Shown here: positions 1-42,446 of the stretch, one piece after another
Layout: every line of letters begins with the position of its first letter
How positions within the stretch are numbered: the stretch's first letter is position 1
Virus record (IMG/VR): IMGVR_UViG_3300045988_059300
Length of the DNA stretch: 42,446 nucleotides
Strand: one strand, 5' to 3'
Source of the DNA: a virus
Position numbers and translations under genes: made by a program
Notes under the pieces: generated by a model
The model's input: only the letters and a program-made list of their open reading frames with translations
Told to the model about the DNA's origin: nothing
Database searches by the model: none

Positions 1-85
1 CCTGTCCAGGGCCAACCTGTTCGGGGCCAACCTGTCCAGGGCCGACCTGTCCAGGGCCGACCTGTCCGGGGCCGACCTGTCCGGG
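1..85 (+). repeat. Tail of the 15-nt tandem coding repeat (pentapeptide units), continuing from 42145-42446
   Basis: Units gcc[ag]acctgt[ct]c[ag]gg are repeated head to tail. Confidence 0.95.
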
Positions 86-466
86 GCCGACTACATTGAA
101 AAGGCAAAAAATTTATTTTATCCCATTGCCTGCCCGGAAATCGGCGCTTTTGTCGGCTGGAAAAAGGCAAGGGTCAAAACCAGCGGTCATGAGTGCATTG
201 TAAAGCTGGAAATTACCGAAGATGCCGTGCGCAGTTCCGGAACAGGCCGGAAGTGCCGCTGCTCAAAGGCAACCGTTTTGGAGATTCAGGATTTAGAGGG
301 GATTGTATTGGAGCAGGTCGCCGTCAGTGATAGAGATGAGAACTTCCATTACATTCCCGGAACTGTGGTCTCCGTTTCGGATTTCGACGAAAACCGCTGG
401 AACGAGTGCAGCACGGGCATCCATTTCTATATTACCCGAGAAGAAGCGGTGAGGCATATCCTATGA
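2..466 (+). CDS. Pentapeptide-repeat protein, C-terminal part (5' part is 42070-42446 across the circular junction)
   Basis: Frame 2 is open from the window edge to TGA 464-466. It starts with A[DN]L[SF][RG] units, then a roughly 125-aa globular tail (CPEIGAFVGWKK...RKCRCSKATVLEI...ECSTGIHFYITREEA). Confidence 0.9.
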   Translation: MSRANLFGANLSRADLSRADLSGADLSGADYIEKAKNLFYPIACPEIGAFVGWKKARVKTSGHECIVKLEITEDAVRSSGTGRKCRCSKATVLEIQDLEGIVLEQVAVSDRDENFHYIPGTVVSVSDFDENRWNECSTGIHFYITREEAVRHIL

Positions 467-1056
467 AAAAGCTGACCCGCGAAGAGCGGCGGCGCCGGAG
501 CCAGAGGCGGCAGCTGATTACATATCTCCTGTTTCTGATCTTGCTGCTGGCGTGGCTGGGAAGCTACCTGATTATGACGGTGAAAGCAGATCGGCCCGCC
601 ATGCACAAGCCGGAGCCCGCCACGCAGGACGGCAGCCTACCCGGCGACGATACCCCGGCCCTGGTCCGCTGTTATCTCACCGAAGAGGAGCAGGAGGCCG
701 CGGAAAACGAGCTGATCGAGGCGGCGCTGCTGTCCCATGCCGTCCGCCTGGATGATGTCACCGTCACCCACTACTGCACCTGCTCCCGCTGCTGCGGCAA
801 GTCCGACGGCATCACCGCCAGCGGCAGAAGGGCCACGCCCGGCGTCTCTGTGGCCGTGGACCCGTCCATCATCCCATTGGGTTCTGATGTCCTGGTGGAC
901 TACGGAGACGGAGAACTCCACTATTACCGGGCGGACGATACCGGAAGTGCCGTGAAAGGCGCCCACATCGACCTCTGCATGGAGAGCCACGAGGCCGCCA
1001 TCCAGGCCGGAGTCCGTACCGCTACAATCTATTTCATCGAGGAGGGAGCTATTTGA
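463..1056 (+). CDS. Membrane-anchored 3D-domain (RlpA/MltA-like double-psi beta-barrel) protein
   Basis: ATGA start/stop overlap. R/K-rich N-terminus plus TM helix LITYLLFLILLLAWLGSYLIM. C-terminal VTHYCTCSRCCGK..GRRATPGVSVAVDPSIIPLGS..YRADDTGSAVKGAHIDL. Confidence 0.8.
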   Translation: MKKLTREERRRRSQRRQLITYLLFLILLLAWLGSYLIMTVKADRPAMHKPEPATQDGSLPGDDTPALVRCYLTEEEQEAAENELIEAALLSHAVRLDDVTVTHYCTCSRCCGKSDGITASGRRATPGVSVAVDPSIIPLGSDVLVDYGDGELHYYRADDTGSAVKGAHIDLCMESHEAAIQAGVRTATIYFIEEGAI

Positions 1057-1409
1057 CAAGAGAAGAACGTATCAAGGCATTCACGATGCGGATCGACGGC
1101 CACAACTGGCAGGAGATCGCCCGGGAAATCGGATACGCGGACTGCACCATCAAGAATGACCTGTCGGCCTGCATCCGAATCCCGCCTCGTCCCCCGTCCG
1201 TGCTGTATCCGGTCATCCGAAGGTACATTGTAGAAAACTATGGCGGCGTGGTCAAGAGCTTCATTCAGGACGTGGGCGGCGTCTCATACGCCCAGGCATA
1301 CCAGATGCTCTCCGGGCGGTTGGCTGCCTCCAGGCCATTCCGGGACAGCGTGGCCCATCTCATGGGTATTCCCGCGGAAGATGCGTTCCGGATCGGAGGC
1401 GAGTCATGA
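1053..1409 (+). CDS. Small HTH (sigma-70 region-4-like) DNA-binding protein
   Basis: TTG start 4 nt after GGAGGGAG, overlapping the upstream stop. Motif NWQEIAREIGYADCTIKNDL. Confidence 0.6.
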   Translation: MTREERIKAFTMRIDGHNWQEIAREIGYADCTIKNDLSACIRIPPRPPSVLYPVIRRYIVENYGGVVKSFIQDVGGVSYAQAYQMLSGRLAASRPFRDSVAHLMGIPAEDAFRIGGES

Positions 1410-1723
1410 AGCACTGCCAAATCTGTAACGCCTACTTTGATGCCCCTATGGTCCGGGAGGGCACGGACCCCACCGTATTCCCCGGTTACCGCTACCGGGA
1501 TGAGCTGTGCCCCGTCTGCGGCCAGCCCTATATCGAGGACGCCGCCGTCTGCCCCATCTGCAAAGACTATATGCCCGCTGGGGTCATCCTCTGCAAATCC
1601 TGCCGCCGCTCCCTTCTAGCCCGTTTCCGGGACTTCGCCGACACTCTCCGGGAAGAGGAAGAGGACCAGCTGGACGAGTGGCTGGACGGAAGAAGCATCA
1701 AGGAAAGGAGCGAGTTCCGGTGA
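1406..1723 (+). CDS. Cys-rich zinc-ribbon protein, function unknown
   Basis: CQIC..CPVCG..CPIC..CKSC motifs with an acidic tail. Translationally coupled on both sides. Confidence 0.7.
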   Translation: MKHCQICNAYFDAPMVREGTDPTVFPGYRYRDELCPVCGQPYIEDAAVCPICKDYMPAGVILCKSCRRSLLARFRDFADTLREEEEDQLDEWLDGRSIKERSEFR

Positions 1724-2295
1724 TCCAGTTTGATGAAAAGTCCCATACCTATACCCTGGACGGCGTGGAACTCCCCAGCGTCACCCACATCTGCCGCTTT
1801 CTGGCATACGACTATAAATCGGATAAGCCGTGGCTGGCGGAGACCGCCGCCCGCCGGGGGACCGCCGTCCATGAAGCCTGCGCCCTGATCGACTATGGCG
1901 AGACACCGGAGGAAACACCGGAGATCGCTGGGTATCTGAAAGCCTACCGCCGTTTCCTGAAAGACTACCGCCCGGACTGGGAGCTGATCGAGTACCCTAT
2001 GGGTAATCTGGAATTTGGTTACGCAGGAACGCTGGACCGATACGGGACGCTCTATGATGGCCGCAGCTGTATCCTGGACATCAAGACTGGCCAACTCCAC
2101 GGCCCATCTCTCCGGGCCCAGCTGACAGCCTACCAAGAATTGATGCCCCTATGGCATAGTACCCCGGATTATCTCTATGCTCTGAAACTCTCCAAGGATG
2201 GAACCTATGAGCTCACGGAAGTCCGCTATGACCTGGAACTGCTGAAAATCTGTCTGTTCATGAATCAGGCAGTGGAAAGGAAGAAACGCGCATGA
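1720..2295 (+). CDS. PD-(D/E)XK family exonuclease (recombination module)
   Basis: GTG 1720 sits 10 nt after AGGAAAGGAG. Motifs GTAVHEA, GTLDRYG and ILDIKTG (D..D-x-K). Lies upstream of the annealing-protein candidate and SSB. Confidence 0.75.
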   Translation: MIQFDEKSHTYTLDGVELPSVTHICRFLAYDYKSDKPWLAETAARRGTAVHEACALIDYGETPEETPEIAGYLKAYRRFLKDYRPDWELIEYPMGNLEFGYAGTLDRYGTLYDGRSCILDIKTGQLHGPSLRAQLTAYQELMPLWHSTPDYLYALKLSKDGTYELTEVRYDLELLKICLFMNQAVERKKRA

Positions 2296-3011
2296 GCGAA
2301 GAAATGATGCTCTACAGCTATAACGCCGCCCCGCTGGCGGTTCAAAAGAAGCCCCACTCCGCAGATTATGAAATCTCTGTATTTGGAAGTGCCCCCGCCA
2401 CTCTCCGCCGGGGCATCGACTTCGGCGTCATCCGCAAGAAGAACGGCGAGGCCATGACGAAAAATCCCACCCTGTTCAAGGCAGGCGCGGAGAAGGTAGC
2501 TGTGGCTTATGGGCTCTGCCAGCGGTACTGCATGGAGAGTAAGATCGAGGACCCGGAGATCGGCTTTTTCTTTTATTCTATCCGCTGCGACTTGGTGAAG
2601 ATCGTGGAAGGCAAGGAGTACATCATCACCAGCTCCTATGGTTCTGCCAACACCCGGGAAGGCCGCACCGGAACTCAGTCCCCCTACGACGGCGCCAACA
2701 GCGCCTTAAAGATGGCCCAGAAGCGGGCGTTGGTCTCCGCCGCTCTCTCCCTTGGTTGTATGTCCGACAGCTTCACCCAGGACATTGAGAGCGATACAGA
2801 AGACGCCGGGGCCTACTTCGCGGGCAAAGACCCGGAAAAGCCCATTACCCCCGCACAGGTCAAATTCTTCTATACCTGTGCCAGCCGCCATGGCCTGACA
2901 AAGCAGGCGGCCAAGGACTTCTTGAAATCACACGGCTACGACAGCGCCAGCAAGATCAAGTCCGGCGACTTCGACGCCCTAGTGGACGCCCTGCAAAAGG
3001 AGGACTCCTGA
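2292..3011 (+). CDS. Putative single-strand annealing protein (recombinase)
   Basis: Located between the exonuclease and SSB. Motifs LFKAGAEKVAVAYGL and SALKMAQKRALVSAALSLG. Family not assigned. Confidence 0.5.
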   Translation: MSEEMMLYSYNAAPLAVQKKPHSADYEISVFGSAPATLRRGIDFGVIRKKNGEAMTKNPTLFKAGAEKVAVAYGLCQRYCMESKIEDPEIGFFFYSIRCDLVKIVEGKEYIITSSYGSANTREGRTGTQSPYDGANSALKMAQKRALVSAALSLGCMSDSFTQDIESDTEDAGAYFAGKDPEKPITPAQVKFFYTCASRHGLTKQAAKDFLKSHGYDSASKIKSGDFDALVDALQKEDS

Positions 3012-3427
3012 TGTTTATCAATGGCCTGCCAGACTATGACCGCAGTGGCAAAGAGGTCAAGACCGGCCTCGTCATCGCAAAGGCCACCTGTGACGGAGAT
3101 ATCCGCATCACCAGCAACGGCAAGGAGGTCGGCTCCATCTCCGTCCGCGCCTATGGCCGCAAGGATGGAACCGCCGCTTTCCTGACCGTCAAGGGCTGGG
3201 GAAAGCTGGCCCGCCAACTGTCCGTTATGGTGAAGGGCGACCGGGTCATCGCCGCCGGACGGCTGGAGAGCCGGGAGTACAACGGCAAAACCTATACAGA
3301 CCTGATAGCGGACTATGTGTGGCCCACAGAAAAGGAGCCCCACTTCCCCATCCAGAGCGGCGGCGTCAACGTCTCAGCCGCAGACTTCGCCGAGATCGGC
3401 GAAGAGGACGGCGAACTGCCGTTTTAA
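3011..3427 (+). CDS. ssb: Single-stranded DNA-binding protein
   Basis: OB-fold-like core and an acidic C-terminal tip EIGEEDGELPF typical of SSB. Confidence 0.85.
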   Translation: MFINGLPDYDRSGKEVKTGLVIAKATCDGDIRITSNGKEVGSISVRAYGRKDGTAAFLTVKGWGKLARQLSVMVKGDRVIAAGRLESREYNGKTYTDLIADYVWPTEKEPHFPIQSGGVNVSAADFAEIGEEDGELPF

Positions 3428-3433
3428 GGCGGT

Positions 3434-4084
3434 GTGTATGTGAAACGGGATCAATTTACATTTTATCGGAGCTACTATGAGGCTCTGAAAAATTTACCGA
3501 AACGAGACCAGACTGCAGTCCTGATGGCAGTCATTGGTTATGCCCTAGACGAAACTGAGCCCTTGCTCTCCGGCGTCCCTCTTTCCGTTTTCACTTTGAT
3601 CCGCCCGACACTGGACAGCGGGAGGAACAAAGCACGAAACCGCATGAACAAATGCGGAACAAGATCAGATCAAACCGAGAACAAAGTAAAAACAAATCAG
3701 GAACAAACCTGTAAGGAGAGGGAGAAAGAGGTAGAGAGTGAGAGAGAGGTAGAGGTAGAGAGTGAGAAAGAGAGTAAGAACGATAGTTATACTCCCCCTA
3801 CCCCCTCTCCCAGGGGGAAACGCTTTTCACCTCCGACAGTCGATGAAGTCAAGGCATATTGTCAGGAGCGGAACAACGGGGTAGACCCGGAGTCGTTTGT
3901 CGCTTTCTATGCGTCAAAGGGGTGGCGGGTCGGTCAGTCTCCCATGAAAGACTGGAAACAGGCTGTAATCACCTGGGAAAAGCGCAGGAAGCAGGAAGGG
4001 AAGGAAAAGCCTACCGTCCAAAGCATGAACGACGAGACGTGGAAGTACATCCGGGAAATGTACCAGCATAAGGAGGAACCATGA
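3434..4084 (+). CDS. DUF6291-like phage replication/replisome-organizer-type protein
   Basis: N-terminal FTFYRSYYEALKNLPKRDQTAVLMAVIGYAL, an E/K-rich linker, and C-terminal VDEVKAYCQERNNGVDPESFVAFYASKGWRVG. Confidence 0.55.
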   Translation: MYVKRDQFTFYRSYYEALKNLPKRDQTAVLMAVIGYALDETEPLLSGVPLSVFTLIRPTLDSGRNKARNRMNKCGTRSDQTENKVKTNQEQTCKEREKEVESEREVEVESEKESKNDSYTPPTPSPRGKRFSPPTVDEVKAYCQERNNGVDPESFVAFYASKGWRVGQSPMKDWKQAVITWEKRRKQEGKEKPTVQSMNDETWKYIREMYQHKEEP

Positions 4085-4410
4085 ACAGCAAACAGAAGGG
4101 CAAGCGTGGTGAGCTGGAATGGGCCAGCTATTGCCGTGGGCAGGGCTATGACTGCCGCCGCACGGCTCAGTATTGCGGGAACACCGGGGACGCCTCTGAC
4201 GTTGTAGGGCTGCCCGGCATCCATCAGGAAGTCAAGCGTGTGGAGCGGCTGGATTTGGAGGCAGCTATGGCCCAGGCAAAGCATGATGCGCCTCCTTGGG
4301 AATATCCCATTGTAGCCCACCGGCGGAGCCGCTGCGAATGGCTGGTAACAATGCGGGCGGAGGACTGGTTTTCCCTGTACAGGGAATGGGAGGCAAGTCA
4401 TGACAACTAA
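4081..4410 (+). CDS. Hjc-like PD-(D/E)XK Holliday-junction resolvase
   Basis: KGKRGELEW..GDASDVV..HQEVK (E, D, E-x-K) in a 109-aa protein. Confidence 0.6.
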   Translation: MNSKQKGKRGELEWASYCRGQGYDCRRTAQYCGNTGDASDVVGLPGIHQEVKRVERLDLEAAMAQAKHDAPPWEYPIVAHRRSRCEWLVTMRAEDWFSLYREWEASHDN

Positions 4411-4723
4411 GAAGCTGCAAACCATTCTGGAGATGGTGGACCGGGGATACCTCCAGAAGGACATTGCCAAAGCGGTCAATGTGTCCGTTTCGACCGTCAG
4501 CATCTGGGCCCGGAAATATGGGCGTGTGCGGATACCGCGTCGCTACTGCCTGAAGATGTACACCATCTACGGCAAGGACGGGCAATACGCCTTTGAGGGC
4601 ACCGCCCGAGAGTGTGCGGAATATCTGGGCATCCGATACCAGTCCTTCCGGCGGATGGCGTCCCAATACCAGCGTTATGGCAAGGGCCGGTATGCAGTGT
4701 ATCCGTCGGAGGTGGAAGCATGA
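4400..4723 (+). CDS. HTH DNA-binding protein
   Basis: YLQKDIAKAVNVSVSTVSIWARKYG. Confidence 0.6.
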   Translation: MTTKKLQTILEMVDRGYLQKDIAKAVNVSVSTVSIWARKYGRVRIPRRYCLKMYTIYGKDGQYAFEGTARECAEYLGIRYQSFRRMASQYQRYGKGRYAVYPSEVEA

Positions 4724-4750
4724 GAGCTGCCCGCTGGAAAGGAAGAGAGC

Positions 4751-5032
4751 ATGATGGATGATACAAAGCGCGCCTTGCTGGGCGACCACGAGGCAGCCAA
4801 GCGGCTGACGGATGCGGGGGTGCTGGTGCCGTGCCCTGGATGCGGTAGCGACAATATCGTGGATTGGTACAGACACAATGAGGTCTGGTATCAGTGCGAT
4901 GATTGCGGCTGGCAAGGCCCAAGCGTTTACTGTGAAGGATTTCAGGATACAGAGCAAGCCCGCCTGGAATGGAACACCCGCGCACCGATTCTGAGCGCGG
5001 AGGGGATGGAGATGCTGGAGGGGATGGAATGA
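4751..5032 (+). CDS. Lar-family (restriction-alleviation-like) zinc-ribbon protein
   Basis: CPGCGS..WYQCDDCGWQG...EQARLEWNTRA pattern. Confidence 0.6.
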   Translation: MMDDTKRALLGDHEAAKRLTDAGVLVPCPGCGSDNIVDWYRHNEVWYQCDDCGWQGPSVYCEGFQDTEQARLEWNTRAPILSAEGMEMLEGME

Positions 5033-5280
5033 AGAACCCGGGAGAATATGTTGACATTGGGGACCCAGCCTTGCAAGTCAGAACAGACGAGGATGGAAAC
5101 ACCGTGGCCTCTGCAACGATACAGGCGGTTGTCCTCTGGAAAGAAGATATCGAAAACTACATCATGGACGAGATCATCAAGATGTGCAAGGAGCACGGAA
5201 TTACGGACCTGTATGTGCTGAACCGGGATTTCATCCTGTCAGCCATCAGGGAGAAGATGGAAAGGGAGGCCCAACTATGA
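5029..5280 (+). CDS. Hypothetical protein
   Basis: ATGA coupling at both ends. 83 aa. Confidence 0.6.
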   Translation: MKNPGEYVDIGDPALQVRTDEDGNTVASATIQAVVLWKEDIENYIMDEIIKMCKEHGITDLYVLNRDFILSAIREKMEREAQL

Positions 5281-5663
5281 AGCTGGAAGAAGCAATCGCA
5301 AAAGCTAAAATTTTGAATGATAGCCTTAAAGAACTGGCCGATGAATACGAGGGTCAAGGTTCGTTTATGGCGGCTGGTATGGCTGTGACGTTCAAGCTTG
5401 TATTGGACACTATCCTCTCCGCCCTCCGCCCCGTCAGTAAGGAGCAGGTGGAGAAGGTGTTTCCGGGGTGTCCTTATTGCAAGCCAGATTCTGAGGGATA
5501 TGTGCAAAAATTTGGGGCATACAGCATCCTGAACGGGGAATTGAAAACAGGGCACTGTAAGCCACAGAAAATCAGTTTTTGCCCGCATTGTTCCCGCCCG
5601 CTGACGGACGAGGCCGTGGAGATGGTGATGAAAAGGATGGAGGTCCTGAACGATGCGGATTGA
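5277..5663 (+). CDS. Hypothetical Cys-containing protein
   Basis: ATGA coupling. CPYC...CPHC. Confidence 0.6.
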   Translation: MKLEEAIAKAKILNDSLKELADEYEGQGSFMAAGMAVTFKLVLDTILSALRPVSKEQVEKVFPGCPYCKPDSEGYVQKFGAYSILNGELKTGHCKPQKISFCPHCSRPLTDEAVEMVMKRMEVLNDAD

Positions 5664-5895
5664 GCGCAGAAGGTATGTAGTTATGCGAAGGAACCGAACT
5701 GAGGTTTGGTGTGGGCTTTCCAAACATTTCAGTTTCCGCCCGATTACTGAAGTGAAAGATGTTTCTGTCAAGACATATCGCTCCGAAGCACAAGCCAGAA
5801 GCGGCTGTTCTTCATGGGACAGAGATTTTGAGGTTGTTCCGGTAATCGAGATGATTGCGACTGAGGAGGCGCTGAACGATGGCAAGGGCGATTGA
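5653..5895 (+). CDS. Hypothetical protein
   Basis: In the operon frame chain. 80 aa. Confidence 0.55.
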   Translation: MRIERRRYVVMRRNRTEVWCGLSKHFSFRPITEVKDVSVKTYRSEAQARSGCSSWDRDFEVVPVIEMIATEEALNDGKGD

Positions 5896-6220
5896 CGGAG
5901 ACGCACTTAAAAGATGGTGCGAAAAGATAATTGACCAAGCGTGCCATCCAGCAACCGTGCAGATCGGGGAGGTATTTCTGGACAAGGTGCGCTCTATGCC
6001 CACCCTCACCCTGCCGAACGAGCCGCTGACGCCGAAGCAACTGAGGGAGATGAACGAGCCTGTATGGTGCTCCTGCAAACCGATTGAAGGCGGAAACGGG
6101 TATTGGTGTTTGTGCCGGTATGGGAAAATTGTCACCCCATCAGGAAATATTTTTGACGTGGACAAAATTCCGCATTGGATGTTTTACCGCCGCCCGCCGG
6201 AAGGAGAAGCTGATGCTTGA
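5879..6220 (+). CDS. Hypothetical protein
   Basis: 113 aa with overlapping starts and stops. Confidence 0.6.
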   Translation: MARAIDGDALKRWCEKIIDQACHPATVQIGEVFLDKVRSMPTLTLPNEPLTPKQLREMNEPVWCSCKPIEGGNGYWCLCRYGKIVTPSGNIFDVDKIPHWMFYRRPPEGEADA

Positions 6221-6686
6221 GGTATGCCCTATCACACTTAAAGAGGCCAATGCCTTTGTAGAGCAGCACCACCGCCACCACAAGCCGGCCACGGGGCATA
6301 AATTCTCCATTGGCTGTACTGATGGCGAGAAAATCGTGGGAGTTGCAATTGTAGGCCGTCCAGTGAGCCGATATTTGGACGACGGGTGGACGCTGGAGGT
6401 CAACCGTCTCTGTACCGATGGAACACATAACGCTTGCAGTATGCTCTATGCCGCAGCTTGGCGGGCAGCCCGGGCGATGGGCTACCACAAACTGATTACC
6501 TATATACTGGACAGCGAGAGCGGGACAAGCCTTAAAGCCGCCGGGTGGAAATGCGTGGGACAGGCCGGAGGTCTGCGTTGGACAGGAAAGCGCAGGCCGG
6601 AGGTAGATTTATGCCCGGCGCAGATGAAAATCAAATTTGAGATTGATGACGGGAAGCGCCCGCCGGAGGGAGAGGAGGACGCATGA
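6213..6686 (+). CDS. GNAT-like XF1762-type family protein (function unknown)
   Basis: ATG 6213 follows GGAGAAG. ITLKEANAFVEQHHRHHKP..KFSIG..VGVAIVGRPVSRYLDDGWTLEVNRLCTDG..NACSMLYAAAWRAARAMGY..LITY..ESGTSLKAAGW. Confidence 0.6.
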   Translation: MLEVCPITLKEANAFVEQHHRHHKPATGHKFSIGCTDGEKIVGVAIVGRPVSRYLDDGWTLEVNRLCTDGTHNACSMLYAAAWRAARAMGYHKLITYILDSESGTSLKAAGWKCVGQAGGLRWTGKRRPEVDLCPAQMKIKFEIDDGKRPPEGEEDA

Positions 6687-6982
6687 AACCGACTTGTATT
6701 ACTTGCAAAGCTGATTGCCATAACGCCGGGACAACCTCCAAAATTGTGGATTGCTCACAGTACAAACCGGGGCGAGTTTTGACCAACGCAGACCGCATCC
6801 GGGCCATGAGCGACGAGGAGTTGGCGAGCATTTTCCTCAGAGCCGACTTTTGTAAGTGTTGTGAGCATGAAAAAGGCGGAGTATGCAATTTCATCTGTGC
6901 TTATCCAAACATTCCGATTTATGAAGGGTGCAAACAGGCAGCATTGGCGTGGATGAAGCAGCCAGTGGAGGTGGACACCTGA
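6683..6982 (+). CDS. Cys-rich hypothetical protein
   Basis: ATGA coupling. CITCKADC..CKCCEHE..C. Confidence 0.6.
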   Translation: MKPTCITCKADCHNAGTTSKIVDCSQYKPGRVLTNADRIRAMSDEELASIFLRADFCKCCEHEKGGVCNFICAYPNIPIYEGCKQAALAWMKQPVEVDT

Positions 6983-7173
6983 TGGACTACGAAAAGCTTG
7001 TGGCTGAATTAAGAGATTGGTTGCCACCAGAAGATGGCGTACAGATTAACGGAGATGGAGAGATTACATATCCGATTTGGTGCGGTCATTTGACACCTGG
7101 AGATTTTGGCAAGACCGTCTTTTTGACCCGTGAGGAGGCCGAGGCCGCACTACGGAGGGAGCAGGATGGTTGA
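6982..7173 (+). CDS. Hypothetical protein
   Basis: The ATG shares an A with the upstream TGA. 63 aa. Confidence 0.5.
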   Translation: MDYEKLVAELRDWLPPEDGVQINGDGEITYPIWCGHLTPGDFGKTVFLTREEAEAALRREQDG

Positions 7174-7549
7174 TTGGGCAGTCATAAAAAGACTTGGGGT
7201 ATGCTTCCCTGGGTGGTTCATCAACGACCAGGGGGAGTTTATCGCCCACCAAAAGGCAAACGTATATTTCAATATCAGCACTTGCGAGAGCGAGGTGGAT
7301 GTAAAATGCAAGGTATTGGAGTGGTTTTCCCGCGCGGCTTGTAAGTCCACGCCGTTCCGCCGTGCAGTGGACAATACGGCCCTTCATATTTTCTTCCTGA
7401 ATGGTATAAATCAATATCTTGACACTAGGTTCAGTGTGGAGGATATGCGAGAGATTTACACTTATCTCGGGAACGCTTGCAACCATAAAAAAACGATCCG
7501 ATTTATAGAGAGCGGCTATGATATAGCCATATTGGAGGGACAGGAATGA
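7166..7549 (+). CDS. Hypothetical protein
   Basis: 127 aa with an 8-nt overlap on the upstream gene. Confidence 0.6.
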   Translation: MVDWAVIKRLGVCFPGWFINDQGEFIAHQKANVYFNISTCESEVDVKCKVLEWFSRAACKSTPFRRAVDNTALHIFFLNGINQYLDTRFSVEDMREIYTYLGNACNHKKTIRFIESGYDIAILEGQE

Positions 7550-7893
7550 AGGAGTACATCGAGAGAGCGGTTGCTGTCAAGAAATTTGAGAACTATCGCC
7601 GTGATTGCGAAGAAGAAAACGACGAAAGAGCGGCACAGATTTTTGAGGATTGTATATCCGAGCTTATGGCTATCCCCGCCGCTGACGTTGCGGAGGTGAG
7701 GCACGGGAGATGGAATCCAGAAATCCATCATACATATATTCCAGTTGAATATGACCAGAATGGGGATCCTATTCTCCATGAATACACATCATTTCGTTGT
7801 AGCTTATGCGGAAGAGAGGAGCTAAAAGAAGAACCATATTGTCATTGTGGTGCCCGCATGGGCAAGGAGGCCGACCATGAAGTTTCGGAGTAA
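7546..7893 (+). CDS. Hypothetical protein with C-terminal zinc-ribbon
   Basis: RHGRW...CSLCG..CHCG. ATGA coupling. Confidence 0.6.
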   Translation: MKEYIERAVAVKKFENYRRDCEEENDERAAQIFEDCISELMAIPAADVAEVRHGRWNPEIHHTYIPVEYDQNGDPILHEYTSFRCSLCGREELKEEPYCHCGARMGKEADHEVSE

Positions 7894-8548
7894 GACGGGC
7901 GAAGTCGCACTTACCATTGAACAGGCATTAGAGCAGTTTTGCGATAGCAAAGAAGATTGCGACTATTGCGAGCTTCGGGAACCCGTGCAGCAATACGCAG
8001 GGACAAAGAGGCCGTGTCATGAATACGTAAGAGCCAACCCTCACGAAGCCGCTCGCCTGATGGGCTATGAGGTGGTGGAAGATGGAAATGTACTTACAAA
8101 AAATGATAGCAAAGGTGAAAGTTTGGAGGCCAACATGGACAAGCCGAGAATTTGCGAGGTGCTGGGGGTTGAGGTAGGAGAGGATGTTAAATATCGGCAT
8201 ACGGACGGAACAGAAGAAAATATTTGTGTTTGTGAGGGTGGGAGGATTATTATTTCTTCTCTTTCATGCAAATTGCCAACCGTTGCTGTACTTATAAATG
8301 CCATCAACCACCCTGACCGCATCATCCGCAAACCCCGCTTCACCCAGCAGGAGGTGGAGAGGGCAAAGGCGATCAAAGTTTTGCTCCCGGAGATCAATGC
8401 AATAAAATACGATGGTGCATGGACGCAGTGCCTGGAAATTGTAGACGGCACATATTTTCAGAGAGAAGTAATCACCAGACATCTGTTCCCGTCTGTTGAA
8501 AAGGGTCAGGTATATACCCTTGACGAGATCATCGGAGGTGCCCAATGA
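7877..8548 (+). CDS. Hypothetical protein
   Basis: ATG 7877 follows GGCAAGGAGG. 223 aa. Confidence 0.6.
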   Translation: MKFRSKTGEVALTIEQALEQFCDSKEDCDYCELREPVQQYAGTKRPCHEYVRANPHEAARLMGYEVVEDGNVLTKNDSKGESLEANMDKPRICEVLGVEVGEDVKYRHTDGTEENICVCEGGRIIISSLSCKLPTVAVLINAINHPDRIIRKPRFTQQEVERAKAIKVLLPEINAIKYDGAWTQCLEIVDGTYFQREVITRHLFPSVEKGQVYTLDEIIGGAQ

Positions 8549-8940
8549 GAGAAATCCTTTTCAAAGCCAAGCGGCTGGATAATGGCGAATGGATTTCCGG
8601 AAGCTTGGTATGCTTTGCAGGCGGTGCCCGCGCAATCTTGCCCAGTGATAGCAAAACATTATTTTCAAAAAGCAAAGGCTTTATTTGCTGCGATACCTGT
8701 CATGATGTTGACCCCTCCACGGTCTGCCAGTACACCGGTCTGACCGACAAGAACGGGAAGAAGATTTTTGAGGGGGACAACGTCTATGACCCGCGCGAGA
8801 ACTCAATATACACAGTAGAGTGGAACGAAAATAATGCGATTTTCCAGATGGCACATGACTGGCGCAGAAGGAGCGTGGAGACGGCATACTACTGTGAGAT
8901 CATCGGCAACATCTACGACGGGGAGGGCGACAATGATTAA
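8545..8940 (+). CDS. YopX-family protein
   Basis: ILFKAKRLDNGEW..QYTGLTDKNGKKIFEGD..EIIGNIYD. Confidence 0.8.
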   Translation: MREILFKAKRLDNGEWISGSLVCFAGGARAILPSDSKTLFSKSKGFICCDTCHDVDPSTVCQYTGLTDKNGKKIFEGDNVYDPRENSIYTVEWNENNAIFQMAHDWRRRSVETAYYCEIIGNIYDGEGDND

Positions 8941-9154
8941 ACTGAAAAACTGCCCGCATTGCGGCGGAGAAGTAATGCTCTGTAAACTGAATACTATGGT
9001 TTCTGTTGCAGAGTTTTCTATTGTCTGCACAGAGTGCGGCTTGGAAACCAGAATCTATGTAAATCCCATGGCAAACTGTTGCTTTGACATGGGCGAGGCG
9101 GTCAGGATAATTACCGAAAAATGGAACAGGCGCGACGGGGAGGGCGGTGATTGA
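8933..9154 (+). CDS. Lar-family zinc-ribbon protein (second copy)
   Basis: LKNCPHCGGE..IVCTECGLET..EAVRIITEKWNRR. Confidence 0.6.
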   Translation: MIKLKNCPHCGGEVMLCKLNTMVSVAEFSIVCTECGLETRIYVNPMANCCFDMGEAVRIITEKWNRRDGEGGD

Positions 9155-9368
9155 GATGCCGAAGATGGAGCCGCAGGCATTTATCAAAATACTTCACAGC
9201 ACAAAGACAGGACGGTATGGAATGACCTTAAAGGAACTCTTCGTCATTGCCGACCATGCCGAGGACTGGTCAGATACGGCGTTCCTCGCCTTTAACTACG
9301 GCTTTCTGAAAGGCCAGCGCAGCATCAAAAACACCATGAAAAAGAAATCTATGGAGGTATCACAATGA
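9147..9368 (+). CDS. Hypothetical protein
   Basis: Start at GTG 9147 or ATG 9156. 70-73 aa. Confidence 0.5.
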   Translation: MIEMPKMEPQAFIKILHSTKTGRYGMTLKELFVIADHAEDWSDTAFLAFNYGFLKGQRSIKNTMKKKSMEVSQ

Positions 9369-10078
9369 ACGAACTGAGAGTTTTTAATTTCAATGACGCA
9401 GAAGTGGTCGACAGCCGGGATGTGGCTGAGATGACAAACGTTCGCCACGCTGATTTGATCGAAAAAATCACCGGGTACATGAAGCATTTAGCCAACGGAA
9501 ATTTCCGTTCGCTGGACTTCTTCATCCCGAACACTTACAAGGACGCCCAGGACAAGCCCCGCCCCTGCTATCTACTGACTAAGAAGGGCTGCGACATGGT
9601 GGCGAACAAGATGACCGGAGAAAAGGGCGTCCTGTTCACTGCTGCCTACGTCTCCGCCTTTGAGAAGATGCGGGAACATATCCAAGGCGGCAAAACAAAG
9701 CGGCCGGGAATGACCGACTACCAGATGGAGAGCATCCGCGTCCGCAAGGCCCAGCTTTTGGAGCGTCTGGCGAAGGAGTATGACGGTACTTACAGACAGG
9801 TTCTCCAGGCCCACGCTACCAAGGAGCTGACTGGGGAATACCTGCTCCCCCTGCCCTATATCGGGGAAAAGACGTACTCAGCACAGGAGATCGGCGAAAA
9901 ACTGGGCATCTCCGCAAACAAGGTCGGGATGCTCGCCAACCGGAACCACCTGAAAACGAAGCAGTACGGGACATGGGTCAATGACGTTGCCAAGAACTGC
10001 CCCGGAAAGGAAGTCCCGTCCTTCCGATACTACGAAAGCGTTGTTCCGGTTCTGAAAACGATCATCTCCAAACAGTGA
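9365..10078 (+). CDS. Rha-family phage regulatory protein
   Basis: N-terminal ELRVFNFNDAEVVDSRDVAEMTNVRHADLIEKI (pRha-type). Last gene of the + block. Confidence 0.8.
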   Translation: MNELRVFNFNDAEVVDSRDVAEMTNVRHADLIEKITGYMKHLANGNFRSLDFFIPNTYKDAQDKPRPCYLLTKKGCDMVANKMTGEKGVLFTAAYVSAFEKMREHIQGGKTKRPGMTDYQMESIRVRKAQLLERLAKEYDGTYRQVLQAHATKELTGEYLLPLPYIGEKTYSAQEIGEKLGISANKVGMLANRNHLKTKQYGTWVNDVAKNCPGKEVPSFRYYESVVPVLKTIISKQ

Positions 10079-10084
10079 GAAAAG

Positions 10085-10104
10085 GCCCCGCCGTCTGGCG
10101 GGGC
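10085..10104. terminator. Bidirectional stem-loop between convergent genes
   Basis: gccccgcc-gtct-ggcggggc lies between stop 10078 (+) and stop 10110 (-). Confidence 0.7.
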
Positions 10105-10109
10105 TTCTC

Positions 10110-13100
10110 TTATGCGTAGGGGTTATTTTTCTCCCAACTCTTGTTGATGATTGTCCAGAGGTCCGCCTTTTGCTCTTGGGTGAAATTGTGGCTATCCAGA
10201 TAAGCCCTGGCCTCACTTTTGGATTTGTACCCATTCTTGTCCGCATCAATTCCGTTCTTCATATCCGCATACTGTTCGACAGTCAGACCGGCAGCCACTG
10301 CCTGCTTCGTTTTCTCATAAGCCGTCCCAGACATGATCTCGGCGCCGTACTGATGATAGAGGGCCAAGTATTCCGCTGGAGATATTCCAAGATCGTTCTG
10401 CGCTGTCTCTGCGTTGTTTACCCATGCCGGAACACTGTCGGCTCCCAGAATCGTTTTCTTTGCCCGTTGGCTGGCGTAGTCATTACAGAGGTCCAAAAGC
10501 TCCGTCTTGGTAGTATCATTCGCCCTCTTGTATGCGCTGCTGCCCATCATGGAGGACAGCGTAGTCAGTGCGACGGCGCCGCGATCCCGGAGATAGTCCT
10601 GCCGCTCCTCGTAGGTCAAGGACTTGCTATAGGTATTGCCATCTTTTGTGTACGAGAGCTCCGATGGGGCGCTCTTAGAAGGATAGAAGGAGGTCTCCCC
10701 CGTCCGCTCGCGCAGCGCTTCCATGTTTTGAGACACTTCGCTCTGGTCGTAGGTATTGACTCCCACCGGGTTCAGCAGCGCGTTCAGCAGGCGGTCCGCA
10801 GTGCTCCCCTGATACAGCTTTTCCTCCCCCAGTGGGTTGACAGACCCCGGCAGGGTTTCTCGCAAACCCGGGATGCTGTTCTTCACGCTGTCCACAACCT
10901 GCTCTCCGAGCGTATCCCCGGAATAGGTATTGCGGGGTCGGTCATCCAGCCCACGGGCCGTAGACCGCAGAATGTTTGGTATCAGGGAAGAAGCTACCGT
11001 GTTTGCCCCCTCCTGCAGTAATACTTCCTGTGGGTCCTGTCCATATTTGATGATGTCCGTTGCCGCATTCCCAATGAACTGCATCACCGGAAGCTCCGCA
11101 GTTGCATCCATAAAGGATTTCGGCACAGCATTAAAAGAAGAAACGATGGGGTTCCCTTCACTCTTTGCCATCTCCGTTCCCAGGTTCATCAACAGGTTCA
11201 GCGGCTCGATGGAGGACAGGTCGATCAGGGTGTCTCCACTCTGCCATTCCGTGCTTCCACCGGACAAAGCCCGTTCCGTTGCGGAGATATTCAGTTGGGT
11301 TCCCGTGATGCCCTCGCTGGAATTCAGCGCCGCCACGTCCGGATCATCCTCGTCCCCTGCCTGAGACAGAAGCCCCGACTGGGCCAAAAGCATAAATCCG
11401 TAAGCAATGGCGGTTCCGGTGAGGCCCCGGGTAGTGTCAGAGACGGCCCGGGCCTGTGCAGCCGGGTCCACATTCTGACCGCTGACAGCCTGCGCCACGG
11501 TTTTACCCATCTCCACAATACCCTTGACAGCGTTCGCGGGAGAATACTCCAAACCGCGAGATGCCAGATTTCCGGCTACCCGAGTAAACGGCGCCACAAT
11601 GTCACCAGCTCCGAAGGCATGGACTGTACGGCCGCGGATGCTCCGTCCACTGTCACCAATGCCAGCAACCATATTCAGTACATCATGTACCTGCTGGATC
11701 GCAAGAGAAAGTTTGCTGTCATCCTGGAACGTCCGGTATCGTGCAAGTGCGTCAGCTTGGTTCTGTGCATAGTCCTTGTCAGTAGTCTTGATCTTCCCTT
11801 GGTCGACCAGCGCCTGGGTACGGCTCGCATTGCTGCGGGCAAGGCCCTTGTAGAATTCGTCTGTGGCATTCAAAAGGTACGCTTGGTTCCGCTCCAGCAT
11901 AGACATTACACGGTCCACAAAGTTTCCGCTGGCTTTGAAGGTCCGGCGGCTGCTGGTGCCGTACCGGCTCTGATTACCGCCCATGTCTACGTCCATGGTG
12001 ATTTCTGCAATCGCCATTTGCATCGCCTTGGCTGCCTGCCCCAGATTGGAACGTTCATAGGCCACGCTGCGGGTCCCTGTTACTTTGGACAGCGCCATAT
12101 CCAGCAGGGCCGCCCCCTTCATGGAAAGCGCGTCCAGGCCGTAGAAAGACGTGTTTCCGGTGATGTTCTTCACCGCCGTTTTGGGGTTGGACAGCATGTT
12201 CAGGATTTGGATAGTCTTGATCTTCTGACCCATGTTGGCCGGTGTGGAGTCGGTGCTGAGCGCAGAAGTGGAAGCATAGGCGAACTGCTTCAACTGGTCG
12301 AATGTCAGGGAGTCCAAGCTGCTGTTTGCAACCGCGGTCATAATCCGGCTCTGCCGACCAGTTAAGCCATTCAAAACGCCCCGCTGCTGTGCAACGTTCA
12401 GGATAATGTCTTTCAACTGCTGCGGCTCTGCGGCCTGCTCGATCTCCGTATCCCACTTCACAATCCGTTGGAAGGTGCTGCGCTTCTCTTCTTCGGAAAG
12501 ATTGGAGTTTTGCAGATTGTCCCACGCCTCCAGCTCCGAAGATTGTCCGTTCTGGTTGTCCCGGCGGCTCCACTTGGCGTTTGCCTGAACGCCCTGACCA
12601 GTGGCAGTCTCATGCTCCCGCATGATCCGCAGGAAGTCCGTATATTCCTCAGAGGGGATCTCCAGATTTGCGGACCTGCCCTGCAGCTCCTGCTGGATCA
12701 TCCGGGCGGCATCCATCTGGGGCGCATTCCATGCCGTCGCATCATCTAGGGACTGCACCAACTCATGAAAAGCCGTCTCGTCAATGTCTCGCAGGAAGGT
12801 CCGCTGGCCGTCCCGAACGGCGTACACCAGTTCTTCTGCCAGATTGAGAGAACGCCCTTCTGTTTGGCTTTCATACCGGAACAGCTTGGCATAGTCCTCC
12901 CGTGAAAGGCCGGTGGCGGCTTCTTGATATTGATTATACGGCATGGACTCCGCAAGGCGGCTGGTCCTCTCCTGCCCTTCCATGCCGGGGGTGGTGAAGC
13001 CCCGCCGGGCGCTGCCCAGGTTGTCATAGGTTGGCGGTGCCTGTGTGTCTCCGGTTTCCTGCCGGGTATCCCCAAACAGAATTTGCGCCAGAGCGTCCGA

Positions 13101-15059
13101 ATTGACATTTTCCGCGCCGGGTGCTATAGTAGTATTAGAAGCAGGAACTCCTCGGGAGGCCCGCCCGTCTGTCACGGTGTCGACAGTGCCCGGTGTTGTT
13201 CCTGCACCATCCCCCGCGTCTACTACGGTATCGAGGTCACCCGAAAGGGCAGAAGTTCCGTCTGGTGTAGATGCGGGGGATTCGTCATTTCTAAAGATGA
13301 CGTCTCCATTTGCATCCACTACCTCGTGAAGATAGTAGCGGTTGCTGGCGCTGTCCTTCGTGACGATGACACCTAAGTAAGTAGGCTGCCCCCGGTAGGT
13401 AATTGGCGCTGCGAAAGTGTAGGTATCATAGCCGCGCCCTTTCCAGTTCTGTTGATAGTCAATCTGCTGGCCGTTTCGGATTACATCCGGGACGGCCGCA
13501 AATGTCTCGATTTTGGAAGGGCCTGTCCCATGTCCGATCATGCTGGACTTGATTCTCCCCCTGGAGAATAGAACATCACCAAAGCCGGGCCGATTGACCT
13601 TATTCCCAATCGCATTGACAAAAGAGGCAAGCCGATCCACCAGTTTTCCACTTCGGGGGATTTCTGTCCCAGTAACCTCGGCAACCGGATTCATGTTTTG
13701 GATATGCGGAATAGACTGACGTACACGGCTAACAAGCGTTGGCTCCAAAAAGCCTGTAGTGCCCTCTGCAGCCTCCTGTGCCTGGGTGGTGGAAACGGGT
13801 GCAGTTTCCGTTTGCGCCGTTCCTGCGGCATCTGTGGCCCGGCGATTGGCATTTTCGGCGCTCCTGCGGCCAATGCTTCCAGCAGCTCCAAGCGCACCAC
13901 CCAAAGCGCCTCCAATCAGGCCCTGATAAATGGTGTCTGCCAGATAGTCCGGGTCCTGATATTGCTGCAGGGCGGTTTTATCATAGGTGATCCGCTGCAG
14001 CACCGGCTGGACCAATGCTTCCACAACTTCCTCTCCACCTTCGCTTAATGCGGAAAGGACCGTTTGTCCAGCCGCACTCTGGCCCAGGCGTCCGGTTGCT
14101 TTTGTGATAGCATTGTCCAGGACACCGGAACCAAAGGTCCGCCGAAGTGGGGCGGCCACGTTGGCGATCTTCTCTGTCGCTACACTGAGCGCCGCGCTCC
14201 CCGCGCCATAGGCCACCTGCTGCCCCAGCGTCGCCCCCTCCTGCCGGGCCTGCTGCGTCCCGGAGCCAAAGCCACGGACAGCCATTGGAACAAGCGCACT
14301 CCCTCCAGTGAGAGCTGCCAGAAGAGCGTCGCCCGCCAACTGCGTCCCGGCCACACCCACGTCCACCGCGAACTGACCGACACTTCCAAGCCCCTCCTTT
14401 GCCTCCGCGATGTTCTGTGCCGACTGGGCCGCAAGACGGTCCGCCGTATCATACACGGCCTGAGTGGCCCGTGCAATGGGGGCGTGCTGCTTCACAGCTG
14501 CGTCATGGTATCCGGTAGAACGGCTGTCTGCACGGGAGGCAAGCATCTCCAACTGCTGCCGCATGGATGCTGTGATAGGTGTTCCATCATCCAGCGTCCC
14601 ACGCTCCAACATCTCCCGGTAGTGGGCTGCATTCTCTTCCTCCTGGTTGGCCCGCCGGGTGTAGGAGCTGCCAGCAGTATCATAAGAACGCAGCAGGTCC
14701 AGAAAGGTCCCGCCGGTACTCGTAAAGCCCGCCGCCGTTCCCTGTGCAGCGCCTTTGAGCATACTCCCGCCGCGGGACGCCTCCGGTGTGGAGATCACCT
14801 GCCCGGTGGTGCTGTCCACCACTTCGCTGATGTGTCCAGTGTCTCGCATCAGGATATTTAGAAGCGTATCCGGCTTCGTCTTTTCTTCGGCAACTTTCCG
14901 CTGAGATTTTGCCGAGCTGCTGATCTTGCCGGTAATGGTATTCTTTCCGGCCTTTGTTTTCGGCTTGGTCGTAATCGCCTCAACATTCGGACGACTTCTT
15001 ACCGGATCAGGGTCATACGTCAGTGTCTCACCTGTGCTGATCCTTTTAAATGTCGGCAT
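10110..15059 (-). CDS. Large (1649 aa) polyvalent-type virion/ejection protein candidate
   Basis: AAAGAGGTGA RBS. N-terminal helical and Gly-zipper segments (GLIGGALGGALGAAGSIG). Mid domain GHGTGPSKIETFAAVPDVIRNG...YLGVIVTKDSASNRYYLHEVVD resembles nuclease-like modules of phage polyvalent proteins. Confidence 0.6.
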   Translation of the reverse strand: MPTFKRISTGETLTYDPDPVRSRPNVEAITTKPKTKAGKNTITGKISSSAKSQRKVAEEKTKPDTLLNILMRDTGHISEVVDSTTGQVISTPEASRGGSMLKGAAQGTAAGFTSTGGTFLDLLRSYDTAGSSYTRRANQEEENAAHYREMLERGTLDDGTPITASMRQQLEMLASRADSRSTGYHDAAVKQHAPIARATQAVYDTADRLAAQSAQNIAEAKEGLGSVGQFAVDVGVAGTQLAGDALLAALTGGSALVPMAVRGFGSGTQQARQEGATLGQQVAYGAGSAALSVATEKIANVAAPLRRTFGSGVLDNAITKATGRLGQSAAGQTVLSALSEGGEEVVEALVQPVLQRITYDKTALQQYQDPDYLADTIYQGLIGGALGGALGAAGSIGRRSAENANRRATDAAGTAQTETAPVSTTQAQEAAEGTTGFLEPTLVSRVRQSIPHIQNMNPVAEVTGTEIPRSGKLVDRLASFVNAIGNKVNRPGFGDVLFSRGRIKSSMIGHGTGPSKIETFAAVPDVIRNGQQIDYQQNWKGRGYDTYTFAAPITYRGQPTYLGVIVTKDSASNRYYLHEVVDANGDVIFRNDESPASTPDGTSALSGDLDTVVDAGDGAGTTPGTVDTVTDGRASRGVPASNTTIAPGAENVNSDALAQILFGDTRQETGDTQAPPTYDNLGSARRGFTTPGMEGQERTSRLAESMPYNQYQEAATGLSREDYAKLFRYESQTEGRSLNLAEELVYAVRDGQRTFLRDIDETAFHELVQSLDDATAWNAPQMDAARMIQQELQGRSANLEIPSEEYTDFLRIMREHETATGQGVQANAKWSRRDNQNGQSSELEAWDNLQNSNLSEEEKRSTFQRIVKWDTEIEQAAEPQQLKDIILNVAQQRGVLNGLTGRQSRIMTAVANSSLDSLTFDQLKQFAYASTSALSTDSTPANMGQKIKTIQILNMLSNPKTAVKNITGNTSFYGLDALSMKGAALLDMALSKVTGTRSVAYERSNLGQAAKAMQMAIAEITMDVDMGGNQSRYGTSSRRTFKASGNFVDRVMSMLERNQAYLLNATDEFYKGLARSNASRTQALVDQGKIKTTDKDYAQNQADALARYRTFQDDSKLSLAIQQVHDVLNMVAGIGDSGRSIRGRTVHAFGAGDIVAPFTRVAGNLASRGLEYSPANAVKGIVEMGKTVAQAVSGQNVDPAAQARAVSDTTRGLTGTAIAYGFMLLAQSGLLSQAGDEDDPDVAALNSSEGITGTQLNISATERALSGGSTEWQSGDTLIDLSSIEPLNLLMNLGTEMAKSEGNPIVSSFNAVPKSFMDATAELPVMQFIGNAATDIIKYGQDPQEVLLQEGANTVASSLIPNILRSTARGLDDRPRNTYSGDTLGEQVVDSVKNSIPGLRETLPGSVNPLGEEKLYQGSTADRLLNALLNPVGVNTYDQSEVSQNMEALRERTGETSFYPSKSAPSELSYTKDGNTYSKSLTYEERQDYLRDRGAVALTTLSSMMGSSAYKRANDTTKTELLDLCNDYASQRAKKTILGADSVPAWVNNAETAQNDLGISPAEYLALYHQYGAEIMSGTAYEKTKQAVAAGLTVEQYADMKNGIDADKNGYKSKSEARAYLDSHNFTQEQKADLWTIINKSWEKNNPYA

Positions 15060-15071
15060 GGTTTCACCTCT

Positions 15072-16340
15072 TTAATTAGACAACGAAATGTCATATTTGG
15101 CGAACAGATCGGCTAGTTGTTGCTTCTGATAAGCGGACAATTCGCCCCATCTGTTTGTGACATTCCCCAAAGCGGCATTTTCATTACCGGATGCCAGCTG
15201 CGCCGCCAAAGATTTCCCTAGTGCGTTAAATTCGTTTGGAGAGATTCCGCCTCCGCCGAGTTTCCCAGAAGCAACGGCATTTTTGATGGTTGTATCCCGG
15301 TCAGCTTTATGGAGGTTGCCGGAAGAAGATACCGTTCCCTGTTCATTTTCGTTTGACACATCCACATCAGAACTTCTTCCAGAGCTTCCCCGCCCGCCGC
15401 CCGAACCGCCAGTAGACATTGCAGCAAGCCGCATATTCAGCGCGTCGGCTGTGGAAATCCCAGCCTCGTTCAGCGTATTGGTGTCCGGCATCACGCCCGC
15501 CGCCAGCATCGTCATCGCCAGATTATAGGCATATTCCCGGTTCTGTGCCGAAAGGCTGTCCTGATACTCCTGCTGGGAAGCGTCAAACTGCTGCTGCCAC
15601 TGGCTGTTTCCAGCGTTGAACTGCGCTTCCCAGTTGGCCTGCTCCTGGGCAAGCTGTGCCGTCTGCATGGCGGCGTTGTCCTGCCGCACATACTCATTGT
15701 ACAGGGCCTGGGCCATCTGGTAGTTCCCTTCCGCCTGCGCCTGCACTGCCGCGTTGCGGTATTCAATCGCCAGCTGCTGCTGTTGCAGGGCGTTTTCCGC
15801 AATGGCATCGGACTCCTTTGTGGAGATGTCCGTGAGGTTGCTTTGCAGCACAGCGGAGTTTGCAAGAGCCGCCTGCCCGCTGGTTCCGGTGTTCAAGCCT
15901 CGTGCGTTTGCGTACTCATTAAAGGCCATTCGGGCAATATCATTCTGAGATGCCGCTTCATTCCGGGCGCCCTGGTAAATGCCGGGAATTTTCTCCGCGT
16001 CTGCTTGCAGACCTGCCAAATTCTGTTCGTATGCCGATTTCAGAGCCGCCAGCTGTGCGTCCGTGTAGGCTTTGTACATGTCATTCAGGTATCCAGAAAG
16101 GTCCGTGGGCTGGAGAGAGTCATAATAGGAAGAGTCTCCGCCTCCGGAATATCCGCCTCCACCATACCCCTCCTGTTCCCGTTCCTGTCTGTTTTTGACA
16201 TTGATGGCCTTTTTCGCATACCCATTATCATCGTAGGTATATTCATAGTCTCCCTTCGTGACCGTCTGCCCAGCCAGTCCCTCGTTTCTGGACATATCCG
16301 GTCTGGTTTTCCCGCGGATAGACTCCTCTGCAGCTGCCAT
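15072..16340 (-). CDS. Q/A/N-rich, Gly-run protein (422 aa), possible internal virion protein
   Basis: GAGGTGA RBS. GYGGGGYSGGGDSSYY, long Q/A coiled region, GGSGGGRGSSGRS. Confidence 0.75.
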   Translation of the reverse strand: MAAAEESIRGKTRPDMSRNEGLAGQTVTKGDYEYTYDDNGYAKKAINVKNRQEREQEGYGGGGYSGGGDSSYYDSLQPTDLSGYLNDMYKAYTDAQLAALKSAYEQNLAGLQADAEKIPGIYQGARNEAASQNDIARMAFNEYANARGLNTGTSGQAALANSAVLQSNLTDISTKESDAIAENALQQQQLAIEYRNAAVQAQAEGNYQMAQALYNEYVRQDNAAMQTAQLAQEQANWEAQFNAGNSQWQQQFDASQQEYQDSLSAQNREYAYNLAMTMLAAGVMPDTNTLNEAGISTADALNMRLAAMSTGGSGGGRGSSGRSSDVDVSNENEQGTVSSSGNLHKADRDTTIKNAVASGKLGGGGISPNEFNALGKSLAAQLASGNENAALGNVTNRWGELSAYQKQQLADLFAKYDISLSN

Positions 16341-16360
16341 ATCAATTTCACCTCAATTTC

Positions 16361-16425
16361 AAAAAAAATAAGCGCCAAAGCCCGGATCACTCCGAACTCT
16401 GGCGCTGAACGCTCTAGCTTGTTAT
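16361..16425 (-). promoter_or_regulatory. Conserved leader element copy A: 16-nt box + hairpin + U8 tract
   Basis: The - strand reads AUAACAAGCUAGAGCG-UUC-AGCGCCAGAG-UU-CGGA-GUGA-UCCG-GG-CUUUGGCGCU-UAUUUUUUUU. It is homologous to 32709-32776. Confidence 0.75.
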
Positions 16426-16439
16426 CAAGTTGTACAACA

Positions 16440-16468
16440 ATTATACAACAAAAGGGGCCGCTATGCAA
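16440..16468 (-). promoter_or_regulatory. Sigma-70-type promoter candidate (TTGCAT-17-TATAAT)
   Basis: - strand: ttgcat agcggccccttttgttg tataat. The -35 element lies in the loop of the upstream terminator. Confidence 0.5.
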
Positions 16469-16479
16469 GCGGCCCCCTT
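16444..16479 (-). terminator. Intrinsic terminator after the 16492-16935 gene
   Basis: - strand: aagggggccgc-uugcaua-gcggccccuu followed by uuguugu. Confidence 0.7.
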
Positions 16480-16491
16480 GTTTTGTGGGAA

Positions 16492-16935
16492 TTATTCCTG
16501 ATTGAGATGCTCCATGCACATCCGGATCGCTTCCCGCTCCCGGTCATTGGATGCATCCTCCATCATAGCGCCCAGCTGCTCCATCATGGAGTCCTTCGCC
16601 TCACTGCGGGAATAACCGCGGGCACGGGAGTAGCCGTCGCGGCTGTATCCGCCGCGCCCGTCACGGGAGTAGCCGCCGTCCCGGCTGTAGTGGCCCCGGA
16701 CATAGTGCTTGCCACGGTTGGCATAGCTGGAGCCTCTGGCATAGCTGGAAGGAGAGTCCATGTCGGCTGCCTGACTGTAACCGCCCTCCTCTAGCATCAT
16801 GATCTTGTCCACGTTCTTGATGGTATCCGTCAGCTTGTGGACCATCTCCAGGTCCCCGGCGTTCATGTTGCTTTTCTGGGCATATTCCTCCAGCTCCTTG
16901 CAGAGCTTTTCTTTCAGGTCATACAGATATTCCAT
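16492..16935 (-). CDS. Helical protein with central GYSRD/R repeats (147 aa)
   Basis: AAAGGAG RBS 7 nt upstream. GGYSRDGRGGYSRDGYSRARGYSRS sits between two helical ends. Confidence 0.75.
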   Translation of the reverse strand: MEYLYDLKEKLCKELEEYAQKSNMNAGDLEMVHKLTDTIKNVDKIMMLEEGGYSQAADMDSPSSYARGSSYANRGKHYVRGHYSRDGGYSRDGRGGYSRDGYSRARGYSRSEAKDSMMEQLGAMMEDASNDREREAIRMCMEHLNQE

Positions 16936-16948
16936 ATCGGTTCTCCTT

Positions 16949-17371
16949 TCACGCGATGCGCTCAACAATAAAATTACTGTTGGCAACGAGGATGGGCTGT
17001 GTGCTGGTGTTCTTTGCGGCGACAGTGACGCAGCAGCCGCGAGGGACATCTACCACAGCGGAAACATAAATATTGAAGAAATCCTCTGCGGCAGCCGGGG
17101 TGATGGTAGCGGTGGAAGCGTTCAGCGCCTCACCATTGATGGAGATCGCTGCCGTGATGGCCTCCACGGTCCCACCAGTAGGGATAGCAATATTCGCTCC
17201 AAAGGAGACTTTGAATTTCGCGCGGCACTGGTTCGTAAGCCCGCGAAGAGTCACCAGCCCAGCGCCTTCCCGATGCACAATGCAGGGCTTGCCCGTGTTG
17301 GCCTCCTCAGTAAAAGGCACGTTCTGACCAGCGGCAACGGTTACGATTGCGCTGTTGCTGTATTCAGCCAT
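16949..17371 (-). CDS. Small beta-rich protein, C1q/TNF(BclA C-terminal)-like pattern (140 aa)
   Basis: AAAGGA is 9 nt before ATG 17371. VTVAAGQNVPF..IVHREGAGLVTLRG..FKVSFGANIAIP.GG..ISINGEAL. Confidence 0.6.
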   Translation of the reverse strand: MAEYSNSAIVTVAAGQNVPFTEEANTGKPCIVHREGAGLVTLRGLTNQCRAKFKVSFGANIAIPTGGTVEAITAAISINGEALNASTATITPAAAEDFFNIYVSAVVDVPRGCCVTVAAKNTSTQPILVANSNFIVERIA

Positions 17372-17387
17372 AAACTTCATTCCTTTC

Positions 17388-17420
17388 AAAAAGATAGCGG
17401 CGAGGCTGTTGCCCCGCCGC
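17388..17420 (-). terminator. Intrinsic terminator-like hairpin before the 16949-17371 gene
   Basis: - strand: gcggcgggg-caacag-ccucgccgc then uaucuuuuug. The G-U pair works only on the - strand. Confidence 0.55.
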
Positions 17421-17483
17421 ATGGTTCAAAATCGGCACGGGGCCGAACATGTAAGCCTTTCTTACAAGTTGATGTATTGGGTT

Positions 17484-18221
17484 TTAGCAGCCGCAGCCAC
17501 AGGGATTGCAGCCGCATCCGGCATAAGGATTGGGCACCTGATAGGCCGGGACAGGCATGGGATTGATGCGGCGGATCAGCTCGGCAGTCTGCGCTTCCTG
17601 GTTAGCGGTAATAAAAGCATTCTGCGCCGCCTGAGAAGCCTGGAACTTCAGGCTCTGGTTTTCAGCCGTCAGAGTAGCGATCTTGTCCTGGGTCAGGAAG
17701 TCCAGGATCGCGCGGCTGTTGGCATTGGCGTTGTCGATGATGTCGCGGGTGCTGGACTGGATGGTGTTGCGGGTATCGCAAGCCTGGGTAGCCATGTCAT
17801 AGCGGACACCGTCAATGCTCCGCTGAGTATCGCAGCAGCACTGCGCCAGCTGGGCGCCGAGGGCGTTAAAGCCCGCCTGCGTCTGATAGCCCAGGTTGCA
17901 CACAGCGGTATCCACGCCATGGAAGCCGTTGCTCACGGCATCCCGGATGGAGGTCTGGCCGTTCTGGAGACCGTTCAGGGCGAAGCCCTCGTTGATGTCG
18001 GCCCTGGTGGCCCAGCCCTGACCGGAGGGAGAGCCCAGGCCATTGCCGGAGTTACCACCCCAGCCGCCGCCATAGCCGCCCCAGCCGAACATACCAAAGA
18101 TCAAAAACAGGATAATCCAGGAGGCCCAATCGCCGCCCCAGCCGCCGAAACCGCCGTTTCCGCCTTGGTAGGCAGGAGTCACGGGCATGGTCATCACAGC
18201 GCCGTCAGAAGAAAGACTCAT
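17484..18221 (-). CDS. Gly/Trp-rich membrane protein with Cys-rich tail (245 aa)
   Basis: AAAGGAG RBS. GGNGGFGGWGGDWASWIILFLIFGMFGWGGYGGGWGG. C-terminus AGCGCNPCGCGC. Confidence 0.8.
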   Translation of the reverse strand: MSLSSDGAVMTMPVTPAYQGGNGGFGGWGGDWASWIILFLIFGMFGWGGYGGGWGGNSGNGLGSPSGQGWATRADINEGFALNGLQNGQTSIRDAVSNGFHGVDTAVCNLGYQTQAGFNALGAQLAQCCCDTQRSIDGVRYDMATQACDTRNTIQSSTRDIIDNANANSRAILDFLTQDKIATLTAENQSLKFQASQAAQNAFITANQEAQTAELIRRINPMPVPAYQVPNPYAGCGCNPCGCGC

Positions 18222-18273
18222 TGTGTTATCTCCTTTGTAGATTTATTTTCAAAACCCGGCCGGGATTTTGATT

Positions 18274-18312
18274 AATGGTTTGAAATGGTTTAATAAATGG
18301 TTTGGAAATGGT
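18274..18312. repeat. Four helically phased AATGGTTT repeats upstream of the 18221 start
   Basis: Copies at 18274, 18284, 18296 and 18307 (the last is partial). Spacing is 10, 12 and 11 bp. Confidence 0.8.
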
Positions 18313-18365
18313 AAGTACACTTTGCAAATTCACTTCACATTCTGCGGAAAGTGAAGTTCACTTCT

Positions 18366-18587
18366 TCACTTCCCAAACATACCCCGCATCCCCTCAAACA
18401 TGCCCTGCATCTGCTGGGCCTGATTCTGGACTTGGTTGAGCTGATCTTGGGAAATGCGTCCAGAGGATACCATCTCTTGTATCATGGCGTTGGGGTCTTT
18501 GCCCCGCATCTGCTGCATGAAGGATTGAAACTGCTGCATCATGTTGGGCTGTCTGTTGCCGCCCATAGCCTGATAAAACGGGTTCAT
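18366..18587 (-). CDS. Q/M-rich small protein (73 aa)
   Basis: AAGGAGG RBS and ATGA coupling. MMQQFQSFMQQMRG...QNQAQQMQGMFEGMRGMFGK. Confidence 0.7.
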   Translation of the reverse strand: MNPFYQAMGGNRQPNMMQQFQSFMQQMRGKDPNAMIQEMVSSGRISQDQLNQVQNQAQQMQGMFEGMRGMFGK

Positions 18588-18991
18588 TCTGCATCCTCCT
18601 TATCTTTTGCCGCCAGCGCATCCAGGCGGGCCTCCAACGCTTCCAAGCGGGACAGGGGCGCATACTCTACCGTTGGAGCCTGCGGGGCCTGTACGGGCCT
18701 CTGATTGCGCTCTACAAGGTCATATATCTTCATGCTGGGCTTGCCGCTTGCGTCCGCCTGTTTGAGATAGACCACTGGGGCGTTACTGTCCCACAAGGTA
18801 ACGGCAGAGTTAGGCGCCACCAGATAATTTGCCGCCTCCATCTCGCTCTGCACCCACACAATAGACGGAGATGCCGGGGCTTGCTGCGGCTGCTGCATGG
18901 GTTGATAGGACTGCCGCAGCTGCGTCAGCTGGTCCGCCATAGGCGGCTGATACGGTTGGTACGGCTGATAGTAATAGGGATAGTTCGGCAT
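18584..18991 (-). CDS. Protein with YQP-rich N-terminus (135 aa)
   Basis: MPNYPYYYQPYQPYQPP..., then IVWVQSEMEAANYLVAPNSAVTLWDSNAPVVYLKQADASGKPSMKIYDL. Confidence 0.75.
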   Translation of the reverse strand: MPNYPYYYQPYQPYQPPMADQLTQLRQSYQPMQQPQQAPASPSIVWVQSEMEAANYLVAPNSAVTLWDSNAPVVYLKQADASGKPSMKIYDLVERNQRPVQAPQAPTVEYAPLSRLEALEARLDALAAKDKEDAE

Positions 18992-18997
18992 CTCACG

Positions 18998-19360
18998 TCA
19001 TCCTTTCTGCCAGTAGTACAGCACAGTTTCGTGTTCACTGTGCCATGTATCGTAGATCACACCATCCTGCAGGCATACCACATGGCCGGACAGGGCCAGA
19101 ATGTAAGTCCCGTTTGGATGCCCCATCGCAAACTCCGCCACGGTCATATCCTCGGGCGCCATGTCCCGCCGGAAGCCATGCCGCCGGAGGTAAGCGCCCC
19201 ATGTGGCGTTGGCGCTTGGCATATCACCCCTCACAGCGCCCTCAATGCAGAGGCCAAGATATGTCCTGTACCAGTCCTGCTCCAGCGCCTTCGAGATGGC
19301 CCGGACGGTGCAATCCCCCACATTTTTCTCGTAGGGGTTCGGATTGTAAAATTCAAACAT
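18998..19360 (-). CDS. Papain-like (Cys-His) putative peptidase, about 120 aa
   Basis: NVGDCTVRAISKA...HPNGTYILALSGHVVCLQDGVIYDTW. An alternative start is at 19378. Confidence 0.6.
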   Translation of the reverse strand: MFEFYNPNPYEKNVGDCTVRAISKALEQDWYRTYLGLCIEGAVRGDMPSANATWGAYLRRHGFRRDMAPEDMTVAEFAMGHPNGTYILALSGHVVCLQDGVIYDTWHSEHETVLYYWQKG

Positions 19361-19544
19361 ATTGCTTTCGGTCGTCATACAAAAGCTCATTCTGCCGGAT
19401 AAACCGTTCCAATCCGGAGAAATCTCCCTCCGCCGCATACTTCTCGCAGGTGTCTCTTGCTGTGGACTCCGTGAAGCCACAGGCCACCAACCGGGCCACC
19501 AGTTCTGAACCATTCAGAATCAACTTAAAACACGTCCTTATCAA
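19353..19544 (-). CDS. Hypothetical small protein (weak call)
   Basis: Only TTG or GTG starts are available, with no clear RBS. Confidence 0.3.
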   Translation of the reverse strand: MIRTCFKLILNGSELVARLVACGFTESTARDTCEKYAAEGDFSGLERFIRQNELLYDDRKQYV

Positions 19545-19623
19545 TGAAATCAGGAGGCCGCAAGGAGGGCGGCGACGTGTACCAGCCCTTGTCCCTTACG
19601 TCCTCCATGCTTAAATTTTCTCA

Positions 19624-19659
19624 CAAAAAATCCCCGCATGGGTGGTATCCATGTGGGAG
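19624..19659 (-). terminator. Hairpin + U6 tract on the - strand (leader terminator candidate)
   Basis: - strand: cucccacaugg-auaccac-ccaugcgggga-uuuuuug. There is one A.C mismatch on this strand. Confidence 0.4.
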
Positions 19660-19717
19660 TTGTGTGGCAATTATGGGGGTATTTATGTGGTCATGTCATT
19701 TTCGGCGGTTTTACGTG

Positions 19718-19745
19718 TTTACTTTTTTCAGAATAAGAATATAAT
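19718..19745 (+). promoter_or_regulatory. Promoter candidate for the antitoxin/toxin pair (TTTACT-16-TATAAT)
   Basis: Perfect TATAAT at 19740-19745, 24 nt upstream of ATG 19770. Confidence 0.5.
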
Positions 19746-19769
19746 GTAGGTAGAAAGGGGGTACGCAAT

Positions 19770-20201
19770 ATGGGAAGTGTTTTTGATACCGCAAAATATA
19801 TTCTTGAAAAGTGTGGCACTATGTCCACGATGAAACTTCAAAAGCTGTGCTATTATTCACAGGCTTGGTCTTTGGTATGGGATGATGCGCCCCTGTTCGA
19901 CGAAGATTTTGAAGCATGGGCCAACGGGCCTGTGTGTCCTTCCCTTTTCCATCACAGCCAGGGAAAATTTTCGGTCTCTGCCGATGAAATGAAGGGCAGC
20001 AGCGAAAACCTTAGCGATGGGCAAAAGGATACCATCAATAAAATTCTGGAATACTATGGAGAGAAAAATGCCCAGTGGCTCAGCCAGCTCACACACATGG
20101 AAGGCCCATGGCAAGATGCCAGACGTGGATTCCCCGCTGGAGCCCTGTGTAACACTCCTATCACAAAGGAAAGTATGGCAATGTATTATGGCGGGCTCTA
20201 A
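19770..20201 (+). CDS. Panacea (SocA/DUF4065)-domain antitoxin
   Basis: VFDTAKYILEKCG.MSTMKLQKLCYYSQAWSLVWDDAPLFDEDFEAWANGPVCPSLF. Confidence 0.8.
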   Translation: MGSVFDTAKYILEKCGTMSTMKLQKLCYYSQAWSLVWDDAPLFDEDFEAWANGPVCPSLFHHSQGKFSVSADEMKGSSENLSDGQKDTINKILEYYGEKNAQWLSQLTHMEGPWQDARRGFPAGALCNTPITKESMAMYYGGL

Positions 20202-20682
20202 GCGCGTTAAATGTGGTGGTACTCCGAAATCGGAAGTCAGACAAGGCGGGGTGCCGTTACCCGGCATCAAGCTGGGCGGAGACCCGGACAGCATTATGAA
20301 GGAGCATCCATCTTGGCGGCTGGCATCTTGCGATATGGAGCCAAATATTAGATGGTCTTTTCATGAGCCACGTCTCTCTCATGAGTTCTGGACTACGATT
20401 TTCCCAAAATTGCAAGACTTCGAGCGCATGACTTGGAGCGACATTTTTATTTCAGCAAAAAAGCAGAACCATGCGATCGACGTTGCATCGCTCAATAAGC
20501 CAGCCAGAGATAGATTTTCAGAGCTATGTATCGAGGCAGAGGCTATCCACTCACTCAGACTTGGCGGGACAATTAGACTGTACGGATTCTTGACAGGGCC
20601 GATCTATAACATCCTATGGTACGATAATGACCATGGAGATAACGGAACATGCGTATGTCGCTCAGTAAAAAAACATACATAA
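20188..20682 (+). CDS. Unassigned toxin candidate partnered with the Panacea antitoxin
   Basis: Overlaps the antitoxin 3' end by 14 nt (an alternative ATG is at 20296). C-terminal IHSLRLGGTIRLYGFLTGPIYNILWYDNDH resembles the RelE/ParE-type strand pattern. Confidence 0.55.
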   Translation: MAGSKRVKCGGTPKSEVRQGGVPLPGIKLGGDPDSIMKEHPSWRLASCDMEPNIRWSFHEPRLSHEFWTTIFPKLQDFERMTWSDIFISAKKQNHAIDVASLNKPARDRFSELCIEAEAIHSLRLGGTIRLYGFLTGPIYNILWYDNDHGDNGTCVCRSVKKHT

Positions 20683-20689
20683 AGATAAA

Positions 20690-20722
20690 GGAGCCGGGTC
20701 AATCCCCGGCTCCCTTATTTTT
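20690..20722. terminator. Bidirectional terminator
   Basis: ggagccggg-tcaatc-cccggctcc is followed by cttattttt on the + strand, with a T-rich run on the - strand too. It overlaps the stop of 20699-20959. Confidence 0.7.
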
Positions 20723-20959
20723 GTAAAGCTGTTTTGCTACATCCTTAACCCTCCGGAATATATACTTTTCGTGATCGCTAACTGTGCTACGATACCAGCC
20801 CAATTCTGCTGCCACATCAATTTGATTCCACTTATCAATAATACGCCGCCTTGCGATCAGTTCATCGTCTGTATGGAATGCTGCTTCTTCAATAACTTTT
20901 TCCAGCTGAGAGCGCAAGAGCTTATCCAGTGGGTCAGGCAGTTTCACTTTTGCGCTCAC
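20699..20959 (-). CDS. Small HTH (sigma region-4-like) protein, last gene of the late/lysis unit
   Basis: GTG start 8 nt after GAGGGAGGA. WNQIDVAAELGWYRSTVSDHEKYIFRRV. Confidence 0.6.
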   Translation of the reverse strand: MSAKVKLPDPLDKLLRSQLEKVIEEAAFHTDDELIARRRIIDKWNQIDVAAELGWYRSTVSDHEKYIFRRVKDVAKQLYKNKGAGD

Positions 20960-20977
20960 AATCTCACGTCCTCCCTC

Positions 20978-21595
20978 TTATTTCATCAGCTTCCACATTC
21001 GGTACAGCATCGTACACATCTGCTGCCGGGTAACAGGCCGGGAGAGCATCAGGTCCCCCTCGCTGTTGCCCGTCAGGATGCCGTTCTTTACGGCCCATTC
21101 CACGCCCTCCTTGTGGGCGGGAGACGGTGTATTGTCCATAGTGACCTCCTTGTCATAGGCGGGCCGTACAGCCCCCAAAATCTGCCCTAGCGTCCGGGTC
21201 CGGCGCATGACCTCTCCCCCGTCGCTATCGTTGCCAATGGCGGTGTTGCCCTCGATGGCGGTGATGGAGCTGCCGCCCACCGCCTCCACGATGCCGCAGT
21301 GGTCCGGGCGCTTGTCCCCGCCCCAGTCGTAGATCACCACGTCTCCGGTCTGGTAGTTGGATGTTACCCAGTTCCCGGCGGACTTGGCGGCGTTCATCAA
21401 GATTGTGCAGCTGGCGGTCTCAATGGGCAGCTTGACACTCGCCTGGGCAAAGACCCACTCCACAAACATCACGCACCAGGGCTGGCCGTCTAGGCCGTAC
21501 CACGCACCGTATTTCGTCCGGTTGGAGTTGGCTGGGGTCTCTTTGTACCCCAGCTCTCCACGGGCGATGTCAAGGAGTTCCCGTACTGTTGCCAT
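20978..21595 (-). CDS. Endolysin: CHAP domain + single SLH-like C-terminal repeat
   Basis: GQPWCVMFVEWVF (Cys), RPDHCGIVE (His). C-terminal AHKEGVEWAVKNGILTGNSEGDLMLSRPVTRQQMCTMLYR. Confidence 0.8.
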   Translation of the reverse strand: MATVRELLDIARGELGYKETPANSNRTKYGAWYGLDGQPWCVMFVEWVFAQASVKLPIETASCTILMNAAKSAGNWVTSNYQTGDVVIYDWGGDKRPDHCGIVEAVGGSSITAIEGNTAIGNDSDGGEVMRRTRTLGQILGAVRPAYDKEVTMDNTPSPAHKEGVEWAVKNGILTGNSEGDLMLSRPVTRQQMCTMLYRMWKLMK

Positions 21596-21785
21596 TGTCC
21601 GCCTGCGCTTTCTTCTCCGCCTGGGTGCCAAAGTAGAAGGCGATCACCACGGTGTACACTGTCAAGAACTGCTCTGCTGTCACGCCGCCGGTGCAGGTCA
21701 GGTAAGCAAATACCGCCGTCAGCACGATGGTGGCGATGGACTTCACCGCCAGCAGGTTCCCGAGGCGCTTCTTCAGTGTCTCCAT
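21570..21785 (-). CDS. Holin (71 aa, two TM helices)
   Basis: GGAGGG RBS. SIATIVLTAVFAYLTC and LTVYTVVIAFYFG with a charged tail. Sits immediately upstream of the endolysin. Confidence 0.75.
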   Translation of the reverse strand: METLKKRLGNLLAVKSIATIVLTAVFAYLTCTGGVTAEQFLTVYTVVIAFYFGTQAEKKAQADNGNSTGTP

Positions 21786-21786
21786 A

Positions 21787-22122
21787 TCAGCCCTCCGGCT
21801 CCACCAGGGTGTCGCCCTTCAGCTCGTACTTCTTCCCGGCGATGTACACATAGGCAGTCTCAGCGCCCATGTTGACATCCACAGTCTTGCCGTTCACCAC
21901 ATGGACCTTCTCCATGCAGCCTACGCCGTGGTCCATCAGGCCATAGCCGTTGACGGTGTCGGGAGTCTCCCCTGCCGTGGTCGCCAGGAACTCCTCCTGA
22001 GTGATTACATTGCGGTTGGGGTCCAGGGTAAAGCCCGCCTCCGCCTCCCTCAGCGCCTCGTTCGCCTCGGGCAGGGTCATTTCGCCAGTGGTGTACTTGT
22101 TCAGAATTTCGTTGGTAGTCAT
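21787..22122 (-). CDS. Hypothetical lysis-cassette-associated protein (111 aa)
   Basis: AAAGGAG RBS 7 nt before ATG 22122. Confidence 0.65.
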   Translation of the reverse strand: MTTNEILNKYTTGEMTLPEANEALREAEAGFTLDPNRNVITQEEFLATTAGETPDTVNGYGLMDHGVGCMEKVHVVNGKTVDVNMGAETAYVYIAGKKYELKGDTLVEPEG

Positions 22123-22296
22123 AAGTAAGCTCCTTTCAAATATCCGGCTTGACCGCCGGTTTCTAATGATGTAAGATGTTATTGCCCGTTGTGCAGACGT
22201 GTGCTGTTTTGATAGCGCTCCCTCCGCGTTAAGTCGCAATGGACGGAGACAACGAATACTACGGGCTTGCGGCGCTCCTTCGGGGGCGTCGCTTTT

Positions 22297-22635
22297 TTAC
22301 AGCCCAATGCGGGCCAAAATAAACGCAATTACCGCCGCCAGCACCGCCCACACGGACTTGTCCACGATGGCTTCCCAGCGGCGTCCCGGTTTTGCCGTCT
22401 GTTCCTCCTGCTTTGCCAGCAGCTTTTCGATGTTTTTATCCATGTTGGAAAGCTGCTCGTCCAGCTTGGCGTCTCGGGCAATCTGCTCCCGCTGCCAGTC
22501 ATAGAACGAGTTATGGAACTTCTTGGAGTCCTGCTGCCAGTCCTCCAGGGCCTTGATGCGCCCCTCCAGACGGGCTGCTGCTTCCAGGCCAAAGCAGTCA
22601 TGCCGGGGGTCTCTAACGCACTTCTCGTCAGCCAT
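22297..22635 (-). CDS. XhlA-like coiled-coil protein with C-terminal TM anchor
   Basis: Coiled coil LEGRIKALEDWQQ..LDEQLSNMDKNIEKL, then VWAVLAAVIAFILARIGL. Confidence 0.6.
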   Translation of the reverse strand: MADEKCVRDPRHDCFGLEAAARLEGRIKALEDWQQDSKKFHNSFYDWQREQIARDAKLDEQLSNMDKNIEKLLAKQEEQTAKPGRRWEAIVDKSVWAVLAAVIAFILARIGL

Positions 22636-23095
22636 TGGGCACCTCCCCCAGGTCCTCCCACTTCACGCCCACGCTGCCGGGTTCCCACACATTGCCGTCC
22701 TGCCCGGAGCGCCAAACATGGCCCTCATAGGTGCAGCAGTCCCCGGTCATATACGGCGAAGTGGAGACGGCGATAAACGGCAGGGCCTTGTCCGGGTCTG
22801 TGGACCATGCAAAGCCCCACTGTGCGGGCAGGTCCTCCGGCTCCTGGGTGTTGTAGATGGTGCTGTCATAGGGTTGGAGGAGACGCACCACTCGGCCCGC
22901 TGTGGAACAGCAGACAAAGCCCGCTTCCCGTTCCAGCATATTCATGGCCTCACAGGCCGCCGTAAAGCTGGGGATGTAGTCCTCGGAGGCATACAGCTCC
23001 GTCCCCGTCATGTCCGGGGCCTGGGCCTGGAGGGTCTGTGCCCTCGCAAGCCCGGTATCCCGCATGGTGGTAAGTACAAACTGCTTGTCCGTCAT
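22628..23095 (-). CDS. Fibre-associated protein with CBM5/12-like C-terminus
   Basis: YMTGDCCTYEGHVWRSGQDGNVWEPGSVGVKWEDLG. Confidence 0.6.
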   Translation of the reverse strand: MTDKQFVLTTMRDTGLARAQTLQAQAPDMTGTELYASEDYIPSFTAACEAMNMLEREAGFVCCSTAGRVVRLLQPYDSTIYNTQEPEDLPAQWGFAWSTDPDKALPFIAVSTSPYMTGDCCTYEGHVWRSGQDGNVWEPGSVGVKWEDLGEVPNG

Positions 23096-23343
23096 ACTTC
23101 GTTCACGCCCTCTCTGATTGCTTCTGCAAGCTCCGCATAGGTCACATACTCTGGTTTGGGTTCCGGCTCCGGCTTCCCATCATCCTCCACGGTAATCTGC
23201 CCTTGAAACGCCTCCGCCTGAGCGATAGCATAGGCCTCCTCCGTATAGGTCACAGTAACAGGAGAAAGTAGCGTCTCAATGTCCGGCTCCTCGGGAGTAC
23301 CATAGTTGATCTCTGTTTCCAACTGATATTTGATGATCTTCAT
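23092..23343 (-). CDS. Small acidic protein downstream of the fibre gene (83 aa)
   Basis: AAGGGGGA RBS and ATGA coupling to the next gene. Confidence 0.6.
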   Translation of the reverse strand: MKIIKYQLETEINYGTPEEPDIETLLSPVTVTYTEEAYAIAQAEAFQGQITVEDDGKPEPEPKPEYVTYAELAEAIREGVNEV

Positions 23344-23353
23344 GGTGTCCCCC

Positions 23354-25252
23354 TTAATCCGTGGTTTTGGTGTAGGCGATAACAACCCAGGAATTGCTCG
23401 TGCTGAATCCCGCCGCTGTCGTTATGGTGATGTTTGATCCGTCAACCAAAATACCAGTGATACCCGGATTGCTAACCAGATTATCTCCACCGTTGTTTAA
23501 TCCGTACAGTGCGGATAACCGTAGCCCAATGTTTTGTACTCCATGCGCCACAGACTTGGATGTTCCCGCAGAGAGGGCTCCGGTGTTTATGGCTTTCTTG
23601 TAGACTGGCTTGCTGTTATACCGCTCAGTGGTGCGGTACTCGACGCCGATTTGCATGGGGGGATGCTCCCACTCAAACGGCTGCCAAGCAGACGGGTCTG
23701 ACGATGATTTTTTTAATTTTATCATCCGCCATCCGCACAGCCCCGCGTCTGCACTGCCGATATTGGATAGCACTGCATAGTTGGCGTCGCCCTTATATAA
23801 GAGCGATATCGTAGTACCCGCTTTGCCGTACACCGCAGGCGGATAGGCCAGCACCAGTTTTGCGGTCTTGTCAGGCATCCCGTCCAGTACGGCGTCTACC
23901 TTGGCGCAGTATGTCTCATAGGATTCTCCTGCGCTGGTAGTTTCAATGCTCTGCACCGCATCCCCAAAGCCAAACCCGCCAGGAGCCAGACTTTCTGTCC
24001 CACGCACACACTCCAGCAGTGTCAGCGGGAAAATGTTCTTCCCATTCTGTTGCAGTTGAGCCGTGCTGCCGGTATTGGCAAACGTCGGCGCCGTCTTGGT
24101 ATACGTCCACGATCTCGTCACCGTTACCACGCCGCTTCCGGGATTGGTGGATGCCGTGATCTTGATCGTGCCGCTGCCGGTCGGCAGGTCCATCACGGGG
24201 ATTTTGATGGTGGCACCGTTTGTTGCCGTGAACGTTCGGGTAGTTCGTCCAGCAGATTCCGTAACCGTCAAAGCACTGGTTCCGCTGGAGGACACCGAAT
24301 ACTGCACATCATTTGTGAGAGTGCCCAAGCTGCCGTCGGACCCGGAAATTACCAGAATGGAAACAGGAACTACATCAACAAGGGAACTGATTGTATATTC
24401 GCCATATTTTCCATTGGCGCCAGACTTTACCCGATACTGAACCGATTCCCAGGTCCCGGCAGTTTCAGAAAAAGTCAAATCGGCTCCAGAATACACCTGC
24501 ACCCAGTCAGCGTCCGTGTTTGCTTTGCGCTCCAGAATGTAGCCGTCAGCGCCGTCCACAGCAGGCCAGGAGACTGCAAGCTGTTTGCCCTGCATAGCTT
24601 GAACAGGGACAGTTATCGCATGTGGAGGAGCAGACGCCAGAGAGAGTGTCCCATCGTCAGTTACGCTCAATGTGGAAGGGACGGTAAAAGCGGGGCGGCT
24701 GCCAGCTTCTGCAGTAACGCCAGTCGAATCAGAACTTCCACCTGCATATACAAAAAAGGCAGATGTGAGATAAGATGTATTTGGTGTTCGAGTCCATTGC
24801 GAATTCGTTTCCCCGTTCAAAAAAGCTTTTTGCAAAATCGATGCGATAGGAAGAATATTTCCCTCAAAATTTGCATCAGCCGGGAGCGTAAATCCAAGCT
24901 CTGTTCTGGAAAGTTGAAAAATCGCTCGTTCTAACGTGCTTAATGTTTTATCTCCGTAACCAATGGTATATTGAAATTTTGTGGTCCCAATTACCGTCAG
25001 AAAATCAGAGTCCAGAAGATTCTTGTAATCGCTGTTGAGCCAGCTATCAAGTGCGCTAGAGGCGTATGTATTTACCTGAATGTTATTCCACACCCGATTA
25101 TCATAGCATTCCTTCCGCACTAACAGCGTCCGCCCGGCTCCGTTTAAACCGCTCTCATAATCATGCTTCGCCACATAGAATTCCACCGGGGAACCATTCT
25201 CATTGAGCTTTACCAGTGTGCCGACGGCCACCTGTCCTAACTGCTGTGCCAT
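23354..25252 (-). CDS. Tail fibre / receptor-binding protein (632 aa)
   Basis: GGAGGTG RBS. N-terminal DUF6273-like region (WTRTP..AGSRPAFTVP) and an Fn3-like segment (AVSWPAVDGADGYILERK..YRVKS). Confidence 0.7.
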   Translation of the reverse strand: MAQQLGQVAVGTLVKLNENGSPVEFYVAKHDYESGLNGAGRTLLVRKECYDNRVWNNIQVNTYASSALDSWLNSDYKNLLDSDFLTVIGTTKFQYTIGYGDKTLSTLERAIFQLSRTELGFTLPADANFEGNILPIASILQKAFLNGETNSQWTRTPNTSYLTSAFFVYAGGSSDSTGVTAEAGSRPAFTVPSTLSVTDDGTLSLASAPPHAITVPVQAMQGKQLAVSWPAVDGADGYILERKANTDADWVQVYSGADLTFSETAGTWESVQYRVKSGANGKYGEYTISSLVDVVPVSILVISGSDGSLGTLTNDVQYSVSSSGTSALTVTESAGRTTRTFTATNGATIKIPVMDLPTGSGTIKITASTNPGSGVVTVTRSWTYTKTAPTFANTGSTAQLQQNGKNIFPLTLLECVRGTESLAPGGFGFGDAVQSIETTSAGESYETYCAKVDAVLDGMPDKTAKLVLAYPPAVYGKAGTTISLLYKGDANYAVLSNIGSADAGLCGWRMIKLKKSSSDPSAWQPFEWEHPPMQIGVEYRTTERYNSKPVYKKAINTGALSAGTSKSVAHGVQNIGLRLSALYGLNNGGDNLVSNPGITGILVDGSNITITTAAGFSTSNSWVVIAYTKTTD

Positions 25253-25564
25253 TTAAACACCTCCGTTGTAGGTTACTTGGATTTGAGGGGTCAGAATGGA
25301 CGTAAAGAACGATGGGGCCATCTTTTCAACGGTGATTGTTCTATCCGGAATCTGCCCCAGGACAAGCCCTTCCAATTCATCACGGCCAGCCTTTTCGGAG
25401 TCAATCTGCGGTGTCAGCGTCTCATTCAAAAACTGTTTGATGGCCTGACCGCCCTCGTCAAATTTGCCTTTCAGCTCCGCAGCCGTCAGGCCGCCCACGT
25501 CGTTCGGTTCATCGTCCAGAGCGGAGATGATCGCCATGTCCTTCTCAAATTTCGACAGAGCCAT
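25253..25564 (-). CDS. Fibre N-terminal anchor-like protein (103 aa)
   Basis: ALDDEPNDVGGLTAAELKGKFDEGGQAIKQFLNETL, a motif common at N-termini of Firmicutes phage fibres. Confidence 0.55.
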   Translation of the reverse strand: MALSKFEKDMAIISALDDEPNDVGGLTAAELKGKFDEGGQAIKQFLNETLTPQIDSEKAGRDELEGLVLGQIPDRTITVEKMAPSFFTSILTPQIQVTYNGGV

Positions 25565-25567
25565 GTA

Positions 25568-27304
25568 TCAGGCCCCCCTTTCCTGCGGAACTTCTCCCGT
25601 CTGGTTGATAACCCGCTGCAACGCCCCATATCCGGCGCCGCCCCGCAGCGGTGGATTTTCCTGCCCGGCAGGCGCGGGGCCTCCCCCATTCCCGGAGTTG
25701 CCGCCTGCGCCGCCCATCGCCATTGCCATCTGCCGCTGCTGGTCTGCCTGTAATACCGCAATCAACGTCTCCCGGTCTGTGATCTGACCGGCAGGCAGGC
25801 GCTTCAAATACTCCACTGTGGAAATCTTGCCCTGCATCAGCAAATTGTCCAGCGTCTGCATAGAGGCGATTTCGGACCAGTAAGAGGATGCTCCCACATC
25901 CAGGTCCACGGTAAAGTAGTAGTCCTTCAGGCTGGAAAAATCGAACGGAGCTAAGACCTTCCCATTAGACCCCGGCATGGTGAACATCACACGGTTGCCA
26001 CCTAGAGCTGTCTGGTCAACAGGAATCTCCACGTAGCGGTCCCCGTAATACTCGCCCATAAACTCCATGTAAATCCTGCCCTGGTCTTCAATGGCCTGCA
26101 GCAGCGTTTGCTTTGTCAGCTCCATAGGAGTCGCCGCCGCCCGCTGCAGGGCAATGATAGCGGAGGTGTTGTCGGGCCGTGTATCGCCAAGGGCCACGTC
26201 GGAAGCGCCCAGAAACCGCTGGGTGTAGGAGATTGCCAAGTCAATGAATTGGCTGATCTGCGGAGAGATGGTGGCCGGGTCGATGATTTTCGCCACATTC
26301 TCCACGCTGCCGTTGACGGCGATGGCCGCGCCCACCCGGTTGCTCCACTTGGCGACCTTCGTCTTGTCGAAGATGATCTTGGGATATGCCAGCATCATCA
26401 GAGAGATCATGGACATGGCAAACAGTTTGTTTACGAAAATCTGGTTCGGAATGAGCCCTGTAATCATGGCCTGCCCATGGTAGCAGTCCTGTACAAAGTC
26501 CCAGGACATCCAGGAGATGGGATACAGCTTGATTCCAAGGTCCCATTCGGGCTTGATCTCTTGATTCTGCGTGCATTCATAACCATGGATGGTTCCGCTC
26601 TCGTCATCCCGCCACAGCCGCAGCAGAACCGTAACTTTATTTCCGCCCAGCTCGTCCATGCGGCTATCCCCGCTCTGCTTGCTGTCAGCAGTGATGCTGT
26701 CCGCATCATCCTCCCTGACGCCGTTTGCGATTGCCCGCTTCTTGGCCTCAGAAACCAGCATCCGGCGTTCAATCATGATATAGGGCTGACTCTGAACGTC
26801 TCGGCTGTTGGGGTTTCCAAACAGCACCTGTGTGTTCATCAAAACTTCCGTTTTGATTGCGCCCTTGCTTGGCTGCCCTGTCTCTACATCAGGGTCCCAA
26901 TAGGTGTACAAGCAGCCGTCCCCATCCACCGCGGCGTTCCTGGCAAACTCGCGGATACAGGCCCCCATTTTGTTGAACTCGAAAATAGACTGGAATTGGT
27001 CATTCAAGAGGTCTGTCAAAATCTCTGCATCCTGACCTGTCAGTTTTCCGTTGGAGGGCAGCGGTTTTGCGTGGAGCTTCAGGTTGTCTGTAGACACATT
27101 CGCCACGGAAAACAAAACGACACGTTTCAGGAAATTGAAAACAGGAGTAGGCAGGCCATTGCTATGTACTCCCTCCCACTGCTTGCCAATGAAAAAGTTC
27201 TCATTGACATTCACGCAGTCATACAGCTGAATTCCCTGATTAAACTGGACCCCAGCCTGATACTCCGCAGACACCTTCTGAGGTGTCGGATCAAACTTCT
27301 TCAT
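25568..27304 (-). CDS. Portal protein (578 aa)
   Basis: AAGGAG RBS. NENFFIGKQWEG..GLPTPVFNFLKRV. Gly-rich C-terminus. Size and position fit a portal. Confidence 0.75.
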   Translation of the reverse strand: MKKFDPTPQKVSAEYQAGVQFNQGIQLYDCVNVNENFFIGKQWEGVHSNGLPTPVFNFLKRVVLFSVANVSTDNLKLHAKPLPSNGKLTGQDAEILTDLLNDQFQSIFEFNKMGACIREFARNAAVDGDGCLYTYWDPDVETGQPSKGAIKTEVLMNTQVLFGNPNSRDVQSQPYIMIERRMLVSEAKKRAIANGVREDDADSITADSKQSGDSRMDELGGNKVTVLLRLWRDDESGTIHGYECTQNQEIKPEWDLGIKLYPISWMSWDFVQDCYHGQAMITGLIPNQIFVNKLFAMSMISLMMLAYPKIIFDKTKVAKWSNRVGAAIAVNGSVENVAKIIDPATISPQISQFIDLAISYTQRFLGASDVALGDTRPDNTSAIIALQRAAATPMELTKQTLLQAIEDQGRIYMEFMGEYYGDRYVEIPVDQTALGGNRVMFTMPGSNGKVLAPFDFSSLKDYYFTVDLDVGASSYWSEIASMQTLDNLLMQGKISTVEYLKRLPAGQITDRETLIAVLQADQQRQMAMAMGGAGGNSGNGGGPAPAGQENPPLRGGAGYGALQRVINQTGEVPQERGA

Positions 27305-27315
27305 TGCTCAACTCC

Positions 27316-29154
27316 TTACTTCACGTTCCCGGCATACCGCAGTTGAATGTCCGTCTCCAGAACAGTCGCCGTCGCGGATGCGCTCTTGCTCTTGAAAATC
27401 AGCTTGTAGAAAGTCGCCTTCTTCACCTTCAGCTTCAACCGGTCCACTTGGGGTTTCCGGTTGGTTCGGAAGGACCAATGGCGGAAATCCGCATGGGTAA
27501 AGGTCGCCAAGCTGGATGCCACAACCTTCTCCGGGTAATCACTCCTCCGGTTACTCTGTGCCGTCACTGTGATCCGGGCGTTGGTTTCCGGCTGGATTGC
27601 AACGAACAGCATAGGGGAGTATTTCAGCAGCCAGTCCTTGTCAAAGTCCATGGAGCCTGTGGCGGCATAGGCATCGATCTCTTCTGTATCATCATTTCGA
27701 TACTGCCGGGACAGATGCTTGATTTTTCCATCCTCCGTGATGCCGTAGGTGTCATCCTCCACATCCACCATCTGCTGGAACGGCATATTGGTGTAGTAAT
27801 ACCAGCTGTCATTTGCGTAGTTCAGAATGACGGCGTTTCCATTCCACAAAAACCAGTATTCGTGCTCCCGCTTTCTGTTGAAGGTTCTGACCTCCGAAAG
27901 CGCCCAACCGCTGATCGTGGCCGCGATCCGGTCTGAAATGCGCCGTGCATTCTGCTCATTGTCCGTGATATTCCCGGTACTGGACGTAGACCGCCACTGG
28001 TAGATGCTGCTGCCGTCCAGTGTCAGCGGATTGTTTTCCAGTAACCGCACCTGTCCGGGAGCGTCATTCCCGATCTGCCGGTTGACCGGCAGCACATAAA
28101 ATCCGGGCGTGGTGATTCCGGTGTCCAGCGTCACGGTGCTGTAGGTGATCGACCATGCGCTGTCCCGCTTGAAGGCCAGCAGCCGGGCATAATGCCGCAC
28201 AAGAGCGGTCAGCGGCGTGTTGCTGTCCCCGATGGCCGCCTCGTATAGGTCCGGGAAATAATCCGCCGACGCGAGGCCGGTGTCTCCGTTGATTCCGCTG
28301 TAGATGGTCCGGTTTGTCCCATCTCCATACAGGAACACACGGGTATCGTTGGAGCCGTTGTAGAGCTCAGAGAAGTGCATCCCAGTCACATCGCCACGGG
28401 CGCCATCGCCTTTCTTGTAGGTGATGGTCACAGTATTCGTCCCCTTGGCCGGGGCTGTGTTGAAGGTCACTTTTCCAGCCGCGGTGTCGGCGGTATACTG
28501 CACATCCGTCCCCTCTACCGCGGTCACACTGTCGATCTCTTTCTCCGGCAGGAAAAAATCTTTCGCCTCGCCGTCCGGGGAGAAGCGTACACGCCGCAGC
28601 CCCGTCAGCCGGTTCACATTCTCCAGCTGTGTTCCGCTGCCCTCCGGCGTGGTTGCTGTCTGTACCAGCGGGATATAGCCTTCCACATCCTGAAAGGTCT
28701 CCTCTGATTCTCCAGTCCAGCTCTTGTACTCATGGCCGTTCAGCAGATAAACCTTCTCGTCAAAGCCGAAAAAGGAGGTCTTGTCCTGGGTACAGGTCCC
28801 TACTGCCTTTACACTCTCCAGCAGAATGTCCACATCGAAGATCACACCGCCAAATGCGCACAGCAGATGGTATTCCCCTCCCACCATGCCATACCAGCAG
28901 CCGCAGAATACCGGGTGCTCTTCCACGCCTTCTTCCTGGCTGTCCGCCCAGCTATCCCAGGCAGAGCGAAGGGCAAGAACCGTCTGCGTACCTGGACGGA
29001 TTTGGAGATGGCCGTCCCTGGTAATGGCAAAGTTCCGCATCTCAGAGAGCTCTCCAACTCTGATTTTGGTGTCGCCGTCCTGGTTTTCGTTCAACCCCAG
29101 AAACTCCTTGATTTTCAGAATGGTCAGATTGTTCGATGTGGAAATGCTTGCCAC
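27316..29154 (-). CDS. Tail structural protein (612 aa; tube/nozzle-type candidate)
   Basis: GTG start after GGAGGGGGTGA. Beta-rich and lies between terL and the portal. Confidence 0.5.
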   Translation of the reverse strand: MASISTSNNLTILKIKEFLGLNENQDGDTKIRVGELSEMRNFAITRDGHLQIRPGTQTVLALRSAWDSWADSQEEGVEEHPVFCGCWYGMVGGEYHLLCAFGGVIFDVDILLESVKAVGTCTQDKTSFFGFDEKVYLLNGHEYKSWTGESEETFQDVEGYIPLVQTATTPEGSGTQLENVNRLTGLRRVRFSPDGEAKDFFLPEKEIDSVTAVEGTDVQYTADTAAGKVTFNTAPAKGTNTVTITYKKGDGARGDVTGMHFSELYNGSNDTRVFLYGDGTNRTIYSGINGDTGLASADYFPDLYEAAIGDSNTPLTALVRHYARLLAFKRDSAWSITYSTVTLDTGITTPGFYVLPVNRQIGNDAPGQVRLLENNPLTLDGSSIYQWRSTSSTGNITDNEQNARRISDRIAATISGWALSEVRTFNRKREHEYWFLWNGNAVILNYANDSWYYYTNMPFQQMVDVEDDTYGITEDGKIKHLSRQYRNDDTEEIDAYAATGSMDFDKDWLLKYSPMLFVAIQPETNARITVTAQSNRRSDYPEKVVASSLATFTHADFRHWSFRTNRKPQVDRLKLKVKKATFYKLIFKSKSASATATVLETDIQLRYAGNVK

Positions 29155-29157
29155 AGG

Positions 29158-30561
29158 TCAGTCACCCCCTCCATAGGTCAGATAATCGTCTGTCATTTCT
29201 CCGCCGGTCATCTCGTCGTCGTAGTCCGTCATCCCGGCGCTATCGAAGTCCTCCACTTTCGGCGGTGCGGGCTTCTCCGCGCTCAGTGTCCGGGTAACAC
29301 AAAAATAACGGCAGGCATCGCAGATGTGGGTGATCTCATGGGGTTCCGTGGCACAGTCCGACGGGTTTTTGTCGTCGTGCTGGATGGCCGGAAGATTCGT
29401 GCAAAGCCCCTTGCAGTCCTGCGTCACCAGCAGGCCCGGCCGGTCCTTTTCGCTGTTCAGTGGTTTCAGCATCTCCTTGACTGCCATCCAGCCCTGCACA
29501 CGGTTGTTGCTGGCCCGAATGATGCCAACGCCATTTTCCATGAACAGCTCTGCCATGCTCTTTCCGCTGTCCTTCTGCCGGTTCCACATATCCGGCGGCG
29601 CCGCCGTAAACTCGATCTGCTCCCAAGACGGCGTCAGGTCCAGCATCAGCTTTGCCGCCTCGGATACAATGATGCCGCTCTTCTGTACCTCGCGATACAC
29701 ATAGCAGCGCCCATCGAAATCAACAGCAATCCAGAGGCAGGCAAACATATCCAGGCCATAGTCGAACGCCCGGTACTTCTTCCACTCCGCAGGAATCCTC
29801 CAGAACGGTTTGATAATATGAGTCTCCGCCCGGAACTCCGGGAAGAATGTTCCGGCCAGAGCGTCCCAATCGCCATACCGCCAGGCCGCGCGCACATCAT
29901 CCGGCAGCAAGTCCAGCATCTGCACATACTCTGGGGACGCCTCCAGCAGCTGGGGATTATCATCCACCGTGGCGTGAATGAAGGTATAGTCCTCTGCTTT
30001 TTCTCCGTTCTGATACTGGCGAGAGATAAACAGGCGTTTGACCCACATGTGCCCAACTCCGCCGGGGTTACAGGTCAGGTACATCCGGCGTGGAAACTTC
30101 GTAGCACCGCGCAGACAGGCGCCCAGTGTTCGGAACTGGTATTCCGTGAATTGTGTCGCCTCGTCCATGAAAATCCAGTCGTATTCCTGGCCCTGATATT
30201 CCACATCGTCCCCGCTGCTATAATGTCCGAACTTGATAACACTTCCGTTGGAGAAGAAAAACATGTGCATGGTGGCGTTATATGCTGCGATCTCTGCCGG
30301 AATCAGCTTCCGCATGGGCAGGATCATCGTCTGCTCCAGTTCCGGATATTCTTTTCGGACAATCAAAATCCGGATTCCCGGATAGGTCATCGCACCGCCA
30401 ATCGCTTTAATCCGCACAACATGGCTCTTTCCGCCGCCGCGGGCGCCGCCGTATCCAACATAGCGAGACCGCGCCTGACAGAACTGCTTCTGCTTTGGGT
30501 TCAAATCTCCCAGAGCCAGATTGACGGCTCCGCTGTTGTTTCGTGCTTTCTTGTTTGCCAT
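29158..30561 (-). CDS. terL: Terminase large subunit
   Basis: Walker A GGARGGGKS and Walker B WIFMDEAT, with a C-terminal nuclease-type region. ATG 30561 follows AAGGTGA. Confidence 0.9.
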   Translation of the reverse strand: MANKKARNNSGAVNLALGDLNPKQKQFCQARSRYVGYGGARGGGKSHVVRIKAIGGAMTYPGIRILIVRKEYPELEQTMILPMRKLIPAEIAAYNATMHMFFFSNGSVIKFGHYSSGDDVEYQGQEYDWIFMDEATQFTEYQFRTLGACLRGATKFPRRMYLTCNPGGVGHMWVKRLFISRQYQNGEKAEDYTFIHATVDDNPQLLEASPEYVQMLDLLPDDVRAAWRYGDWDALAGTFFPEFRAETHIIKPFWRIPAEWKKYRAFDYGLDMFACLWIAVDFDGRCYVYREVQKSGIIVSEAAKLMLDLTPSWEQIEFTAAPPDMWNRQKDSGKSMAELFMENGVGIIRASNNRVQGWMAVKEMLKPLNSEKDRPGLLVTQDCKGLCTNLPAIQHDDKNPSDCATEPHEITHICDACRYFCVTRTLSAEKPAPPKVEDFDSAGMTDYDDEMTGGEMTDDYLTYGGGD

Positions 30562-30591
30562 GCGCTCACCTTTCAGGGAATGACTAGGGGA

Positions 30592-30615
30592 ATAGGCCCC
30601 CTTGCGGGGGCCTAT
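30592..30615 (-). terminator. Strong stem-loop directly after the major capsid gene
   Basis: ataggccccc-ttgc-gggggcctat, a 10-bp stem. No clean U-tract. Confidence 0.5.
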
Positions 30616-30620
30616 ATTGC

Positions 30621-31676
30621 TTACTCGTATGCCTTGTCGGCTTCCATGCCGCAGCAGCCGTCCTTGATCTGGATGCACCGCATAACTTGGCCGGAAGTCA
30701 GCGTCACGCCGCTGGAGGGATAGGTCTCAGCAGTAGAGCTGTACCGGGGGTTGGTCCCGTCCACCGTGTACTTGTACACATTGCTGCCCGGTTCGGAAAT
30801 CGTGACTTTGTGCGCAGAGATGGACAGTGTGGGAGCCGACAGAACAGCCGCGTTACTGCCGCACACTGCAACGCCGTCGCCCTTGGTTGCCAGGATGAAG
30901 CTGTCGTAGTAGGTGACGCCCTGCACCACAGGACCGGCATAGCCCTGTACCTTGGGCAGCACGTCATACTGCTGCAGCTTTACGGGGTCCACACTGGATC
31001 CCTTGTACTTGATTAGGAAGTACACGCCGGAGGGCAGATAGCTCTTGGGAATGGTGACGACTTTCGTTCCGTCCACTTCACCCACAACGCCTTTTGCCAG
31101 CGCCTTGGTGCCCAGGCCCTCCAGATTGATGAAGTCCGGGTTCTGCTTCAGCAGCTTGTAATACTCCGTGGGGATATACAGTGTCCGGTTCTCCACCGGG
31201 ACAAAGGCGTCCGTCATCTGGGCGTTGACATCGATGATGTACTCCACAATGGTGCTCTTGGTAGGCGCTGCGGAGGGCTGATACTGGATGTTGGCGCCCT
31301 CACACCACTTTCTCAGCCGGTACTTATCCATGTTGGGGATAGTGACCTCGTCCAGCTGACGCCGCAGGGACTTTCCCGCTGACTTCTCGATGGCCTGATC
31401 GCTGTTATCCAGAGGCTCAATGACAAATGTAAAGGCAGGCGCCTTGTTCATCGTCATCTCCTGGATCGTGTCGCCCAGGTTCTTCGGGGTGCCAAACCGG
31501 TTGCCATCTGCAGTCCGGTTATAATCGGTCTCCGGCACAGTATCCACGGAGTAGACACGGATGGTCTTGGCTCCTACAAAGGAATATTCGTGGCCCGCGG
31601 CGGAGTCCGTGATGGATGCCTTGTGAAATCTCTCTGCGATTTTGTCTGCGTATTTGACTGTGTAATTAACTGCCAT
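30621..31676 (-). CDS. Major capsid protein with C-terminal Ig-like/CHB_HEX_C-like module
   Basis: Immediately follows the scaffold gene. C-terminal PTLSISAHKVTISEPGSNVYKYTVDGTNPRYSSTAETYPSSGVTLTSGQVMRCIQIKDG. Confidence 0.75.
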   Translation of the reverse strand: MAVNYTVKYADKIAERFHKASITDSAAGHEYSFVGAKTIRVYSVDTVPETDYNRTADGNRFGTPKNLGDTIQEMTMNKAPAFTFVIEPLDNSDQAIEKSAGKSLRRQLDEVTIPNMDKYRLRKWCEGANIQYQPSAAPTKSTIVEYIIDVNAQMTDAFVPVENRTLYIPTEYYKLLKQNPDFINLEGLGTKALAKGVVGEVDGTKVVTIPKSYLPSGVYFLIKYKGSSVDPVKLQQYDVLPKVQGYAGPVVQGVTYYDSFILATKGDGVAVCGSNAAVLSAPTLSISAHKVTISEPGSNVYKYTVDGTNPRYSSTAETYPSSGVTLTSGQVMRCIQIKDGCCGMEADKAYE

Positions 31677-31678
31677 GT

Positions 31679-31714
31679 GGCCCTCTCTTTCTTTTCACCA
31701 GATGCGAGAAGGCC
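31679..31714 (-). promoter_or_regulatory. Stem sequestering the capsid-gene Shine-Dalgarno
   Basis: On the - strand, ggccuucuc (8 nt after the scaffold stop) pairs with gagagggcc (contains the SD, 2 nt before AUG). 9 bp with one G-U. Confidence 0.45.
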
Positions 31715-31721
31715 CCTGAAA

Positions 31722-32636
31722 TCAGGAATCCCAGCCATCCAGGAACGGGTCCTTGTTCTTGTTGTCCGCACCGGCAGACTTCATGCTGCCAGTGGACCGC
31801 TCCGTATTTTTCTGGTTCTGCTTGATGGCAGAAGCATTGTGTTCTGCCTTGGCGGCCTGCTCATTCGCCCGTGCCACCTGCCATCTGGCATAACTGGCAA
31901 CCAGGGAAAGGCCGCTTTTCACGCCGTCCCATACCTCTTTCGGAATTCCATTCGGGTCCTTTGCCGCATCCGGAAATGTCTTTTGAAACTCTTGAATATC
32001 CGCCATCCTGCGCTGCTCCGCGGACTGCTTCTGAGCCTCGGCGTCCCGCTGCTCCTTCTGCCTCTCCGCTTCAGCAGCTTCCTTGGCGGCTACGGTTGCC
32101 TCACGGTCCTCCAGCTCCACAGCCCTTTTGGCCTCTTCTGCATTCAGGCCTTCGGCTCTCTTAGCTTCCTGGCGGATGTGGGCAATATAGTCCGTGGTGT
32201 TCATGCCTGCCTTGTTCGCAAACTGGCTGAACAGGTCCATCACAGGCCGGAATTCCTCATACTTGCCGTGAATCCGGTCATAGTCCAGGCCCTTTTGGGC
32301 AAGGGCCGTCAGTTCCTGTTCGTTGACTGTCTTGTCCTCGCCTAAATGGCGCAGCGTCCAGGTTTTCGGTGTGGTCTCCGGTTCCTGGGCCTCCGGTGCC
32401 TCCTGCTTCTCCGGTTCAACGCTTTCGCCCGGTTTGGCGTCAGTGTTTTCGTTGCCAGCAGCAGGTGTTTCCGGCGCCTTTTGCTCTTCATCAGCAGGTG
32501 TTTCTTCATGCTTCGGCTCCTGTTCTTCCGGCTGGTCTGCCGGGCTTTCCAGAGTCTCCGCCCCGTCGAATCCATCCATGAAGGAGTCAACCGTGGTCTC
32601 GGTCTCCTGCTCCAAACCGGTGGTATTCTCTTCCAT
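31722..32636 (-). CDS. Scaffolding protein
   Basis: Acidic N-terminus, E/K/A-rich coiled coil, directly upstream of the capsid gene. Confidence 0.7.
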   Translation of the reverse strand: MEENTTGLEQETETTVDSFMDGFDGAETLESPADQPEEQEPKHEETPADEEQKAPETPAAGNENTDAKPGESVEPEKQEAPEAQEPETTPKTWTLRHLGEDKTVNEQELTALAQKGLDYDRIHGKYEEFRPVMDLFSQFANKAGMNTTDYIAHIRQEAKRAEGLNAEEAKRAVELEDREATVAAKEAAEAERQKEQRDAEAQKQSAEQRRMADIQEFQKTFPDAAKDPNGIPKEVWDGVKSGLSLVASYARWQVARANEQAAKAEHNASAIKQNQKNTERSTGSMKSAGADNKNKDPFLDGWDS

Positions 32637-32708
32637 TGGTTCCTTCTTTCCCCGCCTGGTCTGGCGGCGTGTATTTCAAGCGTCCGTGGTCTCGGGCGTC
32701 TTGCTCAG

Positions 32709-32776
32709 AAAAAACAAAAAAGACGCCAAAGCCGGGATCATTCCCAGCTCTGGCGTCTTGCGCTCTAGCTTGTTAT
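32709..32776 (-). promoter_or_regulatory. Conserved leader element copy B: 16-nt box + hairpin + U-tract
   Basis: The - strand reads AUAACAAGCUAGAGCG-CA-AGACGCCAGAG-CU-GGGA-AUGA-UCCC-GG-CUUUGGCGUCU-UUUUUGUUUUUU. The box overlaps the stop of 32773-32964. Confidence 0.75.
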
Positions 32777-32964
32777 TTCATTTTGAACTCCGGCAAATTT
32801 CCGGTGATCTCCTGCCCCATGAAGATTGTGGGCCACCACTCCCGCCTGCACTTGCGGCAGTATACCGGCGTCCCATACAGAACCGTGTTTCCCGTCACCT
32901 TCTGGATACCCTTATGGCATTTGGGGCAGGTGTACCATCCATGTACTACCATTGGCCGAACCAC
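32773..32964 (-). CDS. Cys-rich KTR-like zinc-ribbon protein
   Basis: WYTCPKCHKGIQKVTGNTVLYGTPVYCRKCRRE. Start at GTG 32964 or ATG 32952. Confidence 0.6.
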   Translation of the reverse strand: MVRPMVVHGWYTCPKCHKGIQKVTGNTVLYGTPVYCRKCRREWWPTIFMGQEITGNLPEFKMK

Positions 32965-33425
32965 CCGTATTCAATGCCGCCCCAGCGAGAAAGGTAGTTG
33001 TCTCCACCGCCTCCGCCGTACACATCCTCCACGCTCTCGATGCCGGAGGATGGCAGACGGCTTTTGGCCGTGTTCAGATTCTCCAGGTATGTCTGCCAGA
33101 AGAAGTTCGCCTGTGTGGGGTTCTCTTCCGTCAGCAGCAATCCGGCCAACCCATAGGACAGAACGTTCCGGCAGATGTAGTCATCGAGGTCCAGGTAGTC
33201 ATCCAGAGACGTCACACTGACCAGAGATGGTCGGGTTTTCGTCCCATCCGACAGGTCCGGATACGTGTCACTGTAAGGATAGACCTGATCCAGCAGCGTG
33301 TTCAGGATGTTTGGCGTCCGAAGCGCATATTCGTTCGTATCTGTTGTACGGGTCGCGCCTGTGGACTCGTTCTGCGCATCCATCAAATGGATCGCCATAT
33401 CAAAAACATCCTGCACAGATGCCAT
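32946..33425 (-). CDS. Hypothetical head-module protein (159 aa)
   Basis: GGAGG RBS and TAATG coupling. Confidence 0.7.
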   Translation of the reverse strand: MASVQDVFDMAIHLMDAQNESTGATRTTDTNEYALRTPNILNTLLDQVYPYSDTYPDLSDGTKTRPSLVSVTSLDDYLDLDDYICRNVLSYGLAGLLLTEENPTQANFFWQTYLENLNTAKSRLPSSGIESVEDVYGGGGGDNYLSRWGGIEYGWFGQW

Positions 33426-33664
33426 TACAGACCTCCTACATCAAAGCCATCTTTGCCATTGACTGAAAATGTCATCAGGTTTTGGATGCCCTCGTCGATC
33501 TCCTTGGACCGGCGCTGCTCGTCCCTGTCATCTTCTGCCTGCGGGTCCGGATTCTTCTTCGCCGCCGCTTCCTGCCGCTCCCCTCCATTTGTGAAGGAGC
33601 CGACCTTTACCCCGGTCAGGGCAACCACAGCACCAAACAGGAAACACGCCAAATACTCCATCAT
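33425..33664 (-). CDS. Small membrane protein (79 aa)
   Basis: N-terminal TM YLACFLFGAVVALTGV. ATGA coupling to terS. Confidence 0.6.
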   Translation of the reverse strand: MMEYLACFLFGAVVALTGVKVGSFTNGGERQEAAAKKNPDPQAEDDRDEQRRSKEIDEGIQNLMTFSVNGKDGFDVGGL

Positions 33665-34086
33665 GCGAAATCACTCGCCTCCATGTTCTTTCCCATCTGG
33701 ACACTGACTTTCACTTCTGCATTGGCTTCCACCTTGTCCTGATATCCGCCGTACCGCTTCTGTTTCAGCGCAAAGATCGGCATCGGGGCTTTCGGATTCC
33801 GGTACGCCATCTGAACAGCAGCGGCGGACATCCGCATGTAGGCCATCTGGATTGTCTCCTGCAGGTATTCGCAGCGGCGGCCATTGTACCAGTTATCCAG
33901 CGTCATGAGTGAAACACCCAAGTACACGCCAAGAGAAAATTCCTCGGGGACATCGCCGCGCTCCTCACACTCTGCAAAGTAAGCGTCCAGCTTTTCCTGC
34001 AGTTCCTCCGCAGTTGCATATTTTGCCCCCGCTCCCGTCCGCTTCTCCGCTTCCGGCTCCCCAGCCGCTTTTTTCGCTCTCGGCAT
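33661..34086 (-). CDS. terS: Terminase small subunit
   Basis: TAEELQEKLDAYFAECEERGDVPEEFSLGVYLGVSLMTLDNW pattern. First gene of the late block. Confidence 0.65.
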   Translation of the reverse strand: MPRAKKAAGEPEAEKRTGAGAKYATAEELQEKLDAYFAECEERGDVPEEFSLGVYLGVSLMTLDNWYNGRRCEYLQETIQMAYMRMSAAAVQMAYRNPKAPMPIFALKQKRYGGYQDKVEANAEVKVSVQMGKNMEASDFA

Positions 34087-34420
34087 GTCCTCACCGCCTT
34101 GTATCAAAATCGCCCCACCGCTGCTCTCTCCACGTAGGAACGCAGCCGTCAACACAAGCGGTAGGGCAACCGCACCGCATATCGGCTTCGATTGCGAAAC
34201 TCTGGTGCGGTCCCCCAGTTTCTAGTCCCCATTATAAGCCCCGCGGTCAGGGCAGGGCTGGAGGAACACCCTGCCCGCCGCAGGTGAGAAAAGAAGATGG
34301 TAGGCTTTCGCCTATCTATACTCTACCACAGATCGCTTCCAAATCGTTCAGCATATTTTATGCACCCCTGTTTTGTACCCGATAATAGTATTTTAAGGCC
34401 GGATTTCAGAACATATCCCA

Positions 34421-34514
34421 CCCGTTTTTCCGGTATCCCCCTGACCTGTAGAGAGTTGAGGGGATGTAGGAAATATAACCTATGCCGTTCCCAGCGAGGC
34501 CGCCCGTTTTTCCG
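34421..34514. repeat. Direct repeats CCCGTTTTTCCG (2 copies, 82 bp apart), with related TTTCCGAAT copies at 34711 and 34766
   Basis: Exact 12-mers at 34421-34432 and 34503-34514, each followed by nTAnCCC. Confidence 0.8.
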
Positions 34515-34895
34515 CTACCCCTCCCCCCTTGTTATCCATCATCTACAGCCCCGGCCGCATGCCCCCAGGCCAGCCACGCCCACGCAGGCCGCGGGTCGGA
34601 GCCATGATGCACACGCAGCCAGGGCGGCCAACCGACACAAAAATTACACAGAAAACCACAAAACCATTGCAAACACTAGATTTGCGTTTAACAAACAGTT
34701 AATTCCCATTTTTCCGAATTACTCCTTGTTATTTCTTTGCCAATTTAGTTCAATTTTTTTAAGTATTTCCGAATGGCTCTTTCTTGTACTTTCTTTCACA
34801 GAACAGATTTGCCCTCTTCCCATTCTTTTTGTATTCCCTCTGCGCTGGCTGGACAGACAAAGCAAAAGCGCCACCAGCAGGAGCCAGCGGCGCAA

Positions 34896-35002
34896 GGGGT
34901 CTGTTAAGGGGGGTTATATTCTTTCTTGTTTCTTTGGGGGGATTATAGGGGGGATAGAGATAAGGGGTTTAAGGGGAAAAGGGAAAGGGGGGAACAAGGG
35001 GG
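34896..35002 (+). repeat. Array of nine G-runs (3-6 G) on the + strand, which is a C-rich, G-poor tract on the - strand
   Basis: aagggg..aagggggg..gggggg attata gggggg..gggg..gggg..ggg..gggggg..ggggg. Confidence 0.9.
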
Positions 35003-35034
35003 CGTTTCTTTGTTCTTTCCTGGGAATCGGCCGG

Positions 35035-35238
35035 TTAAATCTTGTCTTTAATGGCGTCAATGATCCAGGCGTTGACGCTTTGGCCTGCGCGCCTAGCTGC
35101 ATCTTCCAGCTGTTCCGGTGTGAAACCGTCTCCGCCGTCCTGTCTGACTCTGATTGTGTACCTCCTGTATGTCTTTGCCTCGTACCTCTCCCGCGCCGGT
35201 CTATTTTGTGCATTGCGGATGCTCTTATCTGTAGGCAC
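35035..35238 (-). CDS. Ribbon-helix-helix DNA-binding protein (67 aa)
   Basis: GTG 35238 lies 5 nt after AAAGGAGGTG. YTIRVRQDG..FTPEQLEDAARRAGQSVNAWIIDAIKDKI. Confidence 0.65.
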   Translation of the reverse strand: MPTDKSIRNAQNRPARERYEAKTYRRYTIRVRQDGGDGFTPEQLEDAARRAGQSVNAWIIDAIKDKI

Positions 35239-35275
35239 GTTAGCACCTCCTTTGCTGGATAGTATACTATATAAT

Positions 35276-35296
35276 TGCATAACGCGCCATTATGCA
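35276..35296. promoter_or_regulatory. Operator-like palindrome O1 (TGCATAA-N7-TTATGCA)
   Basis: Lies between a TTGCAT and a TATATA on the - strand, upstream of the RHH gene. Confidence 0.5.
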
Positions 35297-35349
35297 AACC
35301 GCACAAAAATCAGCCCGGAATGTTGTATATCATTTTGCTGTATGCTCTA

Positions 35350-35378
35350 TTGACATGCGCATAACGCCGCGTTATGAT
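35350..35378 (+). promoter_or_regulatory. Promoter TTGACA-17-TATGAT with operator-like palindrome O2 (CATAAC-gccgc-GTTATG) in the spacer
   Basis: -35 at 35350-35355, -10 at 35373-35378, palindrome at 35360-35376. Confidence 0.6.
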
Positions 35379-35433
35379 TGAGGCACAGAAACGGAACAGC
35401 AACCACGACAAGTCAAACAGGAGGTATAACACC

Positions 35434-35937
35434 ATGACAACCTATTTCATCAACTGCAAGACCCTGGACGAGCTGAAGAAAGCCTACAAGGCCGCGGCCA
35501 TGAAGTATCATCCCGACATGGGCGGCGATACGGCCACCATGCAGGCGATCAATGCAGAGTATGAAGCCCGGTTTGAGGTTCTGAAACGATCTCAGAACAC
35601 GCAGGCAGCCGAGGACACCACCGGCCGGACGAAGGCCACCACCGAGAGCGCCGATGACTTTATCCGGATCATCGACCAGCTCTTGAAGCTGGACGGCCTG
35701 GAGATCGAGCTGTGCGGCCGCTGGCTGTGGATCGGCGGAGAGACCAGGAAGCACAAGGAAGCGTTAAAGGCCGCCGGTTGCCGCTGGTCCTCCACCAAGA
35801 AGATGTGGAGCTGGCACTTTGCAGAGGACGGCAGCCACTGGCACAGGGGCAGCAAGACCATGGCGCAGATTCGCAGCAAGTATGGCAGCACCACCTTCAG
35901 CCGTGACGCCGCCAGAAATGACGCTCTCCCCGCTTGA
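35434..35937 (+). CDS. J-domain (DnaJ-like) protein
   Basis: ACAGGAGG RBS. LDELKKAYKAAAMKYHPDMGGD (HPD). C-terminal ELCGRWLWIGGETRKHKEALKAAGCRWSSTKKMWSWH. Confidence 0.8.
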   Translation: MTTYFINCKTLDELKKAYKAAAMKYHPDMGGDTATMQAINAEYEARFEVLKRSQNTQAAEDTTGRTKATTESADDFIRIIDQLLKLDGLEIELCGRWLWIGGETRKHKEALKAAGCRWSSTKKMWSWHFAEDGSHWHRGSKTMAQIRSKYGSTTFSRDAARNDALPA

Positions 35938-35972
35938 CGGGGAGGCGTCCAGGATAGGAGGAGGTCAGAACG

Positions 35973-36227
35973 ATGCAGGCATACAGAGGCTACTATATCG
36001 GAGAAGGGCCGAATGATTTTCACAGCAAGGCGGAGATTGATTGTTTTCTGCGGGAAAGAGCCGTAAAACGAATGAAGCTTCTTGTCCATTTCTTTTGTAG
36101 GGGCGGAGACATGGCGGCATCTAAAATGCTTTCCGATCACGAATTGCAGATGATGCAGCAGAACAATTTTACCCCGGCCGAAATTGAGGAGCTTGAAATT
36201 GAATTTATGCAAGAGGAAGCAATATGA
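35973..36227 (+). CDS. Hypothetical protein (84 aa)
   Basis: GGAGGAGG RBS. Confidence 0.6.
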   Translation: MQAYRGYYIGEGPNDFHSKAEIDCFLRERAVKRMKLLVHFFCRGGDMAASKMLSDHELQMMQQNNFTPAEIEELEIEFMQEEAI

Positions 36228-36466
36228 AAATCTACTTTTTCACCAGGAACCTGGAAACCGGCTTGATCTATGCCGGCTGCAAGGCCAACGGGAAGCGGTT
36301 CACCGCTCCCGTCTGGAAGCAGGGAAAAACGTCCTATGTTACCACCGGAGCGGCCATCACAAAGGACCTGAAGCGCCACACATTCACCAGCAACCAGGAA
36401 GAGGCCCTTTCCCGGTTTATCGCCAGCAGCTCCCAGAATATGGAGGACTGGAGGGGGATTGAATGA
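36224..36466 (+). CDS. Hypothetical protein (80 aa)
   Basis: ATGA coupling. Confidence 0.6.
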   Translation: MKIYFFTRNLETGLIYAGCKANGKRFTAPVWKQGKTSYVTTGAAITKDLKRHTFTSNQEEALSRFIASSSQNMEDWRGIE

Positions 36467-36915
36467 ACTGGCAAGACCTTTTCCAGCGTTGGGGACAACC
36501 CAGCACAGAAGCCAGGATTGAGGTCCGAGACTACCTGCTCCGCCCGGACCAACTGACAGCAAAAGAAATAAAGCACTACGACGAATCAGCAGAGCAGACA
36601 ATCAAGGAGCTGGAAGATACAGCCGCGGCCCTCCTGGAATACCGGCTTGCGCTGGCGGCCAGATATGCGGAGTTGTCCACGATGCCCTACACGCTCCGGC
36701 TGGAGCTGATCCGGGAAAGAGGCTGGAAAGGCCCCGTCACCTATTGGCTCTGGCTGGTCCGGCACTATGAGGACGGCCACGAGGAAGAGGAATGGTCTAA
36801 GGACTGGCCCGGCAACGAGCGGCACAAGGCATTGAAAGCCTACCGGGAAGAGCTGAAAGCCCGCCCCGGAATAGAAACAAAGCTGGACATAGAGAAAAGC
36901 CGGTGGGAGCATTGA
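36463..36915 (+). CDS. Hypothetical protein (150 aa)
   Basis: ATGA coupling. Confidence 0.6.
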   Translation: MNWQDLFQRWGQPSTEARIEVRDYLLRPDQLTAKEIKHYDESAEQTIKELEDTAAALLEYRLALAARYAELSTMPYTLRLELIRERGWKGPVTYWLWLVRHYEDGHEEEEWSKDWPGNERHKALKAYREELKARPGIETKLDIEKSRWEH

Positions 36916-36984
36916 CGCTCCCCCGGCGGGATGTTACAATTAAATTTAACGGAGCCCGCATAGCGGGAGAAAGGATCAAAAGCC

Positions 36985-37185
36985 ATGAAACAGATCAGCA
37001 TTAACAACGGCGCAACCTACACCACGGCCGCCGAGGCGCTGGAGGAAATCAGCCTTGACACTATGGCTGAGTACATGGATGACGACGCCCGCGAGGCCGT
37101 GCATAACGAGCTTGCGCCCTGCTCCGATATTGAGTTTTTGGAGCGGTATCTTGAGATTGCACCTGATGACCTGATTGTAGGATAA
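36985..37185 (+). CDS. Small highly acidic protein (66 aa)
   Basis: GAAAGGA RBS. D/E-rich EALEEISLDTMAEYMDDDAREAV. Confidence 0.6.
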   Translation: MKQISINNGATYTTAAEALEEISLDTMAEYMDDDAREAVHNELAPCSDIEFLERYLEIAPDDLIVG

Positions 37186-37192
37186 ACCGTTG

Positions 37193-37223
37193 CCCGCCCT
37201 GGAGCTTCCTGGGGCGGGTTTTC
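37193..37223 (+). terminator. Intrinsic terminator of the J-domain operon
   Basis: cccgccc-12 nt-gggcggg followed by ttttc. Confidence 0.55.
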
Positions 37224-37286
37224 ATGTCTTTCAAGCAAAGAAAAGCCGGGGCTTTTTCGCCCTGGCCTCTCTAATTTCACATCATG

Positions 37287-37527
37287 TTCACAGTAACAAC
37301 ACAGAACCATTGAATTTCTAATCAAAACAGATACAAAAGTCTTAAATCTTCAAATCTTTGTTTTCCCTATGTAATTCCAGCCTTTTCCTTGCAGCTCTAA
37401 GGTTTTGCAGGCTCTCTTTATATTACATTTTGTGACGTAAAATTACCATCTAAATTCACAGTAAATTCACAGTAAACCCGCAATTTCCGGCCTTTATGTT
37501 CACAGTGGAAAACTATGTGGAAAACTA
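37287..37527. repeat. attP-region repeats: TTCACAGT x4 plus two tandem duplications
   Basis: TTCACAGT at 37287, 37455, 37466 and 37499. Tandem aaattcacagt x2 and gtggaaaactat x2, directly 3' of int. Confidence 0.6.
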
Positions 37528-38613
37528 TCCCTCCCTGGCGTCCATGTAAGCTCCCAGCAGCTGGGCCGCGGTTGCCTTGTGCTGCTGCCGCAGATGGGTG
37601 TATACACTCTCAAGAACCTCCGGCGTGTCTCCCAGTATCTCCGCAGCCTGCCGGGGGTCAAGCCCCGCCTCATAACAGATCGTGGCGAAGCTGTGGCGGA
37701 AACAGTGGGGTGTGATGGGGAATGTCTCGTGTGTCGCACCATCGCTTGTCTGAATGATCTCATTCAAGCCCACATCCCGGCAGTATTTCCGCCAGTTCCT
37801 TGTGATCTCTCCGGCCCGCATATATCCGCCATCGGCGCCGGGGAAGATCAGTCCCACCCGGTTCCTGGGCAGGGCGTCCGCCAGCGGCGCCAGCAGCGGA
37901 ATCTTCCGGTTTCCGTTCTCGCTCTTCAGGTGGTCCTCCAGCTTCGGAAACTGCCCCATTGCATAGCTGAGCTTTTTGGTCACATGGATGACCCCGGCTT
38001 TCCGGTCAATATCCGCATAGGTCAGCGCCAGGGCTTCTCCCCGCCGCATCCCGGTATAAAGCAGCAGATACGGGAACAGCCACCAGTGGGCTTTTTTCTC
38101 CCGCCCCGCTGCCTTTACGGCGGCCTCCTGCTCTTCGGTCAGTGCCTCCCGGTGCTTCACCGGCAGCCCCCGGCTCTTCTTGATCTCCGCGGCCGGGGAA
38201 ATATCAATATCTCCGGAGATCACCGCATGGGCGAATATCATCTTGCAGACACACAATTCAATAGAAACGCTGTTGGCGCTCCTGCCCTGCTTCTCGAACG
38301 CGGAGATATACCGCTGGATATCCAGGGGCCGTATCTCCTTCGCAGGTCCGGGGAATGCCTCTTTCAGACGCTTCACGGCATAGGAGTATACCCGCCGCGT
38401 GGATTCTCCAATATCCCCTTCGTGCTGCACCTCCCACTCGTCCGCGATCTTTGGGAAGTCGCGCCCACGCTCTTTCTGCTCCTGGTATTCCAGGATTTTT
38501 CTGTCCACCTCGCGGCAGCTCTTTCCCCGGAATGCCACCCGCTTTCCGTTGATGGTCCGGATCGCCTCGAAGAGCCCGTCCGGCCTCTGATGATACTTGC
38601 TTTTCTTCGCCAT
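37525..38613 (-). CDS. int: Tyrosine-type site-specific integrase
   Basis: N-terminal SAM-like region. TGMRRGEALAL, HCFRHSFAT, LGDTPEVLESVYTH (R..H-x-x-R..Y). Confidence 0.9.
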   Translation of the reverse strand: MAKKSKYHQRPDGLFEAIRTINGKRVAFRGKSCREVDRKILEYQEQKERGRDFPKIADEWEVQHEGDIGESTRRVYSYAVKRLKEAFPGPAKEIRPLDIQRYISAFEKQGRSANSVSIELCVCKMIFAHAVISGDIDISPAAEIKKSRGLPVKHREALTEEQEAAVKAAGREKKAHWWLFPYLLLYTGMRRGEALALTYADIDRKAGVIHVTKKLSYAMGQFPKLEDHLKSENGNRKIPLLAPLADALPRNRVGLIFPGADGGYMRAGEITRNWRKYCRDVGLNEIIQTSDGATHETFPITPHCFRHSFATICYEAGLDPRQAAEILGDTPEVLESVYTHLRQQHKATAAQLLGAYMDAREG

Positions 38614-38628
38614 CTTCTTTTCCTCCTA

Positions 38629-38657
38629 TTGCTTCATCAGGAGGTCTGTGCTATACT
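38629..38657 (+). promoter_or_regulatory. Promoter TTGCTT-17-TATACT, pointing away from the int start
   Basis: -35 at 38629-38634 and -10 at 38652-38657. Flanked by the inverted repeat GGAGGTCTG/CAGACCTCC. Confidence 0.5.
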
Positions 38658-38659
38658 GT

Positions 38660-38741
38660 GAACAGACCTCCCGGCTTCGTGGTTGCTGTTCGGGGTGTCG
38701 TTGTGCCGTCCGGGTGCGTCAACGCCCGGGCGGTTTTCTTT
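38660..38741 (+). ncRNA. Candidate roughly 80-nt sRNA antisense to the int upstream region
   Basis: Hairpin gaacag...cuguuc, then the terminator ccguccgggug-cgucaa-cgcccgggcgg-uuuucuuu. Its G-U pairs form only on the + strand. Confidence 0.4.
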
Positions 38742-38746
38742 ATAGA

Positions 38747-39526
38747 TCACCAACAATACGGGCACGGCGAGTAGCCAATATACGCGCAATATTCGATATT
38801 ATGTGCCCAGTATTCGTCTGCGTTTTGGAATGTATCGCACCAATAGTTGTGGTAGTATGGAGAACCGTCAACAATAAAGCCGATGCTGCTATTCAACATT
38901 GCTGATTCTTCTCTCATACTCCTTATAATATTTTGCTTCGAGTCGACCTTCTCTTGAAGCGAAGAAATCTCCTTCTCTGCCTCCTCTAAATCCATTGAAC
39001 AATTTGAATACAGCCAAACAAATGCCGACGAAAGGCAGACCAGAACGGCCAGCATAATAAAAAAGCCCATCTTGAAATAATTTTTCCCAGCGTTCTTTTC
39101 CCGTTCCTGCGGTAGTTTAAAATTTGATCTGTATACCTCAATAATAGGAGCTGGTTCCGCTTTCGCCACAGCGTAGCCTGTTTCTGCTTGCGTATTTTCA
39201 GGTGACTTCATCTCAACTGTGGAAAGGCGCCCCTTAGAACGTAAAATATGCCCCCCTATTTTGTAGAATACGATACCCCAAATCAGAGCGGGAGTAAAAG
39301 TTCCAACATTATCCCCCGCCATGAAACGCAGAGCCATAAACAAAATGGCAACTGTGATTGTGTAGAGAATACAAAGCAGACGGAATCTCTTTTTCAAAAT
39401 TGGTTTTTTCCAAATTAGCGCAAACAGAAGAGGCCCTGCCCCATAGGCTAACAATGTTATAGCCATTGCCAACAATATGCTCATGAAATACAAATTAGGG
39501 TTTTCAGAGAACGTTGAATAATCCAT
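38747..39526 (-). CDS. Multi-pass membrane protein between cI and int (superinfection-exclusion-type position)
   Basis: Four or more hydrophobic helices, a coiled segment, and a C-terminal YYHNYWC...GYSPCPYCW Cys/His motif. Visibly AT-richer than the flanks. Confidence 0.75.
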   Translation of the reverse strand: MDYSTFSENPNLYFMSILLAMAITLLAYGAGPLLFALIWKKPILKKRFRLLCILYTITVAILFMALRFMAGDNVGTFTPALIWGIVFYKIGGHILRSKGRLSTVEMKSPENTQAETGYAVAKAEPAPIIEVYRSNFKLPQEREKNAGKNYFKMGFFIMLAVLVCLSSAFVWLYSNCSMDLEEAEKEISSLQEKVDSKQNIIRSMREESAMLNSSIGFIVDGSPYYHNYWCDTFQNADEYWAHNIEYCAYIGYSPCPYCW

Positions 39527-39545
39527 ATCATTTCCCTCCTCAGAA

Positions 39546-40169
39546 TTATCTTACTAAGCTAATAAAGTGCGTTGCTTTTCCCAGTACATGAACTCTTGCC
39601 ATCTCTTCTCCCCAAAACACGAATGGCGTGCAAGTTGGGTTTTCTGGTTCTAACACGATTCGATCCTCAAACTTCCGAAATCTTTTCAAAGTAGCCTCTT
39701 CATTATCAACTCGAATGGCAGCGATCTCCCCATTCTCGACCTCATCTTGCTGTCGAATGCATACAATATCCCCATTGAAGATGCGAGCGTTTATCATGCT
39801 CTCTCCTTTGCAGATCAGTGTAAAATCACAGTGAATATACTCAGGCACTTCATCGTATCCCTCAATATTCCCATCAGCAAGTATCGGTTCTCCGCAAGCA
39901 ATCCGGCCTAACCGCGGGACCCTTCTTGTGTGCGGCATTGAATGGATGTTAGTTGGAAGGTCGTAATTCCCTTCCCACCCCATAAGATAAGCTGGAGGAA
40001 CATCTAATGCATCCGCAATCTTTTCCAGTTTGTCAAGTGGTATATTTGTGATAATTCCGTTTTCATACTTGAATATTGTCTGTTTTGTCGTTCCACAAAT
40101 TTCCCCAAGCTCAGTCTGAGAAATTCCTTTTTCTTTTCTCACTTTTGCAATTCTTTTTCCTATATTCAT
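39546..40169 (-). CDS. CI-type repressor (XRE HTH + S24 LexA-like peptidase)
   Basis: ISQTELGEICGTTKQTIFKYENG. GESM (Ser) and ATLKRF (Lys). AAGGGGTG RBS. Confidence 0.9.
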   Translation of the reverse strand: MNIGKRIAKVRKEKGISQTELGEICGTTKQTIFKYENGIITNIPLDKLEKIADALDVPPAYLMGWEGNYDLPTNIHSMPHTRRVPRLGRIACGEPILADGNIEGYDEVPEYIHCDFTLICKGESMINARIFNGDIVCIRQQDEVENGEIAAIRVDNEEATLKRFRKFEDRIVLEPENPTCTPFVFWGEEMARVHVLGKATHFISLVR

Positions 40170-40198
40170 TATCTCACACCCCTTCTTTTCGTAACTTA

Positions 40199-40226
40199 AT
40201 AATATCACATATTTTTGCAAAATCAA
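40199..40226 (-). promoter_or_regulatory. Repressor promoter candidate (TTGATT-16-TATTAT)
   Basis: Back-to-back with the cro-side promoter. Confidence 0.45.
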
Positions 40227-40238
40227 GCAAAAAATAAC

Positions 40239-40267
40239 TTGACAGGTCACTTTATCCGTTGTATTAT
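40239..40267 (+). promoter_or_regulatory. Early promoter (TTGACA-17-TATTAT)
   Basis: -35 at 40239-40244 and -10 at 40262-40267, 44 nt upstream of ATG 40311. Confidence 0.65.
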
Positions 40268-40310
40268 TTTAGTAACCCCAAAAGTTACGTTTATATAAGG
40301 AGGTATTGCA

Positions 40311-40511
40311 ATGGTTGCAACCGATAAACTTCGTGGGATTATATACGAGCGCGGAACTTCTCAAAGAAAAGTTGCTTCTGCACTTGGAATGACCGAAAAA
40401 ACATTCTATAGCAAGATGAAAAAGGGCGTTTTCGGAACAGATGAAGTTGAAAAGATGGTCGAACTCCTTAATATCCACAATCCAGCAGAAATTTTTTTAG
40501 TCAAAAAGTAA
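40311..40511 (+). CDS. Cro-like HTH regulator
   Basis: AAGGAGG RBS. SQRKVASALGMTEKTFYSKMKKG. Divergent from cI. Confidence 0.75.
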   Translation: MVATDKLRGIIYERGTSQRKVASALGMTEKTFYSKMKKGVFGTDEVEKMVELLNIHNPAEIFLVKK

Positions 40512-40525
40512 CTTATTAAGTTACT
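40507..40525. promoter_or_regulatory. Perfect 9-bp-arm palindrome AGTAACTTA-T-TAAGTTACT
   Basis: Overlaps the cro stop. Related GTAAC(TT) half-sites are at 40191, 40234 and 40272/40284. Confidence 0.5.
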
Positions 40526-40573
40526 ATCTTCTCGGCCTATCTGACCAGTCCGCCAGCTAAAAAGGAGGTCCGT

Positions 40574-40792
40574 ATGGAAACACCTGTATTTGCAAACGAA
40601 AAGGGCTGTGCCCTTCTGGCCGCCATCGACGCCGGGATCATTCCCGAAACGGAAAGCGGCTATGACACAGCCCGATTTGATAAGTTCTGGTCTCTGTATC
40701 TGCGAAATCTGGCCCAAGTCTACAGGGCCTCAGAGCAGGGCGGAAAAGAGCAGCTCCACAAGCTGCCCGATCAAGGCGCCGATCACCAGTAA
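40574..40792 (+). CDS. Hypothetical protein (72 aa)
   Basis: AAAGGAGG RBS 5 nt upstream. Confidence 0.55.
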   Translation: METPVFANEKGCALLAAIDAGIIPETESGYDTARFDKFWSLYLRNLAQVYRASEQGGKEQLHKLPDQGADHQ

Positions 40793-41044
40793 GAGGACTT
40801 GATACCAGCGGTCCAGCTTCTTCCGCTTTTCCATGATCTTCTCATGGTCATAAGTGGCAAGGGCGCAAAGGCCGTCCTGCGTGGCAAAGATGGCTTCCAG
40901 GTCTCTCCGCACATCTGCGGAGCAATATCCCCTTGGCTTTGCCATCAGCCACCGCAGCATGTCCGCTTCACGTTCTGTTAAGTCAGAAAACCGGACGCCC
41001 TGGATGGTCCTTCGCAGCATTTCCGCTTGTTCGGAAGTCATCAT
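40730..41044 (-). CDS. Opposite-strand protein with C-terminal TM anchor (104 aa)
   Basis: Natural-looking sequence (EREADMLRWLMAKPRGY...) ending in WYQVLLLVIGALIGQLVELLF. Its 3' end overlaps 40574-40792 by 63 nt. Confidence 0.5.
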   Translation of the reverse strand: MMTSEQAEMLRRTIQGVRFSDLTEREADMLRWLMAKPRGYCSADVRRDLEAIFATQDGLCALATYDHEKIMEKRKKLDRWYQVLLLVIGALIGQLVELLFSALL

Positions 41045-41134
41045 GCGGCAACACACTCCTTGTTATCAGGATACCACATATCAATAAAATCGGCAATATA
41101 AACAGATAGGAGATATGACGATCTGAAAATTTCA

Positions 41135-41308
41135 ATGAAAAGGATTCGAGAGCAAACGTGCCAAAAGCGCCTCTTTCAATGCGATGTCTGCGGGGCAATC
41201 ACTCCGGCCACAAAAATGAGACATAGAGGCGCCACCTTGCCTGGGCACAGGAAAACCATGTATTGCTTTTTCTGCAAAAAGAGAACGGATTTTACTCAGA
41301 TTGAATAA
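41135..41308 (+). CDS. Small zinc-ribbon protein (57 aa, below the ORF-track cutoff), KTR-like
   Basis: FQCDVCG...YCFFCKK. No strong RBS. Confidence 0.45.
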   Translation: MKRIREQTCQKRLFQCDVCGAITPATKMRHRGATLPGHRKTMYCFFCKKRTDFTQIE

Positions 41309-41434
41309 CAAAATGCCCCCGCCAGTGCTGACACCACCGACGAGGGCTGCGGAACCTATTGAAAGCGCCAACAGGCCCGCGAGGACAGTATACCATTCCT
41401 CCGGGCGGAAATCAATCGCAAGGAGGAATTTACT

Positions 41435-41611
41435 TTGAACGAAAACAGCACCATCAAAGACCTGGAGTCCCAGGCACGCAACACCAAGCGGCTCATGGAC
41501 AAGCTCAACCGGGCGGCCTACGGCATGACCTTTGACGAGGCTCTGCGCCTTCGCCCGTCAGACCCGAACAGCAACCACGACCATCAAGAAAAGGAGGACC
41601 CGAATGTCTGA
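41435..41611 (+). CDS. Small hypothetical protein (58 aa, not in the ORF track)
   Basis: TTG start 9 nt after AAGGAGG. Overlaps the next gene by 8 nt. Confidence 0.45.
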   Translation: MNENSTIKDLESQARNTKRLMDKLNRAAYGMTFDEALRLRPSDPNSNHDHQEKEDPNV

Positions 41612-41804
41612 GTCAAGATACTACCGCGACAACCTCGCGGACATTCTAGAATTCACCGAAGGGCGGCACCTGCTGTCCCTGGAGGATGTCCGGCGATTCA
41701 CCGGCATCAAGAAATACAGCACTTTGAAGAACCGCTTCCCCTTCAACGGCTCCAAAATCTCCGCCGCCACCCTGGCCCGGAGTCTTTCGGAGGTGTCGAA
41801 ATGA
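41604..41804 (+). CDS. Excisionase-like small HTH protein
   Basis: AAGGAGG RBS. LSLEDVRRFTGIKKYSTLKNRFPF..ISAATLA. Confidence 0.55.
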   Translation: MSESRYYRDNLADILEFTEGRHLLSLEDVRRFTGIKKYSTLKNRFPFNGSKISAATLARSLSEVSK

Positions 41805-41893
41805 TCCTTCAAATCATCGTTCTGACCGCTGGAGCCATCTCCCTGACAAACGGCCTCTTCTGGATACTGGACAGACTGGAGGGCCACAGATGA
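41801..41893 (+). CDS. 30-aa hydrophobic peptide
   Basis: ATGA coupling at both ends. MILQIIVLTAGAISLTNGLFWIL. Confidence 0.4.
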   Translation: MILQIIVLTAGAISLTNGLFWILDRLEGHR

Positions 41894-42066
41894 ACATTGG
41901 AGACAAGCTGTGCCTGGAACCCACCATCCCCACCAGCGCCTTTGTGACCGCAAGGACAGGCCCGCATCCCTGCCGGGTAGTCTCCATCAACGAGCGGCAC
42001 CATCATTTCACCGTGGAGTTCGATTTCCCCGAAGGCAGCTTCCGGGAGACCTACAAGGAGGAATAA
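41890..42066 (+). CDS. Small hypothetical protein (58 aa)
   Basis: ATGA coupling. Its end supplies the AAGGAGG for the next gene. Confidence 0.5.
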
Positions 42067-42069
42067 CGC

Positions 42070-42446
42070 ATGGACGAACAAGAGTTGAAAAATATTTTGG
42101 ACAAGCACTTTAAATGGCTACGAGGCGAAAATGGCGGAAAACGGGCCAACCTGTCCAGGGCCGACCTGTCCAGGGCCGACCTGTCCGGGGCCGACCTGTC
42201 CGGGGCCAACCTGTCCAGGGCCAACCTGTTCGGGGCCAACCTGTCCAGGGCCGACCTGTCCAGGGCCAACCTGTCCGGGGCCAACCTGTCCAGGGCCAAC
42301 CTGTTCGGGGCCAACCTGTCCAGGGCCGACCTGTCCAGGGCCGACCTGTCCGGGGCCGACCTGTTCGGGGCCAACCTGTCCAGGGCCAACCTGTTCGGGG
42401 CCAACCTGTCCAGGGCCGACCTGTCCAGGGCCGACCTGTCCGGGGC
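42070..42446 (+). CDS. Pentapeptide-repeat protein, N-terminal part (continues at nt 73 of the window after removing the 72-nt overlap)
   Basis: AAGGAGG 8 nt upstream. [25 protein letters not shown], then 20 A[DN]L[SF][RG] units to the window edge. Confidence 0.9.
42145..42446 (+). repeat. 15-nt tandem coding repeat array (pentapeptide units)
   Basis: 20 consecutive units differ at only 3 variable positions (N/D, S/F, R/G codons). Confidence 0.95.

Follow-up and report, generated by a model that had tools for sequence, protein, structure and literature searches.

Introduction

Several antitermination systems of Firmicutes (i.e. LicT/SacY with their RAT sites, HutP, ANTAR proteins and PyrR) depend on a protein that binds nascent RNA over the 5′ arm of a terminator and thereby decides whether transcription ends or continues. 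RNA-binding antiterminators commonly recognise short motifs that are repeated in the RNA. To our knowledge, late-gene control in temperate phages of gut Clostridia (i.e. Oscillospiraceae, Flavonifractor and relatives) is essentially uncharacterised.

The Com protein of phage Mu binds mom mRNA at 5′-CC(N)2-3GAG-3′ within a small hairpin located 5′ of a translation-inhibition stem-loop, and melting of this adjacent mom stem-loop by Com has been proposed (PMC6483171). A further small protein is encoded by orf6 of Tn916, which belongs to the Pfam family Cys_rich_KTR (hereafter KTR; 113.5 bits). A study of termination and antitermination in Tn916 does not mention orf6 (PMC11658703), and no reported function for orf6 was found in the searchable literature.

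The present analysis concerns a 42,446-nt stretch of viral DNA (IMG/VR record IMGVR_UViG_3300045988_059300), the whole of which is referred to as the window. An earlier note, made from the sequence alone, had described an RNA element of the - strand in which a linear box is followed by a covarying terminator hairpin ahead of late gene blocks, and this description is supported here. Our best reading of the element is a Com-like zinc-ribbon/terminator late-gene switch that combines RNA-binding antitermination with regulation of the Com type. The element is absent from Rfam, no description of it was found in the searchable literature, and its scope is wider than one phage.

Results

Two copies of a box, hairpin and U-run in a temperate phage

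The window is a temperate phage with an integrase (37525-38613, - strand), and related DNA is present in human-gut viromes and in Clostridiales/Oscillospiraceae genomes. The - strand encodes the small terminase (terS; 33661-34155), a major head protein (30621-31676), the large terminase (29158-30678) and the portal (25568-27304), together with a holin and an endolysin. A 16-nt box, ATAACAAGCTAGAGCG, was found at exactly two sites in the window, both on the - strand (16425-16410 and 32776-32761); there was no third site in the window with up to three mismatches, for which 0.15 chance matches are expected.

In both copies the box is followed, after a gap of 3–4 nt, by a hairpin and a U-run. Copy 1 (16361-16425) has a 16-bp hairpin with a GUGA loop (16406-16371; -29.2 kcal/mol, z = -5.5) and a U-run at 16370-16361 (tail UAUUUUUUUU). 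Copy 2 (32709-32776) has an 18-bp hairpin with an AUGA loop (32759-32720; -36.1 kcal/mol, z = -7.8) and a U-run at 32719-32709 (tail UUUUUUGUUUUUU). Both are predicted intrinsic terminators, with a GC-rich stem and then 8 to 12 U, and in a scan of the window they outranked all other terminator-like sites of the - strand. A covariance model, built from ten window-type elements and giving only rough E-values, scored copy 1 at 81 bits and copy 2 at 75.7 bits. Searches of the window with Rfam produced no match at either copy at gathering score and, in E-value mode, only sub-threshold terminator-like noise; 12 distant loci gave 0 matches.

The earlier note had claimed two copies with an identical box, a covarying hairpin and a U-run, and these were confirmed, as were the three compensated base pairs between the copies (A:U to G:C, G:C to A:U and C:G to G:C), to which one U·G to C:G change was added. 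Two details were revised. The internal loop described for the stems disappears in the - strand RNA, where G·U wobbles close the gap and render both helices continuous. The + strand transcripts fold worse (-19.6 kcal/mol for copy 1 and -29.1 kcal/mol for copy 2) because these G·U pairs become A·C mismatches, which supports the - strand RNA as the functional form. Additionally, the box had been called invariant over 16 nt, whereas the conserved core is shorter and recurs as a direct repeat in the terminator 5′ arm: a first repeat, R1 (GC-N-AGAGCG), is followed after 5 nt by a second, R2 (CGCC-R-GAG). The R1 core is the 3′ half of the box (GCUAGAGC, 16418-16411 in copy 1; 32769-32762 in copy 2) and R2 is the 5′ arm of the hairpin in both copies (GCCAGAG, 16403-16397; GCCAGAGC, 32754-32747).

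The gene contexts were as previously described, with copy 1 in the leader of a 422-aa gene and copy 2 in the scaffold/capsid leader. Copy 1 ends 20 nt before the ATG of the 422-aa ORF (15072-16340), which is followed by a 1649-aa LPD3 polyvalent-type protein (10110-15059); this putatively gated unit (10110-16340, - strand) ends at a terminator (10104-10085). Copy 2 lies between a small zinc-ribbon ORF (32773-32964) and the scaffold-like/capsid genes. The block behind it (20685-32636, - strand) starts with a scaffold-like ORF of 304 aa (31722-32636), has the major head protein next and continues through the large terminase, portal, a Hoc-like gene, holin and endolysin; the terminator scan found no further strong - strand terminator in this block until 20718-20685.

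A sigma-A-type promoter for copy 1 (16440-16468, - strand) was read from the sequence and consists of a -35 TTGCAT (16468-16463), a 17-nt spacer and a -10 TATAAT (16445-16440), although it scores below the threshold of the promoter/terminator scan. The box of copy 1 starts 14 nt past this -10. An ordinary, box-less terminator of the upstream unit (16451-16479, - strand) holds the -35 in its loop. Inspection between either hairpin and the genes behind it revealed no conserved promoter-like sequence, indicating that these genes need read-through.

Conservation and covariation in relatives

A scan of IMG/VR for the exact box gave 33 loci, about eight of which look like chance; the remainder were near-identical phages and two diverged types that share the box but not the upper stem. 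A capsid-based search provided a retrieval blind to the motif. In a lineage with 74% capsid identity, the scaffold leader carries a variant box, ATCATAAGCGAGAGCG, and a second copy (in L168) precedes a 66%-identical homolog of the 422-aa gene and is itself preceded by a terminator and a TTGCGA-17-TATAAT promoter, as in copy 1 of the window. Both copies of this relative share the variant ATCATAAGCGAGAGCG, with differing stems. The two copies are thus syntenic in two lineages, with a box that changed concordantly, concordance between copies being documented in these two lineages only. Further types carry the variant AAGCAAGAGCG, while an Oscillibacter relative (L065; capsid 70% identical) has neither the element nor the zinc-ribbon gene.

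Conservation in relatives, on which the earlier note had made its proposal depend, was found in dozens of distinct phages. Five positions of R1 are invariant (G0, C1, G4, G6 and C7) and A3 and A5 are each kept in 37 of 39 elements. The U-run after a GC-rich stem is kept in 38 distinct relatives. The hairpin loops vary (GUGA, AUGA, GGAA, GAAA, GAGA and UUUU). The box is more conserved than the stem, and stems diverge freely. The pairing of the stem is nevertheless upheld by compensatory changes: across 10 distinct sequences, 92.7% of cells were paired as compared to 78.5% in shuffles (0/500 shuffles reached the observed value) and 32–55% in slid controls, and changes on both sides were seen in 9 of the 15 stem pairs. 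The variable A/G position of R2 also keeps its pairing among 38 distinct elements (A:U in 17, G:C in 17 and G:U in 3).

Most genomes examined have one copy of the element. Second copies are present in L323, L248 and L315, and none were found in the DNA examined for phages of types 3, 4, 7 and 8; a match at position 3609 of L002 is probably chance. Types 6–8 were retrieved with a pattern that fixes the N5 spacer and CGCC, and a set of 88 loci described below likewise fixes part of the motif, so that the unbiased evidence is that of the protein-based retrievals (i.e. the capsid and zinc-ribbon searches).

A zinc-ribbon gene accompanies the element

The small ORF upstream of copy 2 (32773-32964, - strand) probably starts at the ATG at 32952, giving a protein of 59 aa, and its TAA stop codon is formed by positions 2–4 of the copy 2 box. 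The ORF matched KTR (PF14205) at 29.7 bits (cut-off 25.5; E = 5.8e-7), and the partner proteins are C4 zinc ribbons of 59–63 aa that are Com-like. In all types, the scaffold-leader copy has a KTR homolog immediately before it.

A search of IMG/VR with an alignment of the KTR protein alone recovered 80 loci with 32–100% identity. Of these, the 57 distinct viral loci left after removal of 23 that were near-identical to the window or to the type 3–5 groups were searched with the covariance model, which matched the 3′ end of the KTR gene in 57/57. Conversely, the gene was directly upstream in 72 of about 78 elements found by DNA pattern. The wider KTR family comprises 1094 cluster representatives at E ≤ 1e-3 (50% identity clusters). 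An AlphaFold model of the KTR protein had a pLDDT of 85.7, and a Foldseek comparison of this model with the PDB returned only generic zinc ribbons (E > 0.28). No paper on the function of the family or of the element was found in the searchable literature. Synteny of gene and element could also be due to common inheritance of a gene together with its terminator, with no regulatory link.

Three candidate helix-turn-helix (HTH) genes had been put forward for the controlling factor in the earlier note, none of which is linked to, or syntenic with, the element. ORFs 1053-1409 and 4400-4723 have only weak, non-regulatory PHROG matches, and the Sigma70_r4 match of ORF 20699-20959 is sub-threshold. 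The best candidate is instead the zinc-ribbon ORF that ends inside the copy 2 box, which that note had overlooked.

R1 and R2 are selected as nucleic acid

In a large distant class, the KTR gene itself contains the repeat at its 3′ end. The protein terminates in …RGQSV(K/E)RQSP, with GGC CAG AGC GTN NNN CGC C(A/G)G AGC CCA TGA as the coding sequence of this tail, and the repeat consists of R1 GGCCAGAGCG and R2 CGCCRGAGCC, 15 nt apart. The distant R2 forms the 5′ arm of a long terminator, after which come a U-run and the Shine-Dalgarno sequence (SD) and ATG of an HNH endonuclease gene. The window box is the distant R1 (GGC CAG AGC) with CAG changed to TAG.

Codon usage was compared among 25 distinct distant ORFs. 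Codons over R1 and R2 never vary (GGC 24/24, CAG 25/25, AGC 23/23, CGC 24/24 and AGC 25/25), whereas conserved residues elsewhere in the same ORFs use 2–6 synonymous codons each and the two spacer codons between R1 and R2 are free to vary. The motif is not translated in the window lineage, and copy 1 has no upstream ORF. L323 has its second copy in the non-coding leader of a large terminase-like gene, with both R1 and R2 preserved exactly. In the Flavonifractor phage Cormatin, R1 and R2 are the same 11-mer, GCGCCTGAGCC, at a distance of 28 nt, and their reading frames differ. The frozen codons, the untranslated window copies, the non-coding L323 copy and the differing frames in Cormatin indicate that the motif acts as nucleic acid and not as peptide.

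A T variant, GCCTGAGCC, is present in two copies each in L250 and in Cormatin, indicating that R1 and R2 change together. The repeats are not strictly equivalent, since about half of the distant elements have G in R2 at a position that stays A in R1. The exact 20-base pattern of the A variant is present in 88 IMG/VR stretches, as compared to about 0.1 expected by chance. Representatives of the KTR family have tails of the forms GQS…RQS, EPEP, APEP…SA or SLSLRA and, judged from the proteins alone, these may be a single nucleotide motif, CC-N-GAGC(C), read in three frames.

Relationship of the KTR protein and its motif to Mu Com

The KTR gene of Cormatin is annotated as a 'translational regulator'. 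PHROG 6417, which bears the same label, matched Mu Com (2.8e-10; query 100% identical to AF083977), Cormatin KTR (1.4e-5) and Tn916 orf6 (2e-4), while PHROG 5602 was matched by these three proteins and by the window ORF. Alignment of KTR and Com profiles with hhalign gave a probability of 77.7% (E = 1.9e-5) over the whole zinc ribbon; the Pfam models for Com and KTR showed no cross-match. These results are suggestive of a remote relationship between the KTR protein and Mu Com. The window also has a Mom-like gene, which is not adjacent to the Com-like zinc-ribbon gene.

The Mu site GCCUGCGAGC resembles GCCAGAGC and GCCUGAGCC. Repeats of the element take the forms GCC-A-GAGC, GCC-U-GAGCC and GC-UA-GAGC, with a spacer of 1–2 nt as compared to 2–3 nt in the Com site; R1 of the window (GC-UA-GAGC) has a single C ahead of the spacer, unlike the CC of the Com site. 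The motifs are located 5 nt before the stem and within the stem, downstream of or inside the KTR gene.

Position at the early/late boundary

In typical relatives, the gene and element lie between the replication genes and the packaging/head genes. The gene order in a 36.7-kb ENA contig (L374) and in Cormatin is lysogeny/HTH, replication, KTR, element, HNH, small and large terminase, portal, protease and capsid. The strand carrying these genes in L374 is headed by a single perfect early promoter, TTGACA-17-TATAAT, and over 18 kb of that strand no strong terminator other than the element was found; the element precedes the late genes, which is where a delayed-late switch would be expected.

Discussion

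A proposed conditional terminator for late genes

Structure, conservation, covariation, nucleotide-level selection on R1 and R2, synteny and early/late position were observed directly. From these we infer protein-RNA binding, antitermination as its outcome and an action that is local rather than processive. We regard the chances as evenly balanced that each copy is a conditional intrinsic terminator which gates late genes and is opened by the Com-like protein. By default, RNA polymerase coming from the terS operon (copy 2) or from the sigma-A promoter (copy 1) would stop at the terminator. The KTR protein would bind CC/GC-N(1-2)-GAGC motifs in the nascent RNA, and occupation of R1, probably together with R2, would occlude the base of the stem, on which termination depends, so that the terminator hairpin is prevented or melted. 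Transcription could then proceed into the scaffold, capsid, terminase and portal genes (copy 2) and into the 422-aa and 1649-aa genes (copy 1). As the protein would be made from a transcript that ends at the terminator, the module could serve as a delay timer for late expression. Local action is suggested by every gated block having its own site abutting its own terminator.

The earlier note had proposed a factor-controlled attenuator and likened it to nut sites. The first point is supported, in that strong predicted terminators with no conserved promoter-like sequence before essential structural genes argue for factor-dependent read-through; the nut analogy is not, for reasons given below.

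Somewhat short of an even chance, and put forward tentatively, is a wider proposal, in which KTR proteins of about 60 aa constitute a widespread class of protein-dependent antiterminators. These would read a duplicated CC-N-GAGC motif, often placed in their own 3′ coding end in any frame, and would time the early-to-late switch in many temperate phages of Clostridia/Firmicutes, with reuse in the Tn916 family as orf6.

Element and partner gene at the early/late boundary offer a concrete, testable late-gene switch. If the proposal is true, it would give a function to the unknown-function family Cys_rich_KTR, including orf6 of the medically important Tn916 family, and would carry the Com paradigm beyond the translational activation of a single gene to operon-wide transcriptional control. 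The box-terminator with its 60-aa protein would also provide a compact orthogonal gene switch for Firmicutes. An RNA signal that overlaps a coding end and is under nucleotide-level selection is useful for annotation and for finding more elements.

Alternative explanations

The box could be bound in a Com-like manner with the translation or mRNA stability of the downstream gene, and not termination, as the output. Com, the only characterised relative, is a translational activator at a hairpin beside its site, the ribosome-binding site of the next gene is only 10–20 nt past the U-run, and the predicted fold of the second L323 copy pairs R1 with a CUUUGG that overlaps the SD. This pairing is not conserved across types, however, and the SD and start codon are never in the hairpin, while the U-run, a hallmark of intrinsic terminators, is always present; post-transcriptional control is hence considered unlikely. 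An improbable alternative at the DNA level is that the box is read as double-stranded DNA or as non-template strand (i.e. in an ops/RfaH- or Q-like fashion), loading a factor on polymerase, or that it belongs to a late promoter which overlaps a terminator serving as an insulator. The motif is indeed short and orientation-specific with a fixed distance to the hairpin, copy 1 is at about +8 of a sigma-A promoter in a manner reminiscent of PR′-qut-tR′, and Com relatives are labelled 'Com family DNA-binding transcriptional regulator' by NCBI. Yet no promoter is found near copy 2 or nearly all family members, inspection of the variants by eye revealed no conserved -10-like sequence in or after the hairpin, and the spacing of R1 and R2 (15 nt, or 28 nt in Cormatin) misfits sigma-70 and sigma-54 geometry. 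Covariation that preserves G·U pairs indicates that the transcript folds, and the known activity of Com is RNA binding.

There is little likelihood that these are ordinary, factor-independent, leaky terminators in which box and stem base survive as relics, whether from the end of the zinc-ribbon coding sequence or from a duplication or gene conversion that happened recently. The window box is recognisably the distant coding sequence GGC CAG AGC with CAG changed to TAG, and the two boxes within one genome are identical, as a relic might be. Synonymous sites, however, are frozen over R1 and R2 only, the motif persists without being translated, in alternative reading frames and at sites remote from the gene, and the stems diverge freely while the box does not; moreover, hairpins of -29 to -36 kcal/mol with long U-runs before capsid genes are unlikely to be tolerated unregulated. 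A lambda-type nut site, the analogy drawn in the earlier note, in which the box would be boxA and the hairpin boxB, with Nus factors and an N-like protein bringing about processive antitermination, is retained with a very small probability. A linear box with a hairpin, and the placing of one site close to a promoter and one after a small gene as for nutL and nutR, speak for this analogy. The box AUAACAAGCUAGAGCG has no match to boxA (CGCUCUUUA-like) on the transcribed strand, and it is only the reverse complement of the box that starts with CGCUCU; the loops are not conserved; and with stems of 16–18 bp or more and a U-run the hairpin is itself the terminator. PHROG and Pfam scans of the ORFs tested detected no arginine-rich N-like protein, in agreement with the earlier note, and the abutment of each site on its own terminator points to local action.

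Other roles for the box were tried and rejected. For an sRNA seed, no complementary target of at least 13/16 nt was found in the phage, only short G·U-rich matches. Pairing of the box with the 3′ arm of the terminator works for some variants and fails for types 5–8 and for the G-type R2. As a promoter (sigma-70, ECF-like AAC…CGT or sigma-54), the box has the wrong spacing and no conserved -10, and the variant ATCATAAGC breaks the AAC; an antisense promoter in its reverse complement is not conserved. Two direct copies 16 kb apart and RNA-specific covariation argue against cos/pac or terminase-binding repeats. Ribosome-coupled attenuation at the end of the KTR ORF is possible in the distant class but cannot apply to copy 1, nor to L120, with its stop codon well before the box.

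Comparison with known systems

Mu com-mom is one of the closest likenesses of the proposed protein-dependent terminator. Com and KTR proteins are both C4 zinc ribbons of about 60 aa with a disordered tail, each encoded immediately upstream of its own RNA target (in this case a candidate target) on the same transcript, and a CC-N-GAG-type motif lies just 5′ of a hairpin whose opening by Com has been proposed. The systems differ in that the hairpin here is a predicted intrinsic terminator with a U-run and does not hide the SD and start codon, which are outside it at 10–20 nt or more past the U-run. The targets are late structural operons and not mom, and the motif is duplicated, with R2 in the stem arm and up to two or more sites per genome. 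KTR is additionally a separate Pfam family from that of Com (Zn_ribbon_Com, PF10122) and belongs to Firmicutes phages and Tn916. Tn916 orf6 shares the arrangement, with CAGAGCC present twice, 20 nt apart, and, immediately past the stop codon, a 20-bp hairpin with the second copy at its base; it differs in its location between tet(M) and the convergent orf9 and in a weak U-run.

The lambdoid Q/PR′-tR′ system resembles the locus in that the regulator gene immediately precedes a terminator blocking the late operon, and copy 1, with a constitutive-looking promoter and a terminator within ~75 nt, would similarly yield a short RNA when the factor is absent (cf. PMC7547250). In contrast, Q acts processively after binding DNA at a sigma-dependent pause close to the promoter, whereas most sites here lack a promoter, which was seen before the element only at copy 1 and its ortholog in L168 and not at copy 2 or at more than 50 copies at KTR 3′ ends. 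The motif moreover abuts each terminator, and KTR is unrelated to the Q families.

As compared to the Firmicutes antiterminators LicT/SacY-RAT, HutP, ANTAR and PyrR, the fold is a zinc ribbon of about 60 aa and no alternative antiterminator helix is evident, and the element would represent a phage-encoded switch that is developmental and not metabolic.

RNA structures in the late region

Four hairpins sharing an invariant AGACCA hexaloop were located around the start of the scaffold-like gene (i.e. the 304-aa ORF whose leader holds copy 2 of the box-plus-terminator element), with loop positions at 32692, 32662, 32599 and 32538 on the minus strand. The leader holds two of them, of which the second abuts the RBS, and the ORF holds the other two, inside its first 100 nt. 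The leader pair was kept across all related phages and the stems covaried (i.e. CCGCC/GGCGG, GCGGC/GCCGC, CCGGC/GCCGG and CCGGGC/GCCCGG). Rfam gave no match to these hairpins. This hairpin set looks like an operator, as yet putative, for an RNA-binding protein.

Elsewhere in the late region, a full-length RAGATH-31 RNA (Rfam RF03101; 19553-19606, minus strand) scored 80 bits, above the family's gathering score of 71.8. An endolysin block lies on one side of this RNA and genes of unknown function on the other.

Promoter and gene unit at copy 1

The copy 1 promoter (16440-16468, minus strand) is preceded by, and overlaps, a terminator (16451-16479, minus strand) whose loop contains the -35 hexamer. 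The same overlapping layout was observed, with a different stem sequence, in L168 (4968-5006), a relative carrying an ortholog of copy 1. The 422-aa gene and the 1649-aa ORF (10110-15059, minus strand), which has an LPD3 'large polyvalent protein' domain slightly under the Pfam cut-off, are one unit with its own promoter and with copy 1 as its putative gate.

Elements and zinc-ribbon genes in comparison with known systems

Two full elements, 140 nt apart, were found in another viral contig (L315 150-366, minus strand). Tn916, as present in Streptococcus phage IPP61 record KY065497 (L371; 1640-1730 for repeats and hairpin together), carries a tandem AGACGCA-A-AGACGCA flanked by CAGAGCC repeats at the 3′ end of orf6, a Cys_rich_KTR family member. 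After these repeats, between the convergent genes orf6 and orf9, comes a hairpin with a perfect stem of 20 bp (-33.6 kcal/mol, z = -8.5).

Two additional small zinc-ribbon genes, Lar-like (phrog_599), are encoded on the plus strand at 4751-5032 and 8834-9154; the former also matched phrog_5602, the PHROG common to the KTR ORF (i.e. the Com-like zinc-ribbon gene) and Mu Com. A Mom-like DNA modification gene was detected at 6084-6686 on the plus strand (phrog_1384, E = 9e-44). In Mu, com is immediately upstream of mom, whereas in the window the Mom-like gene stands apart from the Com-like gene and the two are not neighbours.

Follow-up and report, generated by a model that had tools for sequence, protein, structure and literature searches.

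What kind of system is encoded by two genes that face against the late genes around them in a phage genome, and what does the second of the two do? The locus lies in the window, by which we mean the whole stretch of 42,446 nucleotides of IMG/VR virus record IMGVR_UViG_3300045988_059300, from a temperate phage whose hosts are gut Clostridia. Two + strand genes in its late region form an opposite-strand cassette of about 1 kb amid - strand late genes. A preliminary description of this DNA had read them as a Panacea-domain antitoxin followed by a toxin candidate without a family. From the comparisons given below, we conclude that the pair is a new member of the toxin-antitoxin family T1 rather than a new kind, because T1 was already catalogued in 2022 (Kurata et al. 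2022, PMC8832971).

Organization and insertion site of the cassette

The cassette and its neighbours comprise the following features.

18998-19513 (as listed), - strand: p171 open reading frame, whose real start is probably further in than listed
19353-19544, - strand: p63
19666..20723, + strand: extent of the inserted cassette (moron), as delimited by blastn with empty-site relatives from IMG/VR, each edge being blurred by about 15-35 bp
19718..19745, + strand: sigma-70-type promoter-like site, TTTACT-16-TATAAT, matching 10 of 12 consensus positions, of presumed function
19754..19761, + strand: Shine-Dalgarno-like element AAAGGGGG, 8 nt ahead of the panA start codon, visible in the sequence itself
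19770..20201, + strand: panA, encoding the presumed antitoxin, a stand-alone Panacea protein (DUF4065/SocA-like) of 143 aa, from Pfam PF13274
20188..20201, + strand: the last 14 nt of panA, shared with the beginning of panT, from the open reading frame coordinates
20188..20682, + strand: panT, encoding a putative toxin of 164 aa that falls in PanT cluster T1, from homology of its core (about residues 57-150) to the C-terminal end of the NsnC model
20685..20718, both strands: bidirectional intrinsic terminator hairpin, called on either strand, common to the convergent p86 and overlapping the p86 stop codon
20699-20959, - strand: p86
20978-21631, - strand: endolysin
21570-21785, - strand: holin-like gene

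The initial picture of a two-gene + strand cassette with its own promoter and a bidirectional terminator thus held in all its elements. It had also been called an opposite-strand moron, and relatives with an empty site at this place, together with - strand genes on both sides, bear this out: the cassette is a genuine moron, because close phage relatives show the empty site exactly there. In blastn against the IMG/VR relatives, the homology of the empty-site phages breaks off on either side of the cassette, at 19665-19679 and at 20687-20724 of the window. Three of them (L098, L107 and L112) align to 21100..20724 and 19665..19300 of the window in blocks only about 32 bp apart, and a fourth (L103) has its alignment edges at 20687 and 19679. 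Two further relatives, L110 and L126, are colinear with the window across the whole region at 92-95% identity. Other relatives carry other cargo at the same hotspot, including a different Panacea pair. A DNA-level similarity search of the cassette against deposited phages gave no match.

The cassette has a GC content of 0.462, as against 0.543 for the window, which places it at the 4th percentile among windows of 1007 bp and agrees with the earlier observation that it is AT-richer than its surroundings. Among its neighbours, the endolysin gene (0.613) and p171 (0.56) are GC-richer, and p86 (0.448) is AT-rich too.

Promoter, overlap and terminator

Taken singly, the promoter-like site is not above chance: 5 such sites were found in 1.8 kb, where 2.3 ± 1.6 are expected. 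Its position is nevertheless conserved in homologous loci, since in 31 of 67 distinct loci such a site ends 15-40 nt ahead of the panA start codon, versus 3.1 ± 1.7 in shuffled sequences and 6-8 at other offsets. The homologous loci also have GGAGG at the position of the Shine-Dalgarno-like element of the window. We found no operator-like palindrome at the promoter. The only repeats of this region are an imperfect direct one of 16 nt (19641-19656 / 19675-19690) and, at 19605-19641, a weak inverted one of 15 nt; both lie upstream of the -35 element.

The overlap of the two genes (as in PanA end at 4014, toxin start at 4001) is kept in most of 54 intact genomic pairs; an overlap of 14 nt implies that translation of panT may be coupled to that of panA. 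The terminator hairpin, with a folding energy of -27.6 kcal/mol, reaches a z of -8.0, and no sequence among 200 shuffles equals it.

PanA is a Panacea protein

The SocA/Panacea (DUF4065) signature noticed earlier in gene 1 was confirmed by a match to the Pfam Panacea family (PF13274) over residues 23-115, with an E-value of 1.5e-18 and a score of 68.2 bits (cut-off, 25.7); PanA also matches phrog_1281 (1.4e-38). We rejected the possibility that PanA is a SocA orthologue, because its score against the NCBIfam SocA equivalog NF047745 is 46.3 bits, where the cut-off is 190. The antitoxin of the Caulobacter SocAB system, a type VI toxin-antitoxin, contains the same Panacea/SocA-like domain, but PanT is unrelated to SocB, and the PanA antitoxins examined to date work through direct binding, not as ClpXP adaptors (Kurata et al. 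2022, PMC8832971).

PanT belongs to a large family that can be placed in cluster T1

The second gene had been given 129 to 164 residues, depending on its start. All of 91 homologues have M1, and at least 90% of them have A2 and K5, which supports the 164-aa reading; the 129-aa reading, as well as one of 221 aa, was rejected on the conservation of this N-terminus and of the 14-nt overlap with panA. In the same close alignment of 91 sequences His 95, Arg 130 and His 149 are invariant. A divergent alignment likewise shows no exception at H149, and its conservation at H95 and R130 is 90% or more. In the predicted structure, H95 and R130 each lie in a strand and H149 lies just past the last strand. 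The family is large, with 2079 cluster representatives at E ≤ 1e-3, and other copies in the database share 95-100% of their residues with the window PanT.

No family in Pfam or NCBIfam matches PanT, and a PDB sequence search, with the single sequence and then with a profile, returned nothing relevant. One NCBIfam candidate, MAG6450, was dropped, as its match (E = 0.007) is below cut-off; the name is mentioned in mycoplasma genome-scale and gene-transfer analyses. By tblastn, PanT has one weak match each in the phage and plasmid collections, useful only for genomic context.

The relationship that does give the gene a family passes through a relative in bacterium 1XD21-70 (L023), whose PanA (3583-4014) precedes a toxin (4001-4468) that is 49% identical to the window PanT (E = 3e-48). 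In the part of Dataset S1 of Kurata et al. (2022, PMC8832971) used here, this bacterium is listed with WP_121706052.1/WP_121706053.1 as a pT1/T1 pair, antitoxin then toxin, with a gap of -14. Because that row fits L023 in gene order and gap, the gene 2 family can be placed in PanT cluster T1, the link between locus and row being made by assembly, gene order and gap and not by sequence look-up. With this relative and with the match to the PADLOC NsnC model described below, gene 2 ceases to be an unclassified or new PanT-type toxin, and the lack of a nameable family holds for Pfam but not for T1 or NsnC.

The window pair resembles the catalogued T1 pairs in having a stand-alone Panacea antitoxin first and an overlapping toxin directly downstream, and in its residence on prophages or phages. 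It differs in being a new sequence, from a gut-Clostridia phage, that is distant from the clade of the tested Emek protein: orf161 of Salmonella phage Emek, a T1 member, scores 37 bits against the PanT family HMM. T1 toxins are annotated as hypothetical proteins and are labelled 'mRNase' in SI Table S1 (Kurata et al. 2022, PMC8832971). The T1 rows in the part of Dataset S1 used here contain no keyword for an RNase or a toxin, so that, as far as this part goes, the label comes from SI Table S1 only. The same part of Dataset S1 holds at least 217 'pT1' rows (PMC8832971), and by this row count T1 is probably the commonest of the toxin families that go with Panacea. Not one of its pairs, however, has so far been validated as a toxin-antitoxin, which lends the present locus a modest importance.

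The core of PanT matches the C-terminal end of the Menshen NsnC model

PanT matches the PADLOC model of NsnC with an E-value of 7.5e-6, its residues 65-149 aligning to positions 198-278 of the 284 in the model. Of its distant relatives, 60 of 81 match the same model (best, 1.9e-9), a relative from a Pseudomonas phage does so at 8.8e-11, and in eight relatives the match is confined to model positions 178-284. The last 100 or so model positions thus match the PanT core. The C-terminal domain of the archetypal NsnC, PB-BECR1, has been described as a BECR RNase domain similar to YafQ, its triad being H-R-H, and most Menshen loci carry it (PMC12065111). Since they do, we infer that the matched part of the PADLOC model corresponds to the published PB-BECR1 domain, in which case the invariant H95, R130 and H149 of PanT would be set against the H-R-H of NsnC.

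The likeness extends to the effector domain and not to the system. PanT is without the N-terminal inactive-PIN domain of NsnC, its partner is a Panacea protein, and genes for NsnA (ParB-DUF262) and NsnB (ABC ATPase/DUF3696) are absent beside the window pair and in loci L001-L008. [quoted passage not shown]

A predicted fold of the RelE/ParE type

AlphaFold2 gave a model of PanT with a pLDDT of 82 at full length and 91 for residues 31-164. Searched against the PDB with Foldseek, the full and trimmed models found RelE, YoeB, HigB, YafQ, ParE or Cami1 structures in 41 and 42 of the top 50 matches, respectively, none of them significant; the best E-value is 0.14, probabilities go up to 0.69 and target-normalised TM-scores up to 0.56, and the root mean square deviations are 4.7-10 Å. 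The modelling and fold search proposed in the preliminary description yielded a confident model and RelE/ParE-type top matches, at E-values of 0.14 or more. Its hint that gene 2 recalls RelE/ParE-like toxins pointed in the right direction, in that this superfamily dominates both non-significant fold searches and PanT matches the C-terminal end of the NsnC model. The best TM-scores are to RNase members of the superfamily, for example YafQ, HP0894 and YoeB. The matches also include ParE structures: 6xrw, 8c26, 6x0a and 7ycs in one search, and 6xrw and 6n90 in the other. A fold search of the viral structures in BFVD gave no meaningful match.

Like the RelE/ParE-superfamily toxins that dominate these lists at target-normalised TM-scores of 0.45-0.56 (YafQ, HP0892/HP0894, YoeB, HigB, RelE), PanT is predicted to consist of a strand, two helices and an antiparallel sheet of 3-4 strands. 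Its conserved histidines, in a strand and just past the last strand, recall H50 and H87 of YafQ, whose catalytic residues are H50, D61/H63 and H87 (an H-D-H triad); their equivalence to H95, R130 and H149 of PanT is putative. PanT differs from these toxins in its length, 164 aa with an N-terminal extension as against 85-95 aa, in an extra helix between strands (residues 104-112) and a conserved C-terminal tail (CVCRSxxKHT), and in an antitoxin that is a Panacea protein rather than RelB, DinJ, YefM or HigA.

We do not claim membership of the YafQ or RelE families at the sequence level, because the hhalign probability is below 1%; Pfam, NCBIfam and PDB sequence searches likewise gave no match to them. 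In hhalign, PanT against a YafQ-family alignment of 49-92 sequences reached a probability of 0.6-0.7%, a weak test because that alignment is low in diversity (Neff 2.8-2.9).

Conservation of the pair and decay of the toxin

That the two genes belong together, as first supposed, is upheld by their recurrence in unrelated contexts. Both are intact in 54 of 80 genome loci, mostly with the same 14-nt overlap, across many genera and with differing flanks. A mobile pair, it is found in related prophages, in other MAGs and in a Ruminococcus chromosomal island beside helicase and PLD-nuclease genes. On a Rhizobium conjugative plasmid, a toxin 28% identical to PanT lies directly downstream of an annotated SocA-domain antitoxin, and a faecal phage contig has the toxin likewise downstream of a SocA-domain antitoxin gene. 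Loci with an intact toxin, where the upstream DNA is present, have a full-length PanA directly upstream; the two exceptions, both with a near-intact toxin, are a PanA cut by the contig end (L039) and a deletion that took part of PanA and the toxin start (L068).

The toxin is disrupted or present as a fragment only in 16 of the 80 loci. A broken toxin beside an intact PanA occurs in 7 loci, and the reverse in none or one, with no clear case. The retention of PanA where the toxin has decayed suggests that the toxin carries a cost, and this asymmetry weakly supports toxicity.

Proposed mechanism and alternatives

From these observations, we consider it rather probable that the cassette is a PanA-PanT module of cluster T1, a self-transcribed moron of a temperate gut-Clostridia phage with a putative RNase toxin and direct neutralisation. 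In the lysogen, the sigma-70-type promoter would drive both genes on one transcript that ends at the hairpin, with translation of PanT coupled to that of PanA through the 14-nt overlap. PanT would be a RelE/YafQ-like (BECR-fold) endoribonuclease using H95, R130 and H149, which when free would block translation, and the 143-aa stand-alone Panacea protein would bind and neutralise it directly. The prophage would benefit either by superinfection exclusion (abortive infection upon inactivation or titration of PanA) or by post-segregational stabilisation.

Experiments on other T1 members bear on this proposal. The member from C. cadaveris is toxic in E. coli and is not rescued by its PanA, and those from an E. 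coli MOD1 prophage and Salmonella phage Emek are non-toxic in E. coli (Kurata et al. 2022, PMC8832971). Lack of toxicity on its own expression is what the preliminary description had named as refuting its reading of gene 2, and these two divergent relatives show it. The published results favour an alternative in which PanT is a latent defence effector, harmless with PanA or alone and a nuclease only when the Panacea protein senses a phage cue, so that a two-component abortive-infection system would fail a standard toxicity-neutralisation test. The alternative would fit the proposal of Ernits et al. (2023) that Panacea is primarily a sensor, the occurrence of the same effector domain in Menshen NsnC, where gating by an ATPase has been proposed, and the position of the cassette in a prophage hotspot that swaps similar cargo. 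We nevertheless regard it as unlikely: the C. cadaveris PanT is toxic without any trigger, the 7 loci in which the toxin has decayed and PanA is intact suggest a cost of the toxin, and the two non-toxic members may be poor proxies for the window PanT, because their clade is divergent, scoring 37-43 bits against the family HMM, and has other residues where R130 and H149 align.

The neutralised RNase that we favour could also be mistaken as to activity. A protein with a RelE/ParE-like fold might be a ParE-like gyrase poison or act on another target, the His-Arg-His set serving in binding; ParE structures do occur among the fold matches, and neither the PDB profile search nor hhalign found a direct sequence link to the catalytic RelE/YafQ family. 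We give this little credence, as the best TM-scores are to the RNases YafQ, HP0894 and YoeB, the invariant His-Arg-His mirrors both the published triad of the NsnC C-terminal domain and the H-D-H of YafQ, and Kurata et al. label T1 members mRNase. That gene 2 is a chance open reading frame or a decayed remnant, PanA alone being functional, could be suspected from the 16 disrupted or fragmentary toxins among the homologous loci, but is effectively refuted by conservation: the window panT is full length and free of internal stops, its database copies are 95-100% identical, all invariant residues are kept, the model reaches a pLDDT of 91, and the family has 2079 representatives.

The locus is accordingly a well-behaved representative of T1, being full length with its invariant residues kept and a confident model. 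H95, R130 and H149 provide a concrete catalytic hypothesis, and the homology to NsnC ties the family to a known defence effector. Going further, we tentatively raise the possibility, itself doubtful, that PanT-T1 is the Menshen RNase effector domain in free-standing form, gated by a Panacea sensor and not by an ABC ATPase; the cassette would then be a prophage-encoded abortive-infection module, and the p86/p63 site a defence-swap hotspot that exchanges PanAT cassettes, of the RNase type here and of a membrane-tail type elsewhere, and other small cargo.

Two observations on the relatives may be added. L130 and L133 carry a PanAT cassette of the membrane-tail type at the p86/p63 hotspot. The cassette-bearing L110 and L126 are near-isogenic with the cassette-free L097, L098 and L106, and such phages with and without the cassette offer a natural comparison for superinfection exclusion.

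Organization of the cassette

The cassette at window positions 19718-20722 consists of two plus-strand open reading frames (ORFs) surrounded by genes on the minus strand:

19718-19745, plus strand, promoter-like site TTTACT-16-TATAAT (promoter scan)
19770-20201, plus strand, gene 1 (PanA), 143-aa ORF
20188-20682, plus strand, gene 2 (PanT), 164-aa ORF overlapping gene 1 by 14 nt
20685-20718, called on both strands, terminator hairpin with a 14-bp stem

Between the promoter-like site and gene 1, 8 nt ahead of the ATG, lies AAAGGGGG. The hairpin has a folding energy of -27.6 kcal/mol (z = -8.0) and overlaps the stop codon of the convergent 86-aa gene p86 (20699-20959, minus strand), whose last codons form part of it. 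The preliminary description had been accurate on this anatomy (two plus-strand genes, a TATAAT site and a bidirectional terminator) and in calling the cassette AT-richer than its surroundings: its GC content is 0.462 vs 0.543 for the window, the 4th percentile among windows of the same size.

A 1.8-kb scan gave five promoter-like sites against 2.3 +/- 1.6 expected, which alone is not significant. Among 67 distinct upstream regions of homologous loci, 31 have a promoter-like site whose end lies 15-40 nt ahead of the PanA start, compared with 3.1 +/- 1.7 in shuffles and 6-8 at other offsets of the same real sequences. Because these regions, while distinct, are phylogenetically related, the enrichment supports a promoter upstream of PanA without proving it.

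The cassette is a moron in a cargo hotspot

The flanking genes were mapped on 80 retrieved IMG/VR contigs that encode a relative of p171 (18998-19513, minus strand). In most of the close relatives, defined by a p171 identity of 85% or more, the site is empty, and p86 is followed almost at once by p63 (19353-19544, minus strand) and p171. PanA and PanT lie between the flanks in contigs L110 and L126, and likewise in the more distant L129, L131, L137, L138 and L142. By blastn, homology to the empty-site phages ends at window 19665-19679 and 20687-20724, and three contigs (L098, L107, L112) have about 32 bp in place of about 1.06 kb of the window. With an empty site in most close relatives and breakpoints on both sides, the cassette is a moron, on the opposite strand, as had been proposed.

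Other contigs carry other cargo at the site: in L130 and L133 a different Panacea protein (156 aa; PF13274, E 5.7e-22) and, after it, a 119-aa protein whose C-terminal tail is hydrophobic; in L134 and L140 an 80-87-aa ORF; and in L103 a 95-aa ORF. All of these lie on the strand opposite to the late genes. Since the cargo differs at one site among relatives, we regard the p86-p63 gap (window 19545-19769 and 20683-20723) as a cargo hotspot; a hotspot with exchangeable PanAT cassettes is a small candidate novelty. The p86 allele tracks the cassette, being 97-100% identical in the close carriers L110 and L126 vs 50-85% in empty-site phages, so that the edge of the cassette on the p86 side is blurred.

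p86 itself is AT-rich like the cassette (GC 0.448) and gives weak helix-turn-helix and sigma-70 region 4 matches (E 0.0045-0.05); it may be a regulator of the cassette, or the two may have moved together. An imperfect direct repeat of 16 nt (19641-19656, GGTGGTATCCATGTGG; 19675-19690, GGGGGTATTTATGTGG) straddles the homology end at 19665-19679, and a minus-strand promoter-like site (ATGACA-18-CATAAT, 19699-19670) is directed at p63. Either a recombination scar or a promoter of the phage backbone that the insert has displaced could account for these features.

Gene 1 as a stand-alone PanA

Residues 23-115 of gene 1 match Pfam SocA_Panacea (PF13274, E 1.5e-18), in keeping with the Panacea signature recognized at the outset, and the Pfam search found no domain besides this one. 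Judged by its sequence, gene 1 is a stand-alone PanA. An orthologue of SocA is ruled out, the score against the NCBIfam SocA equivalog being 46 bits, far below the cut-off of 190, and the pair is not SocAB. A PanA homologue 39.7% identical occurs in the cyanophage Cylindrospermopsis raciborskii virus RM-2018a (L093, locus 2001-2966), where the next element after it is an annotated CRISPR array, not a toxin gene, and DNA methyltransferases lie on the flanks.

Gene 2 and its pairing with PanA

Neither a Pfam search of gene 2 and 81 divergent relatives nor a PDB sequence search with gene 2 gave a match. The relatives of gene 2 form 106 close clusters, nearly all of 150-170 aa and unnamed or 'hypothetical', and an exhaustive search found 2079 representatives at E <= 1e-3. 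The 164-aa start is supported by an invariant M1 and by conservation of A2 and K5 at 90% or more among homologues.

In every context examined (L001-L008), PanT is immediately preceded by a 143-aa Panacea gene, with the same overlap: related prophages (L001-L003), a Ruminococcus chromosome, adjoining UvrD-like and PLD/helicase genes (L004-L006), and other MAGs (L007-L008). A Rhizobium conjugative plasmid encodes a toxin 28% identical, and the gene immediately before it is annotated 'SocA domain-containing antitoxin'; the arrangement is repeated in a faecal phage contig. PanA and PanT form a conserved, mobile module, flanked by a promoter-like site of conserved position and a strong terminator hairpin.

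State of the locus in species-representative genomes (80 loci, the majority from Lachnospiraceae, Oscillospiraceae and other Clostridia)
Both genes intact: 54/80
PanA intact, toxin broken by in-frame stops or 5' deletions: 7/80
Both genes broken: 2/80
No PanA, toxin 3' remnant only: 7/80
Toxin at contig edge, PanA not assessable: 8/80
Scored by script as 'toxin intact, PanA disrupted': 2/80 (L039, L068)

Neither of the last two loci is a clear reverse case: L039 ends at the contig end, and in L068 a deletion took part of PanA together with the toxin start. An addictive or costly toxin would be expected to leave such an excess of dead toxins beside live PanA (7 to 0 or 1), although the numbers are small.

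Many genomes (L078-L088) retain only the last 20-60 toxin codons (…WYDxxHGDNxxCVCRSxxKHT), for example at 3974-4072 in L082 and 4001-4159 in L086, often without PanA nearby. The Cys-x-Cys…KHT tail is highly conserved in PanT and is missing from the Rhizobium and Emek-type relatives.

Placement in cluster T1

In the accessible part of Dataset S1 of Kurata et al. 2022 (PMC8832971), which holds at least 217 'pT1' rows from many phyla, bacterium 1XD21-70 is entered with PanA WP_121706052.1 and PanT WP_121706053.1 as pT1/T1, antitoxin then toxin, with a gap of -14. Our locus from this bacterium (L023; PanA 3583-4014, toxin 4001-4468, 14-nt overlap) fits that row by assembly, gene order and gap, on which the identification rests. 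The L023 toxin and the window PanT share 49% identity. Gene 2, initially taken for an unclassified candidate new PanT, therefore falls in a cluster already catalogued, and the window pair, as a T1 member of the PanAT class, would work like it.

A second Panacea gene occurs near the T1 pair in L010 (7615-8441, minus strand; its very distant T1-like partner scores E 2e-4), L072 (4586-5059), L064 (885-1319) and L018 (7197-8216), which suggests PanAT modules in tandem or clustered.

Conserved residues and predicted fold of PanT

Residues 65-149 of the window PanT match positions 198-278 of 284 in the PADLOC model of NsnC (E 7.5e-6), the third protein of the Menshen defence system (PMC12065111). 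The same model is matched by 60 of the 81 divergent relatives (best 1.9e-9), and eight further proteins match it at positions 178-284 only (best 8.8e-11). We infer that the C-terminus of this model is PB-BECR1, the NsnC effector domain, and read the PanT core as probably homologous to it; the effector domain is all that PanT has in common with Menshen. As far as the available text of the two source papers goes, neither states this homology, which would be a small candidate novelty.

H95, R130 and H149 are invariant in 91 close homologues; the divergent set keeps H149 without exception, and H95 and R130 at 90% conservation or more. AlphaFold2 models, with a pLDDT of 82 for full-length PanT and 91 (pTM 0.86) for residues 31-164, show a strand, two helices, a strand, a helix and three long strands. 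The invariant His/Arg/His lies in this confidently folded predicted domain, and the H/R/H catalytic hypothesis for T1 toxins is likewise a candidate novelty, if a small one.

Foldseek found no significant match to these models in the PDB (best E 0.14). The best PDB matches, none of them significant, are still markedly consistent: 41/50 for full-length PanT and 42/50 for the trimmed model are RelE, YoeB, HigB, YafQ, HP0894, ParE or the CARF-RelE protein Cami1, with target-normalised TM-scores up to 0.56 (YafQ 0.52-0.53). The RelE/ParE-like resemblance first suspected was a reasonable guess and is probable for the fold, but at the sequence level it found no support: a YafQ-family alignment assembled for this analysis gave a probability below 1% when compared profile to profile. 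The PanT core is probably a divergent, enlarged RelE/YafQ-like BECR domain.

Proposed mechanism

PanT would be an endoribonuclease that arrests translation; all three tested T1 members carry the label 'mRNase' (SI Table S1, PMC8832971). PanA would neutralise it through direct binding; complex formation has been shown for other PanA-PanT pairs (Kurata et al. 2022, PMC8832971), and direct neutralisation of its toxin for a stand-alone Panacea domain (Ernits et al. 2023). In a lysogen, the module may exclude other phages or stabilise the prophage.

The main rival is that PanT is a trigger-dependent effector without toxicity of its own, which fits both the sensor hypothesis for Panacea and two of the published tests: the T1 proteins of an E. 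coli MOD1 prophage (WP_077635758.1) and Salmonella phage Emek (YP_006560566.1) were not toxic, whereas that of C. cadaveris (WP_074844970.1) was toxic and was not neutralised by its own PanA (PMC8832971). Emek orf161 scores 37 bits against the gene 2 family HMM and its Pseudomonas phage counterpart 43 bits, and the Emek-type alignment, a distant one, places A or P opposite R130 and F opposite H149. Given these differences, the two non-toxic proteins may, tentatively, be poor proxies for the clade of the window PanT.

Phage context

The surrounding genes include the following:

9365-10078, Rha regulator
17484-18221, 18584-18991 and 18998-19513, conserved phage proteins of unknown function
20978-21631, endolysin (phrog_21825, 2.7e-32)
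21570-21785, holin-like small protein
29158-30678, terminase
37525-38613, integrase-family gene

The terminase, integrase-family gene and Rha regulator mark the phage as temperate. Downstream of the post-lysis block lies an unusually large, uncharacterised ORF of 1649 aa (10110-15059, minus strand), which had no match in a PHROG search and a borderline match to LPD3 (large polyvalent protein-associated domain 3; E 6.7e-6, 26.7 bits vs a cut-off of 27). As listed, p171 and p63 share 161 nt, read in different frames. Since distant homologues and phrog_3754 align with p171 only from about residue 46-52, translation of p171 probably begins at Met 46 (about 19378), with p63 a separate gene upstream.

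Follow-up and report, generated by a model that had tools for sequence, protein, structure and literature searches.

The late control regions described for lambdoid phages include the pR'-tR' leader with Q and the put system of HK022, in which 2 stem-loops of the nascent RNA render RNA polymerase terminator-resistant. Activator-dependent late promoters upstream of terS are known from S. aureus phages (RinA) and from TP901-1 (Alt). The pac region of SPP1 (pacL-pacC-pacR) lies upstream of the terS gene and extends into it, and in P22, whose gp3 is the namesake of the terS family encountered here, pac is located inside the terS gene. The large RNAs ROOL and GOLLD are often found near tRNAs. In addition, a survey of IMG/VR gives the number of published candidate viral structured RNAs as 10,006 (PMC10690425).

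Here, we analysed the gap upstream of terS in a 42,446-nucleotide stretch of viral DNA (the window). The gene set, which includes an integrase, a cI-like repressor, terS, terL, a portal protein, and a major head protein, is that of a temperate gut Clostridia phage, and the control of late genes and packaging in such phages is largely uncharted. We favour, with somewhat more confidence than doubt, the reading that the gap is a composite control region, built of horizontally exchanged modules and including cis-acting RNA, that heads the late (packaging and head) operon. Comparison with the systems above revealed that (i) the locus resembles lambdoid late control in having an upstream terminator, a promoter, and leader hairpins at the head of a very long late operon, but no Q-like or N-like gene was found, other phages carry the hairpins of the window interspersed with tRNA-like elements as well, and the likeness to put is one of description only; (ii) as in the RinA and Alt promoters, direct repeats adjoin a weak -35 promoter a few hundred bases upstream of terS, but only 2 repeats are present and searches for a RinA, ArpU, or Alt homologue were negative; (iii) as in SPP1, non-coding repeats and AT-rich DNA lie directly 5' of terS, but the conserved modules are not tied to terS, and terS belongs to the P22 gp3-like family; and (iv) as in ROOL, GOLLD, and the RNAs of the IMG/VR survey, conserved, probably structured motifs occur in non-coding regions of gut phages, with tRNA or tRNA-like neighbours in relatives, but the 2 motifs described below (modules A and B) span just 52-56 nt as hairpins rather than the 500-800 nt of a large RNA and match no covariance model.

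Coding status and mosaic architecture of the gap

The gap (34087-35034) is bounded by the stop codon of an 81-aa RHH-like ORF and the ATG of terS (Table 1). The latter matches Pfam GP3_package (E = 2.6e-6) and phrog_606 (terminase small subunit, E = 1e-8). The best matches of the former are a weak YlcI/YnfO-like one (E = 0.003, below the cut-off) and phrog_13890, and its RHH identity was not confirmed by family and solved-structure searches. A previous sequence-only reading had described the gap as free of ORFs, and this description holds: searches of every gap ORF against PHROGs and Pfam (E ≤ 0.1) returned only noise, and the gap has no conserved ORF and no protein-family match. No ORF there qualifies as a gene, for which conservation in relatives together with a family match or a codon-position bias in substitutions would be expected. 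In every relative, run-length indels and allele swaps leave approximately 136-153 codons of the long + strand ORF (321 aa, 249 codons of which lie inside the gap), which that reading had dismissed as low-complexity read-through. All of the hairpins, repeats, and G-runs that the reading had listed are present in the gap, as is its AT-rich core (GC content of 0.375 at 34600-34799).

Table 1. Positions of the features in and around the gap, ordered from the RHH-like ORF towards terS
Feature	Positions	Strand	Sequence or remark
RHH-like ORF, 81 aa	35035-35280	-	
C-rich, G-poor, unstructured tract	34894-35005	-	directly past the RHH-like stop; equals the + strand G-run array
Predicted intrinsic terminator of RHH-like gene	34858-34893	-	GCGCCGCUGGC-UCCU-GCUGGUGGCGC, then UUUUGCUUUG
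Hypervariable spacer, mosaic breakpoint zone	34801-34857		diversity 0.37, with indels
AT-rich promoter/operator-like block	34640-34800	-	TTGCAA (34667-34672), 18-nt spacer, TGTAAT (34643-34648)
Small palindrome in AT-rich block	34688-34702		TTAAC-N5-GTTAA
Small palindrome in AT-rich block	34669-34685		GCAAA-N7-TTTGC
GC-rich block	34536-34639		two alleles in each of two sub-blocks; diversity 0.12-0.15
Repeat module	34415-34535	-	direct repeats (G)CGGAAAAACGGG(C/U)GG at 34500-34521 and 34418-34439
Promoter-like boxes by proximal repeat	34382-34414	-	TTCTGAAAT-N8-AAAATA; CTGAAA-16-TATTAT
GNRA hairpin and U/C-rich run	34287-34314	-	UAGGC-GAAA-GCCUA (34301-34314); CCAUCUUCUUUUCUC
Hairpin X	34250-34276	-	GGGCAGGG/CCCUGCCC, 11-nt loop
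Module A	34165-34216	-	stem P1 ACCGCACC/GGUGCGGU (34169-34212)
Module B	34111-34166	-	outer stem CCCUACCGCU/AGCGGUGGGG
terS Shine-Dalgarno and ATG	34084-34098	-	GGUGAGG; read from sequence; start kept in all relatives
terS	33661-34086	-	
Integrase gene	37525-38613		

Comparison with at least 11 close relatives (contigs designated L and a number) revealed that the gap is a mosaic of small exchangeable modules and not one element, a feature that the earlier reading had overlooked. Breakpoints recur at 5 break or swap points, and 5 of the first 11 relative contigs end or switch within the gap. Homology breaks at 34787-34799 and 34852 in 6 contigs (L032, L231, L227, L222, L224, and L229). The distal edge of the repeat module (34531-34535) is likewise a recurrent breakpoint, at which L006 ends (34531), L225 begins (34534), and L223 and L203 have their junctions (34531). 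Contig L002 is a recombinant between the alleles of the GC-rich block and swaps 34105-34250 yet retains the same terS. In 2 stretches, conservation among relatives reaches that of coding sequence: 34301-34550 (250 nt), which matches the terS coding sequence in this respect (diversity 0.007-0.036) and has its sole variable patch between the promoter-like boxes, and 34851-35000. The sequences next to these 2 stretches are variable. The GC-rich block folds no better than shuffled sequence (z of -1.0 to +1.0). Compensatory structure in this block was considered and rejected in view of these shuffled-level folds and of the allele recombinant.

The sequence-only reading had also proposed a large non-coding RNA, which would make the whole gap one structured RNA of the ROOL, GOLLD, or HEARO kind. 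The length of the ORF-free region, its several stable hairpins, and the tRNAs that related phages carry nearby are in keeping with this proposal, which nevertheless was not borne out and which we consider very improbable: the region contains a strong predicted terminator, approximately half of it has no fold signal, and its modules are swapped independently of each other at the 5 recurrent points. A search with the Rfam covariance models, ROOL and GOLLD included, found no match to the gap at the gathering score. Even at E ≤ 10, there were only 3 chance-level matches (15.9-19.6 bits, against gathering scores of 40-80), and no ROOL, GOLLD, HEARO, riboswitch, or self-cleaving ribozyme was recognised.

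The many breakpoints and the two-allele GC-rich block with its lack of fold signal could also mean that most of the gap is debris, that is to say, the remnant of a decayed tRNA or tRNA-like array together with recombination scars, in which only the terminator and one promoter are functional. Related phages have long tRNA-like arrays at the equivalent place; the window has no tRNA or tRNA-like element (ARAGORN, Rfam tRNA model) and shares only 34109-34211 with the array-bearing phages. We regard this explanation as unlikely. The 2 conserved stretches (34301-34550 and 34851-35000), which have variable neighbours, and the loops of modules A and B, which are invariant among phages with unrelated flanks, argue for purifying selection.

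One contig, L009, joins a Collinsella-like host metA to the phage from approximately 34242 onward, as would be expected if the gap held attP. However, the empty host site (L036) has only GGGG in common with the phage at the junction, so that a core identical to a host attB was not found and attP in the gap was rejected. The join passes through the poly-G stretch GGGGGGGCGGGGGGG and falls inside the 3' end of a host gene; L009 is therefore probably a chimeric assembly. The attP of a tyrosine integrase usually adjoins the integrase gene; here, that gene lies at a distance of 3 kb and is accompanied by short repeats of its own and by a homology break (37239-37525). An attP in the gap is very improbable.

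Predicted terminator, AT-rich block, and repeat module

The first approximately 170 nt of the gap, in the direction of terS, consist of the 3' end and the predicted terminator of the RHH-like gene, which the earlier reading had also missed. The terminator scan found a hairpin (34868-34893) with 11 pairs, of which 8 are G-C; the U tract UUUUGCUUUG comes directly behind it, and the element is located 141 nt past the RHH-like stop codon. Its fold z is -3.07 on the - strand versus -0.13 on the + strand, and a G-to-A change in relatives turns a G-U pair into A-U and keeps the pairing. A G+C-rich hairpin with a U tract downstream of a gene is the hallmark of intrinsic terminators, and we infer that this one, a strong example, ends the RHH-like gene.

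Between the stop codon and this hairpin lies the G-run array of the earlier reading, which was recovered and corresponds on the - strand to 112 nt with 44% C and 5% G, including 8 runs of C4-C6. This composition occurs at only one other site of the genome. The tract is unstructured (120-nt windows within 34880-35039 fold with -4.9 to -8.2 kcal/mol, z of approximately +0.4 to +0.7), and its diversity among relatives is 0.01-0.05 versus 0.14-0.19 in the adjoining RHH-like coding sequence. Known rut sites are C-rich, G-poor, unstructured RNAs of approximately 80 nt or more, and the tract exceeds this length; it is thus a possible Rho-loading (rut-like) site. The arrangement of an approximately 110-nt C-rich unstructured tract between a stop codon and a hairpin with a U tract resembles a rut site combined with an intrinsic terminator. 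Alternatively, the tract could function as DNA, by way of the G-runs on the opposite strand, or as a C-rich regulatory 3' untranslated region.

The AT-rich block contains 2 hexamers with promoter-like spacing, TTGCAA and TGTAAT, which are kept among relatives; the spacer between them is variable. Both strands of 34640-34759 have a fold z of approximately -2.4 to -2.7. The block may be a promoter. Further towards terS, a second candidate promoter adjoins the repeat module, its boxes (34382-34414) scoring 9/12 in the promoter scan. Both candidates are weak consensus matches (9/12), and promoter-like sites are no more numerous in the scan than in shuffled sequence. The boxes by the proximal repeat are a putative promoter. 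Contig L203 has the same repeat pair together with TTCTRAAAT-N8-AAAATA boxes upstream of a different, non-packaging gene.

The repeats themselves had been reported as iterons. Repeats do exist, but there are only 2 copies of a 22-mer, 86% identical and 82 nt apart, within a module that is nearly invariant among relatives (diversity 0.007-0.024). A scan of IMG/VR with the repeat core CGGAAAAACGGGYGG gave at least 120 matches. Apart from L203 and the relatives, each of these was an isolated match, apparently due to chance, as so short a pattern is not specific enough. Together with the AT-rich core, and with no initiator or origin identified elsewhere in the genome, the 2 repeats are in keeping with a replication origin, that is, iterons with an AT-rich unwinding element. 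Iteron origins, however, have at least 3 iterons, an AT-rich unwinding element, a Rep gene, and often DnaA boxes. Here, no Rep-type initiator gene is adjacent to the 2 repeats, 6 DnaA boxes were found in the genome versus 7.4 expected with none in the gap, and no skew feature exists beyond gene orientation. The repeat module is also portable and adjoins a promoter in L203. The proposal of an origin was consequently abandoned as highly improbable.

The predicted structured leader and modules A and B

The sequence-only reading had listed 3 possible roles without choosing among them: a long structured late-operon leader or large non-coding RNA, a pac region, and a replication origin. The leader is supported for the approximately 280 nt nearest terS (34105-34380), which contain 4 hairpins, 2 of them conserved modules, and not for the rest of the gap. 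On the - strand, the fold z ranges from -2.6 to -2.8 at 34080-34359 and is close to 0 both at 34360-34640 and in the C-rich tract. A leader of 341 nt has a fold z of -3.47, and its minimum-energy fold recovers modules A and B and hairpin X. The 3 hairpins that had been named in advance were all found, all on the - strand; the hairpin accgcacc/ggugcggu, at 34169-34212, encloses 27 nt and not the reported 26.

The GNRA hairpin region is invariant in relatives, and a scan of IMG/VR for it found the same lineage only. With the run CCAUCUUCUUUUCUC that follows it, the hairpin is a candidate weak terminator or attenuator. The counterpart of hairpin X in other phages is a longer stem, CCCCCGGCAGGG...CCUGCCGGGGG. 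The loop of hairpin X is inverted in L008 and L006, and L002 recombines with another phage type exactly at its stem.

Module A encloses an invariant 27-nt loop, AGAGUUUCGCAAUCGAAGCCGAYAUGC, with an inner stem (UUUCG-CAAU-CGAAG), and the core of this loop is found in at least 59 IMG/VR viral contigs. Its stem P1 has 3 sequence variants, in which 97.9% of cells pair (at most 51% in slid registers) and 2 pairs are altered on both sides; some copies have one mismatch. These 3 variants are the only stem lineages, so that the covariation is thin. The covariance model of module A scores 72.9 bits on the - strand versus 9.8 bits on the + strand and finds a single copy in the window. When used for diverged or extra copies in 83 loci and the window, it returned known copies only, and a metagenome scan for new stem variants (VCC and loop) returned 11 copies, all of the window lineage. 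We also considered a mini-ORF that spans module A (RVSQSKP(T/I)CG) as the source of a micro-peptide and rejected it: in the window it lacks a start codon, and synonymous variation is absent, which indicates constraint on nucleotides. The changes across the module preserve pairing rather than amino acids.

Within its outer stem, module B contains UUGAC..., followed by an inner hairpin (CUGCGU-UCCU-ACGUGG) and AGAGAGC. The Flavonifractor phage Castelnaud has a sequence of 86% identity to module B just 5' of its HNH-terS genes, and the core pattern of the module occurs in at least 37 IMG/VR viral contigs. At least 5 stem variants are present, in which 98.1% of cells pair versus at most 62% in slid registers. 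The changes are mostly one-sided, from G-U to A-U or G-C, with one pair altered on both sides. Across A and B, changes from G-U to A-U or G-C are many but independent lineages few, and the shuffle control for B was not significant (67 of 500 shuffles reached the observed score). The model of module B scores 82.2 bits on the - strand versus 11.8 bits on the + strand, and module B, too, is present only once in the window. The TTGAC... of this module was also considered as part of a sigma-70 promoter and rejected, as no usable -10 exists at the right spacing.

The G-U pairs and the model scores of both modules are strand-specific, and the modules keep a constant, sense orientation relative to the flanking late genes. 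In other phages, they follow TerL or an HTH gene and precede terS, portal, or Bro-like genes, with invariant loops and unrelated flanking sequence. A and B are 2 compact RNA-like motifs that have no Rfam entry and are found in dozens of human-gut phage contigs.

These contexts bear on the reading that the gap, or its conserved part near terS, is pac, whose repeats and bent AT-rich DNA TerS would bind to direct the first headful cut. The position immediately 5' of terS, the direct repeats with AT-rich DNA, and the co-conservation of 34301-34550 with the nearly invariant terS are all consistent with pac, and several contigs terminate inside the gap. However, these ends are scattered over 5 places, where alleles also switch, which suggests that they are assembly-graph branches. 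The reading is weakened further because the conserved modules also front non-packaging genes or other packaging genes: in L203, the gene behind the repeat module is not a packaging gene, and A and B are found after TerL, or before portal or Bro-like genes, and in phages with other packaging genes such as the HNH-terS of Castelnaud. In addition, L002 exchanges 34105-34250 with terS unchanged, and the P22 precedent places pac within the terS gene. A pac function is accordingly quite unlikely in our estimation.

Proposed late-operon control and related RNA arrays

In the composite control region that we favour, the RHH-like gene would be a separate transcription unit, whose transcript crosses the C-rich tract and halts at the intrinsic terminator, which may insulate the late genes. 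Late transcription would begin within the gap, either at the AT-rich TTGCAA-18-TGTAAT block or, more likely, at the weak promoter by the direct repeats, to which an activator or repressor may bind. The transcript would open with the approximately 280-nt leader, in the order GNRA hairpin, hairpin X, module A, and module B; the end of module B is located approximately 12 nt before the terS ribosome-binding site and approximately 24 nt before the ATG.

Modules A and B would be sense-strand RNA elements, whose invariant loops are probably recognised by a conserved trans factor of the host or the phage. Most likely, they would act on read-through, as put-like or attenuator-like elements of antitermination, or on the processing or stability of the late transcript. 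We found no candidate for a binding protein, an antiterminator, or a late activator. The locus would then be the head of a late operon assembled from portable cis-modules. Should A and B be antitermination or processing elements, they would offer a handle on how expression of the 24-kb late operon is timed. Otherwise, the region would still serve as a useful annotated example of mosaic regulatory DNA and as a caution, since it causes assembly breaks and chimeras.

In related phages, A and B lie among tRNA and tRNA-like elements that head the late genes, and the same modules punctuate these arrays at the same genomic position. The Rfam matches of the arrays are limited to tRNA and gut-2. A third motif of the related phages has the form CCCGCU-GAAAACU-[variable stem]-GUGACAAUCUA-AGCGGG. 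Modules A and B, this third motif, and the tRNA-Leu-like scaffolds might together constitute an undescribed class of modular phage RNA array, a tentative idea to which we attach rather low confidence. Their invariant loops would be bound by a common factor of the host or phage, and the elements would serve as put-like late antiterminators, or else as decoy RNAs or signals for processing that move together with variant tRNAs; the phage of the window would have a minimal, two-module version before terS.

Gene content and setting of the gap

The window holds a complete phage genome of ~42.4 kb, which is temperate because it encodes a tyrosine integrase and an S24/HTH repressor. The last 72 nt of the window are a copy of the first 72 nt, and this overlap lies within a 15-nt tandem repeat (GGGCCAACCTGTCCA; ~26 copies spanning the ends, 42143–42446 and 1–91); hence, the assembly is circular or permuted and was cut within the repeat. 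The MAG contig L032 likewise terminates in GGGCCAACCTGTCCA. A single, long late operon runs on the minus strand from 34086 down to ~10110, with terS as its first gene. Within the structural gene block, a full-length RAGATH-31 RNA (RF03101) was matched at 19553–19606 (minus strand; E 3e-15, with 80 bits where the gathering score is 71.8).

The 948-nt interval between terS and the RHH-like ORF has no credible gene, as the sequence-only reading had proposed: its ORFs have no PHROGs or Pfam match, and the 321-aa plus-strand ORF, which that reading did not take for a gene, is shortened in all relatives through indels in homopolymers and exchanges of alleles. The hairpins described there all lie where that reading placed them, and both the AT-rich core and the array of G-runs were confirmed; the "iterons" exist as direct repeats, but are merely two 22-mers. 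We moderately favor the reading of this gap as a control region of the late operon. Such a locus, with a terminator, a repeat-bearing promoter and a leader, is of a familiar kind, and we liken the gap to the late-control regions lambda pR'/tR', HK022 put and the promoters preceding terS that depend on RinA or Alt. In the mechanism that we infer, (i) transcription of the RHH-like gene would be halted by the C-rich tract and terminator; (ii) late transcription would begin within the gap, controlled by a repeat-binding factor; (iii) the nascent leader would fold into hairpin X and modules A and B; and (iv) a conserved factor would recognize their invariant loops and control read-through in the 24-kb late transcript, or its processing or stability.

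Coordinates of features in the window and in compared contigs
Feature	Location	Strand	Remarks
terS, P22 gp3-like small terminase	33661–34086	-	Pfam GP3_package, phrog_606
Module B	34111–34166	-	hairpin
Module A	34165–34216	-	hairpin
Hairpin X	34250–34276	-	
GNRA hairpin	34287–34314	-	
Direct repeats	34418–34439; 34500–34521		
Terminator	34858–34893	-	
C-rich tract	34894–35005	-	
RHH-like ORF	35035–35280	-	81 aa; upstream of gap
Major head protein	late operon, after terS	-	
TerL	29158–30678	-	late operon
Portal protein	25568–27304	-	late operon
Tail protein	late operon	-	1649 aa
Tyrosine integrase	37525–38613		
S24/HTH repressor	39546–40250		
Atypical tRNA, anticodon CCA (Trp)	L058 1263–1333; L075 3653–3723		aberrant T-loop GGGGGAACAGAACCUUCC
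Same	L047 8730–8800; L083 2468–2538	-	
tRNA-Leu-like scaffold	L057 ~2210–2385; L002 ~3820–3935; L093 ~3790–3960		oriented arrays
Third hairpin motif	L031 (Castelnaud) ~4070–4135	-	CCCGCU-GAAAACU-[variable stem-loop]-GUGACAAUCUA-AGCGGG; also L048, L093, L097, L100

Terminator and promoter-like modules

The RHH-like ORF, whose family support consists only of a weak YlcI/YnfO-like match and phrog_13890, is divergent from a plus-strand operon whose last ORF is AcrIC5-like (Pfam PF22147, E 2e-9). Two palindromes CATAACG-N3-CGTTATG (35278–35376; 36985–37185) flank the divergent promoter region; a possible role for the RHH-like protein is that of an Aca-type repressor acting on an anti-CRISPR operon. 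Directly 3' of its stop codon lies a 112-nt tract (44% C, 5% G) that is essentially without fold and whose composition is matched at only one other location in the genome; by this composition, it is a putative Rho-loading site. Next comes a hairpin of 11 bp and its U tract; the fold signal of this hairpin is confined to the minus strand (z -3.1), and one of its G-U pairs becomes A-U in relatives. The RHH-like gene therefore ends at this tract and terminator, and a separate promoter is required for the late operon. A perfect 10-nt complementarity on the minus strand (CCCCCUUGUU/AACAAGGGGG; 34993–35002 with 34524–34533) connects the C-rich tract with a site 459 nt further downstream, at the G-rich edge of the repeat module, and could be chance, or long-range or trans pairing of the C-rich 3' UTR.

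The AT-rich block contains TTGCAA-18-TGTAAT, overlapped by two small palindromes; its hexamers are kept in relatives, and its spacer is variable. Both direct repeats lie within a nearly invariant block (34382–34535), and the proximal one adjoins the boxes TTCTGAAAT-N8-AAAATA and CTGAAA-16-TATTAT, between which lies the only variable patch of the block. L203, a different phage that has early genes in common with the window, carries the same repeat pair and boxes before another gene, a 95-aa Bro-N-like ORF, with the same distal junction (34531) as in contig L223. L203 is decisive for the portability of the module, and its arrangement fits a candidate transferable promoter/operator and is hard to reconcile with an origin or a pac site.

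Relatives comprise 11 IMG/VR contigs, 1 MAG contig and 11 metagenome contigs, whose terS is 96–100% and whose gap is 92–97% identical to the window. Nucleotide diversity among relatives is strongly uneven: 0.007–0.036 at 34301–34550, 0.07–0.15 at 34551–34800, 0.37 at 34801–34850 and 0.01–0.05 at 34851–35000, compared with 0.00–0.04 in the terS coding sequence. This uneven, coding-like conservation contradicts the view of the gap as a non-functional remnant, which we regard as unlikely. Allele switches or breaks recur at 34105–34111, 34242–34250, 34531–34535, 34787–34799 and 34852, and 5 of the first 11 relative contigs end or turn chimeric within the gap. Contig L225 starts (1–46) with an Illumina Nextera adapter (GTCTCGTGGGCTCGGAGATGTGTATAAGAGACAG) joined to phage sequence at 34534, the same breakpoint where L006 ends and L223 and L203 switch sequence. 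In L009 (1–870), a Collinsella-like metA locus is joined to the phage via a poly-G stretch; compared with the empty host site L036, it is probably a chimeric assembly, which would mislead host or attachment-site assignment.

The gap adjoins terS and is conserved along with it, which would suit a pac site, but this reading too is unlikely: the modules are not bound to packaging genes, and L002 exchanges 34105–34250 with terS unchanged. Near its 5' end, the coding sequence of terS contains a tandem 8-mer (TCCGCTTC x2 at 34038–34053; on the terS strand, GAAGCGGA x2), which may be a pac-type repeat of intragenic position.

Predicted structured leader with modules A and B

Predicted structure is uneven along the gap, with minus-strand fold z-scores of -2.6 to -2.8 over 34080–34359 and ~0 for both 34360–34640 and the C-rich tract; the 341-nt terS-proximal leader has a z-score of -3.47. 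The minimum-energy fold of 34420–34080 has four hairpins, namely the GNRA hairpin (its tail rich in U and C), X, A and B, the last ending ~12 nt upstream of the terS Shine-Dalgarno sequence. No tRNA was found in the gap, and an Rfam search of it gave nothing at the gathering score and only chance-level matches at E ≤ 10. The single large ncRNA and the replication origin that the sequence-only reading had offered did not hold up when tested, and both are highly improbable; an attP site fared no better and is the most improbable of all. The likely attP region is 37239–37525, just downstream of the integrase gene, with an 11-nt repeat (TAAATTCACAG x2.4, 37451–37476) and a homology break at 37239.

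In module A, a 27-nt loop has a 20-nt core that was located in 59 IMG/VR contigs. This loop hardly varies: the core is fixed except for one C/U change (L002), which leaves the inner stem paired, and variation is otherwise confined to the 3' portion GAYAUGC (a few substitutions and one 1-nt deletion). The stem of module A has three versions, CCGCACC/GGUGCGG, CUGCUCC/GGAGCAG and, using G-U pairs, CUGCGCC/GGCGUG. The core pattern of module B was found in 37 contigs, and the module shares 86% identity with sequence immediately preceding the HNH-terS genes in Flavonifractor phage Castelnaud; five or more versions of its outer stem exist (e.g., CCCUACCGCU/AGCGGUGGGG in the window versus CCCCUCCAAU/AUUGGCGGGG elsewhere), and one pair of its inner hairpin alternates between G-U, A-U and G-C. 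Among few independent lineages, 97.9% of alignment cells are paired for A (≤51% in slid registers; 2 pairs changed on both sides) and 98% for B (≤62%). A shuffle control of module B was not significant, and further searches turned up no new stem variants. The many G-U pairs of A and B would become A-C mismatches if read on the other strand, and their covariance models score 73–82 bits on the minus strand versus 10–12 bits on the plus strand; thus, these structures belong to the terS-sense strand. In hairpin X (stem GGGCAGGG/CCCUGCCC), the 11-nt loop is inverted in L008 and L006, a small inversion flanked by an 8-nt inverted repeat.

Modules in tRNA-like arrays

Elsewhere, A and B lie within long non-coding arrays, always in sense orientation, with TerL or else a small HTH gene on their upstream side and terS, Bro-like genes or a portal gene on their downstream side. 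These arrays contain true tRNAs, an atypical Trp-like tRNA (52–55 bits with the Rfam tRNA model; no ARAGORN call) and a tRNA-Leu-like scaffold, also without an ARAGORN call, in which the acceptor stem (UGAGCGG/CCGCUCA), D-arm (GCGGAAUAGGUAGACGC) and T-arm (UGAGGUGCAAAUCCUCA) are present and variable inserts of 60–130 nt stand in place of the anticodon and variable arms. The arrays also contain a third hairpin motif, absent from the window, whose internal loop is conserved and whose inner stem covaries (GCGCC/GGCGU, ACCUG/CAGGU, GCCGU/ACGGU); the apical part of this motif in L093 is module A. Modules A and B have no entry in Rfam 15, but they may be among the 10,006 candidate viral RNAs of PMC10690425. 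That they form a new class of phage RNA elements, recognized in trans and associated with tRNA-like arrays, is a tentative suggestion, and a doubtful one.

The early plus-strand genes of the window (~4265–10078) are 80–100% identical to genes directly upstream of the arrays in other phages (L038, L042, L043, L054, L057, L067, L082 and L087), which suggests that, compared with these phages, the window has an inverted or recombined structural block. Because of this match, and because only 34109–34211 of the gap is common to the arrays, the window lineage looks like a recombinant that kept X, A and B before terS and lost the tRNA-like parts.
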